From assembly GCA_964609395.1 (NCBI GenBank), contig CAZSRU010000004.1, positions 6,263 through 70,262 on the forward strand: 64,000 nt of DNA, read 5' to 3'. The DNA is from an uncultured Victivallales bacterium. GTDB taxonomy: Bacteria > Verrucomicrobiota > Kiritimatiellia > UBA8416. The position numbers and the translations under genes are program-made. The notes under the pieces are model-generated. The model worked only from the letters and a program-made list of their open reading frames with translations. It did no database searches and was not told the origin of the DNA. The number at the start of each line of letters is the position of its first letter. Positions within the stretch are counted from its first letter, which is position 1. Below are positions 1-64,000 of this stretch, in pieces.

Positions 1-164
1 TCCAGCAGTTTCGGCGTCGCATCAGTGGAACCGTCGTCCACAATCACCCACAGCGCGGGCGGCACGGTCTGCGCACGCACGCTGTCAAGGGTCCGCTGCC
101 CGTAGTCCGCCTCATCGCGGCATGGGGTTATAAGGACGTATTTCGGCTTACCTGCTGTTTTCAT
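1..164 (-). CDS. glycosyltransferase family 2, N-terminal part (gene continues upstream of window)
   Basis: Minus-strand ATG at 162-164 overlapping the TGA of the next gene (ATGA); translation MKTAGKPKYVLITPCRDEADYGQRTLDSVRAQTVPPALWVIVDDGSTDATP is a typical GT2 N-terminus. Confidence 0.55.
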   Translation of the reverse strand, partial: MKTAGKPKYVLITPCRDEADYGQRTLDSVRAQTVPPALWVIVDDGSTDATPKLL

Positions 165-1402
165 CGTGGCCCCCGTTCATGGCTGCTGATGTTGTTTACC
201 ATACGAGCGATATTGACGCCAAGCGCGAATTCACGAGACACCGCCAGACGCCCGCCCTCCGCCAGTGCCTGGCGCCGTGCGGAATCCGTGCAAAGACTGG
301 CCAGCGCCGCCGCGAGCGCGTCGGTCTTCCCCGGGGCAACCATCAGTCCGCTGCGCCCGTCCTCGATCAATTCGCGGATGGCCGGCAGATCGCCACTGAT
401 CACGGTCGCGCCGGCCGCCATGGCCTCCATCAGCACGACAGGGATCCCGTCCCGGTCACCATCGCCGGCGATGCAGCAAGGCAGGGCGAACACGTCGGCA
501 TCGATCATCTCCCGGCGGACCGCCTCGTTGGCCATCGCCCCGGCCAGGCAGATGCGCCCGGCGCAGGGGTGCGCGGCCGCCTGCGCCTGCAGGGCGTCGC
601 GTTCCGGCCCGTCGCCGATCAGGCGCAGTTGCCAGGGGAGATCGCGCAGCACCGGGGCGGCAAGGGCCTCCAGCAGGATATCGAACCCCTTCTTGCGGAC
701 CAGCCGACCGGTCGCCAGCAGGCGCACAACCCCATCGGTGCGCGGCACCCGCGGCGGGAACTCGGCGGGATCCACGCCGCAACGCACGACCGGGTAGTCG
801 GCGTCCGTACGCGGCACAAGCTGCCGGTAGAACTCGCAGTGCCAGGTGCTGATGCAGTTGACGAACGCGGCCCGGCGCAGCTTGACCGCCAACAGCGCCC
901 GGTCGCGGAACAGGTCCGCGGCATGGCCGGTGAAACTGAACGGGATGCCGAGCTGGCGGGCCGTGAAGAGCGCGACGGTGGCCGGAACATGCGCCATGTG
1001 CGCGTGCAGCAGGCTCGGACGAATCGGGCGCAGGCGCCTGGCGAGGGCGAGCGACGCGAACGCCTGGAACAGGGTCTTCGCGCGGGCAGTCAGCCCGCGC
1101 AGGTCATCCGTCGTCAGGGAAAGCCGCAGCCCTTCCGCCAAGGTGCCCATTGCCCGCCAGGGATGGGCGGCCAGCTCGCCAAGCGCGTCGCGGGCCAGTG
1201 CGCCCCCCCCTGCCCCGTACAGCGGGATGACCTCCGCCTTCAGCGCCTCGAGGGCGGCATCCTGCATGTCATCGGAGGAAGCGTTGACCGAGACCACCGG
1301 CACGTCGACCCCGGCGGCACGCAGTCCCAGCACCTCGCGGTAGACAAACGTCTCGGAGAGTTTCGGGAAACTGGCGGCGATGTAGACGACCGGCCCGTTC
1401 AT
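161..1402 (-). CDS. glycosyltransferase family 1 (GT4-like)
   Basis: 413-aa ORF; GT-B fold signatures incl. C-terminal E-x7-E region (VFALPCCIAGDGDRDGIPVVLMEAMAAGATVISGD); 4-nt overlaps with neighbours indicate operon. Confidence 0.8.
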   Translation of the reverse strand: MNGPVVYIAASFPKLSETFVYREVLGLRAAGVDVPVVSVNASSDDMQDAALEALKAEVIPLYGAGGGALARDALGELAAHPWRAMGTLAEGLRLSLTTDDLRGLTARAKTLFQAFASLALARRLRPIRPSLLHAHMAHVPATVALFTARQLGIPFSFTGHAADLFRDRALLAVKLRRAAFVNCISTWHCEFYRQLVPRTDADYPVVRCGVDPAEFPPRVPRTDGVVRLLATGRLVRKKGFDILLEALAAPVLRDLPWQLRLIGDGPERDALQAQAAAHPCAGRICLAGAMANEAVRREMIDADVFALPCCIAGDGDRDGIPVVLMEAMAAGATVISGDLPAIRELIEDGRSGLMVAPGKTDALAAALASLCTDSARRQALAEGGRLAVSREFALGVNIARMVNNISSHERGPR

Positions 1403-1917
1403 GATGCCGCCTTTCCCGGCAGGATCCGCGCCGGTATGCCGACGGCGGTACAGCCGGGCGGCACATCGTCGAGCACGACGCTCATCGCCCCGATCACGGC
1501 CCCGCGTCCGATGCGGATCGGCCCCAGGATCTGGGCGTAGGCTCCGACGTTCACGTCGTCCTCCAGCACGGGCACGCCGCCACCATCGGTCTTGTTGCCG
1601 ATCGTGACGCCCTGGCGCAGCGTGCAGCCGGCACCGATGCGGGCATCCGTGTGGATGAAGATGTTGCCGAAATGATGGATGCGCAATCCCGGCCCGATCT
1701 CGCAGTGCTTGTTGAAGCTGATGCCCGTGAGGGTCTCGACGATGCGGAACAGGAACCAGTAGAGGCGGTCGTTGAACCGCCGACGCCAGCCCGGCGGACG
1801 CTGGTCGTTGCCCCGCCCGAAGCGATAGAGCCGGATCGCCCAGAGCGATTGCTCACGCTTGAAGGCGCGATCGGGATACCGCGCGCGGTCGGCCAGGTAT
1901 GCCTCGCGTTGATTCAT
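1399..1917 (-). CDS. hexapeptide-repeat acetyltransferase (serine O-acetyltransferase/WcaB-like)
   Basis: Table ORF 1399..2316 trimmed to internal ATG 1915-1917 (MNQREAYL...) which overlaps stop of upstream GT2 by ATGA; left-handed beta-helix hexapeptide repeats (GAGCTLRQGVTIGNK...VNVGAYAQILGPIRIGRGAVIGAMSVV). Confidence 0.75.
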   Translation of the reverse strand: MNQREAYLADRARYPDRAFKREQSLWAIRLYRFGRGNDQRPPGWRRRFNDRLYWFLFRIVETLTGISFNKHCEIGPGLRIHHFGNIFIHTDARIGAGCTLRQGVTIGNKTDGGGVPVLEDDVNVGAYAQILGPIRIGRGAVIGAMSVVLDDVPPGCTAVGIPARILPGKAAS

Positions 1918-2939
1918 GACTTGTACTCGATGATCTTGATGACACGTCCCTCGCGCCGGTCCCGGCGGTAGCGCCGCTGGCCGGCAACCTGCGCCCATTT
2001 GCCGATCATGGTGAAAACCCCGTATTCGAGGGCGGCCACGGTGGAGGCGGCACGGCGGCGGACCCCGCGGGCGATACGCAACGCCTGGAACACCTGCAGC
2101 CCCGCCGCGGCCGCAAGACCGGCCAGCGCACCGGGCCAGCCCGCGGCAAGGGCCCCGGCCGACGTCAGCAGGACGACCAGCCACAGCCAGCGCACCGTCC
2201 AGGAAACCGCGCTGGTCGTGAGGTGCCCGAACGGGATATCGGCATCCGGAACGGTTCCCGCCAGCCGGGTACGCACGTCCAGGGCGCCATACCCCCCGCG
2301 CAGGGTGCGCCGCCACCAGGCACCAAACGCCAGGATGGCGGCATCATGCAACGTCATTTCGGCATCGATCCGGTCGATGCCCCATCCGGCCTGGCGCAGT
2401 CGCAGGCAAAGCTCCGGTTCCTCGCCGGCGATCAGCGACTCGTTATAGCCGCCAACGGCGGCAAGGGCCTCGATCCGCATCAGGGCGTCACCGCCACAGG
2501 ACAAGGCCGGACCGACGGGCGTATTCCACTCGGTGTCGCAGAGGCGGTTGTAGACGGATTTGGCGGGATAACGCTCGCGGCGGCGCCCGCAGACGGCGGC
2601 ACTCCGGGGGTGCGCCTCCAGCCAGGCACGAGCCTGTCCGAGCCAGGTTCCGACAAGTTCGCAATCGCCATCGACAAGCTGCACGAGCCGGATACCGGGG
2701 CGGCATTCACGCAGGCGGGCGATGCCGGCATTGCGGGCGCGCGCCATGGAGAACGGGCTGGACATATCCAGCTCCACCACCTCGGCCCCGACGGACCGGG
2801 CAAAGGCGACACTACCGTCGGTGGATCCGGAGTCGACATAGACGATCACCTCGCAGCGACCGGCAAGCGAGCGCAGGCAGCGCTGCAGGCGCTCGCCCTC
2901 GTTGCGGGCAATGGCGACGGCTCCAATCGGTTCAGACAT
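1914..2939 (-). CDS. glycosyltransferase family 2
   Basis: 341-aa ORF, N-terminal GT-A domain (AVAIARNEGERLQRCLRSL...VYVDSGSTDGS), C-terminal TM helices; start overlaps stop of FemAB-like gene by 8 nt. Confidence 0.8.
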   Translation of the reverse strand: MSEPIGAVAIARNEGERLQRCLRSLAGRCEVIVYVDSGSTDGSVAFARSVGAEVVELDMSSPFSMARARNAGIARLRECRPGIRLVQLVDGDCELVGTWLGQARAWLEAHPRSAAVCGRRRERYPAKSVYNRLCDTEWNTPVGPALSCGGDALMRIEALAAVGGYNESLIAGEEPELCLRLRQAGWGIDRIDAEMTLHDAAILAFGAWWRRTLRGGYGALDVRTRLAGTVPDADIPFGHLTTSAVSWTVRWLWLVVLLTSAGALAAGWPGALAGLAAAAGLQVFQALRIARGVRRRAASTVAALEYGVFTMIGKWAQVAGQRRYRRDRREGRVIKIIEYKS

Positions 2940-4056
2940 CCATCCCCTCCTCTTCCGTGACCGGAGTTGCCCGTTGCCGGTAGTAGGCGCCCAGCAGCCC
3001 CGCGCGGGTGGTCATCCGCCGTGCATGCTCCTTCCAGCGGCGGGCTGTACGCCAGGCCCTGGTCCGCCAACCGGGACGATCATGGATCAGACGGAAATGC
3101 AGTACCGGACGGGCTCCGATATAGTCCTTGAACAATGTCAGATTGAGACGGGGCGACCCGCCGAAGTTGATGGAGAGAGGTGCGCCCCATTCCTGCCGCA
3201 TGGCGAGCGAGACCTTCCAGTAGAGCGCCGGGATCACCGTATGGGCCTCGGGATCCGCCTGGTAGGCGCAGCGCCACAGGTAGACCGTGCGGTCGTCACG
3301 GCTGAGCAGCGCGATAACCGCCGCCTTGAGTTCACCCTCGGCGGTTCTGGCGGTGAAGAGACGGCCAGTATCCCATGCGTGCAGCTCCTTCATCCGGCGG
3401 CGCAGGTCCGCATCCCAGCAAGGGAGCGGCACCCAGTCGAACTTGGTGATCAGTTGCCGGTAGAGGACCAGGAATTCATCCACAGCCTGCCCCCAGGTTT
3501 CAAAGCCGAACCGCAGCGTTTCCATTGATCGCCTGATCAGGCGACGCTTCTCGCGGTTCATGCGGTCCCAGACCTGGTCCGGATCATCCATGTCCCACAC
3601 ATGCGTGTATAGCGGCACCGCCGCCCACCCGGCATAGAGGAACGGGCGCACATCCGTCACGGCAGGATGCGTCTCGGCCTCGATGATGTCGATGAAGCCG
3701 GACTGGGCGGCAGCCAGCGCCTGCATGACATCGATGCGCTCGCGGGCGTGGTGGACGGAGCCGGACTCCAGTTCCGGGTGCAGGAAAGGACCGGCGTAGA
3801 AGAACTCGAAATAGGTTGAATAGCGGAATCCCGCGCGAGTCCGGTATGGCAACGCCCATGCACCACGCATGGTGCCATCGGTGCCGAAGACTGCCACACG
3901 GTGAAAACAGACGCCATAGGAATCCGTCCGCGCGATCATTTCCAGGCATGCACTGCGCAGGAAACTGTTGGCGGCGGGTGCTATCCCGACCAATGCGTCC
4001 CAGGCTGTGTCATGCACGGCGCTCACGGTCACGGACTGGCAGGAAGCCAGAATCAT
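2932..4056 (-). CDS. FemAB-family/GNAT-fold protein (type found in exosortase/PEP-CTERM-associated EPS loci)
   Basis: Table ORF 2932..5229 is over-extended (antisense to the kinase gene); plausible start ATG 4054-4056 preceded by GGAGGG; ~374 aa with FemAB-like length and motifs. Confidence 0.55.
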   Translation of the reverse strand: MILASCQSVTVSAVHDTAWDALVGIAPAANSFLRSACLEMIARTDSYGVCFHRVAVFGTDGTMRGAWALPYRTRAGFRYSTYFEFFYAGPFLHPELESGSVHHARERIDVMQALAAAQSGFIDIIEAETHPAVTDVRPFLYAGWAAVPLYTHVWDMDDPDQVWDRMNREKRRLIRRSMETLRFGFETWGQAVDEFLVLYRQLITKFDWVPLPCWDADLRRRMKELHAWDTGRLFTARTAEGELKAAVIALLSRDDRTVYLWRCAYQADPEAHTVIPALYWKVSLAMRQEWGAPLSINFGGSPRLNLTLFKDYIGARPVLHFRLIHDRPGWRTRAWRTARRWKEHARRMTTRAGLLGAYYRQRATPVTEEEGMDV

Positions 4057-4248
4057 CGGGAACCCTCCGGTTACGGTGCAACCTTCATCGTTAGGGGAAG
4101 AATAGCAGGTTGCACAAAACCTGCAAACACAATCGTCTTGAGAATCGCATTGCATGACGCCCAGATTCACGCTAGATTCCCCGGCATCGTGGAGGGTCGA
4201 TCCGCGGACGGTACAATCATGACAGCGCCCACAACAGAAGGATTCGGC

Positions 4249-5688
4249 ATGAGCAACGCAGTTTCCGGAGCAGGGATGGCGATTAGGAGCGACTTCAAGG
4301 AGGTCTGCGACGAGCGCTCCTGCCGCGTCCTGATGGATGTGCCGACGGTGGCCGTGCAGGGTTACCTCGCCGACGGGACCACCGTGTTCTGGAACCGCGC
4401 CTCGGAACGGTTTTACGGGTTTACGGCCGAGGAGGCCATCGGGCGCCCGCTGACCGACCTGATCATCCCCCCCGAGATGCACGACCATGCCAGGAAAGGC
4501 ATCCGGGAAATGGTCGAGACCGGCAAGGCGGTTCCGGCAGGGGAACTGATGCTGATGCGCAAGGACGGCTCGCGCATCCCGGTCTACTCCAGCCACACCG
4601 TGATCCGGATGGAGGGGGAGACGCCCCAGCTCTTCTGTCTCGATGTCGACCTGACCCGTTGCCGCCAGGCCGAGGAACGGCTCCGAACGATTGTCGATTG
4701 CCAGCTTGAGTTCGGGCACGACACCAGGGCCAACATCAACCGGCTGGTGACGATCTGCGGGCAGGAGATGGATGCCGCCTGCGCCCTCTACAACCGGCTT
4801 GACGAAGGGATGCTCTGCTCCATCGGGCAATGGCACACGCCCCCCGGCTTCCAGGATCGCAACAAGCCGGCAGGGCATATCTGCAACGACGTGATCCGGC
4901 AGGGCGGCGAAGAAGCGGTGGTTATCCGCAACCTGCAGCAATCCGACTACCGGACCACCGACCCGAACGTGGCCAGCTACGGCCTCCAGACCTATGTAGG
5001 CGTTCCCGTCAAGAGCCAGGGCGAGACGGTCGGGTCGCTCTGCGCGGTCTACCAGGTGGACAAGCCGCCGACGCGCGAGCAGACCGACTTCATCAGGCTG
5101 ATCGGCATGGCCATCGGGGTCGAGGAGGAGCGGCAGGAGGCACTGGACCTGAATGAGGCGATTGCAGGCATGCTCCAGTTGCTCCAAAGCCTGGTCGGCT
5201 GCGAGACCGAACTGAATTGGATCCCGCAAGACGGGCTGTGGCTGACGTACATCGATTCAGGACAGGTCGTGCAGATTCTGACCAATCTCTGCGTGAACGC
5301 CCGCGATGCCATCGGCGGCGGAGGTGGCCGCGTCGCGATCACGACCGCCAACGTCGTGCTGGACGAACCCTACTGCTGCACACACGAGCACTGCCGGGCC
5401 GGTGACTATATCAAGCTGACGGTCGGCGACAACGGGTGCGGGATACCGGCAGACGTTCTCGCCCATGTATTCGAACCCTTCTTCACGACCAAGCCGGCAG
5501 GCAAGGGTACCGGTCTCGGCCTGTCAACGGTCTACGGGATCATCAAGCAGAACAACGGTTGCATCACCCTCTCCAGCCGTCCGGGGGACGGGACCGTGGT
5601 CGATATCTACCTGCCGCGACATACCGGGTCCCTTCCGACCGGGGACGCGTCGGATTCGGCAGGCGGAGGGGCGGAGCCATGCCGGTGA
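4249..5688 (+). CDS. PAS-GAF sensor protein with HATPase_c (GHKL) domain but no recognisable H-box
   Basis: ATG 4249 preceded by AGAAGGA (alt. ATG 4219); PAS ([22 protein letters not shown]), GAF, then X-region directly followed by N/G1/G2 boxes ([25 protein letters not shown]); region homologous to the DHp helix-1/His of the paralog at 18096-20075 (VAHDFNNML) is absent. Confidence 0.7.
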
Positions 5689-8600
5689 GGATACGGGGAC
5701 TGACGGGAACAGCGGGACGTCGCGCCCGATGGCGCCAGATGCTGGTGGTCCTGCTGGCATTGACGGCGGCGGCAGGGGTGTTTATCGCCAGGACGATACA
5801 CCAGGTCGATCAGGCGATGCGCGACGAGTGGTGCCAGCGCACCGTGCAGGCGGCACACACGCTGGCAGGCGACACCGTCGAGGCAATCAACGCCGACAAG
5901 ACGGGCAAGCAGGACACGGAGGCCCGACTGCGGCTCGGCATCCGCCTGGCCTCGTTCCGTGCCGCCACTCCAGACTGGGGCTTCGCCTTCCTGCGGACCC
6001 GCCCGCCAACCGGGCGTCTCCTCGCCTCCGCAGGCACCGTACCCACCTGCATGCTGCTGGGCCGCCCGCTTGGAGAGCAGGCGGAAGCGGTCAAGGCGGC
6101 CAGCACCAGAGCGCTCGAGACGGGACATGGCGTGGTCATCGGTCCGTACACCATCGAAGCAGGACGTTTTGTCAGTGCATTCGCACCGGTACGCGAGGCT
6201 CCGGGAGGCGAGGTGGTCGCTATTCTCGTGATCGGGATCGACGCCTATCGCTGGAAACAGGAACTCGTGCAGCGCACGGCACAGCCCGTCATCTTCTCGC
6301 TCGCACTCCTGGGCGCGATCGTCACGCTGGTATCGAGCCATCTCGCCCGGGTCGGCATCCGGGATCGCGAGGCATTCCTGCGGACCACCATCAACGCGCT
6401 GGCACAGCCGTTCCTGGTGATCAATGCCGACACACACCAGGTCGAGGTGGCAAACGCGGCGGCAGGCGGCGACGCCGTGATCGGCCAGTCTTGCCACAGC
6501 ACCATCATGGGCCGGGAGGCTCCTTGCAGCGGCGAGCATATCCCCTGTCCGCTGGAGCGGCTGCGGCTGGAGCGGAAACCGGTCGTCGTCGAGCACACCG
6601 ACCTTGCGCAACCGGAGGCACCCCGGTATTCCGAGGTGCATGCCCACCCGATCCTCGACGGGCGCGGGAGGCTCGCGCATATCATCGAGCACCGTATCGA
6701 CATCACCGACCGCAAGCGGGCCGAGTTCGAACTGCTCCGGCAGACCCGGATGCAGGAAATCCTCACCTCGATTTCCGCGACCTACATCAACCTTCCGCCG
6801 GAACTGGCGGACACGGCCATCGAGCGTTCCCTTGGGGAGCTGGGCACCTTCGTCGGTGCCGAACGCGTCTACCTGTTCGACTATGACTTCGCGCAGCAGG
6901 TCTGCACCAATACCCATGAGTGGTGCGCCGATGGCATCGCCCCGCAGATCAACGAGCTTCAGGCCGTGCCGATCGCGATGGTCGAGGACTGGGTGGCAAC
7001 CCACCGGCAGGGGCGCGTCATGCTGATCGAGGACGTCTCGGCACTGCCACCGGACAACGGCGTACGGCAGATCCTCGAGCCACAGGGGATCAAGAGCCTG
7101 ATCGCCGTACCCCTGATGGATGGCGATGCCTGCCTCGGGTTTGTCGGGTTCGATTCGGTTCGACGGCATCATGCGTATACCGAGTCCGAACAACGGCTGC
7201 TGACCGTGTTCGCGCAGATGCTGGTCAATGTCCGCAAGCGGCGGGACATGGTGGCCGCGCTGCATCAGAGCCGCGAGGAGGCGGAAGCAGCCAACCAGGC
7301 AAAGAGCGCGTTCCTGGCTAACATGAGCCACGAGATCCGCACCCCGATGAACGGGGTGATCGGCATGACCGACCTGCTGCTGGATTCGGAATTAACGGCG
7401 GTCCAGCGGCGCTATGCCGAAACCGCAGTGGCCTCGGCGGAGTCGCTGCTGGCCTTGATCAACGATATCCTCGACTTCTCGAAGATCGAGGCCGGGAAGC
7501 TGGATCTGGAGTCGCTTGATTTCGACCTGCGGGATGTCATGGACGAGGCCGTCATGCCGCTGGCGCTGCGCGCACAGGGAAAGGGTGTGGAGTTCATCTG
7601 CGCGATCGCGCCCGATGTGCCGGCCCGCTTGCGCGGGGACCCGGTACGCTTGCGGCAGGTGCTGGTCAACCTGACGGGCAACGCCGTCAAATTCACAGAG
7701 AAGGGCGAAATCGCGGTCCAGGCGGAGTGGATCGGAGAGAGGGCGGTCACCGACCTGCCCTCGACAGCGCCCGATGCGGGAGGGGGAACCGGCAGGCCGG
7801 TCGAGATCCGTTTCTCCGTACGGGACACCGGCATCGGCATTCCGGACACCAAGATGGAGCACCTGTTCCAGAAGTTCAGCCAGGTGGACACCTCGACCAC
7901 GCGGCGCTACGGCGGCACCGGGTTGGGGCTGGTCATCGCCAAGCAGCTCGCCGAGATGATGGGTGGCCGCATCGGGGTGGATTCGGAACCCGGCAAGGGC
8001 TCCACCTTCTGGTTTACCGCCTGCTTCGAGAAGGCGGCGACGACCAATACGCCCAGTAAGCCGGCGGAGGACAGCCCGGCTACACTGCCGCACGCGCACA
8101 TCCTGATCGTCGACGACAACGCGACCAACCGGGAGGTGCTCTCCGCCCAGTTGCAGGCTTGGAGCATGAGGACAAAGAAGGCCGACGACGGTCCATCGGC
8201 CCTGGAGGTCATACGCCGGATGCATGCCGGCGGCGACCCGTTCCAGGCGGCGATCCTGGACATGCAGATGCCAGGCATGGACGGCATGGCACTGGCCCGC
8301 GTGGTGCAGGCGGATCCCGCGTATGCAGGTGTGAAGCTGATCCTGCTGACGTCCATCGGTTACCAGGGCAGCGCGGAGCAGGTTCGTCAGGCGGGGTTCT
8401 GCGCGTGGCTGACGAAACCGGCCCGCCAGTCTGACCTGTACAACAGCCTGGCCGAGGCTCTCACACCGGACAGGGCGGACGCCGGCACCCCGGTACCGGA
8501 AATGCCAGCCACTCCGGTTGCATTGCAGACAGGTGGCGGGCGCGTCCTGCTGGTGGAGGACAACCCGGTCAACCGCATGGTGGCGGAAACGATGCTTGAT

Positions 8601-8972
8601 CGTCTCGGGATCGGCCATGTCTCGGCGTCGGACGGCGCGGAAGCACTTGCCGAACTGGCCCGCACCCCCTGCGACCTGGTGCTTATGGACGTGCAGATGC
8701 CGGTCATGGACGGGCTCGAGGCGACACGCAGGATCAGGAGCCAGGAGGCGGAGAACAGAGGGCAGAGGGCTGAGGGCAGAGGGCAGGAGGTCGGAGGGCA
8801 GGAGACAGCCGGGGCGAAGCGTCTGCCGATCATCGCCATGACGGCTAACGCCTTCGCGGAAGACCGCGAACAGTGCATCGCGGCCGGGATGGACGATTAC
8901 ATGACCAAACCGGTTTCCTTCCACGCGCTGGCGGCAATGCTGGCGAAGTGGCTGCCCGGCAGCGCGTCTTAA
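5679..8972 (+). CDS. hybrid sensor histidine kinase (TM-periplasmic sensor-TM-PAS-GAF-HisKA-HATPase-REC-REC)
   Basis: Start ATG 5679 after GGAGGGGCGGAGCC, overlaps previous stop by 8 nt; H-box [17 protein letters not shown]; two receiver domains ([15 protein letters not shown]..., [14 protein letters not shown]...[13 protein letters not shown]). Confidence 0.85.
8752..8806 (+). repeat. intragenic tandem heptamer tract (AGAGGGC)n in second receiver domain of kinase 5679-8972
   Basis: gagaacAGAGGGCAGAGGGCTGAGGGCAGAGGGCAGGAGGTCGGAGGGCAGGAG encodes low-complexity insert [21 protein letters not shown] after RRIRSQEA. Confidence 0.6.
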
Positions 8973-8989
8973 CCGCCCCCTCAGAGAAA

Positions 8990-11698
8990 TCATGCCTTTA
9001 TCGCATAGCGGGCGGCTAAACCCGCGAGTGTCATTTGATCCTGGATCTGGTCGTGGGGGATGAGGAGGTAACGCCAAGGCTTGCCGCCGTTCTCCTTGGC
9101 GTGTGCCGTGGCGTGTTCGCACCATGTTGCGGCTGCATTGGCTTTGGCGATAACGGTTTCATCCGTCATCTCTTTTGACTGTTTTGGTTCGCAGAGCAGT
9201 TTCTCCGTCTGCGTCTCAACGACGAAATCAGGCTCGTAGGATTCGTCATGGCGAAAGTGAATCTGGAAGTCGCCCTTGGCGGGTTTAAACCACTTCAGAA
9301 CGGTGCCTTCATTCTCGAGGATCACCGCGAAACGACGTTCGGAGTCGGAGTCGAATTTCTGGATGGGGTAAAGGCATTTGCCAAAACTGCCGAATACCAT
9401 CGAGCCGATGTGGTTACGCTGGCCCTCGGGAACGGGAACGCGGAAATCACGTGTGTTCTCGTCTGCCGCAGCGGAGTAGTTGTTCGACCGGAGTGTACGG
9501 AAGCCTCTTGTCACGTGGGCCTCGTATTCACTCGCGGATTCGACAAAATGCTGTTGCATTTGAGAATGGATCAGGTTCGCGAGGGCCTGCTGGTGGAACT
9601 GGAGGACATTGATCACGTCGTCTTCCGTGGTCAAGTAAGATTGCAGGCGTGAAACGACCTGCCCTGCCAGCTTATACAGCAGGGCCGCGTGTTCGTCGTA
9701 ACTGACATCGTCGAAGTCGACCAGACCGCGAATCAGGTAGTCCTCTGGACGGTTTTCCATAACGATGCCGGTCCCATCCAGCAACCGATACCGCTGGTGC
9801 TCGTGCAGATGCTGGATCAGGATGTCCTGAGAGACCGGCTGGAGGTTGATATTCCTGACATCGAGGTTAAAGTCATTGTAGCCGCAAGAGACTTCACCTT
9901 TGGGAAGCACCACGATTTTGGGGATATCAATGGAGAGGTCGCAGAAAAGCGTCGTCGTGTCCTTGACGACCTTGGCGACATTCGTGATCTCGTAGACACC
10001 GGCTAATTCGCCTTGGGCCGGACGAACGATCTCCTGAACCTTCTGAACGATCTCCTGCTGAACGGCGGCATCATGGAGCTGATCGCTGCCCTTCAGGCGT
10101 TCGTACTGTTTGATGACTTGAAAGGTCGCCTTGGCAACCGACTGGTCCTCCGGCCTCTCGAAGAGCGTACGCTGCACTGCGGCCGGCTGGCCAAGGGCTG
10201 CGGGACGGGCAGGAACCATTCCACCGGAAAGGGCTTGCTCGAAGGCGCTCTTCACCTCTACGGCTTTGCGTCCGGCGTCGGGAATATCCCGACCGATCAC
10301 GACACCCGCCCGAATAATCGAGGTCGGATCGTTGGCGTGGTCCACGATCTCCTGGAACTTGTCGTGCGAAACGATGGTCAACCGGTCCACCGCCGGAACG
10401 CCTACGCGTTTCCCGTAGGGAAGACGCAAGCCACGCCCGATCGACTGTTCGACGAGAGTGCGCGAATTCGCTGCCCGGAGCGGCACGATCGTGTAGAGGT
10501 TCGTGACGTCCCAGCCTTCCTTGAGCATATTGACGTGGATGACGATCTCAACGGGATTATCCGGATGCTCGACGGTCAGAAGCTGCTGGACAACGTCATC
10601 CTTTTCCTCCCCGCGTATGTTGGAGTGGACTTGGATGACCTTGCCCTTATAGCGCCCCTCAAAGAACGCATCGCCTTCGATCAACTGTTGCAACGTGTTG
10701 GCGTGGGTGGTATCGGTTGCCACGACAAGCATGAACGGCTTGACAATGGGCTTGTCGTTATTGCGGGCGTAGATCTCCAGTTCGACCTTCGTGTTCTCAT
10801 GGATGCGCACGCCATCTTCCAATTTCACCTTTTCCAGCCCCTCGGGCGAGTAGGCGTTGGCATCGAAGTTCTCGCGGGTGGCGACAGCGGGCTCCTTTAC
10901 GAAACCGTCGTCCATTGCCGAAGAAAGCGGATAACTGTAGATGACGTTATTGAAAGGCACCGATCTGCCCCCGGTCTCCACCTGCGGCGTGGCAGTCAAC
11001 TCCAGTCCAAGAATAGGCTTGAGCTCGTTAATAGCGCGTACACCTGCGGTGGCGCGGTAACGGTGACTCTCATCCATGAGTACCACCAGATCTTCCAGGC
11101 CGGCGAGATAATCAAAGTAGCTTTCGCCGATGTACTCGCTTAGACGCTTGATCCGGGGAGCGTTCCCGCCACGCACCTCGCTGTTGATCTTTGAGATATT
11201 GAAAATATTGATGTGGACATCCTGTCCCCAGTCTGTCCCCGGCAACATGTCGGCACGACGCACGCCGCGACCGTCCTCGTAGGTGTCACCGGTCACGACA
11301 AGCGGGGGGTGGACGGCAAACTCACCGACCCCCTTGAAAACATATTTGGGCGTATTGGGTGTAAAATCGGCAATCAGCTTGTTATAGATTGTGAGATTGG
11401 GAGCCAGTACAAAGAAGTTGCGAATACCCTCTGACTGATAGAGGTAGGTTATGAACGCGCCCATGAGGCGCGTCTTTCCGACGCCCGTTGCCAAGGCGAA
11501 GCAAAGCGAAGGGAAATCCCGTTCAAACCCCTCGACCGAAGGGAACTCACTGCGGATCGTGTTCAATGCCGCGGCAGGATCGGCATCCTTGGACAAGTCG
11601 ACGATCTCGCATAAGCGGGCCAGAATTTCGAGAGAATCACGCTGCGGGGTGCGGAGACTCAGGCGATTGCTGATGGAGTTAATGTGCTGAAGCGCCAT
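8990..11698 (-). CDS. res: Type III restriction enzyme Res subunit
   Basis: 902 aa; helicase motif I (LATGVGKTRLMGAF) and II (VLMDESHR); C-terminal PD-ExK nuclease (YEPDFVVETQTEKLLCEPK); start 4 nt after mod stop. Confidence 0.85.
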   Translation of the reverse strand: MALQHINSISNRLSLRTPQRDSLEILARLCEIVDLSKDADPAAALNTIRSEFPSVEGFERDFPSLCFALATGVGKTRLMGAFITYLYQSEGIRNFFVLAPNLTIYNKLIADFTPNTPKYVFKGVGEFAVHPPLVVTGDTYEDGRGVRRADMLPGTDWGQDVHINIFNISKINSEVRGGNAPRIKRLSEYIGESYFDYLAGLEDLVVLMDESHRYRATAGVRAINELKPILGLELTATPQVETGGRSVPFNNVIYSYPLSSAMDDGFVKEPAVATRENFDANAYSPEGLEKVKLEDGVRIHENTKVELEIYARNNDKPIVKPFMLVVATDTTHANTLQQLIEGDAFFEGRYKGKVIQVHSNIRGEEKDDVVQQLLTVEHPDNPVEIVIHVNMLKEGWDVTNLYTIVPLRAANSRTLVEQSIGRGLRLPYGKRVGVPAVDRLTIVSHDKFQEIVDHANDPTSIIRAGVVIGRDIPDAGRKAVEVKSAFEQALSGGMVPARPAALGQPAAVQRTLFERPEDQSVAKATFQVIKQYERLKGSDQLHDAAVQQEIVQKVQEIVRPAQGELAGVYEITNVAKVVKDTTTLFCDLSIDIPKIVVLPKGEVSCGYNDFNLDVRNINLQPVSQDILIQHLHEHQRYRLLDGTGIVMENRPEDYLIRGLVDFDDVSYDEHAALLYKLAGQVVSRLQSYLTTEDDVINVLQFHQQALANLIHSQMQQHFVESASEYEAHVTRGFRTLRSNNYSAAADENTRDFRVPVPEGQRNHIGSMVFGSFGKCLYPIQKFDSDSERRFAVILENEGTVLKWFKPAKGDFQIHFRHDESYEPDFVVETQTEKLLCEPKQSKEMTDETVIAKANAAATWCEHATAHAKENGGKPWRYLLIPHDQIQDQMTLAGLAARYAIKA

Positions 11699-11700
11699 GA

Positions 11701-13485
11701 TTATTTATCTCCCGCAGGTTTGATGGTATCCATGTCGAAAAGTGTCGGGCCGGAATCCTTACCCTTGCCGAATTTCCGCGCCGGGCGCTTCGGCACAACA
11801 GAGGCGACGGAGGCTGCTGCTGGCAAGATTTCTGGCGCTTTTGGTAAGTTACTAATCTCCAGCGAATAATCGTCGTGCCCCCATTCGCACTTTTTCAGAA
11901 CCGCCTTGGGGATCTTCTTTACGGTTAAATTCTCAAACTGGCTGACATCGCACTTGAAGGCGGCACAGCAAACCAGAAGACTTCGATTCGGGCCGACGTC
12001 GTCGCTGAGTTTGATCAGCATCTCCTTGGTCATCATCTGCGTGGTCACATAGATGAAATCCTCCTCCGAGCTACGCCCCTGCTGCCAATATACATCAGGG
12101 TTCGGATCGAAAGTGAAGCCCTCCAGCTTGCACAACGCCTCGGCCAGCATGCCGGCATTGAAGGCGGGATTGATGACGGGGTTATCCCACTCGTCCTTGG
12201 CAATCAGAGACGGCCCAAGCCGGTAGTAGCGGAAGCCGCCGCCACCTTGCCAATTAACTGCATTGCTGATCCCGCCCTTATCCCCGCCGTCAATGACTTT
12301 CTGCAAGCGCGGAATGATGTGCGTGTGGCAATGCTCGCCCAGTTCAACCATGATCCACCGCCGCCCCATCTTATGGGCCACCGCGCCGGTGGTGCCGGAA
12401 CCCGCGAAAGAGTCGAGAACCCAGTCGCCGGGGTTGGATGACAACGAGAGAATGCGATGGACTAGTTTCTCAGGCTTTGGCGTTCCAAAGGGATCATCTT
12501 CGTTGAACGTCTTGGCCTCCTGCATTGCGATCCGATTTTCGCCGACCTCATCATAGTGCCAGGTTGTCATCGCAACGACGCCCTTGTCCTCAATCTCCGA
12601 GAGAAACCGCTTGATGCAGGGTTTGTTGCTGCCATCCTTGCCGAAGTACACGCGGTTGTCTGCCCTGAGCCGCTCGTATGAGGATTTCACATAGGCCCAT
12701 GCTCTGCCCTTTGCTGGCAGCGCAACTCTACCGGAAGGAGTGATGATCTCGTAGATATTGTCGCTGTGGCCGGTCTTTGCAAACTGCTTTCCTCGCTGCC
12801 CCGAAGAAAGACCAATTGTGAAGTCGCCAGGGAACCACGGGCCGCGCCCGTACGACTTGCCAGACTCATCAATGCCGTCGTGATCATCCGACTGTTTGTA
12901 AATTGCATTCTGTGCTTACGTCCGCTCCAGTTTCCCGGGGCGCCATAGCTCTTTGTTCTTGGCGAAGACCAAAATGTGATCGTGGCTCTCTGATAACCAC
13001 ACAGCATTGCTCTGAGGAGATGACTTCTTCCACCAGATCACGTTTGTGACGAAGTTGATGCGACCGAATATCTCGTCCATCAGAACCTTGCAATAGTGTC
13101 CCTCATTATCGTCGAGATTCACCCAGATTGATCCATCATCCGTTAGCAGCCGCCTCAGAATTTCAAGGCGGTCCCGCATCAGTGAAAGCCAAATCGAGTG
13201 TTCCACGCCGTCGTCATAGTGTGTGAATGCGGAACCCGTGTTGTAAGGCGGATCGATGTAGATGCACTTGATCTTGCCGGTGAACTCCTGTTCCAGCGCC
13301 TTGAGGGCGAGAAGGTTGTCGCCGAAGATCAGGCGATTATCGAAGAGATCGTGATTGGTCACGCGCTGGGCGGCGTGATAGGATTTCTCCGGTTCCTCGA
13401 CCAGGATGCGCGGTTCCAGTTGCGGCCGGTTCTCCTTGCCGATCCAGGTCAGTTCAAGCCGTGTGTTATTTTTTGCCATAATCAA
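11701..13485 (-). pseudogene. mod: Type III R-M Mod (N6-adenine/N4-cytosine beta-class methyltransferase) interrupted by one in-frame TAA
   Basis: Table ORFs 12916..13485 (DPPY motif IV: CIYIDPPYNTG) and 11701..12690 (motif I: VLDSFAGSGTTGAV) are in the same frame; the 225 nt between them translate without stops; only stop is TAA (tta on + strand) at 12916-12918; intact length would be ~594 aa. Confidence 0.75.
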
Positions 13486-13517
13486 TCCTTGGTCGTTGCG
13501 CGCGGAGGGGCGTGAGC

Positions 13518-16043
13518 CTATGTAGAGATTCCAATTGAGACAGGCACCTGAAGTTGAATACGAACGGGGGTGTAAAGATCGACTTTTGTTTCCGGTGTTT
13601 CAATCGAAACGATCAAGGCATAACGGGTTGTGCGATCCCACTTGCCTTTCTGGGGGCGTACGCGCCACCAACCAATGAGTGGCGTTATCACGATTAGGTT
13701 TGACTCGGCGAGCTCTGCTGCCGTCCCCGACCAGATATCCGAATGGATAGAACCTTTGTTGCGGGCCTGCCCAAGAAGCCAATGACTCGATGGGCTGTTG
13801 GTGCCCGGATGCCCGTTTTCCTCATCCCTGGCCGCATCATTAATGCGCCGCTCAAACTGCCCTCTATCCTCGGTGGGCGAATTCAGGTCAAAGCGGAGTC
13901 CATGGGAAGCATAACGGTAGCGGTCTTTCCATCCGACCTCGCCGGGACTCGGCTCGATGAAATAGGACAGCGTGACCCGCATACGGACAGTGGCATCCGG
14001 TGCCATCTGCTGCAAGGCTTCCTTTGGCCACGGCAACTCATAGAGATGCATGTCGCGAGTGCGGTAGCCACCGCTCTCCCTTTTATCGAACGGCTGGATT
14101 GCCTCTTGCGCGATAAGAGTCAGTCGGTTGCTGGCTGAATGCAGGGCCTTCTCAAGACTTGGAACCCCGTAGCCACAGGAACGCAACAGGCGTTTATAGG
14201 CCGTCTTGCTTTCGTCAGCGCAAAACTGCTGTTTGAGTGTATCGGTCCAGTCAGCGGAGTGGATCATCAGCCCGCGGACGGTTTCCGGCCAGAAATCAGG
14301 ATAGCGGACGCTGATCTGTGCGGCCATCCAAGCCGCTTGGGCGGTTGCGGCGCTGGTCATGCAAAACGGATAGAAATGTGCCTTTTGAGGATCGAAGAAG
14401 GTGGACAGCAATGACAAGTCGGCGCATTGGCTGATGAAGTTCGATGTCTGTTCCCGTGCCAGATTACCGCCTTCCAGGACAAGCTCTGGTTTAATGGGCC
14501 AACTGTCATTCCAAACCGTTGACGTTGTGCTAAACGGCGAGAGGCCGCCGCTTGGGGCAATGGGTGCATAACCGGACATACTGGGTTCACGAATCTCGTC
14601 GAGCTGTGTGAAAGCCCCGATGGTGAGAGCATTCCATGACTGAGCGGGATCGTGAACGGAATCCGTTTCTTGTGCGTCTGGGTAAGTGCCGCGGCCGTGT
14701 TCTTGCGAATTGCCGGCACTGACAATCAGCAAACGCCTGTGATCATCCTCCGCCCCCGAGCACAACTGATCCAGCGCTCCCGACCAAGACGAGGGGCGTC
14801 CCTGGTCGCGGTTGTCCGTCGTTGTCACAGCCATGCAGCCAATGCGTCGACGTTCGGGTGCTTGTATCTCGGCCTTGTAGATGGATTCTGCCGTGATGTG
14901 TCCCCATAGATGCGGGGCATTCCCTCCAGTTGGAGGGAGGATTTTGACGGACTCAAGGCAATGCGCCAGATTGACAGAACCCTTGCCAAGCATGAGTTCC
15001 TGCAAATCGTTGTATGCAGCGAGCCCCGCCATCAAGGTCCCGTGCTTATCGTGATCGTGTGTCCCCCAGGCTGCATCGAAACTGGCGCAATCGTCGGCGG
15101 ACAAGACGGGGGCCAGCAATGGATGACCGCGGTTGACGCCGGTATCGAGAATGCAAATAGACGTATCGGAATTCGGAACCACGTTGATTCTTTCGAGAAC
15201 GGATTCGACCCATTCGGCTTGATCCTTGTTATCGAGATCAAGCCAGAATGCAGCGGTTTCCTTGGCGCGACGATATTCCGCCACATCGTCGGATAATCGA
15301 CTAATGGACGCAAGCTGATCGCGGTTGACATGCACGAGCTTCACCGCCCTATCCGGGAACTTGATGCAGCCCGGTTTGCAATTAATTTGCTGGCTCGTGA
15401 GTAGGGTTTCAAACCGCTGGATGATGTCGTCACTGTCGGAGCTCAACCAGACTTCACACCATTCCGGGCTAGCGGCGGGGATTAAAGCCTTCTCATCCTG
15501 CCAAAAGGATTCAATTTCCAAGGCTTTACGAATACCGGAAATGCTTTCCAATAACACAGCGTGCTTAGGGTTATCCGATCTACTGTTCTCTTCTGTGGCG
15601 TACTGTTCGATTTTATTAAAGAAGGCGTCCTTCTTGCTGTGCGGGATAAAAATCGTGGCATAGGTAACCTTTTGCCCATCTTCTCCGGAAGATGGGCCGA
15701 CCGGTTCGCACCTGACGTTAAGCAGGCGCGTTCTATCAGCAATATCGCGAGGAACAAGATTCTCGAGGCTCTTGGTTACGAGTTGATACCCAGGCTCCCC
15801 TTTAATCTCGACAAAGACGCCATTTCGACCCGTATGGTGAACCACCTGCTCCTGCTTTGCCTCTGCCCATGCGGCAGCGAGCTGCTGTTTGAGAAAAGCA
15901 CTATGCCCGGCGCGATCGCGTGTGGGTACCGGGGGCGTCGTAACTTGAGATTGGCCGGGAGAGAATGTGCTCGTTTCGAATTGCTTGATTAACAAATGAG
16001 GGAGCTGGCTTTCCATCGCGACTATGCAACCTTCCGTCCACAC
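13518..16043 (-). CDS. subtilisin-like S8 serine peptidase, large cytoplasmic-type (IetS-like)
   Basis: 841 aa; S8 triad elements in D-H-S order: ICILDTGVNRGH, DKHGTLMAGLAAY, CMTSAATAQAAWMAA, plus oxyanion AGNS; no obvious signal peptide; overlaps upstream AAA ATPase gene by ~20 nt. Confidence 0.7.
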   Translation of the reverse strand: MWTEGCIVAMESQLPHLLIKQFETSTFSPGQSQVTTPPVPTRDRAGHSAFLKQQLAAAWAEAKQEQVVHHTGRNGVFVEIKGEPGYQLVTKSLENLVPRDIADRTRLLNVRCEPVGPSSGEDGQKVTYATIFIPHSKKDAFFNKIEQYATEENSRSDNPKHAVLLESISGIRKALEIESFWQDEKALIPAASPEWCEVWLSSDSDDIIQRFETLLTSQQINCKPGCIKFPDRAVKLVHVNRDQLASISRLSDDVAEYRRAKETAAFWLDLDNKDQAEWVESVLERINVVPNSDTSICILDTGVNRGHPLLAPVLSADDCASFDAAWGTHDHDKHGTLMAGLAAYNDLQELMLGKGSVNLAHCLESVKILPPTGGNAPHLWGHITAESIYKAEIQAPERRRIGCMAVTTTDNRDQGRPSSWSGALDQLCSGAEDDHRRLLIVSAGNSQEHGRGTYPDAQETDSVHDPAQSWNALTIGAFTQLDEIREPSMSGYAPIAPSGGLSPFSTTSTVWNDSWPIKPELVLEGGNLAREQTSNFISQCADLSLLSTFFDPQKAHFYPFCMTSAATAQAAWMAAQISVRYPDFWPETVRGLMIHSADWTDTLKQQFCADESKTAYKRLLRSCGYGVPSLEKALHSASNRLTLIAQEAIQPFDKRESGGYRTRDMHLYELPWPKEALQQMAPDATVRMRVTLSYFIEPSPGEVGWKDRYRYASHGLRFDLNSPTEDRGQFERRINDAARDEENGHPGTNSPSSHWLLGQARNKGSIHSDIWSGTAAELAESNLIVITPLIGWWRVRPQKGKWDRTTRYALIVSIETPETKVDLYTPVRIQLQVPVSIGIST

Positions 16044-16990
16044 GCATTTTGACGGTCCGCAATCGCTGCAATCAATTCACAAGCCTCGACATGCTTTTTA
16101 TCGCTAAGAACCACACTCTTAATCGCATCCCGGCAGGCATGGTCAATCTCTGCATGGCTCAAGCCGTTACAAGCGTCGATCACACGTTTCCATGAGAAGC
16201 GTGGCGCGATAAATGTACCCAGCACATTTTCAATCAAAGGTTTGACCTGATCGACTGATGGGCGCTCGTAATGCAGCACATCGTCGAAACGGCGGAACAA
16301 GGCATGGTCCAGCAAGCCGGGATTGTTTGTGGCGGCAATAATCAGGCTGTCTGATGTGTCCTGCTCGATGAATTGAAGAAAGGCATTTAGAACCCGCCGG
16401 ATTTCGCCGACGTCGTTATCGTGCGAGCGATCTCCGCCAATAGCATCGAACTCATCAAAGAGATAAACGCCATGAGCCTGCTGCATTAGATCGAATATCT
16501 GCCGAAGCTTAGCGCCCGTCTCCCCCATAAATTTAGTAACAAGGCGATCCACCTGGATGGTGTTCAGTGAAAGATTCAATTCCTTGGCCAAGACTTCCGC
16601 TGTCATGGTCTTGCCGGTTCCGGGAGGACCAACGAGCAGAATCTTGCGACGGTGAACCAATCCATGCTGCTTCAGCTTGTTCTGCTGCCGATATTCATGG
16701 ATGATTCGATCAAGCCGGGATCTGATGGTCGCCGGCACAACCATAGCCGAGATTGGCGTTAGAGGCTCCGTGGACAGGACCAGCCCTTTGAGATCAGCAG
16801 GGAAGCTAAGCAGCCGCGGACCCGCCTTCTTGCGTTCGGAGTCTATGATTTCGCGTAAATCGTGGGCCAAGGCGGCATGGCCCTGTCGAGCCTCCCCTGC
16901 GGCCAACTGCAATGAAACCGAGTAAAAGCGTTCGGCGTCATCACTGAAGTGCGACCGTATCAAAGACTTAAGTTGTTCGGCAGTAGCCAT
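16022..16990 (-). CDS. AAA family ATPase (IetA-like)
   Basis: 322 aa; Walker A LLVGPPGTGKTMTAEVLAKEL, Walker B VYLFDEFDAI; sits in AT-richer block directly upstream of S8 peptidase. Confidence 0.8.
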   Translation of the reverse strand: MATAEQLKSLIRSHFSDDAERFYSVSLQLAAGEARQGHAALAHDLREIIDSERKKAGPRLLSFPADLKGLVLSTEPLTPISAMVVPATIRSRLDRIIHEYRQQNKLKQHGLVHRRKILLVGPPGTGKTMTAEVLAKELNLSLNTIQVDRLVTKFMGETGAKLRQIFDLMQQAHGVYLFDEFDAIGGDRSHDNDVGEIRRVLNAFLQFIEQDTSDSLIIAATNNPGLLDHALFRRFDDVLHYERPSVDQVKPLIENVLGTFIAPRFSWKRVIDACNGLSHAEIDHACRDAIKSVVLSDKKHVEACELIAAIADRQNACGRKVA

Positions 16991-17111
16991 ATTAACCTCT
17001 CAATAAAACGTGGTCGTAGCTTAGCAGAAGCTGCGTTTAATTACATCACAAAACAGCTCTTGTCATAATTAGTAGGAAGCGAAACGATGCGCAATGCCCA
17101 CCCCTCAACGT

Positions 17112-18035
17112 TTACCCGCCACTCATGGAGGGTTCGCCGCCGTCCAGGCAGACGCGGTTACGGCCTTCCCTTTTCGCACGGTACAAGGCGGTGTCCGTTG
17201 CCAGGAACAACGTGTCGATGGTATCACCGTCGCGAACGGATCGGAGACCGATGCTGACCGTAATGGCAATATCCCCGGCCCGTGTCGATATCGGATTGTC
17301 CGCCACTATCATCCGAAGCCGTTCGAACAAAAGCCAGGCATCGTTGATCCCGGCGATGGCAATGACCAGGAACTCCTCGCCTCCGATCCGCCCGAAGTAG
17401 TCGTAATCCCGCAGGCCGCCTTCCAGCAGGCGAACCAACCCGCGCAGCGTCTCATCGCCAACCCCGTGACCGTATGTATCGTTGATTCTCTTGAAAAAAT
17501 CGATATCCAGAATGCCCACGGCCAGTCCCTGCCGGTGACGGGACTCGCGAGCAAGCTCGCGCGCAAGGGCTTTTTCAATCGCCCGGCGATTAAGGACACC
17601 CGTCAACGGGTCGTGCGAGGCTTCGTGCGCAAGTGCATCGCGCGTCCGGTATAGTTCTTCCTGCATCGCGATCAGGCGGCACCCCACTTCGACGCGGGCG
17701 CGTAACTCGCCGACGTCGAACGGTTTGGCCAGATAGTCGTCGGCCCCGGCCTCCAGCCCGGCGATGATGTCCGTCTTCCCGCTCTTGGAGGTCAGCATAA
17801 TCAGGTAGGGCGGCCTGTCGGTTTCCAGGGCGCGGACCCGGCGAATGACCTCCAACCCATCCATACCCGGCATCATCCAGTCGAGAATGGCTAGCCGGGG
17901 CGCATCCGCCTCCTGCAGCTTCTCCCACGCCGCAGAGCCATCAGTGACTTCCGTCACCTCGTGCCCGGCTTTCCCCAGGACAGCCGCCAGTATGGTTCGG
18001 CTGGTCAAATCGTCTTCAGCGATCAGTACACGCAT
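17112..18035 (-). CDS. response regulator with GGDEF diguanylate cyclase output (PleD/WspR-like)
   Basis: REC (VLIAEDDLTSRTIL...LDWMMPGMDG) + GGDEF with GGEEF active site (RIGGEEFLVIAIAG) and upstream RxxD-like region. Confidence 0.85.
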   Translation of the reverse strand: MRVLIAEDDLTSRTILAAVLGKAGHEVTEVTDGSAAWEKLQEADAPRLAILDWMMPGMDGLEVIRRVRALETDRPPYLIMLTSKSGKTDIIAGLEAGADDYLAKPFDVGELRARVEVGCRLIAMQEELYRTRDALAHEASHDPLTGVLNRRAIEKALARELARESRHRQGLAVGILDIDFFKRINDTYGHGVGDETLRGLVRLLEGGLRDYDYFGRIGGEEFLVIAIAGINDAWLLFERLRMIVADNPISTRAGDIAITVSIGLRSVRDGDTIDTLFLATDTALYRAKREGRNRVCLDGGEPSMSGG

Positions 18036-18095
18036 GATGTGTGCCTCCATTCGAGCCGTTCATATATTCCGGACGTATGCGCCATTCGCGAATTC

Positions 18096-20075
18096 ATCCT
18101 AGCACCTCCCGCATCTTGATCGCCAGATCCGTCTTCGAGAACGGTTTCTGGAGAAAATGCACGCCGTCTTCAAGCATGCTGTGGTGGGCGATGACATCGG
18201 CTGTGTAGCCGGACATGAACAGGTGCCTGATGTCCGGGTAGAGCGGAGCAGGTTCGCGGCCAGATCCCGTCCGTTCATCTCGGGCATGACCAGATCGGTC
18301 ATGAGCATATCGATCTGGCCCGCATGCTCCCGGGCCAGGCGAATGGCCTCGCCCGGTGTCGTGGCCCTGATCACGGTATACCCCAGCTTTTGAAGCATCA
18401 TCGCGGTCACTCTCAGGACGAATGCTTCGTCCTCCACCAGCAGGATGGTCCCGCCACTGGAGAGCGCCGGTTCCGGCAATTCCGCATCGGCATTGGCATG
18501 CGGTACATCCTGATGCCTTGGCAGGTAGATCCTGAAGGTTGTCCCGCGGCCCGGCTCGCTCTGCGCGTCAATGAAACCCTGGTTCTGCTTCACAATGCAA
18601 TACACCGTGGCCAGCCCCAGGCCGGTGCCCTTGCCCGCTGCCTTGGTGGTGAAGAAGGGCTCGAACAGATGGCCGAGGATCTCCGCATCCATGCCGACGC
18701 CATTATCACCGACAGCCAGCATGACATAGTCGCCGGGCACAAACCCCGCGCGAGCGGCACAGAACGCTTCATCAAGGGAGACGTTGCCCGTTTCGATGGT
18801 GACCTTGCCCACGCCCGCGATGGCGTCCCGTGCATTGACGCACAGATTGGCCAGGATCTGGTCGATCTGGGAGGGGGCCACCCGGACCGGCGTGAGGTTC
18901 CAGCTGGGTTGCCAGGCCAGTTCGATATCTTCGCCGATAAGCCTCCGCAGCATCTTAATCATGCCTTCGACGGATGCGTTCAGATCGACGACCCGGGGGG
19001 CGATCACCTGCTTGCGGGCGAACGCCAGAAGCTGGCGGGTGAGGTCGGCGGAACGCTTCGCGGCCTCACTGACCTCCTGCAAATCGGCAAAGAGCGGCTG
19101 CTCCGGCTCAAGCCGTTCCAGGGCCAGTTCCGCATGAGCGAGGATCACGCTCAGCATGTTGTTGAAATCGTGGGCCACCCCGCCCGCCAACCGGCCCACC
19201 GATTCCATCTTCCGGGCCTGGGCCAACTGGGCCTGAAGCTTACCATTCTCCTCTTCCGCATGCTTGCGCTCGGTAATGTCGCGCGAGACGCTGAGGCTCG
19301 CAAAGCCGCCATCCCATGGAATGCGCCGCTCGTTGATTTCCACCTCGACGGGCGTGCCGGCTGTCGAAAGGTAGGCGGCCGCCCCCCGTTTCATCCAATC
19401 CAGGGCCAATTCCGGCGATGGGTCTCCGGTCACCATCAGGCAGGCGCAATCGGGGTGGCCGGCCCGGCAGTAGTCAAGGAGCGTGTCGGCCAGTCCGTCG
19501 GGCAGATGGTAGTCCACGACGGCCACGTCATAGTGCTGCCTGGACAGGGCCGCTTGGGCCTCGCGGATGGTGTGCGCCATGTCGGCCCGGTAGCCATGGG
19601 CGGCAAACCTTCGTTGTAGCATACATGCCAGGTCCCCGTCATCATCGACAATCAGCGCCTGCGGCTGGCAGCGCACCTGCCTGCCATCCAGCAGCGCCCG
19701 CACCCGGGTCGTGAACGCATTCCCGTCCACGGGCGAGGGCAGGAAGGCATCGGCCCCGATGTCGGCGGCGATGCGCTCGGGTTGGTCGCCAGCAAAGGTG
19801 GCCGATACAACCAGGATGGGGACCTTGTTGAAGGCCGCATACTCGGGCGAGCGCAGCAGGCGGCAGAAGCGCCAGCCATCCAGCCCCGGCATACAGAGGG
19901 CGGTGACGATAAGCGAGGGCGGACGGGTGGCATCCATGGCCTCCAGTGCCGCCTCGACCCTCTCAAAGGCAACCGGGGCGATGCCGACCTTTTCGAGCAG
20001 TCCGGACAGGATCTTGAGTTGGGTCGGTTCATCGTTGACCACGACGGCTGTCGCGTCGGGCTTGATCTCATTCAT
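18096..20075 (-). CDS. hybrid histidine kinase (pseudo-REC, REC, HisKA, HATPase, C-terminal REC) with apparent -1 frameshift near 18245
   Basis: H-box GGVAHDFNNML; HATPase boxes; C-terminal REC (MLMTDLVMPEMNG) reads ...LAANLLRSTRTSGTC... in the table frame but the adjacent frame gives canonical LYPDIRHLFMSGYTADVIAHHSMLEDGVHFLQKPFSKTDLAIKMREVLG* ending at TGA 18096-18098; one missing C in ctccgc[c]tctacccg. Confidence 0.65.
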
Positions 20076-20137
20076 GTCGTTTTCCCTTTGGAATAGAATA
20101 ACAGATGAACTGATGGGGTCAGCATTTTTCTTGAGAA

Positions 20138-22936
20138 TTATTCGTAACTTTCCATCTTGTGCCGCAGGTGGTCAAAGGCCTCCACTAATGAGGTCACGTG
20201 TTCCCTGGCGGCATCCAGATCCCCTGCCCTGGCCGCCTGCTCGATCTCAACGGCGATGCCGCGCAGGGCTTCACCGCCGACGTTGGCTGAGGCACCCTTG
20301 ATGGTGTGGGCATGTCGCTCGGCACCCGTTGCGTCGCCTGACTTCAGGAACGCATCAAGAGCGCTGATCTGCCTGGGTAGGTCGTTCAGGAATCCGCGGA
20401 TAACCGTTGCGGCCAGATCCTCGTCATCCATCAGCCGCTCCAGCATACCCGCCCGGTCCCAGACCGAAGGAGAGACGGCAGACTGCAGACTACAGACTTC
20501 TGAAACTCCACTTTTGTCCTGCTGTTGACCGACTCCGGTCTGCAGTCTGCGGTCTGTAGTCTGCGGTCTCCCCCCGGTCTGTAGCCTGCGGTCTCCCCCC
20601 GCCCCACCCGGCAGCCATTTTGCCAGCACGGCCGCCAGTGCTTTCGGCGATATGGGCTTGGCAATGTAGTCGTCCATGCCGGCTTCCAGGCACATTTCGC
20701 GATCACCCTGCATGGCATGGGCGGTCATGGCGATGATGGGAATGCTCCGATTGCGGATTGCGGATTGCGGATTGCGGATTTGCCTTGAGGCTTCCAAGCC
20801 ATCCATTACGGGCATCTGGACATCCATCAGGACGAGGTCGTACGTTTCTCGTTCCAGCGCCGCCAGCGCCGCGACGCCGTTGCCAACCGTATCGGTTCGC
20901 AGGGCCAGCTTCCTGAGAATCCCCTCGGTCACGAGCCGGTTGACTGCGTTGTCCTCAACCACGAGGATGCGCACGTCGCGCAGGCTTGCCAACTCCATGG
21001 CGGAAGCTGCCGCCGTTTCGCTATCGTCCGCCCCTTCCACTGCCGAGCCTTGCTCCAGGCCGAGAGTGAACCAGAACGTCGTGCCCCGGCCTTCCTCCGA
21101 TTCCACCCCGATCTGCCCCCCCATCAGTTCCGTCAGTTGCCGGGCAATCGCCAGCCCCAGTCCCGTACCGCCGAACCGGCGCGTGCTGGAGGCGTCCACC
21201 TGACTGAACTTCCTGAACAGCAAGCCCTGCTTGTCCGCCGGAATCCCGATCCCCGTGTCGGTCACCGAGAAGCGAAGGCAAATGCCGCCTTCCGGTTCCG
21301 GGTCACCAGATGACTGCCGACTGCTGCCCGCTGACCGCTGACTGTCGATTTCTGCATCCTGCCCGCTGACTACTGACCGCTGACTACTGACCTCCGCCCC
21401 CCCCCGCTCCACCCGGACCGTGATTTCCCCCTTCTTCGTGAACTTCACCGCGTTGCCCACCAGATTCACCAGAACCTGCCGCAGCCGGAACGGGTCGCCA
21501 CTGAGCCGGTCCGGAACATCGGGATCGGCGGCGCAGATGAACGCGACACCTTTCCCCCGCGCCTGCAGCGCCAGTGGCGCCGCGACCTCGTCAAGCAGTT
21601 TGCGCAGGCTGAAATCGCAGCGATCCAGCTCCAGTTTTCCGGCCTCCATCCTGGATAAGTCGAGGATATCGCCGAGCAGGGCCAGAAGCGACTCGGCACT
21701 GTTCATGGCCGTCTCGGCAAAGCGCCGCTGCTCGTCGTTCAGCGCCGTATCGAGCAGCAGGCCGGTCATGCCGATGACCCCGTTCATGGGAGTGCGGATC
21801 TCGTGGCTCATGTTGGCCAGGAATTCGCTCTTGGCCCGGTTGGCCGCTTCAGCCTTGCCGGCCAGTGCCTGGGCCTGGGCCGTGGTTTCCTCAAGTTGAC
21901 GGTTGATCGCCAGCAGCCTCTGCTCGGCCTGCTTGCTCCTGGTGATATCGTGAAGAATGACCAGATAGCCTGTAAGCCGCTCCGTATCCGTTTGAAGCGG
22001 CAGGATGCACAAGTGCCAGGTTTCCACCCCCAGATGCACCTCCTGTTCGCCGATCTCCCCGGCGATGCCGCTGCCTGGCAGCCGGTTGAGACTCGACACC
22101 ATCCCCTCAAAATGCTGTTTGAATACCGGATTGCGGATGAGACGGGCACCCACGGGATTCGCGTTGACAATGTTGATCTGCCTGTCAAGAACGATCAGCG
22201 CGTCCGGCAGACGGTCAAACAAGGCATCCAGCGCCTGGGGAAAGACATCGAAAAGCCCCACGCGAAACACGCCATGGAACAACAGCAGCCCCATGACCAT
22301 GAACCCCACGGGGGTCAGGTCCAGGAACCCTCCGGGCTTGAACCCCATGCTGTAGGCCACATTGAGAGCAAAGGGAATCGCGATGCCGGCCAGGATGTAT
22401 CCGACCCGTCGGAGGTCCATCCCGCGCACCCGGAACAGCAGGCGGATCATCACCGCGATCGACGCCACCACGCATAGATAGGAATAGACCAGATGGACCC
22501 ACCAGAAAGGGCCCGGCGACAGCACCTGATGGGAGAAGCCGCCGAATTCCCCGAGGCTCACGCGGGCGTAGTACAGGGAATGCACGGGATTGGTGGCCAC
22601 CAGCGCAACCACCCCTGCCGGGATCAGGAAGAGCGCGATCACCCGTCCCCGCGTCAGGAGATGCCGTTTGCCCGCATGGGACAGGCAGAAGCCCAGCAGG
22701 CAGGCCGGCACGGAAGCCAGTCCGACATAGGCCACGGCGGTAGTCCACCGCATGCCATCCAGGCTCCGCAATCCCAGTTCAACGGAATATGCCAGCGACC
22801 AGATCGAAACCCCGCCCATGAGCGCCGCAATCCATGCCGCCGACGGCACAGCACCGCGCTGCCGCCAGGAGCGCAGGGCCAGCCAGAGGCTGGTCGCCCC
22901 GGCCAGCCAGATCGAAGGGATAGCGGCGTTCCACAT
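20138..22936 (-). CDS. hybrid sensor histidine kinase with N-terminal 7TM sensor, PAS, HisKA, HATPase, REC and C-terminal Hpt
   Basis: 932 aa; seven predicted TM helices at N-terminus; H-box [21 protein letters not shown]; REC ([13 protein letters not shown]...[13 protein letters not shown]); Hpt ([17 protein letters not shown]). Confidence 0.85.
20460..20590 (-). repeat. intragenic inverted + tandem repeat block with C6 tracts in REC-Hpt linker of kinase 20138-22936
   Basis: gacggcagactgcagactacagac ... gtctgcagtctgcggtctgtagtctgcggtctccccccggtctgtagcctgcggtctcccccc; encodes [22 protein letters not shown]. Confidence 0.6.
20750..20781 (-). repeat. coding-strand heptanucleotide tandem repeat (AATCCGC)x4 inside receiver domain
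   Basis: + strand gcggattgcggattgcggattgcggatttgcc; encodes [10 protein letters not shown] at the RQIR...PIIAMTA loop. Confidence 0.7.
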
Positions 22937-22939
22937 ACG

Positions 22940-24063
22940 TCACCGCCTCCACAAGGGGAAGGCGAACCAGACTTCCCAGTAGGAATCCGAATAGGCCGGA
23001 CTGTTCCGTGCCCGTTCCAGATGCCAGTAGCGCACTTCGGCAAACAACGGAATCGGCATGACACCCTTCTCGTAATCCGTCATCCCGTCGTACCCGAGTG
23101 CCGCCTTTCCCCAGAGGTAGTCCTTGCCGGTCGCATCGCGCGCACCGTCGATCCTCGACGCACTCTCCTCGCGATACCACGCGCCGACCGTGGCGGTCAC
23201 CCGCCTGGCCAGCCAATGCGTCACCAGCTCCAGTTCATGGGTCATGTAACGGCCAGGTGTGTGGTGAACGTTGACGACGCCCTCGCCGGGCCGGAACACA
23301 TCCCGGCTGCCTTCCAGGGGATACTGCAGTTCAAAGCGGTAGTTCAGGTTCGCATTCGGCAATAGCGCAAAATCCACAACGTGATTGAAAAGCGCCGCCT
23401 CGCTTTCGCGGGTGCCGACATTGAGTTTTTCCGTATTATGGGAGAAATCGGTGGACAATTCCTGTGTCCGCCATCCGGCCCCCGCCGCCAGCTTCAAGCG
23501 GGGCATCTCATGGTACTGGTGATAGAGCCAGAGATGGGCGTCCCCCCAGCCGTCGCCCTTGAGCGTCTCGTTGCGGAACCCCATCGCCTCGAGTTGGGCG
23601 AGAATCGCCTGATCGAGCGGCGGGGGGGCCGCGATATCCACGCGCTGGCGAACCTCGCTGCTGAACCTGGGAATCTGGAGGTGAAAGGTGGTCCGGGCCG
23701 TCAGGCCGGCATAGAGATCGAAGACAACATACTCATAGTCCGCCTCATAGCGTCCCGCGACAAGCTCCCCGCCGAGGGCGGCATTGAACTGATCGACCAG
23801 GTCGGAACCGATCGGCCGGTCACGCCGCTGGTTGTCCCAGCCGTTGCGGTACTCGAAAGGCGCATAAAGCAACGCACCGGCCCAGACACCCTCCGGAACC
23901 ACGGCTGCCGAACCGGCACCGGATGAAAGAGGGGCGATTATGCCAGCCAGAAGGAGCGCGAGGACAATAACGAACCGGTGCCCGGCAGGCAGGGGGCGGC
24001 GTAATCGTCTGTCCCCACCTGATCGAACCTGTATTAAGAAGCGATTGAATTGAGATTCCGTCA

Positions 24064-24067
<4 letters not shown>
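22940..24067 (-). CDS. hypothetical exported protein (signal peptide; possible outer-membrane beta-barrel)
   Basis: Start at tandem ATGATG 24062-24067 overlapping TGA of upstream kinase (ATGA); hydrophobic N-terminus [25 protein letters not shown]; aromatic-rich C-terminus ...[13 protein letters not shown]; sandwiched between two paralogous kinases. Confidence 0.45.
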
Positions 24068-29379
<5,312 letters not shown>

Positions 29380-29595
29380 ATTGCCTCCTGGATACAAACG
29401 CCGACCCGACATTGTAGCGTATACACGGGTTCCAGAATAGCAGGTGAACGCGATCCGTCAACAGACATTTCGCAGAGTGCCGCTGTGCAGACGCATCCAA
29501 AAGGGGCCACAGATGCATGGAAAACCGTGATAATCGACTAAGACTGTGGTTTAAGCGTAACCAAGTAAGTGCGAGACTAAGGGTGGTACCAAGAG

Positions 29596-30228
29596 TCAGA
29601 GGAAGTCGGCCAAGTGCGCGTCCTTGAAGATGTCGATGCCCAGCCAGCTTTTCAACAGGTAGAGGGCCAACAAGGCCAGCAGGCCCAGCGCGGTGGCCAG
29701 CGCGATGACACTCGCCGCCACGGCGAACCCGAACCCGCCCAGGGCGATGATCGCGCGTCCGGTGCGCCCTGTTCGCTCGACGGCCTCGTCCTCCGCCATC
29801 ATCAAGTGTCCGCCCTTCTCCTTCAGCAGCCATTCCTGCTGCTGCCGTTCGTGATGCGCCTCGGCGTCCTGCAGGACCTGCAGCATCTCATGCCTGGAGA
29901 ACGGTTTCACCAGGAAGCGGAACAGCGCCTGGCTGTTGAGCGCATCAACCAGCAGCGCGAGCTCGTCGTGGCCGGTGATCATGATCCGGACGGCAGGATG
30001 GCGACGGCGATGCAGCCACTGGCAGAAATCCAGACCGTTCTCCCCCGGCATCATATGGTCGCAGACAATCACCTGGACCGTCTCGCGCTGCAGCGTCTCC
30101 CGCGCCGCCCCTGCATCCGCACACGTGATCACGTCGTAATCCTTGCCCAGCATCATCGCCAGCCAGGCGCACACGCCCGGCTCGTCATCCACCACCAGCA
30201 CCCGCACCTTTGTCTCGTGTGCGCTCAT
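29596..30228 (-). CDS. single-domain response regulator with C-terminal transmembrane tail
   Basis: Start ATG 30226-30228 overlapping stop of upstream GT1 (ATGA); REC (VRVLVVDDEPGVCAWL...VIVCDHMMPGENG); C-terminal hydrophobic segment AIIALGGFGFAVAASVIALATALGLLALLALYLL. Confidence 0.7.
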   Translation of the reverse strand: MSAHETKVRVLVVDDEPGVCAWLAMMLGKDYDVITCADAGAARETLQRETVQVIVCDHMMPGENGLDFCQWLHRRRHPAVRIMITGHDELALLVDALNSQALFRFLVKPFSRHEMLQVLQDAEAHHERQQQEWLLKEKGGHLMMAEDEAVERTGRTGRAIIALGGFGFAVAASVIALATALGLLALLALYLLKSWLGIDIFKDAHLADFL

Positions 30229-31394
30229 GCCAGCAGCTCGCGGAAGAACGTGGCATATTGCCGGCAGACCACCGGCCAGGCGAACCGCTCGGCAATCGCG
30301 CGGTGCGCGGCCTGCGCGCGCACGGCGGGGTCCCTGGGACCGCGGGCGTCCCGCCCGCCACCGCTGCCACCGCCATACGCGTCCCGTACACACGCGGCAG
30401 TGGCCGTATCCGCCAGCACCGAGCGAAGCAACCGGACCAGGGCATCCGCATCGGAGGTGTCGGCGAAGTGCCCCTGCTCCCCGAGTATCCAGCGGGTGAC
30501 GGGCGTATCATGGGCCACGACCGGCACGCCGCAGGCGGACGCCTCGATGTAGATGTTGCCGAAGGCCTCGTCGCGGCTGAGGTGCATGAACACGTCGCCG
30601 CAGCGGTAAAGGGAGGGCATGCGCGACATGGGCACCGTCACCCGGTGATACCGGTCGCCCAGCAGCTCGCGGCCCAGCGCGTCGCACGGCTCCTTCAGCG
30701 GCCCGTCGCCACCCAGCAGCAGGTGCGCCTCCGGCAGCGCCGCCACGGCGCGTATCCCGTCCATCGGGAACTTGGAGGGGATCAGGGCGCTGACCATGCA
30801 GACCACCGGGACGGACGGCGGCAGCCCGAACGCCGCGCGATCCCCAACCCCCGGCGTGAACCGATCCGTATCCACCCCGTTCGGGATCAGTACACTGCGG
30901 TATTTCGCCTGGTTGCGCGCGAGGTATTCCGGGTTGGTGCAGACCAGCCCGTCGCAACCGAACCAGCGGTACTCGCGCGTGCCGGCGCAGGCGGGCCAAT
31001 CCCCGTTCTCGGTCACGAAGACATGCAGGGGGTGCCGCTTCGCGCGATGTTTCGCGCGCAGCAACCAGTTGACAAACGGGTAACTGCAGGTGACGGTCAG
31101 GTCGTAGGCGGCCGGATCATAGAGCCGCCAGAGAGACGGGGCGAAGGTCAGTTCCTCCCAGCGGTACTCCGATCGCAACGGCGGGAACGAAGGCCAGCGG
31201 CGGAAACGCTCACGCGGGGTCAGGCGTCCCTGCAGGTAGGCGTAGGGCCGATCCGGCAGCGGCGAGCCCGCGCCGATGAGCGTGACGTCGAACCCCTCGC
31301 CGCAGAGGCCGGCGGCGATCTGCTCGAAGGCGGCTTCGGCACCGCGGGCGACACGGTGCAGGCCGGGCAGGGCGAATAGGATGCGGTTTTTCAC
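30225..31394 (-). CDS. glycosyltransferase family 1 (GT4-like)
   Basis: 389 aa; GT-B fold; EX7E-type region (MHLSRDEAFGNIYIEASACGVPVVAHD). Confidence 0.8.
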   Translation of the reverse strand: MKNRILFALPGLHRVARGAEAAFEQIAAGLCGEGFDVTLIGAGSPLPDRPYAYLQGRLTPRERFRRWPSFPPLRSEYRWEELTFAPSLWRLYDPAAYDLTVTCSYPFVNWLLRAKHRAKRHPLHVFVTENGDWPACAGTREYRWFGCDGLVCTNPEYLARNQAKYRSVLIPNGVDTDRFTPGVGDRAAFGLPPSVPVVCMVSALIPSKFPMDGIRAVAALPEAHLLLGGDGPLKEPCDALGRELLGDRYHRVTVPMSRMPSLYRCGDVFMHLSRDEAFGNIYIEASACGVPVVAHDTPVTRWILGEQGHFADTSDADALVRLLRSVLADTATAACVRDAYGGGSGGGRDARGPRDPAVRAQAAHRAIAERFAWPVVCRQYATFFRELLA

Positions 31395-31400
31395 TGGCGA

Positions 31401-32369
31401 CTAGGGATTCAAGGGATGCGTTAACGTATGCAATCCGGACGCGATACTGCGGTACAACAGCGTGCCGCGGCGCCCGGTAACCCGGATCCAGAGCAGGCGC
31501 AGCGCGAAGGCCAGGATATAGACGGCGCGGATCCAGACCTCGGAGAGCAGCCCGTAGCAGCGGCGCTGCACCAGGAAGCGCGCCTTCCAGAGCAGGATCT
31601 CGCGGCGCTTGTCCAGCATGCGGGTCGAGTCCGACGAGGCCCCGCCCAGGTGCGTGATCTCGGCCGCGGCATCGAAATGCACCCCCCAGCCGGCGCGGTG
31701 GAAGCGGTGGCACCATTCGCAGTCCTCGCCGTAGAAGAAGAAGGACGTATCCATCAGCCCGACCTCGCGGACCGCCTCGGTACGCAGCAGCATGAAGGCG
31801 CCCCCGATCCACTCGACCGCCTTGTCGCGGGCACCCTCGCGCGGCCAGCCGGAATCCTCCAGATCCGCCCAGCCGAACAACCGGGGCCACACGTAGGGCA
31901 GGCCCAGCGCGCGCACGGTTTCCCGGTCGGGCCGCGGGAACAGGCGGCAGACGTTCTGGACGCTGCCGTCCTTGTTGCGCAGCATGCAGGAAAAGGCACC
32001 GGTGCGCGGATGCGCCCGCATCCATTCCAGTGATGTCTTCAGGCAGCCGGGATGGACCAGCGTGTCGCTGTTGAGCAGCAACTGGAACGGGGACGCCTCC
32101 GGCGATTCCAGACCGCGGGCCAGGGAGTGGTTGTTGCCGCCAGCAAACCCCAGGTTGCGATCCAGCGGCAGGAACGTGACCCAGGCGTCCCACCCTTCCC
32201 GCTCCAGGGCCGCCCGGATCCGCGGGACGGAGTCATCGCCCGAGGCGTTATCCACCAGCGTGACCTCGAAATCGGCGTACGTTGCCCGTTCGGAGGCCAG
32301 CGTGCGCAGGCAGTCGATCGTCAGGTCCGGGGTACGGAAGTTGATGACGTGAATGGTCAGTTGTCTCAT
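31401..32369 (-). CDS. glycosyltransferase family 2
   Basis: Start trimmed to ATG 32367-32369 (MRQLTIHVINFRTPDLT...); DxD/DNAS region EVTLVDNASGDDS. Confidence 0.8.
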   Translation of the reverse strand: MRQLTIHVINFRTPDLTIDCLRTLASERATYADFEVTLVDNASGDDSVPRIRAALEREGWDAWVTFLPLDRNLGFAGGNNHSLARGLESPEASPFQLLLNSDTLVHPGCLKTSLEWMRAHPRTGAFSCMLRNKDGSVQNVCRLFPRPDRETVRALGLPYVWPRLFGWADLEDSGWPREGARDKAVEWIGGAFMLLRTEAVREVGLMDTSFFFYGEDCEWCHRFHRAGWGVHFDAAAEITHLGGASSDSTRMLDKRREILLWKARFLVQRRCYGLLSEVWIRAVYILAFALRLLWIRVTGRRGTLLYRSIASGLHTLTHPLNP

Positions 32370-32383
32370 GCGCACTCCAGGGT

Positions 32384-33814
32384 TCAAGGCATGTCGTTCA
32401 CGGGGCCGGTCGATACAAGACGTTTGGGCAGCACCCGGAAGAACATGCCCACGTCGCGCAGCCAAGATCGTCTATGGATGTAATGCAGCGCGAAGATCCC
32501 GCGCAGCGAGGCGGGCGCATCGGGGGCCAGCAGAAGCTCATCGCTGATCGCGGCCGGATAATAGGCAGGCAGTTGACGGCGGCAGACCGGGGCATTCGCA
32601 GGATCGACCGGCGCATGGCCACAGAGGAACAGCCTGCCCGCCATTACCGCCGCCAGGGCCGGCACCCGGTCCAGGCTCAGCCGCCGGAACAACGCGGCCA
32701 GACGGCTGCCGTCCCCGCCGGCAAACTCCGTCAGCAGGAACTCCCGGTCATGACGGTCCAGCAGCGATTGACGCCGGAAGCGCCCCAGGCCGGTGATCCT
32801 GAACAGACTGCGGAAGAGAAGGAAGCCGGGAAGCATCGCCAGCCACAACACCAGGGCGACCAGCCGACCGGCCTGGGCCTGCAGCATGACCAGAACCTGA
32901 TTCGGCGGGCTGACCCTGTCCAGCAGCAGCGGATCGTTCAACTCCAGGCGCACCCCGCTTTCGGGGTCAAGCATGGTGCCGCCGCCGACAATCTTGCCGG
33001 TGATGTCGAGATTCCTGCCGATATAGGTCCCGTCCAGCACCACGCAGTCGCTAAGCTCGCTCTGGGAATCCACCACCACGCGGCTGCCGATGACGGCCGA
33101 TGGCCCGATCTTGCAGAGCGGGCGCAGGCGGGTGTCGCTGCCGATCATGATCGGCGGGGCGAGTATGCACGAGGGCGGGATGACGACGTTGTAGCCGATG
33201 TAGGAATCGTCCTGCAGTGAATAGCCCGGCGTCAGGTACCGCGTGATCTCGCCGCGCACCAGATCCATGTTTAGGCGGTAGTAATCCAGCGCGGTAGCGA
33301 GCGGGAATGCCTGGAGGCCGATGGTGCCGGGATCGGCAGTGGAACCGGGCGTGGCGCATGGGGCGGCGGCCAGGAAGGCGTCGAGGAATCCGGTGTCGCG
33401 GCTGCAGAATCCGAGTTGCCGTCCATCGCGCCTGAACAGCACGGTTTCCCCCGCTGCCGGGCACCGCACGGTCTCGCCGGTGCGGCGCGGGAAGAAAAGC
33501 TCGCGCACATAGAGCAGTCCGTCGCGCCATCGCGCCGGGTCACGCCGGGCAAGCCGGTCAGGGTCCGCTCCCTCGCGCAGCAGCAGGTACTCAATCGTCA
33601 CGCCCCAGCGGCTGCCGTCGCCGGCATACTTCTCGACCTCCAACGCCCCGTCACCCAGCACCAGGGTGATCTCGCGGATATCCATCGCCAGACAGCACTC
33701 GATCCAGAATTCAAGCAACGGACGGTTGCCCGCCGGTAGAAGCGCCAAGGGGTAGCGCACCGCATCTTCCGCCAGCCAGTCCGGGGTCTCGCTCGTGCAG
33801 AGAAGCGCTTTCAT
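32384..33814 (-). CDS. nucleotidyltransferase-like + left-handed beta-helix domain protein with hydrophobic C-terminal region
   Basis: N-terminal NTP-transferase-like fold (LALLPAGNRPLLEFWIECCLAMDIREITLVLGDG); hexapeptide-like repeats (IGSRVVVDSQSELSDCVVLDGTYIGRN); degenerate, family assignment tentative. Confidence 0.45.
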   Translation of the reverse strand: MKALLCTSETPDWLAEDAVRYPLALLPAGNRPLLEFWIECCLAMDIREITLVLGDGALEVEKYAGDGSRWGVTIEYLLLREGADPDRLARRDPARWRDGLLYVRELFFPRRTGETVRCPAAGETVLFRRDGRQLGFCSRDTGFLDAFLAAAPCATPGSTADPGTIGLQAFPLATALDYYRLNMDLVRGEITRYLTPGYSLQDDSYIGYNVVIPPSCILAPPIMIGSDTRLRPLCKIGPSAVIGSRVVVDSQSELSDCVVLDGTYIGRNLDITGKIVGGGTMLDPESGVRLELNDPLLLDRVSPPNQVLVMLQAQAGRLVALVLWLAMLPGFLLFRSLFRITGLGRFRRQSLLDRHDREFLLTEFAGGDGSRLAALFRRLSLDRVPALAAVMAGRLFLCGHAPVDPANAPVCRRQLPAYYPAAISDELLLAPDAPASLRGIFALHYIHRRSWLRDVGMFFRVLPKRLVSTGPVNDMP

Positions 33815-34152
33815 ACCGGTTTACCAACCGCCTCGTCCACGCTGTCGAACACCTCGAAGATGCGGTGCGTGCGGGTCAGCTCGAACACCATCCGCACGGC
33901 TTTGCGCAATCCCGCCAGCTTCAGGTCGTCCCCGCGCGTGGCCATCTGCTTGAGCATCGCGATCAGCAGCCCCAGCCCGGCGCTGTCGATCATCTCGACC
34001 CCGCCGAGGTCAACCACCACATCGCCGGAAGCCCACTCGCCCTGCAGCCACTCGCTGAAGCGCCGCCGCAGGCCGTCGACCTGCCCGGCACTCAGGATGC
34101 CCGCGAGGGTCACGACACCGATACCGCGTTCATGGGTGAATGTTGATTGCAT
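33811..34152 (-). CDS. STAS-domain anti-sigma-factor antagonist (SpoIIAA/HsbA-like)
   Basis: ~113 aa; GIGVVTLAGILSAGQVDGLRRRF...VVVDLGGVEMIDSAGLGLLIAMLKQMATRGDDLKLAG. Confidence 0.75.
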   Translation of the reverse strand: MQSTFTHERGIGVVTLAGILSAGQVDGLRRRFSEWLQGEWASGDVVVDLGGVEMIDSAGLGLLIAMLKQMATRGDDLKLAGLRKAVRMVFELTRTHRIFEVFDSVDEAVGKPV

Positions 34153-34172
34153 CGTCCTGTCCACCTTTCTGC

Positions 34173-34907
34173 TTAATACGCCCCCTTGCCCAGCAGGACA
34201 GCGGGGATGGTTTTGAGAAGAATCCCTATGTCATTCCAGACGCCCTGTGTCCGGATATACCGCACGTCGAGCTGCACCTGCTCGCGGAAGGGGATGTCGG
34301 AGCGGCCGGAGACCTGCCAGATGCAGGTGATCCCCGGAGTCACATGCAGGCGCTTGCGGTCCTCCAGCGTGTACTGCGCCACCTCCGCAGGCACCGGGGG
34401 CCGGGGACCGACCAGCGACATGTCGCCCAGCAGCACATTGATGAGCTGCGGGAGCTCGTCGAGACTGTAGCGCCGCAGGAAGCCCCCGATCCGGGTAATC
34501 CGCGGGTCCTTCTTCATCTTGAAGATGACGCCGTCGCCGGATTCGTTCTGCGCGAGCAGTTGCGTCTTGATCGCATCCGCGTTGCGCACCATCGAGCGGA
34601 ACTTGTAGAACCGGAACACGCGACCGTTCAGCCCGACCCGCTTCTGGAAGAAGAAGACAGGGCGCCCGTCCTCGATGATGATGATGGCCGCCAGGGTCAG
34701 GAACACCGGCGAGAGAACCACCAGCCCGGCCAGCGAGGCGGCAATGTCAATCAGGCGCTTGACCGCGAAAAGCGTGCCCAGGCTGGCCTCCCAGACCAGC
34801 AGCTTGACTTTCTGGCGGCGCTGGAACCGGCGCACCCCGGCCTTCGAGACGGGGAGATCGAGCGTTTTGAACACTTCCATCCTGGCCTGGTAGATATCTG
34901 CATTCAT
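34173..34907 (-). CDS. polyprenyl-phosphate sugar phosphotransferase (bacterial sugar transferase, priming enzyme)
   Basis: Start ATG 34905-34907 overlapping stop of upstream gene; motifs KFRSMVRNAD, LDELPQLINVLLGDMSLVGPRP, PGITCIWQVSGRS. Confidence 0.85.
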   Translation of the reverse strand: MNADIYQARMEVFKTLDLPVSKAGVRRFQRRQKVKLLVWEASLGTLFAVKRLIDIAASLAGLVVLSPVFLTLAAIIIIEDGRPVFFFQKRVGLNGRVFRFYKFRSMVRNADAIKTQLLAQNESGDGVIFKMKKDPRITRIGGFLRRYSLDELPQLINVLLGDMSLVGPRPPVPAEVAQYTLEDRKRLHVTPGITCIWQVSGRSDIPFREQVQLDVRYIRTQGVWNDIGILLKTIPAVLLGKGAY

Positions 34908-37045
34908 AAGCCGCTCCCGCCTTTCCCGTTCGCGCCAGGGCCGGTGTCGCCACAGTCCGGCAAGTCCTCCGATGCCAGATCCGCGCACAGGCGCTTCGCG
35001 ACCCCGGCATCCAGTTCATAAAGCGTATAGTTGCAGTCGTCGCGCCGGAAACTCCAGATCCGCTTGGTGATGCTCCAGATCATCTGCAGGCCGCGCCCGT
35101 TCTCCTGCGTGTCCGGGGTTGCGCTCGCGGACCGTTTCCGGATCTCGTCCGGCAGGTTCCACGGAATTCCATGGTCCCGGAACAGGATCGTGCATCCGTC
35201 CGCCGTGCGGCATAGCCGCAGGTGGCACTCCACCCCGGCCGGCAACCGCCCGTGCCGGACGGTGTTGACGTTGTGCTCTGTCGCCAGCAGCCGGGCAAAC
35301 AGCGCCGAATCGGGATCCCAGCCGTCGGCCAGGAGCCGGTCATGGATGTGCCCCGCGATCCGATCGGCATCCTCGACGGACGACAAGGCGTAAGCGGCGG
35401 AATCCAGCAGATCCTGCGGGGCGTGCAGATGCACGCAGAGCAGGCTGCAATCGTCCGTGTCAATCCGGTATCCTGCCTCGGCCAGATTCTCCAGCACCCG
35501 GTCCGGCGGGACCGACGAATTCGCGCGGTAACGGGCGGATCGGATGGCCACCTCCAGTCCCTCGGTACCGCAGGCGCTCCCGTCCGGGCGTCGCGCCTCG
35601 GTGAGCCCGTCGGTGTAGAGGAACACGGACGGTCGATCGGGAAGGGCGACGACAACCTCATCCTCGGGCACGTAGGGCGGCTTAAGACCGGGCGGCATGA
35701 CCCCGATCGGCATCCCGCCAGCCCCATCCGCGTGCAGGTCCCGTCGCTCGCCATGCTCGTCGTAGACCAGCGGCTCCGGATGGCCGCAGGAGATCATCTC
35801 CATCAGCCGGGTTGCCGGATCCAGGCGGATCATCAGCAGCGTGGCATAGATCTCCGGGTCGGGAACGCTCCTGCAGAACCGGTTGTGAATCTCGTTCACC
35901 AGCAGGTAGAGCGGCATCTGCGCACTGCCGAAACCGAAGGCGACATCGCTGACCAGGGCCTTGAGCAGGGCCGACACCAGGGCCGAGGCGACGCCATGGC
36001 CGCACACGTCCGCGACATAGGCCATGAGCCGCCCGTCGGGCAGCTCATGGATATCGAACATGTCGCCGCCGATCTGCTGGCTCGGCCGGTAGGCGACCAT
36101 GACATCGTAGTCCTTTCCTGGCCGGGGCACCCGATTGAAAAGCTTGGCCTGGAGCGCACCGGCGATTTCAAGTTCGCGCGACATGCGCAGGTTCCAGTTC
36201 TGCATGGCGTCGCTCTTGCGTTTCAACTGCAGGGCATTGCCGACACGCGCAAGCAGCTCGCGGATATGGAAGGGCTTGCGGATATAATCGAACGCCCCCA
36301 TCTGGAACGCATGCTCGACATCCTCCGCCGATGTGCGCGCCGTCACCATGATCACCGCTGTGCCAACGGTATCCGGGGACGCGGTCAGCCGGGCGCAGAC
36401 CTCATAGCCGCTGATGCCGGGCATCACGACATCAACCAGCGCGAGATCGGGCTGGCGGCAGCGCACAACCTCCAGTGCCTGCTCCCCGTTGTCCGCCGTC
36501 AGCACCGTGGCTCCACAGGCGGTCAGCAGCTTGCCGAGGTACTCCCGATTGGGGGCCTCGTCATCGACAACCAGGATATTGCCCTGAAGCAACGGCAGGT
36601 CGGCAGGCCAGCCGGACGATTCCATTCCGATGCCTCCTGCAGGAAACGTTTCGCTCCAGCCGACCAGTGCCCGCAGAAGATCCCGGCAGCGGGCGAAATC
36701 ACCTGCGCGCGCGGCCGTACCGAGGTCGTAACCGAGAACGGATATCTCAGGCAGGCCAACGGTCCCCCCCATGCCCTGAAGCGTATGGGCATGACGCCGT
36801 ATCCCCTGCTCGTCGGCTTGCGCGATCGCCTCGCCGATCCCCCGTGCGGCCAGTTCAATCTGCTGGTTGAACGCCTGGCGCAGCGTATCGTCCATGCCGA
36901 CAAAATCGGTGCGGTACGCCTCGCTTCGCGCCGCCAGATCGGGAATCAGCGGCAGCAGCCACTGGCGGGCAAGCATTCCCTGCAAATCCCCCGCGCTGGC
37001 GGGACCTGGCTCTGGCACACTGTAATTATGTTCCCTTTGCGACAT
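34904..37045 (-). CDS. Hpt-REC-PP2C(SpoIIE)-HATPase fusion protein (HptB+HsbR-like partner-switching regulator)
   Basis: Start ATG 37043-37045 (MSQREHNYSV...); Hpt-like HAHTLQGMGGTVG; REC (ILVVDDEAPNREYL...LALVDVVMPGISG); PP2C/SpoIIE (GGDMFDIHELPDGRLMAYVADVCGHGVASAL...TDGLTEA); RsbW-like GHKL kinase (LATEHNVNTVRHG...DHGIPW). Confidence 0.8.
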   Translation of the reverse strand: MSQREHNYSVPEPGPASAGDLQGMLARQWLLPLIPDLAARSEAYRTDFVGMDDTLRQAFNQQIELAARGIGEAIAQADEQGIRRHAHTLQGMGGTVGLPEISVLGYDLGTAARAGDFARCRDLLRALVGWSETFPAGGIGMESSGWPADLPLLQGNILVVDDEAPNREYLGKLLTACGATVLTADNGEQALEVVRCRQPDLALVDVVMPGISGYEVCARLTASPDTVGTAVIMVTARTSAEDVEHAFQMGAFDYIRKPFHIRELLARVGNALQLKRKSDAMQNWNLRMSRELEIAGALQAKLFNRVPRPGKDYDVMVAYRPSQQIGGDMFDIHELPDGRLMAYVADVCGHGVASALVSALLKALVSDVAFGFGSAQMPLYLLVNEIHNRFCRSVPDPEIYATLLMIRLDPATRLMEMISCGHPEPLVYDEHGERRDLHADGAGGMPIGVMPPGLKPPYVPEDEVVVALPDRPSVFLYTDGLTEARRPDGSACGTEGLEVAIRSARYRANSSVPPDRVLENLAEAGYRIDTDDCSLLCVHLHAPQDLLDSAAYALSSVEDADRIAGHIHDRLLADGWDPDSALFARLLATEHNVNTVRHGRLPAGVECHLRLCRTADGCTILFRDHGIPWNLPDEIRKRSASATPDTQENGRGLQMIWSITKRIWSFRRDDCNYTLYELDAGVAKRLCADLASEDLPDCGDTGPGANGKGGSGL

Positions 37046-37166
37046 CGTGGCGCATGGTACAGGCAATTACACTTATTTGGCAAGCGCGTTCTTCCGCCAC
37101 CGTGGTTCAGAAAAGCAACCGTCAACGCGCTTGCATTGCCCGCCATTTTCTGGGAATCTTCCCGCC

Positions 37167-39255
37167 ATGGCTATACAACCCCTTTTCGATGAACCGTTTC
37201 TGCGTGCCCAATGGGGCTCGGAGTTCGAGTCCTTCCAGGAAAGTCCCGAGGCCGCCGCCCTGCTGGCACGTCTGCGGGCCTGGTCGGATCGCGAGCAGCT
37301 CAACGAGCGGTCGTCCGAGACCGCCTTCATCCAGCGCTTTTTCGTGGAAACGTGGGGCTACCGCCTGCAAGGCCATGCCGAAACGGGCGACGCCTATACC
37401 TGCCGCCCGCAATTCGAGGTGGCCCGCGCGGGCCAGTCCGGCGGCATCGGCTTTGCCGATCTGGCACTGGGCCGTTTCGGCCGCGATGGCATCCCCCAGG
37501 TGCTCTGCGAATTCAAGGATATCCGCTCCGGGCTCGACGCCCGCCAGCTCCGCAAGAATAACGACCGCTCACCCGTGGACCAGTGCTTCGACTAGCCATC
37601 GAGAAGACCTTCTACCGCGAATACCACGACTACCGCCAGTTCGTCTTCCGCACCCTTGTCGAAGCCAATCCGGATTTCCCCGGCACGCGTGGCCGTCTTG
37701 TGCGCCTGACCCAGCGCTTTCTCGACCGCTGCATCTTCATCCTCTTCTGCGAGGATATGGGCCGCGTCCTGCGCTATCCGCCCGAGCTGCTGCGCGATCT
37801 GCTGATGGAGGAAAGCCAGAGCCGCTTCTACAACCCCGAGGGAACGCGCCCCTGGGATGCGATGCGCGACCTCTGCCGGGCCATGCGCGAGGGTGGCCAT
37901 TTCGGCCCGCATACGATTGACCGCTTCAACGGTGGACTCTTCGAGCCAGACCCCGAACTCGATGCCTTCCCGAATGGGTCGTGCGCTATCTCGTCGAGCA
38001 GACCCTCGGCACGCGCCTCGACGACATCAAGGCCGAACTCGGCTTTACCGCCCTGCCGCCGCTCGACGAGGCCGCTCTTGCCGAATACCGGGCCTACCGC
38101 AATGACCGCCGCCGCACGGCACCCGCCGCCAGCGCGCATCTCGAGTTCCTCCGCAAATACCGGTTCCGGCTCGACCGCGTGCGCATCGTGGATCCCGCCT
38201 GCGGCTCCGGGGCCTTCCTGATCCAGGCGCTCAACCGCCTTGTCGAGGAATACCGCTGGGTCATCGCCGAGCAAGCCCGCATCGAGGGCGAACAGAGCCT
38301 CTTCGATCAGGACTCCGTCATCCGTTCCATTCTCGCCCACAACATCTACGGCGTGGACATCAACCCCGAATCCGTCGAGATCACCAAGCTCGCGCTATGG
38401 CTGCACACCGCGGCCCCCGGCAAACCGCTCTGCTCGCTGGATGCCAACATCCGCTGCGGCAACAGCCTGGTCGGACCCGACTTCGCCGAGTTCTACCGCC
38501 AGAAGCACACCACGCTCTTCGAGCAGGCCGACGAGAACGAGCGCGAGCGCATCAACGCCTTCGACTGGGAAGCCGCCTTTGCCGACGTCTTCACCCACGG
38601 CGGCTTCGACTGCGTCGTCGGCAATCCGCCCTACATCAAGCTCCAGCACTTCCGCCGTACCCAACCGGACATCGCCGATTACTTAGTAGGGCAAGCTTCC
38701 AGCTTGCCAAATCGCAAGCAAGATGCTTGGGCTACTTACGAAAGCACCCAGACCGGCAACTTCGACATGTACCTGCCCTTCATCGAAAAGGGGATCCGAC
38801 TGCTGCGCCCCGAAGGCCGCATGGGCTACATCGCGCCAAACGTCTGGATGGTCAACGACTACGGCAAGGCCCTGCGCGGTCTCGTGCGCCGTACCCGCGC
38901 GCTCGACCGCTGGGTCGATTTCAAAAGCCACCAGATCTTCGACGAAGCCATCACCTACACCGCCCTCCAGTTCTTCTACGACCGCCCCGACACCCCCTTC
39001 ATCGCGGCCCAATGGCGCTACACCCTCCGCGACGCCAACGTAACGGAAGCCTACGACGGCAAACGCCTTCTCAAAGACCTCCTCACCCTCCGCACCACCA
39101 CCGACACCCCCCTCCGCGACCGCATCCTCACCCTCGACGCCGAAATCACCGCCCTGGACACCACCATAGCCACCCGCGAAACCGCCCTAAACGCCATTAC
39201 CTACCGCCTCTACCGCCTAACGCCGGAAGAGATTGCAACGGTGGAGGCGGGGTGA
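37167..39255 (+). pseudogene. MmeI-family Type IIG restriction-modification enzyme gene disrupted by at least two frameshifts
   Basis: Three table ORFs in three frames (37167..37595, 37583..38221, 37981..39255). N-terminal PD-ExK region (GIGFADLALGRFGRDGIPQVLCEFKD). MmeI-like helical region (IEKTFYREYHDYRQF...CIFILFCEDMG). Gamma-class MTase motif I VDPACGSGAFL and motif IV VVGNPPYIK. C-terminal ...YRLYRLTPEEIATVEAG. Confidence 0.7.
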
Positions 39256-39872
39256 TGAATGCCGGTGTGAACACCGCCAGCAAAACGCCCGCCGCGCCCC
39301 CTCGTCCTGCGCCCCTTGTTCACAAGGGGCCTGTTCACAAGGGGCCAAGAGAAAAGGTGCAAGGCTACCGCTTCCCCACCCGCGATTACCGCCAACCCGC
39401 CTTCTACCTGATCACGATGAGCGCCCTCGACCGCCGCCCGCGTTTCGCCACCTGCGCCGAGAACCGCACCACGCTGACCGAGGACGGCCAGCTCGTTTAC
39501 GACCTCTGGCACCGCATCGCCAAAGACTACCCGCAAATTGCGCTTTCGACGCTGGTCATCATGCCCGACCGCCTGCACGGCATCGTCTCTCGATTCATCT
39601 CGCCGGGGGAAAAGGACATCGCCCGCGCCGCGCTGGATGCGGGCGGCGTGGTCATCCTCATGAAACCCGACGGATTCCCGCCCTGCTTCAAGCCCCACGG
39701 CAAATACTTCGACCTCTGTGTCCAAGGCCGGCTCCTCATCCTCGCCTGCCGCCCGCCCGCGGCAGGCAACACCCCCGTCACCCGCGATCTCTGCCTCGCC
39801 ATGAACCGCTGGTGCCAGCACGTTGCAAAGCCACTATGCCCCGTGGATGGAGAAGATGAGGGCAGGGAATGA
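39255..39872 (+). CDS. IS200/IS605-family (RAYT-like) transposase-related protein, probably inactivated derivative
   Basis: 205 aa; YRFPTRDYRQPAFYLITMSALDRRPRF and VIMPDRLHGIV (HuH degenerate to RLH); 5' end contains two copies of palindromic ccccttgttcacaagggg REP-like unit; start overlaps stop of Type IIG gene. Confidence 0.45.
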   Translation: MNAGVNTASKTPAAPPRPAPLVHKGPVHKGPREKVQGYRFPTRDYRQPAFYLITMSALDRRPRFATCAENRTTLTEDGQLVYDLWHRIAKDYPQIALSTLVIMPDRLHGIVSRFISPGEKDIARAALDAGGVVILMKPDGFPPCFKPHGKYFDLCVQGRLLILACRPPAAGNTPVTRDLCLAMNRWCQHVAKPLCPVDGEDEGRE

Positions 39873-39890
39873 GCATGAATCGAAAACAGC
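39853..39890 (+). repeat. partial/degenerate copy (rep0) of the ~145-bp cassette repeat
   Basis: gggcagggaatgagcATGAATCGaaaacagc resembles core ctgggaatgtgataggaatatgaatcATGAATGCGgaac of rep1-3; lies at the GC-content drop. Confidence 0.3.
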
Positions 39891-39899
39891 AATACCAAC

Positions 39900-40697
39900 G
39901 TGGCAATCGGAAGCAGCGTTATTACAATCGGCAACTATGCGTTCTCAGGCTGCAGAAAACTGACTAACATTACAATTCCAGACAACGTTAGCACCATCGG
40001 TTCATATGCATTCCAATACTGCGACAGCCTGGCCAACGTGATCATGGGCACAAGTGTTTCTTATATCGGTTCCTTTGCTTTTGAAAACTGCTATGGCTTA
40101 CTAAGCGTCGTGATTCCTGACAACGTCACTGATATTGGCAACTGGGCTTTCGGAGGCTGCACAAATCTGGCCCGTGTAACAATCGGCAACGGCGTCACCA
40201 CCATCGGGTCCTACGCTTTCTACTGGTGCTCAACTCTCACCGTTGTGTATTTCACTGGTGACGCACCTGCTCCCGATGCTTCAGTATTCGAAAACTCCCC
40301 CGCCACCATCTACTACTTGCCTAACACTATCGGCTGGGGCGACACATATTCCACCCGTCCCGCCAAACTCTGGAATCCCACGTTCACATTCATCGATATC
40401 AACGCAGGCATCATGACCTATACTATTGCAGGTACTCCGGAGATTCCGATCGCGATTGAAGTTCGTACGAATCTCCTCTCAGGCGAATGGACTCGGCTCT
40501 CCACAACTAACCTTACTGAGGGATTCCTTAATATCCAAATCTCCCGACTCAACCAACCATGCTGCTCTGTTTTATCGTATCGTCGGCCCGTGAGTGGAGC
40601 AGCAGAGCTTTTTTGGGGCTCACCGCTCTTCACCTTGAACTCCCTAATGGGGCAGCGCGATCAATTATTGTGCATGGTAATGACTCTGGGAATGTGA
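39900..40697 (+). CDS. BspA-type leucine-rich-repeat protein, probably a fragment
   Basis: GTG start, no RBS or signal peptide; repeated ~22-aa units (I..IGNYAFSGC..L..ITIPDNVSTIGSYAFQYC..L..V); low-GC; 3' end runs into repeat rep1. Confidence 0.5.
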   Translation: MAIGSSVITIGNYAFSGCRKLTNITIPDNVSTIGSYAFQYCDSLANVIMGTSVSYIGSFAFENCYGLLSVVIPDNVTDIGNWAFGGCTNLARVTIGNGVTTIGSYAFYWCSTLTVVYFTGDAPAPDASVFENSPATIYYLPNTIGWGDTYSTRPAKLWNPTFTFIDINAGIMTYTIAGTPEIPIAIEVRTNLLSGEWTRLSTTNLTEGFLNIQISRLNQPCCSVLSYRRPVSGAAELFWGSPLFTLNSLMGQRDQLLCMVMTLGM

Positions 40698-40775
40698 TAG
40701 GAATATGAATCATGAATGCGGAACTTACAAGGCGTTGTGTGCGGGCGATGACGGAGACCGGCGAGGGATCGCTGG
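40628..40775 (+). repeat. ~145-bp interspersed repeat, copy 1 (rep1)
   Basis: ~85-90% identical to copies at 41803-41950 and 43979-44122 over ...gcgatcattttgtgcatggcaatgactctgggaatgtgataggaatatgaatcatgaatgcggaacttataaggcgttgtgtgcgggcgatgacggaaaccgg.gaggg. Confidence 0.75.
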
Positions 40776-40921
40776 TGCCGCTGTGCCGTAAAATCGTGCG
40801 CAATTTCCACGTGGCCGAGGTTCCGCATCGGAGCAGGCAGACGAAAACAAAGCAAAGCGTCTTCTTGCAAACGTGACCAGCGTCGGTCATAGTCTATCGC
40901 AAAAGCGCAGGCAGGTACTGG

Positions 40922-41722
40922 ATGACAGTTCAGAATTCAATTACTTTTGGCGACTACATCGTCTTTGTCGATGAAACCGGCGATCACGGCTTAAACAGCA
41001 TCAGCAAGGAATTCCCGCTGTTTGGTTTGGCATTTTGCGTCGTTCGAAAATCCGAGTACATCGGCACCATCACGCCCGCTCTGCGTCGGCTGAAGTTTCA
41101 GACATTCGGGCACGATATCATCGTACTGCATGAGCACGATATCAGGAAACGCGAGAATGCCTTTGCCATGATGAGCAGGCAACCTCGTGAGGCATTTCTA
41201 AATGCGCTAACAAAAATCATCGAATCGGCCGCATTTAGACTCATCACGGTCATTATCGATAAACGGCTTTTGTCTCCTTCGCTGGAAGCGCAAAACCCTT
41301 ATCACATGGCGCTTTTGTTTGGTCTTGAACGTGTATACCGCATGCTATCAGAATGCGGGCAGGCCGACACATTTACGCATATTGTCGTTGAGTCGAGGGG
41401 CAAGCGGGAAGATGCTGAACTCGAACTGGAGTTCCACCGCATCACGGAAGGTGAGAATACGTTCGCCAAACCATTGCCGTTCCGTCTGATCATGGCCGAT
41501 AAACGGACCAATTCCGAAGGGCTTCAGCTTGCGGATATGGTTGCACGCCCCGTTGCGCTTTCAATCCTTCGCCCTGATCAGGCAAACCGAGCCTTTGATG
41601 TCTTACGTGACAAATTCTGGACCAGCGCCGACGGCATCATGGATGATTACGGTCTTAAAGTGTATCCGACAAAAACGAAAGGGCCACCGGGAAGTCCCAG
41701 TAGCCCTTCGCCGAACGGGTAG
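40922..41722 (+). CDS. DUF3800-family protein
   Basis: 266 aa; N-terminal YIVFVDETGDHGL and C-terminal SEGLQLADMVARP signature regions; low-GC; flanked by rep1 and rep2. Confidence 0.6.
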   Translation: MTVQNSITFGDYIVFVDETGDHGLNSISKEFPLFGLAFCVVRKSEYIGTITPALRRLKFQTFGHDIIVLHEHDIRKRENAFAMMSRQPREAFLNALTKIIESAAFRLITVIIDKRLLSPSLEAQNPYHMALLFGLERVYRMLSECGQADTFTHIVVESRGKREDAELELEFHRITEGENTFAKPLPFRLIMADKRTNSEGLQLADMVARPVALSILRPDQANRAFDVLRDKFWTSADGIMDDYGLKVYPTKTKGPPGSPSSPSPNG

Positions 41723-41802
41723 TCCCATTCCAAATCTGGTTTGATACTAGCCTGTCTTAGTGAAATAGCCAATCATTTTTTCAGTTGGCATTTGGGGTAC
41801 TC

Positions 41803-41950
41803 CATTCTCCCCTTTGAATTGCCGAGGGGCCGCGATCATTTTTGTGCATGGCAATGCGCTGGGAATGTGATAGGAATATGGATCATGAATGCGCAACTTA
41901 TAAGGCGTTGTGTGCGGGCGATGACGGAAACCGGTGAGGGCACGCTGGTG
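41803..41950 (+). repeat. ~145-bp interspersed repeat, copy 2 (rep2)
   Basis: see rep1; carries conserved short ORF start ATGAATGCGcaacttataaggcgttgtgtgcgggcgatgacggaaaccggtgagggc (MNAQLIRRCVRAMTETGEG). Confidence 0.75.
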
Positions 41951-41999
41951 ATGGTTTTTTGAGAATTGAACGGAGTATGACATTGGAAGGAGGCCGGTT

Positions 42000-43280
42000 A
42001 TGGCCAAGATTGAAGGGTTCAGGGTACGCAACTTTGGCGTGCTGAGGGATGTTACGCTTGGGAAATTGTGGAATTTGCAGACTGCCCAGCCGTTGACCCC
42101 CATGACTGCGGTTATCGGCAAGAACGGCGTCGGCAAAAGCACGTTGTTCAATGCATTCGGCTTTCTCGCGGATGCCTTGAAATCGGGTGTCGAGGAGGCT
42201 TGCGACGCGCGCGGGAGAGGCGGATTCGACAGGATTCGGTCTCAAGGCATCAAAGAGCCGGTAGAGTTCGAGATCTACTACAAGGAAGAGGGCAGTACAC
42301 GTCCAATCACGTACTCACTCTCGATGGATCTGGACAAGACCGGCCGTCCCTATGTGAAGCAAGAACGGTTGCGGCAGCGGCGCAAGGGCCAGAAGCATGG
42401 GTGGCCATTCTCGTTTCTGATGCTGAACGATGGCAAGGGTGTCGCGTGGAAAGGCGAGGATGCCGGCTGGGAGGTGAACGAGGACAAGGAGTTGTTCGAT
42501 CTGGCAGGTCTTATTGACGAGGTGCAGCGCAAGGAAGGTCCTGAAACCGAAGTCGTTGAGTTGCAGGACAAGCGTAAACTCGGCATTGCCACACTCGGGT
42601 CTTTGAAACAACATCCCCGCATCTCGCTGTTCCGGCAGTTTATCGAAGGTTGGTATCTGAGCTACTTCACGCCTGACGCCGCCCGAGGATTGCCGCTGGC
42701 CGGTCCGCAACGCCATTTGAACATTCACGGCGACAATGTCGGTAATGTCGTTCAGTACATGGAGCGGGAATACCCCGCTAAGTTCCAGACCGTACTGGAT
42801 CGCATCTCGAAGAAGATTCCGGGTATCGATAAGATCACCTGGGATAAGACGAAAGACGGCCGGTTGCTGCTCTGTTTTAACGACAAGGGATTCGAAGATC
42901 CCTTTTATGCCCAACAAATGTCGGACGGCACACTGAAAGTATTCGCCTACCTTCTTTTGCTTGAAGACCCTTCGCCCCCGCCGTTCCTATGCATTGAGGA
43001 ACCAGAGAACGGGCTCTATCACAAGTTACTCGAGACTCTGGCGGCTGAGTTCCGTGCCCATGCAACGGGAAGAAAAGGCGGTTCGCAGGTTTTCGTCACT
43101 ACGCATCAACCGTATTTTGTCGATGCACTGACCCCCGAAGAGGTGTGGGTATTGGAAAAGGGCAAAGACGGTTTCTCAACCGTCCGTCGCGCTAGCGACG
43201 ATCAAACCGTACAGAACATGGTAACCGAAGGGTTGCCCCTGGGCGGCCTGTGGTACAGCGACTATCTTGACGCGAGGTAA
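42000..43280 (+). CDS. AAA/ABC-type ATPase of two-gene defence-like module (AbiLi / PARIS AriA-like)
   Basis: ATG after GGAAGGAGG; Walker A VIGKNGVGKSTLFNAFGFL; ABC signature-like QMSDGTLKV; Walker B/D-loop PPFLCIEEPENGLY; H-loop VFVTTHQPYF. Confidence 0.75.
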   Translation: MAKIEGFRVRNFGVLRDVTLGKLWNLQTAQPLTPMTAVIGKNGVGKSTLFNAFGFLADALKSGVEEACDARGRGGFDRIRSQGIKEPVEFEIYYKEEGSTRPITYSLSMDLDKTGRPYVKQERLRQRRKGQKHGWPFSFLMLNDGKGVAWKGEDAGWEVNEDKELFDLAGLIDEVQRKEGPETEVVELQDKRKLGIATLGSLKQHPRISLFRQFIEGWYLSYFTPDAARGLPLAGPQRHLNIHGDNVGNVVQYMEREYPAKFQTVLDRISKKIPGIDKITWDKTKDGRLLLCFNDKGFEDPFYAQQMSDGTLKVFAYLLLLEDPSPPPFLCIEEPENGLYHKLLETLAAEFRAHATGRKGGSQVFVTTHQPYFVDALTPEEVWVLEKGKDGFSTVRRASDDQTVQNMVTEGLPLGGLWYSDYLDAR

Positions 43281-43284
43281 TCGC

Positions 43285-43944
43285 ATGCACTTTGAAATAC
43301 TGGTTGAAGACCAATCCGGGAAAAAGCTGTTGGACGAGATTGTGCCGCGCATCATTGGTGCTCCCCACACCTTTCGAGTACTGCCTTACAAGGGGATTGG
43401 AAAAATCCCGAAAGGATTGAAGCCTGGTTCTGATGCGAGCAAACGAATCCTTCTGGATCAACTGCCCCGCATTCTCAAAGGGCACGGAAAGACCTTTGCC
43501 GGCTACGGTCCGGGCTATCTTGCGGCGGTGGTTATTGTCTGTGATCTGGATCGCAAGTGTTTCCATGAATTCCGCCAAGAGCTTCTCGGAATTTTGGATG
43601 CTTGCGACCCGAGACCAGATACCCGATTCTGCCTTGCTGTCGAGGAGGGAGAGGCATGGCTTCTTGGAGACCGCGAGGCTATTCGAGCGACCTATCCGAA
43701 TGCAAAGTCCGCAGTTCTTGATGGCTACGTTCAGGACAGCATCTGCGACACTTGGGAATTGCTTGCAGACGCAATCCATCCCGGAGGCTCAAGAGCGTTG
43801 ATTGCTGCGGGATGGCAGGCCGCTGGAGCTGCCAAGTCGGCCTGGGCCACAGCGATTTCTCCTCACATGAAGATTGAAGACAACAATTCGCCAAGTTTTC
43901 ACTATTTTCGAAGCAAATTGCTAGAACTTGCTGGACAGAATTAA
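43285..43944 (+). CDS. DUF4276-like protein (predicted Toprim/OLD-like partner of the ATPase; AbiLii-like)
   Basis: ATG 43285 seven nt after GAGGT and 5 nt after ATPase stop; N-terminus MHFEILVEDQSGKKLL typical of DUF4276 (conserved E in ILVE); 219 aa. Confidence 0.55.
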   Translation: MHFEILVEDQSGKKLLDEIVPRIIGAPHTFRVLPYKGIGKIPKGLKPGSDASKRILLDQLPRILKGHGKTFAGYGPGYLAAVVIVCDLDRKCFHEFRQELLGILDACDPRPDTRFCLAVEEGEAWLLGDREAIRATYPNAKSAVLDGYVQDSICDTWELLADAIHPGGSRALIAAGWQAAGAAKSAWATAISPHMKIEDNNSPSFHYFRSKLLELAGQN

Positions 43945-43978
43945 TGGTCTGTTCTGTCTCGCAATTAAGGGGGTGTCG

Positions 43979-44122
43979 CCATTCTCCTCTTTAAATTGCC
44001 GTGTGTCGGCCGCGATGGTTGTTGAGCATGGCAATGACTCTGGGAATGTGATAGGAATATGCATTATGAATGCGGAACTTATAAGGCGTTGTGTGCGGGC
44101 GATGACGGAAACCGGCAAGGGC
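43979..44122 (+). repeat. ~145-bp interspersed repeat, copy 3 (rep3)
   Basis: see rep1; its short ORF (MNAELIRRCVRAMTETGKGLI) ends TGA directly abutting ATG of next gene (TGAATG). Confidence 0.75.
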
Positions 44123-44131
44123 TTGATATGA

Positions 44132-44410
44132 ATGAAGGGCTATGTTAGCTTGTTCCGCACGGGGGTAAACGAAATGGTTATGGTTCAGGCACGAATTCTC
44201 GATCCTACACACTTGGAACTGGCAAAGCCGATTGCGGCCGGGCACGAACGCAATATCTTTGTTCTGATTACGGAACAACCGCATGCGGATGCCGAGAAAC
44301 AGCAGTGGATGGATGCCTCTTCGGAATCCCTGCAGAATGCATACGGTGACACGGAACCAGAGTACACCCCCTCGATGGTACGCGAGGCCAATCCGGAGCA
44401 CCGGGCATGA
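44132..44410 (+). CDS. small DUF104/antitoxin-like protein (tentative)
   Basis: 92 aa; N-terminal MVMVQARILDPTHLELAKPIAAGHERNIFVLI resembles SpoVT/AbrB-like or DUF104 antitoxin N-termini; no partner toxin seen. Confidence 0.3.
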   Translation: MKGYVSLFRTGVNEMVMVQARILDPTHLELAKPIAAGHERNIFVLITEQPHADAEKQQWMDASSESLQNAYGDTEPEYTPSMVREANPEHRA

Positions 44411-44609
44411 AGGAAGGCGTTATTCGGCTGGGGTTTCTCGCGGTCTTACCGAACAAGCGAATCGTGGGAGCAATCGGCCATATTGCTCCTGAGCGACACA
44501 CGCGCCTTCTGCGAACGCTTAGCAGGCATCTGATCGGGAATAGCCCCCTTTCCTGACATTCTCTCTCGCCGCCATCGTCAATTCTAACAACACGGAATGG
44601 CACCGACCC

Positions 44610-45623
44610 TTACCAGCGCAGGTGGCCTCGGCGCAGGTCGCCTGCCGCGCCCGCGGCCACGGCCAGGTTGAGCAGGGTGCGTGCGAGCGCGCCGGGCAGC
44701 GCCTTCCAGACGGCAGCCCCGCGACACTGCCGCAACTGCCGCCAGGGCACGGGCAGCATGATGCCGATCCGCCGCCATGGGACCCGGCGGCCATGCTCGC
44801 GGATCAGACGACGGAACCAGTCCGGGTCAGCCTGGGTCTGGACACGCATCCACCCGCCCACCGCGATGCCCTCGCGCGCCAGCGCTTCCGCCTTCTCGAA
44901 AAGCAGGATGTTGCACAGCGTGCCGATCAGGATCCGCTTCTCGTGGCGGTAAACCGAACCCAGGCTCGTCTCGGCCTCGAACACGTGATACGCGCCTGCC
45001 GCCCGCACCAGTCTCGACTCGTTCTCGGGATGCGTGAATCCGTCGGTCACCAGCATGGCCTTGATGAACCCGTCCTCCACCAGCATGGGTTCCGGCAGGA
45101 AAATGGCGCGCATGGCCGCGGCACGGGCGGCATAGAGCTGCCCGCAGAGTTTCGGGGGGCCGGCCGCCGCCAGCACCGAGGCGGAAAGCGATAGGCGGTC
45201 CCGTACGCGGCTGACCTTGCCTCCGGCAAGATCCTTGACCGGCTGGTCGACGGCGGCGACCGCCTCGGGATTTGCAGCCAGCGCATCGATCAGCGCGCGC
45301 AGGGTGTCCGGCTGCGGGAGGCGTATGTCCGCATCGGCCAGGATCAGGATATCGGCCGCCGCCGGAGCCAGTGAGTGGACGAACTGGTTCCAAGCGTTGG
45401 CCTTGCCTGCCTGCTCCAGGACGACGACGCGATGCGGCACGTCGAACCCGTCCAAGGCCTCGCGCGCCCGCTCCGCCGTGCGGTCGGTCGAGCCGTTCAC
45501 CACCACAACCAGGCTGGCCTCGCCATCCAGCGTCCGCCAGAAGTCCTGCCGCCGTACATCCGCAAGCGTGTCGCCGATGCCACGCTCCTCGTTATGCGCC
45601 ATCATGCCAAGACAGATATTCAT
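44610..45623 (-). CDS. glycosyltransferase family 2
   Basis: 337 aa; GT-A N-terminal domain (ICLGMMAHNEERGIGDTLADV...LVVVVNGSTDRT), DxD ILILADADI. Confidence 0.75.
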   Translation of the reverse strand: MNICLGMMAHNEERGIGDTLADVRRQDFWRTLDGEASLVVVVNGSTDRTAERAREALDGFDVPHRVVVLEQAGKANAWNQFVHSLAPAAADILILADADIRLPQPDTLRALIDALAANPEAVAAVDQPVKDLAGGKVSRVRDRLSLSASVLAAAGPPKLCGQLYAARAAAMRAIFLPEPMLVEDGFIKAMLVTDGFTHPENESRLVRAAGAYHVFEAETSLGSVYRHEKRILIGTLCNILLFEKAEALAREGIAVGGWMRVQTQADPDWFRRLIREHGRRVPWRRIGIMLPVPWRQLRQCRGAAVWKALPGALARTLLNLAVAAGAAGDLRRGHLRW

Positions 45624-45689
45624 AAGGATTTACATTTAATGGGGTTTGCTATAAAAACGCAAGATCATAACCCGCCGAGGAACAAATAC

Positions 45690-47081
45690 ATGACACCAAT
45701 GGTACCGCTAGCGATGTTCGGATGGCCCCCGCTGGCCATCTGGCTATTCGCGCGATTCCGTCACCGCCCGCGCCTGGCGGTGATCGCGGGGTTCCTGCTG
45801 GCCTGGATGTTCCTGCCCAATTACGGCTACAAGCTGCCCGCACTGCCGGATTACACGAAGATCAGCGCGGCCTGCTTCGGCATCCTGCTCGGGGCGGCCA
45901 TCTTCGACCCGGCGGTATTCCGCCGCTTCCGGTTGCGGGGCTGGGATGCCCCGCTGCTGGTGTGGACGCTGGTACCGTTCCTCACCTCGCTGTCCAACGG
46001 ACTGGGTGCGTACGATGGCGTCTCGGCCGCGCTGGGCCGCTTCACGCAATGGGGAATCCCCTACTTTCTCGGGCGGCTCTACTTCAACCGCCGCGAGGCC
46101 CTGGAGGATCTGCTGCTGGGCTTCTTCATCGGGACGCTGGTCTATATCCCCTTCTGCTGGTTCGAGATCGTCATGAGTCCCCGCCTGCACCGTATCGTCT
46201 ACGGTTTCCACCCCCATTCGTTCGCGCAGGCCAAGCGCTCGGGCGGCTGGCGCCCCGTGATCTTCATGCAGCACGGCCTGATGAATTCCATGTGGATGGT
46301 GTCCGGCTTTGTCGCCGGCTTCTCGCTCCTGATCAGCAGGCGGCTGGGCCGTCGCCTGCCCGGTCCCCTGCCCGCCTGGACGGCGGCAATCGCCGTGCTG
46401 TTCGTCACGATCATCCTGCTGAAATCCACCGGGGCCCTGTTCCTGCTGCTGCTTGGAACGCTTGTACTAATGGTGTTCCGCACACTGCGCACAGCCCTGC
46501 CGCTGGTGCTGCTGCTGGCCATACCGCTCACGTATGCCACCGTACGGTCCACCGGACTCTGGGACGGGACTCACCTGATCGAGGCGGCCGCCAGTGCCGC
46601 CAACGCGGAACGGACCGGGTCGCTGGCCTTCCGCATCGAGAACGAGACGATCCTTGCCGGGCATGCCTTGAAACGCCCGCTGCTGGGCTGGGGCGAGTGG
46701 GGCCGCTCGTTCGTCCGCGACGAGGAGGGCCGGATCGTCTCGGTGCCCGACGGGCTCTGGATCCTGGCGTTCGGCAAAAGCGGCTATGTCGGGCTCTCGG
46801 CACTGCTGCTGCTCTTCTTTGTCCCCCCGCTGCTGTTCCTGCGCCGCTACCCGCCTGCCACATGGAAGGACCCCGCCGTGGCCGCCGTGCTGGCGGGACC
46901 GCTGCTGCTGGCGCTTTTCGCGCTCGACAGCCTGATGAATGATATGTTTAATCCCCTGATGCTGCTGCTGGCGGGCGGACTGACCGGCCTCTGGCTGCAG
47001 GATGATCCCGGCGACACGAACGATGTGAGCGGCATGAGCCCCCCCGCGCCGGTGCAGGCGACCGGACCCAGGCTGATCTGA
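45690..47081 (+). CDS. O-antigen ligase/polymerase-family integral membrane protein
   Basis: Start trimmed to ATG 45690 (MTPMVPLAMFGWPPLAIWLF...); ~11 TM helices with large loop (HLIEAAASAANAERTGSLAFRIENETILAGHALKRPLLGWG). Confidence 0.7.
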   Translation: MTPMVPLAMFGWPPLAIWLFARFRHRPRLAVIAGFLLAWMFLPNYGYKLPALPDYTKISAACFGILLGAAIFDPAVFRRFRLRGWDAPLLVWTLVPFLTSLSNGLGAYDGVSAALGRFTQWGIPYFLGRLYFNRREALEDLLLGFFIGTLVYIPFCWFEIVMSPRLHRIVYGFHPHSFAQAKRSGGWRPVIFMQHGLMNSMWMVSGFVAGFSLLISRRLGRRLPGPLPAWTAAIAVLFVTIILLKSTGALFLLLLGTLVLMVFRTLRTALPLVLLLAIPLTYATVRSTGLWDGTHLIEAAASAANAERTGSLAFRIENETILAGHALKRPLLGWGEWGRSFVRDEEGRIVSVPDGLWILAFGKSGYVGLSALLLLFFVPPLLFLRRYPPATWKDPAVAAVLAGPLLLALFALDSLMNDMFNPLMLLLAGGLTGLWLQDDPGDTNDVSGMSPPAPVQATGPRLI

Positions 47082-47091
47082 AGGAACACCT

Positions 47092-48555
47092 ATGAGTTCT
47101 ACACCAACGCCCCGCCACCCCTCGATGCGGCGCCAGGCCATCCTCGGATCGCTCTGGACCCTGTTCGGCTACGGGGCCTCGCAGGTACTCCGGCTGATCA
47201 GCAACCTGGTTCTCGCCCGGCTGCTCTTCCCGGAGGCGTTCGGCCTGATGGCGCTGGTGAACGTGTTCATGCAGGGGCTGCAGATGTTCTCCGATATCGG
47301 GATCGGCCCCGGCATCATCCAGAACCGGCGCGGAACCGACCCCGCGTTCCTGCGTACCGCGTGGACAATCCAGGTCTTCCGCGGCTTCGCGCTCTGGCTG
47401 CTGTGCTGCGCGGCCGCCCCCGCCGTGGCCCGTTTCTTCGCGGCCTCGGATCCCATGGCCCTCGACCTGCGCCTGCTGCTGCCGGTCACCGGACTGACCG
47501 CGCTGCTGGGCGGCTTCACCTCCACCTCGGTATTCACGCTCAACCGCAAGCTCGACATGCGCCGCATGACCCTGCTCGAACTGGTGCCGCAAGGGATCTC
47601 GCTGCTGTTCATGGCGCTCTGGGCATGGCAGCACCCCTCGGTCTGGGCCCTTGTCGGCGGCGGGCTGGTCTTCAGCCTGGTGCGGCTGGTAATGAGTCAT
47701 CTGATGAACCGCGACCATCGCGACGGCTTCGCCTGGGAGCCGGAAGCGCGCCGGGAACTGTTCCGTTTCGGGCGCTGGGTCTTTCTCAGCACCGTGATCA
47801 GCTTCCTGGCGACCCACCTGGACCGGCTGCTGCTGGGACGCCTGCTGACACTCGGGGAACTGGGCATCTACAGTATTGCCATGACGCTGGCGCGGGTGGC
47901 GATCCACACGTCCAGCAGGCTGAGTTCCTCCGTGATCTTCCCGCTGCTCTCCCGCCACCAGGACGACCCGCCCCGGCTGGTGGATTCCTGCCTGCGGGCA
48001 CGCACGGGCGTACTCTTCGCCAGCGGCGCGATCTGCAGCGGCTTCGCCCTCTTCGCCCCGCTCTTCTTCGAGAGCCTCTATGATGCCCGCTACGCCGCCG
48101 CCGGGGATATCTCCCGCTGGCTGGCGCTCTATACCTGGACACACGTGCTGCTGGTCAGCATGGACCGCATCCCGCTGGCACTCGGCCACCCGCGGCAGCT
48201 TTTCCTGGCCAACCTGATCACCACCGCGGGCATGACGGCGGCCGTAGCAGGCTACCGGCTGCTGCAGCTTCCCGGCTTCATCGCCGGCATGGCGTTCGCC
48301 AACCTGCTCTCGCATGCGTTCCTCGCCGCGACGCTGCCGGCACACCGCCGCCGGATGGGGCTGCAGTCGGCCGCCTTCACCGGCGCGTTCGCGCTCTACA
48401 CGCTCGCGGGGGTCGCCGTGCTGGAGACGGCGAAAGCCGCGTGGCCGCTGCTACCCTATGCGGCCCTCGTGTGCGCCGCCGCCGCCCTCCCCTTCCTCCC
48501 CGCCGGACTCTGGATGCTGAAACTGGCACGCCAGAAGAAGAGGGGACGCGCATGA
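47092..48555 (+). CDS. wzx: polysaccharide flippase (Wzx/MOP superfamily)
   Basis: 487 aa, ~12 TM helices; N-terminal signature ILGSLWTLFGYGASQVLRLISNLVLARLLFPEAFGL. Confidence 0.8.
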   Translation: MSSTPTPRHPSMRRQAILGSLWTLFGYGASQVLRLISNLVLARLLFPEAFGLMALVNVFMQGLQMFSDIGIGPGIIQNRRGTDPAFLRTAWTIQVFRGFALWLLCCAAAPAVARFFAASDPMALDLRLLLPVTGLTALLGGFTSTSVFTLNRKLDMRRMTLLELVPQGISLLFMALWAWQHPSVWALVGGGLVFSLVRLVMSHLMNRDHRDGFAWEPEARRELFRFGRWVFLSTVISFLATHLDRLLLGRLLTLGELGIYSIAMTLARVAIHTSSRLSSSVIFPLLSRHQDDPPRLVDSCLRARTGVLFASGAICSGFALFAPLFFESLYDARYAAAGDISRWLALYTWTHVLLVSMDRIPLALGHPRQLFLANLITTAGMTAAVAGYRLLQLPGFIAGMAFANLLSHAFLAATLPAHRRRMGLQSAAFTGAFALYTLAGVAVLETAKAAWPLLPYAALVCAAAALPFLPAGLWMLKLARQKKRGRA

Positions 48556-49382
48556 GCCACCGCGGCAACGATCCATGGCTAGACCTGGCGACAGCCGTCA
48601 GCAACGGGAGCATCCCCGGCATGGAGATCCTGCGCGAACGCGGGCGGGACGTGCGGATCGCGCGGGTCACCGGCCCGGAAGGCCGGTCCGTGATCGTGAA
48701 ATGCTGGTGCCGGACCGGCCTGCGCGGGGCCCTGCGCCGCCTGAGCGGCAGCAACGTGGCCTGGCGGGAGTATGTCGCCCTGCGCCGCCTGCACGCGGCC
48801 GGTATCCCCTGTCCGCCGCCCCTGGCTTATCGTCGGCTTGACCTGTCGAACGCCTGCCATACCGAGGCGCTGGTTTCGGGCGATCTCGGAATATGCCGCG
48901 ACAGCACGGAATGGTACAAGCGGATCCTGCAGGACGACCCGCCCGCCGCCAGGGCCTTCGAGCGTCACCTGGTCGAGGCCACGGCCACGATGGTGAAATG
49001 CGGCCTGATCGATACCGACCATCGCCTGCCAAATTTCGTCATCCCGCCCGATGGCATCCCCGTGCGGCTGGATTTCGAGCTGTGCATTCCCACCCGTTTC
49101 CCGATGTTCCAGCCGGCACGACTCGGACGGATGATCGGCGTGCTGCTCGGCAGCTACCATTTCGCCGTCCAGCCCGATATCGCCCGCAGCACGGCGTTCG
49201 CGCGGCAACTGCTCGCCCGCATCCCGCTTGCCGCGGCCGCGAAACGGCATACCCTGCTCACGGTTGAAGAAATGCTCGACCGGCAGCAGCGCGAGGCCGG
49301 CATCGAATCGGCATTCGAGGCATGGAAAGAGGCGCTGGCAAGGGCGCCTGGGACCAGGATAATGCAGGAGGGTGACGATTAA
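48552..49382 (+). CDS. lipopolysaccharide kinase (Kdo/WaaP/InaA family)-like protein
   Basis: Start ATG 48552 overlapping wzx stop (ATGA); kinase-like VIVKCW...; catalytic-loop-like LIDTDHRLPNFVI. Confidence 0.55.
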   Translation: MSHRGNDPWLDLATAVSNGSIPGMEILRERGRDVRIARVTGPEGRSVIVKCWCRTGLRGALRRLSGSNVAWREYVALRRLHAAGIPCPPPLAYRRLDLSNACHTEALVSGDLGICRDSTEWYKRILQDDPPAARAFERHLVEATATMVKCGLIDTDHRLPNFVIPPDGIPVRLDFELCIPTRFPMFQPARLGRMIGVLLGSYHFAVQPDIARSTAFARQLLARIPLAAAAKRHTLLTVEEMLDRQQREAGIESAFEAWKEALARAPGTRIMQEGDD

Positions 49383-49406
49383 GTGGGTCGGGTAAGCGGG
49401 TTAACA

Positions 49407-50930
49407 ATGAAGTTGACAAAACGCGACGGAACAGAAGGATGGAAAAAAATGGACAGACATAAACAAGCGCGCACGACGCATGACAACCCCGCCGCGATCC
49501 CGCTGGTGATCATGGGCGTCCCCTTCCATCGGGTCACCAACACACAGACAGTGGATTGGTGCCTTGAACACATCCGGCGGCGGGTTCCCGGCTATGTCAC
49601 CACGCCCAACCTCGACTTCGTCATGCACGCCGGGCGCGACCCGGAGCTTTACCGTATCCTGGCGCAATCCGACCTGGTCATTGCCGACGGGATGCCGATC
49701 ATCTGGCTTTCCGGCTGGCTCGGCCCGCGACTCCCCGAACGCGTGGCTGGCAGCGACCTGGTGGTAAACCTCTCCAAGGCCGCGGCGGAGAACGGCATGT
49801 CCGTCTTCAACCTGGGCGGAGCACCGGGGGTACCGGAAAAGGCGGCAGACACTCTGGAAGCCCGCTTCCCCGGCTTCCGCCTGGCCGGAGCCTACTCGCC
49901 ACCCAAGGCGGATCTGCTGGACATGGATCATGACACGATTCTCGGGCTACTGGATGCATCGAACCCCGATATACTCTATGTCGCGTTCGGCGCACCCAAG
50001 CAGGAAAAATGGATCAACATGCACGTCTCGCAGTGGAAGGTGCCGCTGGCGCTCGGCATCGGCGGCAGCCTGGACTTCCTGGCAGGCACCCAGAAACGCG
50101 CCCCGCGCTGGATGCAGAAAACCGGCACGGAATGGATCTGGCGCTTCGGAACCAACCCCGCCCGCTTCTGGAAACGCTACGGGGCCAACTTCGTGTTCCT
50201 GCTGCGCGCCTGCCTGACGATACGGCGCTTGAAAAAGGCCCCGCTGCACCCGGTTGCGGCGATCCTACCGCCCGCAGACAGGCGTGACGGCATACGGACC
50301 TGCGATTGGCAGCCTGTCACCGATGACCAGGCGGCATCCCGTATCATAACCAACTATTGCCGGGAGAACGAACGGCGGCCCTTGATCGTGAATCTTGAAC
50401 ATTGCGAATGGCTCGACAGCCGGGAGCTGGGAGTCCTGCTCACGCTCGGCCGGTATGGCCGCAAACACGGGATTCCCGTGTTTTTCACCGGTGCGGCAGG
50501 TCGCGTTCAACGCTTACTCGCGGTCAATGGCCTGGAGAGCCTGCTCGACGAGGCAAGGGCGGATACCGACTGGACGGCGTTGACGCAACAGGCAGAGGCC
50601 GGCCCGGCGACATCCGTGGCCGATGGCGAATGCCTGCGACTGATCCCCCCGCCAGAACTGACTGCCGTCTCGCTGCAGGCGTGGCGAGGTCCAGTGGATA
50701 ACGCGCTCAACGCCCTGCCGGCGACGGTGCGCATGGTCGAGATTGATACCGCCTGCATGCGGTTCATCGACAGTGCCGCCATCGGGTTCCTGATTGCGCT
50801 GAAGAAGAGGATCGAAAGCGGCAACCGCCGTTTTCTCGTGACACACATGCAGCCAGCCGTGCGCACGACCATGCGCCTCGCCCGTGTGGAATCGCTGCTG
50901 GCCGACAAGGAGCAGGACGCCACAGCATAA
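49407..50930 (+). CDS. WecB/TagA/CpsF-family (GT26) glycosyltransferase fused to two C-terminal STAS domains
   Basis: GT26 region (PLVIMGVPFHRVTNTQTVDW...DILYVAFGAPKQEKWI...ALGIGGSLDFLAGTQKRAPRWMQKTGTEWIWRF); then two STAS-like units (PLIVNLEHCEWLDSRELGVLLTLGRYGRKHGIPVFFTGAAGRVQRLLAVNGL and VRMVEIDTACMRFIDSAAIGFLIALKKRIESGNRRFLVTHMQPAVRTTMRLARV); alt. start ATG 49449. Confidence 0.7.
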   Translation: MKLTKRDGTEGWKKMDRHKQARTTHDNPAAIPLVIMGVPFHRVTNTQTVDWCLEHIRRRVPGYVTTPNLDFVMHAGRDPELYRILAQSDLVIADGMPIIWLSGWLGPRLPERVAGSDLVVNLSKAAAENGMSVFNLGGAPGVPEKAADTLEARFPGFRLAGAYSPPKADLLDMDHDTILGLLDASNPDILYVAFGAPKQEKWINMHVSQWKVPLALGIGGSLDFLAGTQKRAPRWMQKTGTEWIWRFGTNPARFWKRYGANFVFLLRACLTIRRLKKAPLHPVAAILPPADRRDGIRTCDWQPVTDDQAASRIITNYCRENERRPLIVNLEHCEWLDSRELGVLLTLGRYGRKHGIPVFFTGAAGRVQRLLAVNGLESLLDEARADTDWTALTQQAEAGPATSVADGECLRLIPPPELTAVSLQAWRGPVDNALNALPATVRMVEIDTACMRFIDSAAIGFLIALKKRIESGNRRFLVTHMQPAVRTTMRLARVESLLADKEQDATA

Positions 50931-51042
50931 AGAATCGACTCCACAGGCGATCGTTCTCGATTAACCGTTTCTTCATACGGACATCATACGATACTAACGC
51001 CATGCTTTGATCATGCTGCCATCTATTACGAAAGGTGGCAGG

Positions 51043-51891
51043 ATGACTTTATCATACACGCAGGTATTCCACGGCCCTTTGAAACTGGCCGTGCTGGATC
51101 TGGCTGGCACGGTTGTCGATTTCGGTAGTCGCGCCCCGGCCGGAGCCTTTGTCGAATTGTTCGACCGCGAGGGCATCCGCATCAGCGATGCCGACGCCCG
51201 CGGGCCGATGGGCATGCACAAGCGCGACCACATCGCCGCCATCTGCGCCTTGCCGACAGTGGCTGCCCAGTGGCATGCAAAGCGGGGACGCGCGGTCTGC
51301 GACACCGATATCCAGTCGCTCTACGAGACGTTCATCCCGCTGCAGATTGCCGTGCTCCCGGATTACACGGCACCGGTGCCCGGCGCGGTCGAGGCCGTCG
51401 AGGCGCTGCGTGAGCGCGGCATGAAAATCGGTTTCACCACGGGCTACTCACGCGATATGATGGAGATCGTGGTCGAGGCGGCCGCCCGGTACGGTCTGCA
51501 TGCCGATACCGCTGTCTGCGGGACGGACGTCCCGGCGGGCCGCCCGGCCCCCTGGATGGCGCTGGAATGTGCCCGGCGGACGGGCATCTATCCGCCTTCG
51601 GCCTGTATCAATCTCGGTGATACCCTGGTGGATGTTGCGTCCGGCCGGAATGCCGGCATGTGGAGCATCGGGGCCGCCATCAGCGGCAACATGACCGGGC
51701 TTTCACACGCCGCCTGGGAAGCGTTGCCCGACAGCGACCGGCAGAACTACCGTCAACAAGCTGATCAAGCCATGCGCACCGCCGGTGCGCACGCCGTTAT
51801 CGACAGTGTCCGGGACCTGCCCGTCCTGGCGGACCGGATCAACGCGATCATGCAGGAAGGAGGTGGCCCCGAATATAACACGGATTCGTAG
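51043..51891 (+). CDS. phnX: phosphonoacetaldehyde hydrolase (phosphonatase), HAD superfamily
   Basis: ATG 51043 after AAAGGTGG; [20 protein letters not shown] (HAD motif I), [28 protein letters not shown] match PhnX. Confidence 0.85.
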
Positions 51892-51944
51892 ACGCCATGA
51901 CCAACCCATTAATTCAACAGCAACCCTCACACAGGAGAGATAAG

Positions 51945-52973
51945 ATGAGCATTCGTATTGTCAAACGCATCGCCGCCGCCTCAATCGCCGCCGCCACGGT
52001 CGCGATGACAGCCCGCGCTGGCGAGATCACCGTATATACCGCGCTGGAGGATGACGAGATTTCCGTCTACCTGCCGGTATTCGAGAAGGCCCACCCGGAT
52101 ATCAAGGTCAACATCATCCGTGACTCCACGGGTATCGTCACCGCCAAGCTGCTGGCTGAACGCCAGAACCCGGTTGCGGACCTGGTCTGGGGCACGGCCG
52201 CCACCAGCCTGCTGGTCTGCGACGAGATGGGCATGCTGGAGGGCTATAGCCCGAAGGGAGTTGAGAAGGTCCGTGACACCATGAAGGACATGAAAAACGA
52301 TACCACGCACTGGGTCGGCATCAAGGCCTGGGTCACGGGTATTGTCGGCAACACGATCGAGATGAAGGCCAAGGGCATGGCGATGCCGCTGTCCTATGCC
52401 GATCTGATCAAGCCGGAATACCGAGGCGCACTGGTCATGCCGAATCCGGCCTCGTCCGGCACGGGATTCCTGACGGTCTCGGCGATCCTGCAGTTGATGG
52501 GCGAGGAGAAGGGCTGGCAGTACATGGACAAGCTGCATGAGAACATGGCCATGTACACGCATTCCGGCTCGGCGCCGGCCAAGATGGCGGGCAAGGGCGA
52601 ATTCCCGGTTGGAATCTCGTTCGCCTACCGTGGCTTCAAGCAGCGCGCCTCCGGCGAACCGGTGGAAGTCGCGTTCCCGGCGGAAGGGTCAGGCTACGAT
52701 GTCGAGGCCAACGCCCTGATCAAGAAGCCCCGCGTCAAGCAGGATGCCAAGACCTTCCTGGACTGGGCGATCAGCGACGAGGCGATGCAGATGTATGCCA
52801 AGGTCTACCCGATCGTGGCCACGGATATCGCCGTGCAGGCCCCTGCCGGATGGCCGAAGGACCCGATGTCGGTACTGATCAAGAACGACCTGCAGTGGGC
52901 GGCCAAGAACCGCCAGCGGATCCTCGACGAATGGACCCGCCGCTACGACGGCAAGAGCCAGCCGAAAAAGTAA
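51945..52973 (+). CDS. phnS: ABC transporter periplasmic substrate-binding protein (2-aminoethylphosphonate/Fe3+ family)
   Basis: ATG 51945 after AGGAGAGA; signal peptide [17 protein letters not shown]; [36 protein letters not shown]. Confidence 0.75.
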
Positions 52974-52985
52974 GGCGGGATACGG

Positions 52986-53128
52986 GGGTTAATTGTAGCC
53001 CAGTTGCGCCGCAACTGAGGCAGCGGGGATGCGCTTTTGGTTATGCAAATCACCATACGTGCCAACCGGTTGCCTTACAACACAGAAGCCGCACTCGCGG
53101 CGCGAGTGGGCTACAATTTTAATTGGGA
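52986..53128 (+). repeat. structured intergenic element: long inverted repeat enclosing two 8-bp-stem palindromes
   Basis: ttaattgtagcccag ... ctgggctacaatt(ttaa) outer arms; inner cagttgcgCcgcaactg and cactcgcgGcgcgagtg. Confidence 0.45.
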
Positions 53129-53133
53129 ATATC

Positions 53134-54294
53134 ATGAATACGCAGCCACAACCGCCAAACTCCGATGATCTACCTTTCCTGGAGGTCCGGAACATCACCC
53201 GGCAATTCGGTGCCTTTACCGCCCTCGATAACGTCAGTGTCAGTGTCCGCACCGGCGAATTCGTCTCCATACTCGGTCCCAGCGGCTGCGGCAAGACAAC
53301 GCTCCTGCGCATCATCGCCGGCCTTGAGCGTCCTAACCAGGGCGAGATCTGGATCCGGCAGCGCAACGTCACCCGCGAACCGGTCGCCAGCCGCGATCTG
53401 GGTATCGTCTTCCAATCCTATGCCCTTTTTCCCAACATCAGCGTCATCGGCAACGTGCAATACGGCTTGAATCAACGGGATTCGTCCGCCCGCCGAGCAC
53501 GAGCCATGGAGATGCTCGATCTCGTCGGACTGGCCGACCAGGCACGGAAATACCCGGCCCAGCTTTCCGGCGGACAGCAGCAGCGCGTCGCCCTAGCCCG
53601 CGCGCTCGCGCCGAACCCATCCCTGCTCCTGCTGGATGAACCGCTGTCGGCACTGGATGCACGCGTACGCGTACGCCTGCGTGCCGAGATTCGCCAGATC
53701 CAGCGCAAGCTCGGCGTGACCACGATCATGGTCACACATGACCAGGAGGAGGCGCTGACCATGGCCGACCGCATTGTCGTGCTCGATGCCGGACGCCTGA
53801 TGCAGTTCTCCGAACCCGACAGACTGTACAGCAACCCCGCCAACCCGTTCGTCGCCGGCTTTATCGGCACCATGAACTTCCTGCCCGGCTGTCGGCGCAC
53901 CGGCAAAACCACGGCCCGTTTCATGGACTATACGCTCACCATGACCGAAGGCGGGGAACTGCCTCCTGCCGGGGAGGCGGTGACACTGGCGATCCGCCCC
54001 GAGCACCTCCGCGTCGGCGATGCACGCGACGCCGGCGAGAACCGGATCAGGGTCCAGGTACGCGACATTGAATTCCGCGGGTCCGTCTCGCGCGTGATGC
54101 TGCGCGTCCTGCAGGCCAACGGGGAACCGTCCGCCATCTCGCTGGAAATGGATCTGCAACCGAAGGCGGTTGAACAGTTGAAGCTCGGCACGGCAAACTC
54201 GGTTGAAATCCTGCTGCCACCAAAGCACCTGCTGGCCTTTGCGTGCAGCACCCTGCCCCCGCCTGCCGCCATGGAGAACGATTATGCCGCCTGA
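53134..54294 (+). CDS. phnT: ABC transporter ATP-binding protein (PotA/PhnT type)
   Basis: Start trimmed to ATG 53134; Walker [10 protein letters not shown], signature [15 protein letters not shown], Walker [14 protein letters not shown]-terminal TOBE-like domain. Confidence 0.85.
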
Positions 54295-56644
54295 CGACCT
54301 GGACGGGCTTGCCATCAAGCCGCTTCTGGATCGCCCTGCCAATAGCAGGACCGATATGCACGGCTGGATCCAGCGTGGCCTGATCGCGCTCGCCTGCCTG
54401 TGGCTGCTGGTCGGGGTGGTGCTGCCGCTCGGCGAGGTGCTGGAGCGGGCGACCCGGATCGAGCTGCCCGTCGCGATCGAGGAACCGACCGAACAGGAAA
54501 AGACCGAGGATGATTTCCGCGGCGAGATCAACGTCGCCGGCTTCACGATCATGCTGATGGAAACAGACGGGCAACCCTTGCTGTATATCAACAACCAGCC
54601 GGCAACCGTCACCGATGGCAGAATCCAGACCGGTGATCTTGAAATCCGTCTCGCGGCGAACGCGCTCCAGCAGATCATCGTCCGCACCGTACCGACCAGC
54701 GGGCTTCGCGACCGCCGCCGCGCGGTAGCCCCCGTGGTCATCGAACGCGGCGATGCCGGCCGCTGGATGATCGACGGCAAACGCCTGCCGATGGGAGAGC
54801 GCGTGCGCGTGGTGCGCCGTTTTATCGGCATCGCCAACTTCATGGACTATTTCGGCTTGCAGGGCATCAGCCAGTTCAAACTGCTCCTTTCGCTCGCCCT
54901 GATCACCGCGGCCGCCACGCTGATCATCAAACTGATCGTCACGTACCTACAGTCCGGGCCTGCCGGGAGGAGCCCGCTCGCCTCCCGCCTGCTGGCCGCC
55001 GTCGTGCTGCTGCTGGCGGCACAGGCCTTGCAGGCCATGCGGGTTATCGCCAGTGGCAGCACCGGCGGCACGAACTTGGCGCAATCGTCATGGAACAGCC
55101 TGACCGTCGCCATCACTGCCACGGTTATCGCGGTCACACTTGCCTTCGCCTATGCGTATGGACTCACCCGTACCTGCATGCGCGGCAAAACCGCCTTCCG
55201 CGTCATCGCCATGCTGCCGCTGTTCGCCCCGACCATGCTCTACGGGCTGTCGCTGGTCTACATGTTCGGCAACCAGGGACTCCTGACAACCGGTTTCTTC
55301 GGCAAGCTCCCCTGGCTGGCGCACGACATCAACCTGTACGGCTTCACGGGGATCGTCATCGCCGAGATCGCCTTCACCTTTCCGCCGGCGATGATGATCA
55401 TGAGCGTGGCCCTGCAGCATACCGACGCGCGTCTCTATGAGGCCGCCACCGCCCTCGGGGCCGGCTGGCTGCGCACATTTTTCACGGTGACGCTGCCGGG
55501 GGTGAAGTATGGCCTGCTCAGTGCCGTGTTCGTCTGCTTCACGCTCTCGTTTACCGATTTCGGTGCACCCAAGGTCGTGGGCGGCCATTTCAATGTGCTG
55601 GCGGTAGACATCTACAAGCAGGTGGTCGGGCAGCAGAACTTCGGCATGGGCGCGACGGTCAGCATGATCCTGCTGGTCCCCACCCTGCTGGCGTTCGTGG
55701 CCGACCGGATCGTGCAGCGCCGCTCGCACGCCTCGCTGACCGCGCGCAGCGTGCCGCTGACCCCGGTCCCGACGGCGTGGCGCGACGGCCTCTTCACGCT
55801 GTTCTGCGGCCTGATCGCCCTTTCGATCCTCGCCACGCTCTTCACCGCCGGGCTGGCCTCGTTCGTCAAGATCTGGCCCTATGCCTTCACGCACCCGGAG
55901 ATCTACCCGGATGTCTGGACGCTCTCGCATTACACGTTCCAGCATGTCGGCGGCGGGGGTATGCGCGCTTTCCATACCAGCCTGCGCATGAGCCTCCACA
56001 CCGCCGTCTTCGGCACGGTGATCACCTTCATCAGCGCCTGGCTGATCGAGAAGACACGCGACGCGGAACGCCTGCGCCAGGGAGCCTACCTGCTCTCGAT
56101 CGTTCCGCTGGCCCTGCCGGGGCTGGTGATCGGCATCGCCTACGTGTTCTTCTTCAACAAGCCCGTGCTCAACATTCCCTTCACCTCGCTTCAGTTCAGC
56201 AACCCCTTCGCCCGGCTCTACGGAACGATGGCCATCCTGGTGCTCAGCAACATCATCCACTTCTACACCGTCAGCTTCCTGACCGCCACGACGGCCCTGC
56301 GCCAGCTCGACAAGGAGTTCGAGCTGGTCTCCGAGTCGATGGCCGTCCCCTTCTACCGCACGTTCTTCAACGTGACCGTGCCGGTCTGTTTCCCGGCTAT
56401 TATCGAGATCGCGGCCTACTACTTCGTCAGTTCCATGGCGACGGTCTCGGCAGTGATCTTCCTCTACAGCAGCCGCCTGCCCCTGGCCTCGGTGGCGGTG
56501 GTCAACATGGACGATGCAGGCGATACGGCGGCCGCCGCGGCCATGTGCATGCTGATCGTCGGCGTCAATATCCTCGTGCGGGCCGCGGCGGAGGGCGTCT
56601 GCCTCCTCTTCGCGCACCGCACCCAGTCATGGAGAAAAAAATGA
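54284..56644 (+). CDS. phnU: ABC transporter permease with duplicated (fused) transmembrane domains
   Basis: ATG 54284 after GGAGAA overlapping ATPase stop; 786 aa; two BPD-transporter EAA-like loops ([25 protein letters not shown] and second copy). Confidence 0.8.
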
Positions 56645-58110
56645 GCAAGAACAATGTACCCATTCCCGAAATGCCCGAAGGGTTCGAGGACGCCATCAGG
56701 CTCCAGTCCGGAACGGAAAACACGGACGATATGACCCGCCTGCTGGATCAACATGCCGAGGGCGACACCAACCTGTCGGACTGGCGGCGGCGGCTGGCCG
56801 ACACAGCCGACCCCGAGACGCGGCGACTGCTGACCGAGGACGCCCGCCTTTTCCTGCACCAGTCGCTGTCCACCCCCTGCATGGATGTCGTCGAACACGC
56901 CTCCGGTGCCACGCTGCATTGCCGTGGCGGCGACCGTCTCGACTTCCACGGCAACAACGTCCATCAGACCGGGTTCGCCCACCCCGCCGTGATCGAGGCG
57001 GTCAAGAGCCAGCTTGACCAGCTCGTGTTCTGCCCGCGTCGCTTCACCAATGCGACCGCCATCGAACTGGCCGCCAAACTGGTGTCCATCGCGCCCACCC
57101 CGCTATCGAAAGTGCTCTTCGCCCCCGGCGGGGCCGAGGCGGTAAGCATGGCGCTCAAGCTCGCGCGACTGGCTACCGGGCGCTACAAGACTGTCTCGTT
57201 CTGGGACAGTTTCCACGGGGCGACGCTCGACGCGATCTCCATCGGCGGCGAGCGCCTGTTCCGCGATGGCATGGAGCCGCTGCTGCCGGGGTCGCTGCAC
57301 ATGCCGCCGCCGGTGGTCCCGCCGTCGCATCGCGAGTCTCCTGCGATCGAGGTAATGCGCGATCCCGACTATCTCGACTACCTGATGCGCAAGGAGGGCG
57401 ACATCGGTGCCTTTATTGCCGAACCGTTCCGCTATTCGTTCGCCCTGCATCCGCCAGCCGACTACTGGAAGCGGATCCAGCGGATCTGCAAGCGTCACGG
57501 GGCCCTGCTGATCTTCGACGAGATGCCGGTCTGCCTCGGGCGCACCGGTCAATGGTTCGCCTGCCAGTTGTACGACGTCACGCCGGACATCCTGATTCTC
57601 GGCAAGGGTCTCGGCGGCGGGATTTTCCCCTTCGCCGCGATGCTGGCCACCCCCGCGCTGGATATCGGCCAGCACCACGCGCTCGGACATTTCACGCACG
57701 AGAAATCGCCCGTCGCCAGCGCCGCCGCGCTCGCCACGATCCGCGTGATCGAGGACGAGCACCTGCTGCGCCAGGCGCGCTGCAAGGGACACAAGGCGCT
57801 GGAAACACTCAAGGCGTTGCAGACCCGTGACGAGGGCATCGGGTCCGTATCCGGCATCGGCCTGCAACTGGCCGTCGAGCTTGTCGACCGGAGCGGACAC
57901 CCGGATCTCGAGCGGTCAGGTCAGGTACTGAAAACCTGCCTCGCCAACGGACTGAGCTTCAAGGTCGCCAGCGGCAATATCCTCAGTTTCGCCCCGCCAC
58001 TGAATGTCACGGAAGCGGAACTGCAGAAAGCCGCCGCTATCCTCGCAGAGGCATTGTCCAAAACCATGTGTAACACCGATATACAGGAAACAGACAAACA
58101 TATTGATTAA
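56641..58110 (+). CDS. class III pyridoxal-phosphate aminotransferase
   Basis: ATG 56641 after GGAGAAAAAA overlapping permease stop (ATGA); class-III AT regions [36 protein letters not shown]; Schiff-base Lys region [10 protein letters not shown]. Confidence 0.8.
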
Positions 58111-58120
58111 GTATAAACAA

Positions 58121-58205
58121 GGATCGGTTGACGATAGCGGGCGACGATAGCGGATTACGAGTTAAGAGTCCTAATCGTCAACCGATCTCGTCGCCCGTTA
58201 TCGTT
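58121..58205 (+). promoter_or_regulatory. conserved cis-element E1: two tandem 11-mers (GACGATAGCGG-gc-GACGATAGCGG) facing two inverted copies
   Basis: ggatcggttgacgatagcgggcgacgatagcgg...atcgtcaaccgatctcgtcgcccgttatcgt, 20 nt upstream of GT2 start (RBS GAGGAG); related copy E2 at 62058-62150. Confidence 0.45.
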
Positions 58206-58224
58206 CACCAAATGAGGAGCACCC

Positions 58225-59421
58225 ATGCATATTATCACATCATCCCTACTGGCCTTCGTGATGCTGACCATGAGCCTCTGCGCCTGGTATGACCGGCGCC
58301 GAAAACGCGCCGCGGCCACGCCACGCGCCATCACGGTCATTGTTCCGTGCTACAAGGATGCCGATACCGTCGGCGATACCCTGCGCAGTATCTTCGCGGC
58401 CTGGCCGACACGCCTGCTCGATGTGGTCGCGATCAACGACGCCAGCCCCGACGAGTCGCTGACACGCATCCGCGAGGTGGCGGAGCGCTATCCTATCACC
58501 ATTATCGACAACCCGGCCAATCTGGGTAAATCGGAGTCGCTCAACCGGGCCATCGCGGCCGCCCGCAATGATCTCATCCTCTGCCTGGATGCGGACACCC
58601 TGCTGACCGCCAGGGCCCTGCAGGACATGCTCAACCGCGTGGTCCACGATCCGCGGATCGGCGCGGTGAGCTGCCCCTACAGTCCCATCAACCGCGGTTT
58701 CCTGCCCGCGATGCAGGCCATCGAGTACAGCATGCTGCGCCTCACCCAGGGGGCGGGCAACGTCACCTCGGCCCTGGCGCTCTGGGGCGGGTGCCTGATG
58801 CTGCGGCGCGGGGCGTTCAACGCGGTCGGGGGCTTCTCGCACCACGCCATCACCGAGGATGTGGACCTGGCCTTCAAGCTCAACCGCGCCGGCTGGCGTG
58901 TGGAACAGAGCTTCGTCTTCGTCCAGACGCATGTCCCGACGACGTGGAAGACCTGGCTTAAACAGAAGACCCGCTGGACCTCAGGCGGTTTCCAATGCAC
59001 CTTCGCCTACCCTGGCGTCTGGCTGCGCAATCCCCTTCAGGTCCTCTTTGTCGCCGTCTACGCCGCCATGGCGATGCTCTGTGCCTTCGTACCGGCCGAC
59101 GACCACTCGCTGCTGCAGATCGGACGCGATATCGGTGGCCTGATCCGCCTGGACATCCCGTTCCGCATGGTCATGGACCTGGCCATGCTTCAGCACGGCA
59201 CGGACCTGTTGATCGGCCTGCTGGCAAGTTTCACCCTGAACCTGATGTCGCTGATCTACGTTATCCCCACCATCTCGCGGCTGCAGGACTGGCTGCGCCT
59301 CGCACTCGTCCTGCCCTTCTCGCTCGGCTACTTCCCGCTCTACATCATCGTCGCCGCCGCCGGCCTCTTCTTCTGGTTCACCACCCTGCGGCGCACCCCG
59401 GCAGGGCAGCGGGCATGGTGA
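58225..59421 (+). CDS. processive family-2 glycosyltransferase (NodC/cellulose-synthase-like, membrane-bound)
   Basis: DAD motif ILCLDADTLL, ED of ITEDVDL and Q-x-x-R-W motif KQKTRWTSGG; N- and C-terminal TM helices. Confidence 0.8.
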   Translation: MHIITSSLLAFVMLTMSLCAWYDRRRKRAAATPRAITVIVPCYKDADTVGDTLRSIFAAWPTRLLDVVAINDASPDESLTRIREVAERYPITIIDNPANLGKSESLNRAIAAARNDLILCLDADTLLTARALQDMLNRVVHDPRIGAVSCPYSPINRGFLPAMQAIEYSMLRLTQGAGNVTSALALWGGCLMLRRGAFNAVGGFSHHAITEDVDLAFKLNRAGWRVEQSFVFVQTHVPTTWKTWLKQKTRWTSGGFQCTFAYPGVWLRNPLQVLFVAVYAAMAMLCAFVPADDHSLLQIGRDIGGLIRLDIPFRMVMDLAMLQHGTDLLIGLLASFTLNLMSLIYVIPTISRLQDWLRLALVLPFSLGYFPLYIIVAAAGLFFWFTTLRRTPAGQRAW

Positions 59422-59464
59422 GGGGGGGTGTATTCGGACTGAGAAATCGAAAAAGCGGTTCGTT

Positions 59465-59588
59465 TAAGTGTAACCAAGTAAGGGTGGGATTAAGTCAGGG
59501 AATAAGTGTGCGATGAAGTGTTGGAACAGAACACTTAGTCCCACACTTGAACGTACACTTAAACTCACACTTACTTGGTTACACTTAA
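59465..59588 (+). mobile_element. MITE-like element with perfect 19-bp terminal inverted repeats
   Basis: TTAAGTGTAACCAAGTAAG ... CTTACTTGGTTACACTTAA; internal short inverted repeats (aagtgtt/aacactt); solo left-arm-like copy tttaagcgtaaccaagtaag at ~29549. Confidence 0.5.
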
Positions 59589-59680
59589 TCCACCCGCTTC
59601 GTCGGTCATACATGGACAGGAAAAAAGGGAAGCCACCCACAGATTCTGCGGAAGACCCACTAAATAAAGGAAACAAAAAC

Positions 59681-60769
59681 ATGACTAAGCAAGAACTCCC
59701 TTCGAACCCCTACCTGCTGCTGACCCCTGGACCGCTGAGCACGACCCCGTCTGTCAAGGCGGTGATGCTGCGCGACTGGTGTACCTGGGACCGCGACTAC
59801 AACGATATCGTCCAGGACATCCGCCGCCAGCTTGTCGGTCTTGCCGGCGATCACGGCTTCACCGCCGTGCTCATGCAGGGCAGCGGCACTTTCAGCGTCG
59901 AGGCCGCCATCGGCAGCATGATGCCTGACGACGGCAAACTGCTGGTACTGGCGAATGGTGCCTACGGCGACCGCATCGCCGCCATCGCCCGTACCCTGCG
60001 GATCCCGCTGGAGGTGCATGACAGCGGAGAGATCGCCCACCCGGATCTCGACCGCCTGCAGAAGGCGCTGAATGCCGATCCGGCGATCACGCATGTGGCG
60101 GTTGTCCACTGCGAGACCACCACCGGCATGCTCAACCCGGTCGAGGAGATCGGACGCCTCGTCAAGACAGCAGATCGGCTTTTCATGGTCGATGCCATGA
60201 GCAGCTTCGGAGGAATCCCCATCGACCTGGAAAACGTGGATGTACTCATCAGCTCGGCCAACAAATGCATCCAGGGCGTGCCGGGCTTCGGGTTTGTGCT
60301 GGTTCGCGAACCTCTGATCCGCTCGTGGAAGGGGCAGGCGCGCTCGCTGTCGCTCGACCTTTTCGACCAGTGGAACACGATGGAAACGCAAGGCGGCAAA
60401 TGGCGGTTCACCTCGCCGACCCATGTCGTACGCGCCTTCGCGCAGGCCCTGCGCGAACTTGACGAGGAGGGCGGCATCAATGCGCGTTTCCAGCGTTACC
60501 GCGAGAACCAGCGTATTCTGGTCGACGGCATGCAGGCCATGGGGTTCCGGACACTGCTACCTTCCGCCCTGCAATCGCCGTTCATCACCTCGTTCCGCAA
60601 CCCGGTGATCTTCAGCTTCGCGGACTTCTACCAGAAGCTGAAGAAACAGGGTTTTGTGATCTATCCCGGCAAAGTCTCCGTCGCCGACTGCTTCCGCATC
60701 GGCACCATCGGCGACGTCGTCCCCGACCAGATCCGCGCCCTCCTCGCCGCTATCCGCACCACAACATAA
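59681..60769 (+). CDS. phnW: 2-aminoethylphosphonate--pyruvate transaminase (class V aminotransferase)
   Basis: ATG 59681 after AAGGAAAC; [39 protein letters not shown] and [16 protein letters not shown] (PLP-Lys) match PhnW. Confidence 0.85.
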
Positions 60770-60800
60770 ACGTCCCCCTATGGACGTTGGATGTTCGATG
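60768..60800 (+). terminator. possible intrinsic terminator after phnW
   Basis: hairpin aacgtccccctatggacgtt followed by T-containing ggatgttcgatgtt; weak U-tract. Confidence 0.3.
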
Positions 60801-60958
60801 TTGGGCACGAGAATATTTAAATTCACCACTCTGGCTACAGTCCTTTCACCCCAAGGCAATCTAGGATTTGTTGCTGTTCTTTGTCAGACTGGTTGGTCAC
60901 ATGACGTACTGGGATGTTCTTCACGAGCAGTTGTTCGCGGCGCAGGCTTTTCAATCGT

Positions 60959-61273
60959 TCAATCACTACCGGCATCGACCAGCGGCGTTGTTCGTGGGTT
61001 CATTGAGCGAGCATGGGCATCGGATCGGATGACGTAGCAGCCATCCAAGGCTTCTTCAGCGGCAACGACAGCCTTATCCAACGAGAAGGTCAGTTGCCCT
61101 TTCTCGTCGACGAACCAGTTGAAGAACTTTTCAATTTTGTATTTTCCAAGCAGGGCGCCTACACGGGCGCAAACGGCTTGCGGATCCCTCTTTCTTGTCA
61201 CACGGGCGATGGTTGCGAGCTTTGCGGTGACCGCCTCGATAAGCGATTGGCGGGTGAGGGTTTCCCGACGCAT
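60959..61273 (-). pseudogene. transposase gene remnant (IS4/IS1634-like internal fragment)
   Basis: 104-aa ORF without RBS or proper start; ...KFFNWFVDEKGQLTFSLDKAVVAAEEALDGCYVIRSD resembles the DG(x)Y(V/L)(I/L)R(S/T)(D/N) region of IS4-superfamily transposases; no intact flanking ORF. Confidence 0.45.
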
Positions 61274-61362
61274 GGTTTCGGGGTTTTTGCAGAGGACATG
61301 GCATGCTTAAGGCATGCGCATACGTGGCCACTTTCTTGTTCGGTGGCGCTGTATTCTTGTTT

Positions 61363-61986
61363 TCAGAAAAGCCGCAGGACTACCCGGCGGGGTTCAAGTC
61401 CGGCCCCTTTGGGTACATGCACCCGCAACACGCCGTTGGTCAGGTGCGCCTGCGCCTCCCCGGCCTCGCCGACAGGTCCCGGAAGCAGGATGCGCCGCTC
61501 GTAGCGATGACCGCCACCGCCAGCGCCCTCCGCCGGGCACCAGGCCCTTACAGTCAGCACACGCCCATCAAGCAGGACGCCAAGATCATCAGCATTGACC
61601 CCGGGGATGCTGAAGGTCACCAGATAACCGCTTTCCGTATCGCGCATGTCCAGCGTGGGCGACGCCTGCAGCCGGTCCCAGCCCCGGTTGAACTGCACAG
61701 CCGAATGCAGCCGGGCCATGCTTTCCATCATGGCATCCATCGCCATCACCTGCGCCGACGGGAAACGGGATGCCGCCTCATCCGGCAGTTCGGCATGCTC
61801 GGGCAACAGAGGCTCCGTTACCCCTTGTGGCGCCACCTCGGCCACCACTTCCCTTGCCGGCTCTTCCGCCAATCGAGCGGCCCGTATCACCAGCCGCAAC
61901 TGCCAGAACACCGCCAACTGCATGGCCAGCACGGCCAGCAACAGCGTACGCTCCAGCCAACGATGATGTATCCGTTCCGCGTTCAT
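61363..61986 (-). CDS. Hsp20/alpha-crystallin-family protein with N-terminal hydrophobic segment
   Basis: Start trimmed to MNAERIHH...; N-terminal TM-like LLLAVLAMQLAVFWQL; alpha-crystallin domain DTESGYLVTFSIPGVNADDLGVLLDGRVLTVRA...LTNGVLRVHVPK. Confidence 0.6.
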   Translation of the reverse strand: MNAERIHHRWLERTLLLAVLAMQLAVFWQLRLVIRAARLAEEPAREVVAEVAPQGVTEPLLPEHAELPDEAASRFPSAQVMAMDAMMESMARLHSAVQFNRGWDRLQASPTLDMRDTESGYLVTFSIPGVNADDLGVLLDGRVLTVRAWCPAEGAGGGGHRYERRILLPGPVGEAGEAQAHLTNGVLRVHVPKGAGLEPRRVVLRLF

Positions 61987-62057
61987 ACAGGAATTAAATG
62001 CAAGTTCCATGCCATGATATAAGAACTGGGCGCCCTAATCGATTGCGTGAGTAGGGG

Positions 62058-62150
62058 AATCGGTGGACGAGAACGGGCGACGAGAGCGGTGGACAATTGG
62101 GATATTCTCTCCTCGCAATCCGTTCTCGTCGCCCGCTATCGTCAACCGGA
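62058..62150 (+). promoter_or_regulatory. conserved cis-element E2 (paralog of E1)
   Basis: aatcggtggacgagaacgggcgacgagagcgg...ccgttctcgtcgcccgctatcgtcaacc: GACGAGAACGG-gc-GACGAGAGCGG then exact inverted copies CCGTTCTCGTC-gc-CCGCTATCGTC; in 280-bp divergent region between hsp20-like gene and HAD hydrolase. Confidence 0.45.
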
Positions 62151-62268
62151 AAAGGAAACCCGCGCGACAACACGGCACGAGGCTGCGACACCCTGTCACA
62201 CACGAAAGACGCCGACGCCGCAAAAATCAGGCTCGCCATTTTCATGTGTGCTGCCTACCATACCGTCC

Positions 62269-62952
62269 ATGAATACAACCCGTTACGGACTCATCTTCGA
62301 TATGGACGGTGTCATCGCCGACACCGAGGAACTCAACGCGCGCGCCTCGATCCGCGCGTTTGCCGAGCTTTTCAACCTGCCTGGCGTCAAGCGCGAGGAT
62401 TTCGATGCCGGCATCGGGAGGGGGGCCGAAGCCTACACACGGGCGGCAGCCGAGGCGAACGGACTCGCGATGTCGGATGACGACGTCAGACACGCCGTGG
62501 ACGCCCGGCAGGAGTTCCTGCTCGCGATGCTCGCCAGCGAACCGCTGCCGGCGTTTCCCGGCGTGCTGGCGCTGATGCAGGCCGCGCTGGCGTCGCCGGA
62601 CTGGGCCGTCGCGATCGCGACCGGCAGCACACAGGAGATCGCCGATGCCGTGATCAAGTCCGCGAAAGTGCCGTATGCCCAAATGGTGGTGATCACCGGT
62701 TCCGAGCCGCATGCCCGCAAACCGGCCCCCGACATGTTCCTCGCGGCGGCATACCGGCTGGGCGTTGAACCCTCAAGATGCGTCGTCATCGAGGACGCCC
62801 CGAGCGGCATCCAGGCGGCAAAGGCTGCCGGTGCGAAGTGCATCGCGGTGACCAACTCCTTTGACGCCTCACGCCTGGCCGAGGCGGACCTCATCGTCGG
62901 CAGCCTTGCCGGCGTCTCGCTGGAAACGCTGACCGGCTTGCTGGGCTCATAG
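62269..62952 (+). CDS. HAD-superfamily hydrolase, subfamily IA (beta-phosphoglucomutase/CbbY-like)
   Basis: Motif I LIFDMDGVIADT, motif III/IV region KPAPDMFLAA...VVIEDAPSGIQAAKAAGA. Confidence 0.8.
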   Translation: MNTTRYGLIFDMDGVIADTEELNARASIRAFAELFNLPGVKREDFDAGIGRGAEAYTRAAAEANGLAMSDDDVRHAVDARQEFLLAMLASEPLPAFPGVLALMQAALASPDWAVAIATGSTQEIADAVIKSAKVPYAQMVVITGSEPHARKPAPDMFLAAAYRLGVEPSRCVVIEDAPSGIQAAKAAGAKCIAVTNSFDASRLAEADLIVGSLAGVSLETLTGLLGS

Positions 62953-63834
62953 CCATAAGGGCAGGTGGCCGGGAGTCTGGCGGTCAAGCGTACCGGTGGA
63001 CAGCAAGGCATCAAGCTCGGCGAGCAGGCGCGACTTGTCGTGCGGCAGGCGGGCCTCCACCGGGATGATATTGGAGGTGTGATTGGCCCGGAATACTGTG
63101 GCTGGCAGCTCCAGCCGGGCAATCAGTTCGCGCAGTTCCCGCACAATCCCGAACTCGGTCGGCAGACGGAACGCGCCGCTGGCAGCCTCGGCGTGCAGCC
63201 GGGTCCCTTCCACCGGGATCACGCGCAGCGCCGACAGCAACCGGGGCTGCATGCGGTTGATTGCGTCGGCCGTATGGGCGACATGCGACTGGCTGTGCTC
63301 GACCCCACCCAGCCCCAGCAGCACCATCACGGACATGCGCAAGCCCGCCGCCTGGGCGGCCCTGCCGGCCTCGACCATTCCAGCCGCCGTCTCGCCTTTG
63401 CAGCATCGCTGCAGGATCGTTTCATCGCCGCTTTCGAGTCCCATGTAAAGCGTTTGCAGCTTCAGCGCGTGCAATTCGGCCAGCTCGGCCCCGGACTTGG
63501 CCGCAATGGAGGACCCATTGGCATACAGGCTCACCCGGGCCAGGCGCGGGAAGCACTCGCCCAGCATCTGCAGGATCGCACGCAGTTCCTCGAACGGGCG
63601 GCGCATGACATCGCCATCCGCCAGGAACACCCGGCTGGTGCCGGGCTCTTGCGCGGCCTCCCGCTGGATCAAGGCGGAAACCTCCTCCAGCGACCGGCGG
63701 CGGTGCGACACCCCCTTGTACATGCCGCAGAACGTGCAACGGTTCCACGGACAGCCCTCATCGATCTGCAGGATCAGGCTCCACGCCTCGGCGGGCGGAC
63801 GAAACATCGGGTTGTTCGATACACTTCTCATCAT
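62947..63834 (-). CDS. radical SAM protein
   Basis: CxxxCxxC cluster CPWNRCTFCGMY near N-terminus; TIM-barrel-like remainder. Confidence 0.7.
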   Translation of the reverse strand: MMRSVSNNPMFRPPAEAWSLILQIDEGCPWNRCTFCGMYKGVSHRRRSLEEVSALIQREAAQEPGTSRVFLADGDVMRRPFEELRAILQMLGECFPRLARVSLYANGSSIAAKSGAELAELHALKLQTLYMGLESGDETILQRCCKGETAAGMVEAGRAAQAAGLRMSVMVLLGLGGVEHSQSHVAHTADAINRMQPRLLSALRVIPVEGTRLHAEAASGAFRLPTEFGIVRELRELIARLELPATVFRANHTSNIIPVEARLPHDKSRLLAELDALLSTGTLDRQTPGHLPLWL

Positions 63835-63847
63835 TTGAACCCAGCCG

Positions 63848-64000
63848 CTACTTGCAGCCGGGCAGCAGGCGACGGGCATCGGCACCGATAATCTGGTTGA
63901 TGGCTATCGCCTCGCGCACGCGCTCGCACGCCGCGTCCTTCATGCCCAGTTCCTCCAGCAGGATGGCGGTGGCGATGCAGTCCTCGGCCCGCTCGCTCGA
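63848..64000 (-). CDS. C-terminal end of a gene extending beyond the window (unassigned function)
   Basis: Minus-strand translation ...SSERAEDCIATAILLEELGMKDAACERVREAIAINQIIGADARRLLPGCK* ending at TAG ~63848; family not recognised. Confidence 0.3.
   Translation of the reverse strand, partial: SSERAEDCIATAILLEELGMKDAACERVREAIAINQIIGADARRLLPGCK

Follow-up and report, generated by a model that had tools for sequence, protein, structure and literature searches.

A HEC-01-Type ATPase/Toprim Pair and a DUF3800 Gene with a Covarying Antisense Element as Probable Repeat-Bracketed Defence Modules in an Uncultured Victivallales Bacterium

Introduction

Several defence systems pair an ABC-type ATPase with a protein of the Toprim fold. 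In PARIS, the ATPase scaffold frees the Toprim nuclease, which cleaves tRNA (PMC11464382). In MADS, a DUF4276 homologue, Mad4, has been described together with its ATPase, Mad3, and DUF4276 has been placed in the Toprim superfamily (PMC12065111). HEC-01 (Hma-embedded candidate 1) is an ABC ATPase accompanied by a TOPRIM protein with a conserved metal site; the representative examined by Payne et al. failed to protect against any of the phages used (2024 preprint, 10.1101/2024.01.29.577857), and a cold-seep HEC-01 shielded E. coli B from at least one of T4, T5 and T7 (PMC12881386). DUF3800 proteins, which have an RNase H-like fold (PMC7736814, PMC10910872), are defined by an N-terminal DE and a C-terminal QxxD motif (PMC7736814), and their genes are known to go with 11 classes of RNA motif (PMC5737381).

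Here we compare with these systems a locus in the window, a stretch of 64,000 nucleotides from an uncultured Victivallales bacterium. The original prediction described a solitary DUF3800 gene and an ATPase/DUF4276 pair of AbiL, PARIS or OLD-like type, lying between copies of a cassette repeat. The open reading frames, motifs and repeats are in place, which confirms the observation; the interpretation proved right only in part. We think it likely that the interval, part of a low-GC variable island, carries two defence-type modules that are intact, separate from each other and horizontally acquired, each bracketed by repeats and acting by mechanisms of the kind proposed below.

Results

The three reading frames are intact and all lie on the plus strand, at 40922–41722 (266 aa), 42000–43280 (426 aa) and 43285–43944 (219 aa). 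As predicted, these genes are AT-richer than their surroundings, with a GC content of 0.50–0.55 in the island at 40–44 kb against 0.62–0.69 in the flanks. The first module of the island, upstream of the first repeat, encodes a BspA-type leucine-rich-repeat protein of 265 aa (39900–40697, plus strand; Pfam LRR_5, E 4.1e-36) that has no PADLOC match. The last, at 44132–44550 on the plus strand, appears in the ORF listing as a 92-aa frame overlapping one of about 49 aa and has no Pfam match; judged from the impression that its sequences give, it is possibly a small two-gene remnant, perhaps toxin-antitoxin-like. To the left of the island, an Eco57I/MmeI-type N6-adenine methyltransferase gene (37164–39255, plus strand; Pfam Eco57I, E 1.5e-42 in its last frame) was found by frame analysis to be split over three reading frames and is an apparent pseudogene, unless the frame breaks are assembly errors. 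A related locus, L001, keeps the C-terminus of this methyltransferase at its start, and at a further locus, L004, the gene is reduced to its first 17 codons.

The 426-aa protein (42000–43280) is an ABC-type (AAA_21/AAA_15) ATPase. It matches the PADLOC HEC-01A profile PDLC04182 with an E-value of 4.8e-194, residues 1–425 aligning with profile positions 1–402 of 406, and Pfam AAA_21 with an E-value of 5.1e-45. The motifs named in the original prediction were all found, and the alignment shows them to be invariant over 24 homologues: Walker A (G40-K41-N42-G43-x-G45-K46-S47), the ABC-signature-like motif (Q305-x-M307-S308-D309-G310-T311), Walker B (C331-x-E333-E334) and the H-loop (T367-T368-H369). 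More than 8000 homologues of this protein exist, and we presume that it serves as a sensor or scaffold. Its structure prediction has a pLDDT of 51, and for this reason we give no structural reading of its oligomeric or sensor architecture.

The small protein (43285–43944), whose 219-aa frame is counted from the ATG giving MHFEILVEDQSG, is matched over its full length by the PADLOC HEC-01B profile (2.4e-92). The Pfam DUF4276 profile (PF14103) spans it at profile positions 1–191 of 192 but scores 24.8 bits, below the cutoff of 30.2, so that the predicted DUF4276 membership stands in extent and falls short in score. Precomputed Pfam labels likewise assign PF14103 to the identical protein and to most homologues, flagged as faint or weak. 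To judge by its sequence, the small protein is a borderline, divergent DUF4276 member. A Toprim domain is recognised by a parallel alpha/beta core of four strands, the first followed by a conserved Glu and the third by a DxD. In the model, strands at residues 2–7, 29–34, 80–86 and 113–119 form such a core, and E8-D9, D87-x-D89 and E120-E121-x-E123 are invariant in the HEC-01B alignment, with E8 and D87-x-D89 as the Glu and the DxD of the superfamily. The closest structural matches are the Toprim regions of OLD and GajA, at a sequence identity of only about 16–20%. The predicted pairing of an ABC-type ATPase with a DUF4276-type Toprim-fold protein was borne out, and the small protein, with its acidic metal-binding set intact (Glu8, Asp87-x-Asp89, Glu120/121/123), is the presumed nuclease effector.

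The two genes are adjacent and co-oriented, with 4 nt, and not the 5 nt first given, between the ATPase stop codon and the next ATG. The GAGG ribosome-binding site of the small gene lies inside the 3' end of the ATPase gene, an arrangement that suggests translational coupling of the pair. The ATPase gene is immediately upstream of the small gene at all independent homologous loci examined, including three IMG/VR contigs, and the 4-nt gap recurs in the chromosomal ones.

Could the pair be an AbiL (AbiLi/AbiLii) or PARIS (AriA/AriB) system, as first proposed? All these systems pair an AAA_15/21 ABC ATPase with a Toprim protein, and AbiL and MADS3-4 belong to the same wider group (PMC11464382). 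PARIS has the same two genes, an ABC ATPase (AAA_15/21) and a Toprim nuclease, and is the best mechanistic template; AbiL joins an ATPase of the same superfamily to a small Toprim-superfamily partner. Furthermore, the ATPase has secondary PADLOC matches to AriA (1.9e-40), AbiLi (2.6e-25) and mad3 (1.4e-21). However, the HEC-01A match is better by about 150 orders of magnitude and runs over the full length, and the AriA profile aligns with residues 35–375 over all its positions (1–304 of 304), the same span as Pfam AAA_21, which is why we read it as a generic AAA_21-type match. On the side of the small protein, no AbiLii, AriB, AriAB or mad4 profile matched at E ≤ 0.01 in PADLOC. AriB is a DUF4435 Toprim protein and AbiLii is RloB-type, whereas the nuclease here is DUF4276-type and shows no RloB profile similarity: hhalign of its alignment against the RloB/AbiLii protein of L001 returned a probability of 0.5%. 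As a control, the true AbiL pair of L001, with its RloB-type partner, matched AbiLi at 3.4e-99 and AbiLii at 9.1e-29. The profile tests refute membership in either family, and we regard it as very unlikely. MADS differs as well, since no further MADS genes lie nearby in addition to the lack of a mad4 match. The predicted likeness to class 1 OLD survives as an analogy; in class 1 OLD, as in Gabija GajA, the ATPase and Toprim parts are fused in one polypeptide, whereas here there are two frames with their own start codons.

On its profile matches, the correct class of the pair is PADLOC HEC-01. Like the described HEC-01, it consists of adjacent, co-oriented genes, one for an ABC ATPase and the other for a Toprim-like protein whose metal site is conserved, both proteins match their profiles over the full length, and its homologues are embedded in methylase/helicase systems. 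Unlike it, the pair is not within an intact Hma system, lying about 2.7 kb from the broken Eco57I-type methylase, and it sits between copies of a lineage-specific repeat and belongs to an exceptionally conserved sub-clade.

The surroundings of the homologues vary. Two Ectothiorhodospira genomes carry an identical nuclease protein at different chromosomal sites. In Methanosarcina, the pair is flanked by Thoeris and methylases on one side and by an SNF2 helicase and PglZ on the other; in the closest relative, it adjoins a ResIII helicase and a DprA-like gene. A relative that has the left-hand methylase in common carries other cargo. The HEC-01 pair is accessory and moves between genomes, and the predicted defence-type setting was recovered for the cargo as a whole, homologues of which occupy accessory, non-syntenic, defence-island contexts. 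These distributions bear on the possibility of a housekeeping role for the pair in DNA repair or chromosome maintenance, as a factor of RecF/SMC-like type; its amino-acid conservation over Bacteria and Archaea at housekeeping levels and its weak SMC_N and AAA_23 matches would favour this. Yet the SMC_N match, at 26.3 bits, falls short of the cutoff of 40 and is confined to the P-loop, and the distribution is patchy and non-syntenic: two strains of one genus carry the pair at differing sites, and a syntenic relative lacks it at the equivalent place. With restriction, BREX and Thoeris genes as neighbours of homologues, and with a position in a low-GC island between repeats, a housekeeping role is hardly credible.

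Amino-acid identity among homologues is 76–87% for the ATPase and 63–76% for the nuclease, against only 23–45% at four-fold sites. Both HEC-01 proteins are, from these comparisons, under very strong purifying selection. Such constraint is unlike that of the usual arms-race genes and counts against a defence reading.

The DUF3800 gene (40922–41722, plus strand; 266 aa) was assigned correctly. Pfam PF12686 matches its product with 54.9 bits against a cutoff of 21, over profile positions 1–147 of 149, and D17-E18, D113, E157 and Q202-x-x-D205, which include the DE and QxxD motifs, are conserved in the alignment. It is not solitary as had been thought, because a conserved, structured element at 41666–41734 on the minus strand accompanies it. 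This 69-nt two-hairpin element faces, in antisense, the final ~55 nt of the reading frame and 12 nt past the stop codon. Its second hairpin is terminator-like and is followed by a U-run, which is weak in the betaproteobacterial copies. The element is kept at all eight distinct DUF3800 loci and is near-identical in DNA at five whose DUF3800 proteins share only 63–70% identity. In its alignment, 96.2% of cells are paired, six pairs show compensatory changes, and none of 500 shuffles was as good. Folding gave a minimum free energy of -38.2 kcal/mol (z -5.74) for the minus strand and -23.9 for the plus strand, and in 306 kb a covariance model located a single copy for each DUF3800 gene.

The closest described counterparts are the DUF3800-I to -XI RNA motifs (Weinberg et al. 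2017), which likewise combine a DUF3800 gene with an RNA-like element that is structured, conserved and closed by a terminator-like hairpin. Unlike them, the element here overlaps the 3' end of the gene in antisense and has no Rfam match: no DUF3800-* family appeared at E ≤ 1 in 12 kb, no family matched at E ≤ 10 in a 200-nt search of the element, and no DUF3800-* family reached the gathering threshold at four homologous DUF3800 loci and three repeat-bearing loci. A search for a sigma-70-type promoter of the element found none. The DUF3800 proteins associated with type VII retrons and Cas12a2 share the RNase H-like fold (PMC7736814, PMC10910872) and differ in setting, as no reverse transcriptase or Cas12 is among the ORFs listed around the gene.

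No PADLOC model exists for DUF3800, and we read this module as defensive because its homologues are repeatedly embedded in type I restriction operons, both between hsdM and hsdS and between hsdS and hsdR. Further homologues adjoin N6_Mtase genes; in three of the seven other contexts the gene is a plain single-gene insertion without defence neighbours, one of these lying between gcvT and gcvH. From the restriction-operon settings we infer that the gene and its cis-encoded structured element (40922–41734) may act together in defence.

Might both modules instead be selfish addiction or stabilisation elements, toxin-antitoxin-like, that harm cells which lose them and have no anti-phage role? They are compact and mobile and occur at unrelated sites (the gcvT/gcvH insertion; the two Ectothiorhodospira sites), and a nuclease with a cis-antisense RNA recalls type I and type III toxin-antitoxin layouts. 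AAA_21 takes its name from an AbiEii/type IV toxin-antitoxin context, both HEC-01 proteins are under strong purifying selection, and one HEC-01 gave no phage protection (10.1101/2024.01.29.577857). On the other hand, both modules lie repeatedly within restriction or BREX-like operons and adjoin Thoeris, and another HEC-01 did protect against phage (PMC12881386). The two roles are moreover not exclusive, many abortive-infection systems being toxin-antitoxin-like. We consider a purely selfish function improbable and retain the reading as defence-type modules.

Three direct repeats of 150–180 nt, for which shuffles gave a chance expectation of 0.00, flank both the DUF3800 gene and the ATPase/nuclease pair, as predicted. 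Copy 1 lies at about 40615–40797; its left half is degenerate, the upstream LRR_5 frame reads into this copy, and over 184 nt it shares 88% identity with the copy in a further locus, L002. Copy 2, at about 41802–41950, ends in a hairpin and T-run (41930–41949) some 50 nt ahead of the ATPase start, and copy 3 is at about 43971–44123; all three are on the plus strand. The repeats come 10–75 nt after the stop codon of each upstream module and have a single orientation. In their left half, CATTC(T)CC/GGGAATG and ATTGCC/GGCAAT form short inverted repeats that flank a variable centre, missing from one L001 copy; their right half is conserved, with a small ORF or leader and a ribosome-binding site. 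In a related genome, RhuM, a true AbiL pair (the one in an inter-repeat slot of L001) and another HEC-01-type ATPase are set apart from one another by the repeats. The repeats mark module boundaries.

Integron cassettes offer an obvious comparison: the modules stand singly and face one way, each has a recurring site just downstream, and the defence-rich content varies among relatives. If the repeats were attC sites, the region would be a cassette array, either a chromosomal integron or an integrase-less attC cluster. Their position and orientation past the upstream stop codons are attC-like, the cargo varies between relatives, the left-half inverted repeats enclose a centre that can be absent, and the last module (44132–44550) has a toxin-antitoxin-like look, a frequent feature of chromosomal integrons. 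However, a reading of the sequence showed no attC core boxes (RYYYAAC ... GTTRRRY, R''/R') at the ends of the repeats, and single-strand DNA folding was no better than in shuffles (z -0.71 to +1.31 over eight copy/strand combinations). Changes in one arm are, on reading the alignment, uncompensated in the opposite arm, strong conservation runs about 90 nt past the putative right arm, and truncated terminal copies stop at differing points. Pfam found no integrase or recombinase domain in the 20 large ORFs scanned, ten within 5–24 kb and ten around 32–49 kb. The 'cassette repeat' of the original prediction is real as a repeat but shows no attC hallmark among those tested and has no integrase nearby in the ORFs scanned, and integron attC sites seem to us a poor prospect.

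Discussion

The cargo of this island is a further example of kinds already catalogued, HEC-01 and DUF3800; what calls for explanation is its packaging. If PARIS, OLD and Gabija are a guide, an oligomer of the HEC-01 ATPase would hold or gate the nuclease and sense a cue of infection; ATP binding or hydrolysis would then license the Toprim protein to cut nucleic acid, either tRNA or DNA, and the cutting would bring phage replication to a halt, with a probable cost to the infected cell. Both proteins are under very strong purifying selection, which leads us to suppose that the cue or target would be a conserved molecule rather than a fast-evolving phage protein. In the other module, the antisense element could be a small RNA, one that regulates expression of DUF3800 or serves the nuclease as a bound antitoxin-like or guide-like partner.

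How might such modules be exchanged? Speculatively, and with more doubt than conviction, the repeats could be the recombination sites of a non-integron gene-cassette platform in Verrucomicrobia/Lentisphaerae (PVC), swapping single defence modules (HEC-01, AbiL, RhuM, DUF3800 with its RNA). The recombinase would be encoded elsewhere, and the right half of the repeat would give the inserts expression signals.

Between Verrucomicrobia and Methanosarcina, the HEC-01 sub-clade retains 76–87% identity in amino acids, with synonymous sites saturated. So constrained a defence sensor probably detects a conserved molecule, which makes it a good candidate for learning what ABC-ATPase/Toprim systems sense. 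The DUF3800 gene and its covarying antisense element form a compact, testable nuclease-plus-RNA pair for the long-open role of DUF3800-associated RNAs. Finally, if the repeats are a true recombination site, they would represent a second route, besides integrons, to arrays of defence cassettes.

The Modules and Their Separating Repeat

The cargo of the low-GC island belongs to two known kinds of module, HEC-01 and DUF3800. The DUF3800 gene (40922-41722; 266 aa), the ATPase gene (42000-43280; 426 aa) and the ATPase partner gene (43285-43944; 219 aa counted from the ATG giving MHFEILVEDQSG) are intact ORFs on the plus strand, and the GC content is 0.50-0.55 over 40-44 kb of the window vs 0.62-0.69 on either side. 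A direct repeat is present in three copies (about 40615-40797, 41802-41950 and 43971-44123) and absent from the rest of the 64 kb, with an expectation of 0.00 in shuffled sequence. The GC profile and the repeat positions confirm the original prediction that these genes lie in a low-GC stretch, each between repeat copies. Taken with the ORFs, the positions of the three copies give an island layout in which modules and repeats alternate: an LRR_5 gene, repeat 1, the DUF3800 gene, repeat 2, the ATPase with its small partner, repeat 3, and then a small two-ORF remnant that is followed by a convergent host glycosyltransferase gene. The BspA-type LRR_5 gene (39900-40697), whose protein had no PADLOC match, extends into repeat copy 1, so the repeat encodes the C-terminus of the LRR_5 protein. 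A scan of 39.8-44.7 kb found promoter and terminator sites to be no more numerous than in shuffles.

In an Eco57I/MmeI-type N6-adenine methyltransferase gene (37164-39255), frame shifts near 37590 and 37960 divide the coding sequence among three reading frames; the gene is apparently a pseudogene, unless the shifts are assembly errors. Directly 3' of it is a 205-aa ORF (39255-39872) with no Pfam match, which we take to resemble a Y1 transposase of the IS200/RAYT type whose HUH motif is degenerate (...IMPDRLHGIV...). The remnant 3' of the last repeat (44132-44550) comprises a 92-aa ORF overlapping one of ~49 aa, neither with a Pfam match, and is possibly a decayed toxin-antitoxin pair. The window also holds a second low-GC island (8990-16990, minus strand, GC 0.53-0.59) with a ResIII helicase/nuclease and an N6_N4 methylase in two ORFs, a type III restriction-like set that is possibly frameshifted, and with an AAA ATPase adjoining an 841-aa subtilase (Peptidase_S8).

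Does the repeat separate modules in other genomes as well? A scan of a genome collection with a 20-mer of the repeat gave three matches. The repeat is real in L001 (Verrucomicrobia MAG UBA6015; DIZZ01000216.1, 1-8000) and in L002 (a Victivallales MAG); the match in L003 is a chance one inside a phoH gene. A metagenome scan returned just three contigs, two of the three from the organism of L001, and added the locus L004. The repeat had no match in plasmids and no family in Rfam. L001 starts with the C-terminus of the window's methylase and then carries other cargo between three repeat copies, namely RhuM (PDC-S05, 4.3e-164), a genuine AbiL pair, and an ATPase from a HEC-01A subfamily other than the window's (6.8e-134), for which the sequence ends before the position of a downstream partner; one of its repeat copies (about 4075-4200) is without the central ~60 nt. 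L004 retains just the promoter region and first 17 codons of the methyltransferase (91% identical over 91 nt), has a 112-aa membrane protein between two repeat copies, and has its last copy cut short beside a housekeeping FAH gene. Since the cargo between copies differs among the window, L001 and L004, the repeat delimits interchangeable modules, the majority of which are defence-like.

The original prediction spoke of cassettes, implying an integron, and this part of it fell away, as none of the attC hallmarks tested was found. Single-strand folding was no better than in shuffles, no AAC/GTT core boxes were seen on reading, and the changes in the inverted repeats were uncompensated in the alignment of repeat copies. 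Pfam revealed no integrase among the 20 large ORFs scanned, which lie within 5-24 kb and 32-49 kb of the window. The left half of the repeat consists of short inverted repeats around a variable centre; the ~90 nt further right are strongly conserved over a possible small ORF (MNAELIRRCVRAMTETGEG...), which has AGGA upstream as an RBS, and a short hairpin stands at the right end. This ORF is possibly coding: a hand count in the alignment gave about 6 changes that are synonymous and 7 that are not, the ORF is 21-54 aa long depending on the copy, and one copy is frameshifted. We consider three candidate mechanisms for the repeat: an enzyme whose gene lies elsewhere may recombine it site-specifically, the copies may undergo homologous recombination with one another, or the repeat may serve as a shared expression leader. 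In repeat copy 2 the right-end hairpin (41930-41949), ~50 nt before the ATPase start codon, carries a T-run and is terminator-like; other copies have an equivalent hairpin that lacks a T-run.

Identity of the ATPase and Its Partner

In PADLOC, the ATPase matched HEC-01A (E 4.8e-194) and the partner HEC-01B (E 2.4e-92), both end to end, a result that is decisive for the family assignment. The assignment to AbiL or PARIS made in the original prediction is not sustained, because the HEC-01 profiles are far stronger and the partner matched none of the AbiLii, AriB or mad4 models of PADLOC; the ATPase matches to AriA (1.9e-40), AbiLi (2.6e-25) and mad3 (1.4e-21) were much weaker. The AbiL pair of L001 served as a direct control (AbiLi 3.4e-99, AbiLii 9.1e-29), against which the AbiL reading of the window pair fails. 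Its partner is of the RloB type (Pfam RloB 1.9e-41), whereas that of the window is of the DUF4276 type, and the two proteins showed no profile similarity (hhalign probability 0.5%).

The ATPase matched AAA_21 (5.1e-45) and AAA_15 in Pfam. Its Walker A, signature-like (QxMSDGT), Walker B (CIEE) and H-loop histidine motifs, read from the sequence at the outset, are present and invariant in 24 homologues. The partner spans the whole DUF4276 profile at 24.8 bits, below the cutoff of 30.2; its placement in a Toprim-type family stands, and DUF4276 membership proper is sub-threshold in Pfam. DUF4276 has been placed in the Toprim superfamily, with Mad4 described as a homologue (PMC12065111), and PARIS, AbiL and MADS3-4 form a group of AAA15/21 ATPase and Toprim systems (PMC11464382). 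The tight spacing of the two genes also holds, with an RBS (GAGG) inside the 3' end of the ATPase gene and a gap of 4 nt rather than the 5 first counted. A PDB sequence search gave no match for the partner and, for the ATPase, the P-loop of Thermus OLD as the sole match. The structure predicted for the ATPase, for which the alignment was shallow (78-95% identity), reached a pLDDT of 51.4 and was discarded.

Distribution and Conservation of the HEC-01 Pair

Homologues are numerous (>4200 for the partner and >8000 for the ATPase), most of them 62-80% identical to the window proteins. Their hosts include Gammaproteobacteria, Cyanobacteria, Desulfobacter, Nitrospira, Omnitrophota and Aminicenantes among the bacteria, and a Heimdallarchaeota MAG and Methanosarcina among the archaea. 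The ATPase gene is directly upstream of the partner in every homologous locus examined, three IMG/VR contigs included, and at the chromosomal loci 4 nt separate the two genes. The pair is scarce on plasmids (2 records) and among phage records (1).

Could the pair belong to the housekeeping core genome, at syntenic positions? The contexts checked are non-syntenic and favour an accessory element. Two Ectothiorhodospira genomes carry an identical partner protein at two different chromosomal sites. In Methanosarcina, Thoeris and two methylases stand on one side of the pair and an SNF2 helicase with PglZ on the other; the Shewanella pair has Imm11 genes as neighbours in a variable region; and in the closest relative the pair borders a ResIII helicase and a DprA-like gene. 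The HEC-01 pair is an accessory element, and its parts list, pairing and accessory distribution are direct observations. The Methanosarcina locus (L019; Methanosarcina sp. WWM596, CP009503.1, 1-17293) is a dense defence island with a Fic/SLFN-like gene, two large N6_N4 methylases, ThsA and ThsB, the HEC-01 pair, the SNF2 helicase and PglZ.

Comparison of the window (42000-43944) with three loci holding homologues (L010, L019 and L020) gave amino-acid identities, spanning Bacteria and Archaea, of 76-87% in the ATPase and 63-76% in the partner, with four-fold degenerate sites only 23-45% identical, which is saturated, at the random level. These values therefore indicate old lineages under very strong purifying selection, of a strength unusual for defence genes.

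The DUF3800 Gene and Its Antisense Element

Membership in the DUF3800 family was upheld, with 54.9 bits against a Pfam cutoff of 21 and the motif residues kept. The conserved residues are D17-E18, D113, E157 and Q202-x-x-D205, of which D17-E18 and Q202-x-x-D205 agree with the DE and QxxD motifs reported for DUF3800 together with an RNase H-like fold (PMC7736814, PMC10910872). Verrucomicrobia and Betaproteobacteria commonly carry homologues, at 56-72% identity. We inspected seven other independent loci. Two have the gene inside type I restriction operons (hsdM-DUF3800-hsdS in one; hsdS, two small genes, DUF3800 and hsdR in the other), two have it directly 3' of an N6_Mtase gene or gene fragment, and three are bare single-gene insertions, one of which, in a betaproteobacterial MAG (L023, 3001-3798), places DUF3800 and its antisense element between gcvT and gcvH. 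This genomic neighbourhood supports a defence association for DUF3800, a family for which PADLOC contains no model. In Shewanella algae (L020-L022, 8001-9972), the HEC-01 pair is directly 3' of gcvP; the glycine-cleavage operon thus harbours insertions of both modules, possibly by coincidence.

The gene had been described as solitary, and here the original prediction needs revision: a conserved 69-nt two-hairpin element (41666-41734, minus strand) overlaps its 3' end in antisense, and the element was found at that end in 8/8 distinct DUF3800 loci, at one of which the ORF stops before the element starts. No conserved sequence was found upstream of the DUF3800 genes. At five Verrucomicrobia loci, the final ~55 nt of the ORF, together with 12-17 nt past the stop, are nearly identical in DNA; the proteins are just 63-70% identical, and codons upstream of the element vary freely at third positions. 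The conserved C-terminal tail GPPGSPSSPSPNG appears to be a mere translation of the element.

The minus strand forms two hairpins, whose stems are GAAUGGG/CCCGUUC and AAGGGCUACUGGG/CCCGGUGGCCCUU, and a U-run comes directly 3' of the second. In the alignment, 96.2% of cells are paired and six pairs show both-sided (compensatory) changes; 0/500 shuffles matched it on the paired-cell, double-change or covariation score, and slid controls gave 37-57% pairing. Several of the base pairs are G:U when read on the minus strand; plus-strand RNA would have C:A mismatches at those positions. The minus strand has a minimum free energy of -38.2 kcal/mol (z -5.74) and the plus strand one of -23.9, and single-sequence folds of two distant copies recovered the same hairpins. 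A covariance model found exactly one copy per DUF3800 gene and none elsewhere in 306 kb. The element matched no Rfam family, including the DUF3800-* families (the 11 published DUF3800 motifs were compared via Rfam only), and gave merely sub-threshold generic terminator-type matches (ctRNA_pGA1, BjrC68); its core had no match in viral contigs. Structured RNA motifs of many unrelated kinds are known to accompany DUF3800 genes, and several of these motifs end in terminators (PMC5737381); the window gene with its element is consistent with that association. From these patterns we infer a putative small antisense RNA that may regulate, or partner with, the DUF3800 nuclease.

Proposed Mechanism and Significance

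Payne et al. (10.1101/2024.01.29.577857) described HEC-01 as an ABC ATPase with a TOPRIM protein, embedded in helicase, methylase and ATPase systems, and the representative that they tried did not protect E. coli. In a 2026 study (PMC12881386), E. coli B with a cold-seep HEC-01 is reported to have been protected from at least one of T4, T5 and T7. Taking PARIS, OLD and Gabija as analogues, we propose that an ATPase oligomer would gate the Toprim nuclease; an infection cue, with ATP binding or hydrolysis, would then license cleavage of tRNA or DNA, and the outcome would be abortive infection.

The folds, families and accessory or defence character first read from this DNA have been borne out. 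Worth following up are the module-separating repeat, which is without the attC hallmarks tested, the DUF3800-linked antisense element as a putative RNA, and the extreme conservation in the HEC-01 sub-clade of the window. Because the constraint on both HEC-01 proteins is so strong, their sequences suggest that the cue or the target may be a conserved molecule.

What the first reader, a model, noticed from the sequence alone, without database searches (positions are those of the whole stretch)
49407..50930. GT26 (WecB/TagA/CpsF) glycosyltransferase fused to two STAS domains - a possible enzymatic output of the partner-switching module
After a complete GT26 catalytic region the ORF continues for ~230 aa. 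This tail contains two sequential units with the STAS/SpoIIAA pattern (hydrophobic beta-strands, LD/ID-S/T-A/R-xxG region: NLEHCEWLDSRELGVLLTL and VEIDTACMRFIDSAAIGFLIAL). Glycosyltransferase-STAS fusions are not a commonly described architecture. In the same EPS region (12 kb away) sit a free STAS protein and an Hpt-REC-PP2C-kinase. This suggests the GT itself could be the switchable partner, sequestered or released by STAS phosphorylation.
Basis: inference. Interest (0 to 1): 0.75.

Follow-up and report, generated by a model that had tools for sequence, protein, structure and literature searches.

The report
Sugar-adding enzyme with built-in phospho-switch domains
A polysaccharide-building enzyme (TagA/WecG type) carries two extra STAS domains, one keeping the serine that kinases normally phosphorylate, so a nearby kinase/phosphatase signalling protein probably switches the enzyme itself on and off; this has so far been shown only for a different enzyme in cyanobacteria.

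Summary
One uninterrupted ORF (49449-50930, + strand, 493 aa) encodes a complete GT26 (WecB/TagA/CpsF) glycosyltransferase followed by two STAS domains. All TagA catalytic residues are conserved. This is a large family, not a one-off: 115 full-length relatives were aligned, and 704 cluster representatives carry the twin-STAS tail at E<=1e-10. Members occur in Kiritimatiellota, Lentisphaerota, Verrucomicrobiota, Chloroflexota, Armatimonadota and Desulfobacterota.

The two units differ. STAS2 keeps the canonical phospho-acceptor Asp-Ser (D441 in 114/115, S442 in 113/115 plus one Thr). STAS1 has its own signature, W-L-x-S-x-E-L-G, and loses the Ser in 17/115.

The fusion belongs to a recurrent polysaccharide cassette: Bac_transf primer, NTP-transferase/hexapeptide protein, free STAS, and Hpt-REC-PP2C-RsbW-like kinase. 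In this window a ~6-7 kb low-GC island splits the cassette; in a relative it is compact.

Best reading (inferred, confidence 0.55): reversible phosphorylation of STAS2 controls the second, probably committed, step of lipid-linked repeat-unit synthesis. The closest precedent is Anabaena All4160 (N-terminal STAS fused to Bac_transf, 2026). I found no literature on GT26-STAS.

Novelty: new variant of a known kind. Interest 0.55.

The parts
49449..50930 (+). GT26-STAS1-STAS2 fusion gene (493 aa). Alternative upstream starts lie at 49383 (GTG) and 49407 (ATG).
   Evidence: There is no internal stop, P0001 is 100% identical, and GAAGGA precedes 49449.
49503..50123 (+). GT26 (WecB/TagA/CpsF, GT-E fold) catalytic core, residues about 19-225. 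It contains T52, N54, D80, R98, Q185 and E186.
   Evidence: Pfam PF03808 E 1.5e-56. TIGR00696 scores 129 bits against a cut-off of 69. Foldseek matches TagA 7mpk/5wb4 with target TM 0.94-0.95 and 36-38% identity. These positions are invariant or >=90% conserved.
50124..50237 (+). TagA-type C-terminal appendage, residues about 226-263. It carries invariant R232, R239 and R243 and the long amphipathic helix 237-263 (PARFWKRYGANFVFLLRACLTIRRLKK).
   Evidence: Alignment to full-length T. italicus TagA places R214/R221/R224 on R232/R239/R243. The helix is seen in the model. The role of the appendage in TagA comes from PMC6493773.
50295..50573 (+). STAS1, residues about 283-375. It is a truncated, divergent STAS with the signature W321-L322-x-S324-x-E326-L-G328. 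The S324 codon is at 50418-50420.
   Evidence: Pfam on the unit alone. Alignment to B. subtilis SpoIIAA 1auz places S324 at S58. The model shows a beta-alpha-beta-alpha-beta-alpha unit without the N-terminal hairpin.
50604..50909 (+). STAS2, residues about 386-487. It is a complete canonical STAS with the P401-x-E403-L404-T start motif and the phospho-acceptor D441-S442 (codons 50769-50774) at the N-terminus of helix 442-457.
   Evidence: D441 is present in 114/115 relatives and S442 in 113/115, plus one Thr.
48552..49382 (+). Atypical protein-kinase-like protein (276 aa) immediately upstream. It is the constant neighbour of the fusion in the closest clade.
47092..48555 (+). Wzx-type flippase (Polysacc_synt_3).
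45639..47081 (+). Putative Wzy-type polymerase (480 aa). It has no Pfam hit in this window, but the L005 homologue has a weak Wzy_C hit.
44610..45623 (-). GT2 glycosyltransferase, divergent from the Wzy-Wzx-kinase-GT26 operon.
37981..43944 (+). Low-GC inserted island (Eco57I-like methylase, BspA-LRR, DUF3800, AAA_21 plus DUF4276). It splits the polysaccharide cassette.
   Evidence: The island is absent from the compact homologous cluster in L005.
34904..37066 (-). Hpt-REC-PP2C(SpoIIE)-RsbW-like kinase (HATPase_c_2). It is the candidate kinase/phosphatase for the STAS units.
   Evidence: Pfam. The following motifs were read in the translation: Hpt AHTLQG; REC phospho-acceptor Asp in LALVDVVMPG; PP2C IGGDMFD, ADVCGHG, LYTDGLTEA and TDDCSLL; N-box TEHNVNTVRHG; G2 ENGRGL.
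34173..34988 (-). Bac_transf priming phosphoglycosyl transferase (maximal ORF; probably about 244 aa, as in relatives).
33811..34164 (-). Free single-domain STAS protein with the canonical MIDSAGLG motif. It overlaps the start of the downstream hexapeptide gene by 4 nt.
32384..33814 (-). NTP-transferase / left-handed beta-helix (hexapeptide, GMPPB_C-like) protein. It is paired with the free STAS gene in every locus where both were detected except L035.

Best explanation
The gene encodes an active TagA/WecG-type GT26 glycosyltransferase. It most likely adds the second sugar to the undecaprenyl-diphosphate-linked sugar made by the cluster's Bac_transf primer, which would be the first committed step of this Wzx/Wzy-dependent polysaccharide.

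The C-terminal regulatory module hangs directly on the TagA-type appendage. In TagA that appendage supplies active-site arginines and mediates membrane binding and the switch between inactive dimer and active monomer.

STAS2 is a bona fide SpoIIAA-like phospho-acceptor. Ser442 would be phosphorylated by an RsbW-like serine kinase and dephosphorylated by a PP2C. In this genome both activities sit in the Hpt-REC-PP2C-kinase protein of the same cluster. The balance between them would be set by His-Asp phosphorelay from the neighbouring hybrid histidine kinases.

The phosphorylation state of STAS2 would switch the enzyme in cis, probably by changing how the STAS pair packs against the appendage or core, or by changing membrane association or oligomeric state. 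By analogy with All4160, phospho-STAS would be the off state.

STAS1 is a degenerate, probably non-phosphorylated unit that acts as a structural adaptor or docking surface. The free STAS protein is a second, parallel substrate of the same kinase/phosphatase.

Shown here: the architecture, the folds, conservation of catalytic and phospho-site residues, and the recurrent synteny. Inferred: that phosphorylation happens, which kinase performs it, the direction of the effect, and the sugar specificity.
For: Architecture and folds:
- Pfam and NCBIfam assign the domains.
- The AlphaFold2 model has pLDDT 92.6 and pTM 0.90, which implies a defined inter-domain arrangement.
- Foldseek matches TagA and SpoIIAA/RsbV.

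Enzyme competence:
- Every TagA catalytic or appendage residue maps to an invariant or >=90% conserved position: T52, N54, D80, R98, Q185, E186, R232, R239, R243.
- The TagA mechanism is taken from PMC6493773.

Phospho-site:
- D441 is present in 114/115 relatives and S442 in 113/115 plus one Thr.
- S442 aligns to the phospho-Ser of SpoIIAA and TM1442 and lies at the N-terminus of helix alpha2 in the model.
- Every one of about 40 fusions taken from species genomes keeps a Ser at this position in at least one STAS unit.

Kinase and phosphatase:
- The Hpt, REC, PP2C and HATPase_c_2 motifs are all intact.

Synteny:
- The compact cassette STAS / Bac_transf / Hpt-REC-PP2C-kinase // GT2 / Wzy / Wzx / kinase-like protein / GT26-STAS2 is found in L005.
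- Related cassettes occur in L006, L015 and L035 (Verrucomicrobiota) and in L034, L039 and L043 (Chloroflexota).
- In Chlorobiales an unfused GT26 sits with two free STAS genes, a REC-PP2C and, in L053 and L067, an RsbW-like kinase; in L052, a 7.5-kb contig, none was detected.

Precedent:
- All4160 is controlled at Ser74 by the kinase Alr3423 and the REC-SpoIIE phosphatase HenR (PMC13555669).
Against: - No phosphorylation data exist for any member of this family.
- Only 9 of 38 fusion loci show a PP2C or RsbW-like gene within the available flanks. The enrichment over unfused GT26 loci (3 of 45) is borderline (p = 0.057) and is not corrected for phylogeny.
- PVC-group genomes are generally thought to carry many partner-switching genes (my own knowledge, not tested here), so some proximity could be chance.
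- The kinase/phosphatase is always next to the free STAS, Bac_transf and hexapeptide genes. Its primary substrate may therefore be the free STAS.
- The G1 box of the kinase domain is imperfect (DHGIP).
- phmmer of the kinase domain against PDB sequences did not retrieve SpoIIAB or RsbW.
Confidence: 0.55

Rival explanations
1. The STAS pair is a phosphorylation-independent scaffold. It would mediate dimerisation or assembly of the GT26 with the primer, Wzx/Wzy, the free STAS protein or the membrane. The conserved Ser would be structural, serving as the N-cap of helix alpha2.
For: - STAS1 is clearly not constrained as a phospho-site (Ser in 98/115, with Ile or Pro otherwise; no conserved Asp).
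- Natural GT26 plus STAS1-only proteins exist away from any signalling genes (L020).
- Most fusion loci (27 of 38) have no partner-switching gene within the available flanks.
- MlaB and SLC26 STAS domains, which act as non-phosphorylated adaptors, also appear among the structural matches.
Against: - The full D-S-[AS]-[AG]-L-G kinase-recognition motif, not just the Ser, is near-invariant in STAS2.
- That motif is the same as in the cluster's free STAS.
- The cassette with kinase and phosphatase recurs across phyla.
Confidence: 0.2
2. True partner switching. The RsbW-like kinase domain would bind and sequester the unphosphorylated STAS2 of the enzyme, in competition with the free STAS protein. 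The enzyme would then be held or released rather than regulated in cis. Alternatively, the enzyme's STAS would feed back on the kinase.
For: - Two potential STAS ligands (free and fused) with near-identical phospho-site motifs share one kinase domain in the same cluster.
- Canonical RsbW and SpoIIAB form stable complexes with unphosphorylated STAS proteins (structures 1th8 and 6m36 appear among the matches).
Against: - The kinase is fused to its own phosphatase and receiver, as in HsbR and SypE. In those systems, to my knowledge, the STAS protein rather than the kinase carries the output.
- No sigma factor or other sequestered partner was found among the ORFs scanned.
- In the only studied STAS-enzyme fusion, a non-phosphorylatable variant is simply active.
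Confidence: 0.1
3. The atypical protein-kinase-like protein encoded immediately upstream (48552-49382), rather than the RsbW-like domain, is the enzyme's dedicated kinase or regulator.
For: - It is the most constant neighbour in the closest clade.
- Its gene overlaps the fusion gene's start by 4 nt in L003 and L005.
- The fold is a confident kinase fold: PRPK/Bud32 E 1e-11, WaaP, RIO2.
- K50, E73, D154, D156, H157, N161 and D174 are invariant.
- It is present even where no RsbW or PP2C gene is nearby (L004, L007).
Against: - The nearest bacterial relative, WaaP, is primarily a sugar kinase, so phosphorylation of the polysaccharide is the default reading.
- The gene is absent from most fusion loci (32 of 38), although Ser442 is conserved throughout.
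- STAS phospho-sites are classically substrates of GHKL-type kinases, not of eukaryotic-like kinases.
Confidence: 0.07
4. The STAS units are ligand sensors, binding a nucleotide, nucleotide-sugar or anion as has been reported for some STAS domains. They would adjust GT26 activity to metabolite levels.
For: - STAS domains of SLC26 transporters appear among the fold matches.
- The review PMC8256260 cites GTP binding by SpoIIAA.
- STAS1 has a family-specific invariant acidic signature (E326) of unknown role.
Against: - No ligand-binding motif was identified.
- The best sequence and structure matches are phospho-regulated antagonists.
- The cluster encodes a complete kinase/phosphatase.
Confidence: 0.08

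Closest known systems
Anabaena sp. PCC 7120 All4160 (also All2285 and Synechocystis XssP): STAS-fused Bac_transf enzymes under a partner-switching-like module (Harada, Matsuoka and Ehira 2026, PMC13555669)
   Same: A STAS domain with the canonical phospho-Ser is fused to an early enzyme of lipid-linked polysaccharide synthesis. The partners are an RsbW-like Ser kinase and a receiver-SpoIIE/PP2C phosphatase. The output is enzyme activity rather than a sigma factor.
   Different: - The enzyme family differs: GT26 second-step glycosyltransferase here, against a priming phosphoglycosyl transferase there.
- The STAS module is C-terminal and doubled here, against a single N-terminal STAS there.
- Kinase and phosphatase are fused with Hpt and REC in one protein here.
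- The lineages differ (PVC group, Chloroflexota, Desulfobacterota). The authors describe their architecture as rarely found outside cyanobacteria.
- Nothing is experimentally tested here.
TagA/TarA (wall teichoic acid) and WecG (enterobacterial common antigen), the founding GT26 enzymes
   Same: The GT-E fold matches (target TM 0.94-0.95, 36-38% identity). All catalytic residues and the three appendage arginines are conserved. The likely role is second sugar transfer onto an Und-PP-sugar.
   Different: - TagA and WecG end after the appendage, with no STAS domains.
- NCBIfam equivalog cut-offs are not reached: TarA 115 bits against 350, WecG-type 88.5 against 323, EpsA 164 against 500. The donor and acceptor sugars are therefore unknown.
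Vibrio fischeri SypE-SypA (syp polysaccharide locus) and Pseudomonas aeruginosa HptB-HsbR-HsbA
   Same: A receiver-containing bifunctional RsbW-like kinase plus PP2C phosphatase acts on a single-domain STAS protein. It is fed by hybrid sensor kinases and an Hpt domain, and it controls biofilm or polysaccharide production. In syp the module lies inside the polysaccharide locus next to a Bac_transf gene. The window's protein has the HsbR domain order with the Hpt fused on.
   Different: In those systems the STAS protein is free and its target is either unknown (SypA acts 'at an unknown level', PMC11112999) or is not a glycosyltransferase (HsbA; my own knowledge). Here a second set of STAS domains is covalently attached to a biosynthetic enzyme.
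SpoIIAA/RsbV anti-sigma-factor antagonists
   Same: The STAS fold matches, and STAS2 has the D-S phospho-site at the N-terminus of helix alpha2.
   Different: No sigma or anti-sigma output was found. The STAS units are domains of an enzyme. STAS1 lacks the N-terminal hairpin and the conserved Asp.

Membership tests
GT26 (WecB/TagA/CpsF) glycosyltransferases | Match to the family profiles above curated thresholds | tested here: met
   PF03808 scores 191 bits against a cut-off of 27.4. TIGR00696 scores 129 bits against 69.
GT26 (WecB/TagA/CpsF) glycosyltransferases | GT-E fold as in the TagA crystal structures | tested here: met
   Foldseek matches 7mpk, 7n41, 5wb4 and 5wfg with E about 1e-18, target TM 0.94-0.95 and rmsd 1.5-2.0 Å.
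GT26 (WecB/TagA/CpsF) glycosyltransferases | Catalytic base Asp65, Thr37, Asn39, Arg83 and Gln167/Glu168, plus the appendage arginines Arg214, Arg221 and Arg224 | tested here: met
   These map to D80, T52, N54, R98, Q185/E186 and R232/R239/R243. All are invariant or >=90% conserved in 115 relatives.
GT26 (WecB/TagA/CpsF) glycosyltransferases | Orthology to a characterised member (TarA, WecG or EpsA), which would give the sugar specificity | tested here: not met
   All equivalog models score far below their cut-offs.
STAS / anti-sigma-factor antagonist (SpoIIAA, RsbV) domains | STAS fold | tested here: met
   Both units reach a Pfam STAS threshold when tested alone. Structural matches include SpoIIAA, TM1442, RsbS, RsbV and MlaB. 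STAS1 is N-terminally truncated.
STAS / anti-sigma-factor antagonist (SpoIIAA, RsbV) domains | Conserved Asp-Ser/Thr phospho-acceptor at the start of helix alpha2: STAS2 | tested here: met
   D441 is present in 114/115 relatives and S442 in 113/115 plus one Thr. The Ser aligns to the phospho-Ser of SpoIIAA and TM1442.
STAS / anti-sigma-factor antagonist (SpoIIAA, RsbV) domains | Conserved Asp-Ser/Thr phospho-acceptor at the start of helix alpha2: STAS1 | tested here: inconclusive
   In the window the motif is D-S. Across the family the Asp position varies (S41, D30, N27, T15) and the Ser is Ile or Pro in 17/115. In a Verrucomicrobiota subfamily STAS1 is canonical DS[ST]G.
STAS / anti-sigma-factor antagonist (SpoIIAA, RsbV) domains | NCBIfam ant_ant_sig (TIGR00377) cut-off | tested here: not met
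   The score is 52.9 bits against a cut-off of 53.45, so it is marginally below.
Partner-switching system (STAS, RsbW-type kinase, PP2C phosphatase) | A cognate HATPase_c_2 kinase and a SpoIIE/PP2C phosphatase encoded with the STAS protein | tested here: met
   The gene at 34904-37066 carries both domains with intact motifs. It is 12.4 kb away in this window and about 4.7 kb away in the uninterrupted cluster of L005.
Partner-switching system (STAS, RsbW-type kinase, PP2C phosphatase) | A sigma factor or other protein that is alternately bound, that is, the switch itself | tested here: not met
   No sigma or anti-sigma family appears among the roughly 40 window ORFs scanned against Pfam.
Partner-switching system (STAS, RsbW-type kinase, PP2C phosphatase) | Reversible phosphorylation of the STAS Ser by these enzymes | not testable with these tools
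   This needs a kinase assay, Phos-tag gels or mass spectrometry.
STAS-fused polysaccharide enzymes of the All4160 type | N-terminal single STAS fused to a Bac_transf domain | tested here: not met
   Here the order is GT26 followed by two C-terminal STAS units. The cluster's Bac_transf (34173-34988) has no STAS.
STAS-fused polysaccharide enzymes of the All4160 type | Phosphorylation of the fused STAS inactivates the enzyme | not testable with these tools
   This is inferred only by analogy.

The most novel reading that the evidence does not exclude
The twin-STAS tail would make a committed-step glycosyltransferase the direct enzymatic output of a phosphorelay-driven serine phospho-switch, in three parts.

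- STAS1 would act as an intramolecular pseudo-partner that latches the TagA-type catalytic and membrane-binding appendage.
- Phosphorylation of STAS2 would release or engage that latch.
- One bifunctional kinase/phosphatase would control two consecutive steps of repeat-unit assembly: through the free STAS (primer and nucleotidyl-transferase) and through the fused STAS (GT26).

If true, post-translational gating of lipid-linked polysaccharide synthesis by STAS phosphorylation would be a widespread principle across many phyla, not a cyanobacterial speciality. It would also suggest where to look for the long-unknown target of SypA-type free STAS proteins, namely the early glycosyltransferases of their own loci.
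Probability: 0.2. Interest if true: 0.75.

Novelty: new variant of a known kind. Interest (0 to 1): 0.55.

Why it matters
Bacteria must avoid tying up the scarce undecaprenyl-phosphate carrier, so control of the first committed steps of polysaccharide synthesis is important. That control is mostly known at the level of transcription or through c-di-GMP.

Direct serine-phospho control of a biosynthetic enzyme through a fused STAS domain was first demonstrated in 2026, for a cyanobacterial priming enzyme. The authors proposed it to be lineage-specific. This locus and its hundreds of relatives indicate that the same logic was built independently onto a different enzyme (GT26) in the PVC group, Chloroflexota, Armatimonadota and Desulfobacterota. 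The doubled STAS module is placed exactly on the structural element that activates TagA.

This gives a concrete, testable site (Ser442) and a testable partner set. It may also help explain how free STAS proteins such as SypA control polysaccharide output.

Tried and rejected
- Two genes separated by a stop: rejected. There is no internal stop, and 115 relatives share the architecture.
- Tail belonging to an unrelated fold: rejected.
- Word-indexed profile search with the tail: it found only 7 proteins and was uninformative. The exhaustive search replaced it.
- P0127 as a stand-alone twin-STAS example: its contig L086 is fragmented by apparent frameshifts, so it was not used. Stand-alone twin-STAS proteins P0216 and P0252 do exist, but I did not check whether they are complete.
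- phmmer of the kinase domain against PDB sequences: it gave only spurious DHFR hits. Kinase competence therefore rests on the Pfam HATPase_c_2 match and on motifs read by eye.
- AFDB fold search: the library was unavailable.
- Neighbourhood enrichment of PP2C or RsbW near fused against unfused GT26 loci: borderline only (9/38 against 3/45, p = 0.057). I do not rest the case on it.
- Literature searches for GT26/WecG/CpsF with STAS: they returned nothing relevant.
Full report
**1. Observation**

The + strand carries one open reading frame from 49383/49407/49449 to 50930 with no internal stop. The best start is ATG 49449. GAAGGA lies 9 nt upstream of it, a public gene call of 493 aa is 100% identical (P0001), and relatives begin near that position. 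All residue numbers below use this 493-aa form.

Pfam finds Glyco_tran_WecG (E 1.5e-56) plus two STAS stretches. NCBIfam finds the WecB/TagA/CpsF superfamily model above its cut-off, and ant_ant_sig with two stretches.

Each STAS unit is significant when tested alone:
- STAS1 (50280-50615): PF01740, E 3.6e-5, 23.9 bits against a cut-off of 22.6.
- STAS2 (50616-50927): PF13466, E 4.5e-10, 40 bits against a cut-off of 29.2.

An AlphaFold2 model built on 115 relatives is very confident (pLDDT 92.6, pTM 0.90). Foldseek matches TagA/TarA for the core (target TM 0.94-0.95) and SpoIIAA, TM1442, RsbS and RsbV for the tail.

**2. The enzyme part**

Alignment to full-length Thermoanaerobacter italicus TagA (7mpk) gives the following residue map:

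| TagA | This protein |
|---|---|
| Thr37 | T52 |
| Asn39 | N54 |
| Asp65 (proposed catalytic base) | D80 |
| Arg83 | R98 |
| Gln167 / Glu168 | Q185 / E186 |
| Arg214 / Arg221 / Arg224 (C-terminal appendage) | R232 / R239 / R243 |

All of these positions are invariant or at least 90% conserved among 115 relatives.

According to Kattke et al. 2019 (PMC6493773), the TagA appendage is required for catalysis because Arg221 enters the active site. It also forms the membrane-binding patch, and it underlies a toggle between inactive cytoplasmic dimers and active membrane-bound monomers.

In this protein the appendage continues as a long amphipathic helix (residues 237-263). STAS1 begins about 20 residues after that helix. 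The STAS pair is thus attached to exactly the element that activates this enzyme family.

The equivalog models for TarA, WecG and EpsA are far below their cut-offs, so the sugars transferred are unknown.

**3. The two STAS units are not equivalent**

Both serines align with SpoIIAA Ser58.

STAS2 (about residues 386-487) is a complete STAS:
- It has a beta-hairpin followed by alpha/beta repeats.
- It has the usual "xELT" start motif (P401 invariant, E403 and L404 at least 90%).
- It has the motif F-[ILVM]-D-S-[AS]-[AG]-[LI]-G.
- D441 is present in 114/115 relatives, and S442 in 113/115 plus one Thr.
- This is the same motif as in the cluster's free STAS protein, MIDSAGLG.

STAS1 (about residues 283-375) is divergent:
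- It lacks the N-terminal hairpin.
- Its signature is W321-L322-x-S324-x-E326-L-G328.
- The position before the Ser varies (S, D, N or T).
- The Ser is Ile or Pro in 17/115 relatives.
- The canonical Gly two residues after the Ser is an almost invariant acidic residue (104 Glu, 9 Asp).

Natural proteins with GT26 plus a STAS1-type unit only exist. One example, in L020, is 366 aa long and sits between housekeeping genes.

In a second subfamily (Verrucomicrobiota, L014-L035) both units are mostly canonical DS[ST]G; three members (L016, L017, L024) have Ala or Gly at the STAS1 Ser position. In Chloroflexota the first unit is canonical and the second has lost the Asp. Every fusion examined keeps a Ser at the phospho-site position in at least one unit.

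**4. Size and spread of the family**

The word-indexed search returned 567 proteins at E<=1e-10. Almost all of the best 120 have the GT26+STAS architecture, are 456-540 aa long, and carry only the generic name "WecB/TagA/CpsF family glycosyltransferase".

An exhaustive profile search with the twin-STAS tail against 1.84 billion cluster representatives gave 704 hits at E<=1e-10 and 46 at E<=1e-30.

In one genome per species, about 36 of the 80 best GT26 loci carry the double-STAS fusion. The lineages are:
- Kiritimatiellales / Pontiella
- Lentisphaerales
- Opitutaceae
- Chthoniobacterales
- Limisphaerales
- Cerasicoccus frondis
- Chloroflexota
- Chthonomonadia
- Desulfobacterales

The twin-STAS module also occurs in other arrangements:
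- N-terminal to a GT4 enzyme (P0304)
- with a doubled GT26 (P0230)
- with a phosphopantetheinyl-transferase fused to GT26 (P0307)
- as triple-STAS proteins (P0240, P0306)
- stand-alone (P0216, P0252)

**5. Genomic context**

The window holds a Wzx/Wzy-type polysaccharide cluster.

On the - strand:
- REC (29596-30393)
- GT4 glycosyltransferase
- GT2 glycosyltransferase
- NTP-transferase/hexapeptide protein (32384-33814)
- free STAS (33811-34164)
- Bac_transf primer (34173-34988)
- Hpt-REC-PP2C-HATPase_c_2 (34904-37066)

On the + strand, after a divergent GT2 (44610-45623):
- putative Wzy polymerase
- Wzx flippase
- 276-aa kinase-like protein
- the GT26-STAS-STAS fusion

The two halves are separated by a low-GC block (about 51-54% GC against about 63-66% in the flanks). 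It encodes an Eco57I-like methylase, a BspA-LRR protein, DUF3800, and AAA_21 plus DUF4276 (37981-43944).

In the homologous cluster of L005 the block is absent and the two halves abut. The order there is STAS / Bac_transf / Hpt-REC-SpoIIE-HATPase_c_2 // GT2 / Wzy / Wzx / 258-aa protein / fusion, followed by a hybrid histidine kinase.

The kinase/phosphatase protein has the following motifs intact, read from the translation:
- an Hpt histidine (AHTLQG)
- receiver residues
- all four PP2C metal-site motifs (IGGDMFD, ADVCGHG, LYTDGLTEA, TDDCSLL)
- an N-box (TEHNVNTVRHG) and a G2 box (ENGRGL), with an imperfect G1 box (DHGIP)

Upstream lie four hybrid histidine kinases, one of them with its own Hpt domain, and a REC-GGDEF protein. 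These could feed the receiver.

**6. How general is the link to the kinase/phosphatase?**

Within the available flanks (at most 10 kb each side), a PP2C and/or an RsbW-like gene accompanies the fusion in 9 of 38 loci. Any partner-switching gene accompanies it in 11 of 38. For unfused GT26 loci the figure is 3 of 45 (Fisher p = 0.057, not corrected for phylogeny). This enrichment is weak.

The conserved gene order across phyla is more telling:
- Verrucomicrobiota (L006, L015, L035) and Chloroflexota (L034, L039, L043) place the fusion beside Bac_transf, the hexapeptide protein, a free STAS, and a PP2C and/or RsbW-like kinase (both except in L034, where no PP2C was detected).
- Chlorobiales (L052, L053, L067) have an unfused GT26 in the order REC-PP2C / GT26 / Bac_transf / STAS / hexapeptide / STAS. 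An RsbW-like gene follows in L053 and L067; in L052 the 7.5-kb contig ends just after the second STAS. So there are two free STAS genes where the others have two fused ones.

The kinase/phosphatase travels with the free STAS, Bac_transf and hexapeptide genes more strictly than with GT26. In many lineages the fusion sits in other polysaccharide loci with no local signalling genes. Examples are the exosortase EpsH/EpsI locus in L087 and the Wza/Wzy locus in L088. Ser442 is conserved in these lineages too, so if it is phosphorylated the kinase must be encoded elsewhere.

**7. Mechanism proposed**

Shown:
- an apparently active GT26 with a TagA-type appendage
- a canonical phospho-acceptor STAS fused after it
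- an apparently competent RsbW-like kinase plus PP2C, with receiver and Hpt domains, in the same conserved cassette

Inferred:
- The phosphorelay sets the kinase/phosphatase balance.
- Ser442 is reversibly phosphorylated.
- Phosphorylation changes how the STAS pair packs on the appendage or core. The high pTM suggests a fixed arrangement.
- That change alters membrane association or the monomer/dimer state, and so switches the probable committed step of repeat-unit synthesis.
- By analogy with All4160, phosphorylation would be inhibitory.
- STAS1 would be a structural adaptor.
- The free STAS would be a parallel substrate, possibly acting on its translationally coupled hexapeptide neighbour or on the primer.

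I put this at 0.55. The rivals are a phosphorylation-independent scaffold (0.2), true sequestration by the kinase (0.1), the upstream kinase-like protein as the regulator (0.07), and ligand sensing (0.08).

**8. Comparison with what is known**

The closest functional precedent is All4160 of Anabaena, an N-terminal STAS fused to Bac_transf. Its Ser74 is phosphorylated by Alr3423. It is activated by the REC-SpoIIE phosphatase HenR, and the S74A variant bypasses HenR (PMC13555669). Those authors state that STAS+Bac_transf proteins are rarely found outside cyanobacteria, and they call the strategy lineage-specific.

The 2021 review of STAS-only proteins mentions only All4160 as a non-transporter STAS fusion (PMC8256260).

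The domain logic of the kinase/phosphatase resembles HsbR with HptB fused on, and SypE. SypA's level of action is still described as unknown (PMC11112999).

Searches for STAS combined with WecG, CpsF, GT26 or sugar transferase found nothing on GT26-STAS. The held library lacks many subscription-journal papers, so this is absence from the library, not proof of absence.

The protein is a member of GT26 and contains STAS domains. It is not an All4160-type protein, and there is no evidence of a sigma-factor switch.

**9. Verdict**

- Observation: confirmed.
- Novelty: a new variant of a known kind, that is, STAS phospho-control fused onto a different enzyme, doubled and C-terminal, in different phyla.
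- Interest: 0.55. The architecture is widespread and already auto-annotated, and the principle has just been published for another enzyme. Against that, the placement on TagA's activating appendage, the breadth across phyla, and the link to SypA-type systems make it a worthwhile and directly testable lead.

Noticed in passing
window 48552-49382 (+): A 276-aa 'hypothetical protein' lies immediately upstream of the fusion. Its gene overlaps the fusion gene's start by 4 nt in the L003 and L005 homologues. The model is a confident atypical protein-kinase fold (pLDDT 92.8; best matches PRPK/Bud32 E 1e-11, WaaP, RIO2). K50, E73, D154, D156, H157, N161 and D174 are invariant. The family is small (about 38 clusters), has no Pfam assignment at threshold, and accompanies the fusion only in the closest clade. 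It could be a sugar kinase or a protein kinase.
   Followed up: partly
window 37981-43944: A low-GC island (about 51-54% GC) splits the polysaccharide cluster. It carries an Eco57I/MmeI-like methylase, a BspA-type LRR protein, DUF3800, and an AAA_21 ATPase with a DUF4276 partner. It is absent from the otherwise syntenic cluster in L005, so it is probably an inserted defence island.
   Followed up: partly
window 8990-16990: A second lower-GC block (about 55-57% GC) holds a type III restriction ResIII helicase. It also holds an N6_N4 DNA methylase split into two ORFs (11701-12690 and 12916-13485; a possible frameshift or pseudogene). In addition it has a subtilase S8 protease paired with an AAA ATPase.
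   Followed up: no
window 32384-34164 (-); also L003, L005, L006, L015, L034, L039, L043, L052, L053, L067: The free STAS gene lies directly upstream of a 470-480-aa NTP-transferase/left-handed beta-helix (GMPPB_C-like) gene, overlapping it in this window. The pairing holds in all these loci across several phyla (L035 is the exception, where the two genes are on opposite strands). This suggests that the free STAS may act on that enzyme.
   Followed up: partly
L052, L053, L067 (Chlorobiales): An unfused GT26 sits in an operon-like cluster in the order REC-PP2C, GT26, Bac_transf, STAS, hexapeptide protein, STAS; an RsbW-like kinase gene follows in L053 and L067 but was not detected in L052, a 7.5-kb contig that ends just after the second STAS. 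There are two free STAS genes where PVC-group bacteria have two fused units.
   Followed up: partly
L018, L019, L020 (for example L020 5452-6552): Natural GT26 proteins carry only the divergent STAS1-type unit (signature xLxSxE[IL]G) and no STAS2. In L020 the gene lies between hemL-like and anthranilate-synthase-like genes, away from any polysaccharide or signalling cluster.
   Followed up: partly
proteins P0304, P0307, P0230, P0240, P0306: The twin-STAS module has other partners: N-terminal to a GT4 glycosyltransferase; after a 4'-phosphopantetheinyl transferase fused to GT26; after a doubled GT26; and as triple-STAS proteins, one of which has a sub-threshold TPR_2 match.
   Followed up: no
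window 5436-8972, 17112-29412: There is a dense signalling neighbourhood with four hybrid histidine kinases: PAS-GAF-HK-REC-REC; REC-HK-REC-REC (three receiver stretches); 7TM-HK-REC-Hpt; and a 1782-aa CHASE4-PAS-GAF-HK-REC-REC. A REC-GGDEF diguanylate cyclase (17112-18050) is also present. Phosphorelay and c-di-GMP inputs may converge on this polysaccharide locus.
   Followed up: no
window 51007-57900: Directly downstream of the fusion lies an unrelated module: a HAD hydrolase (phosphonoacetaldehyde-hydrolase-like by my reading), a solute-binding protein, an ABC ATPase, a fused permease and, in the L001 annotation, a class-III aminotransferase. It looks like a 2-aminoethylphosphonate uptake and degradation operon.
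   Followed up: no
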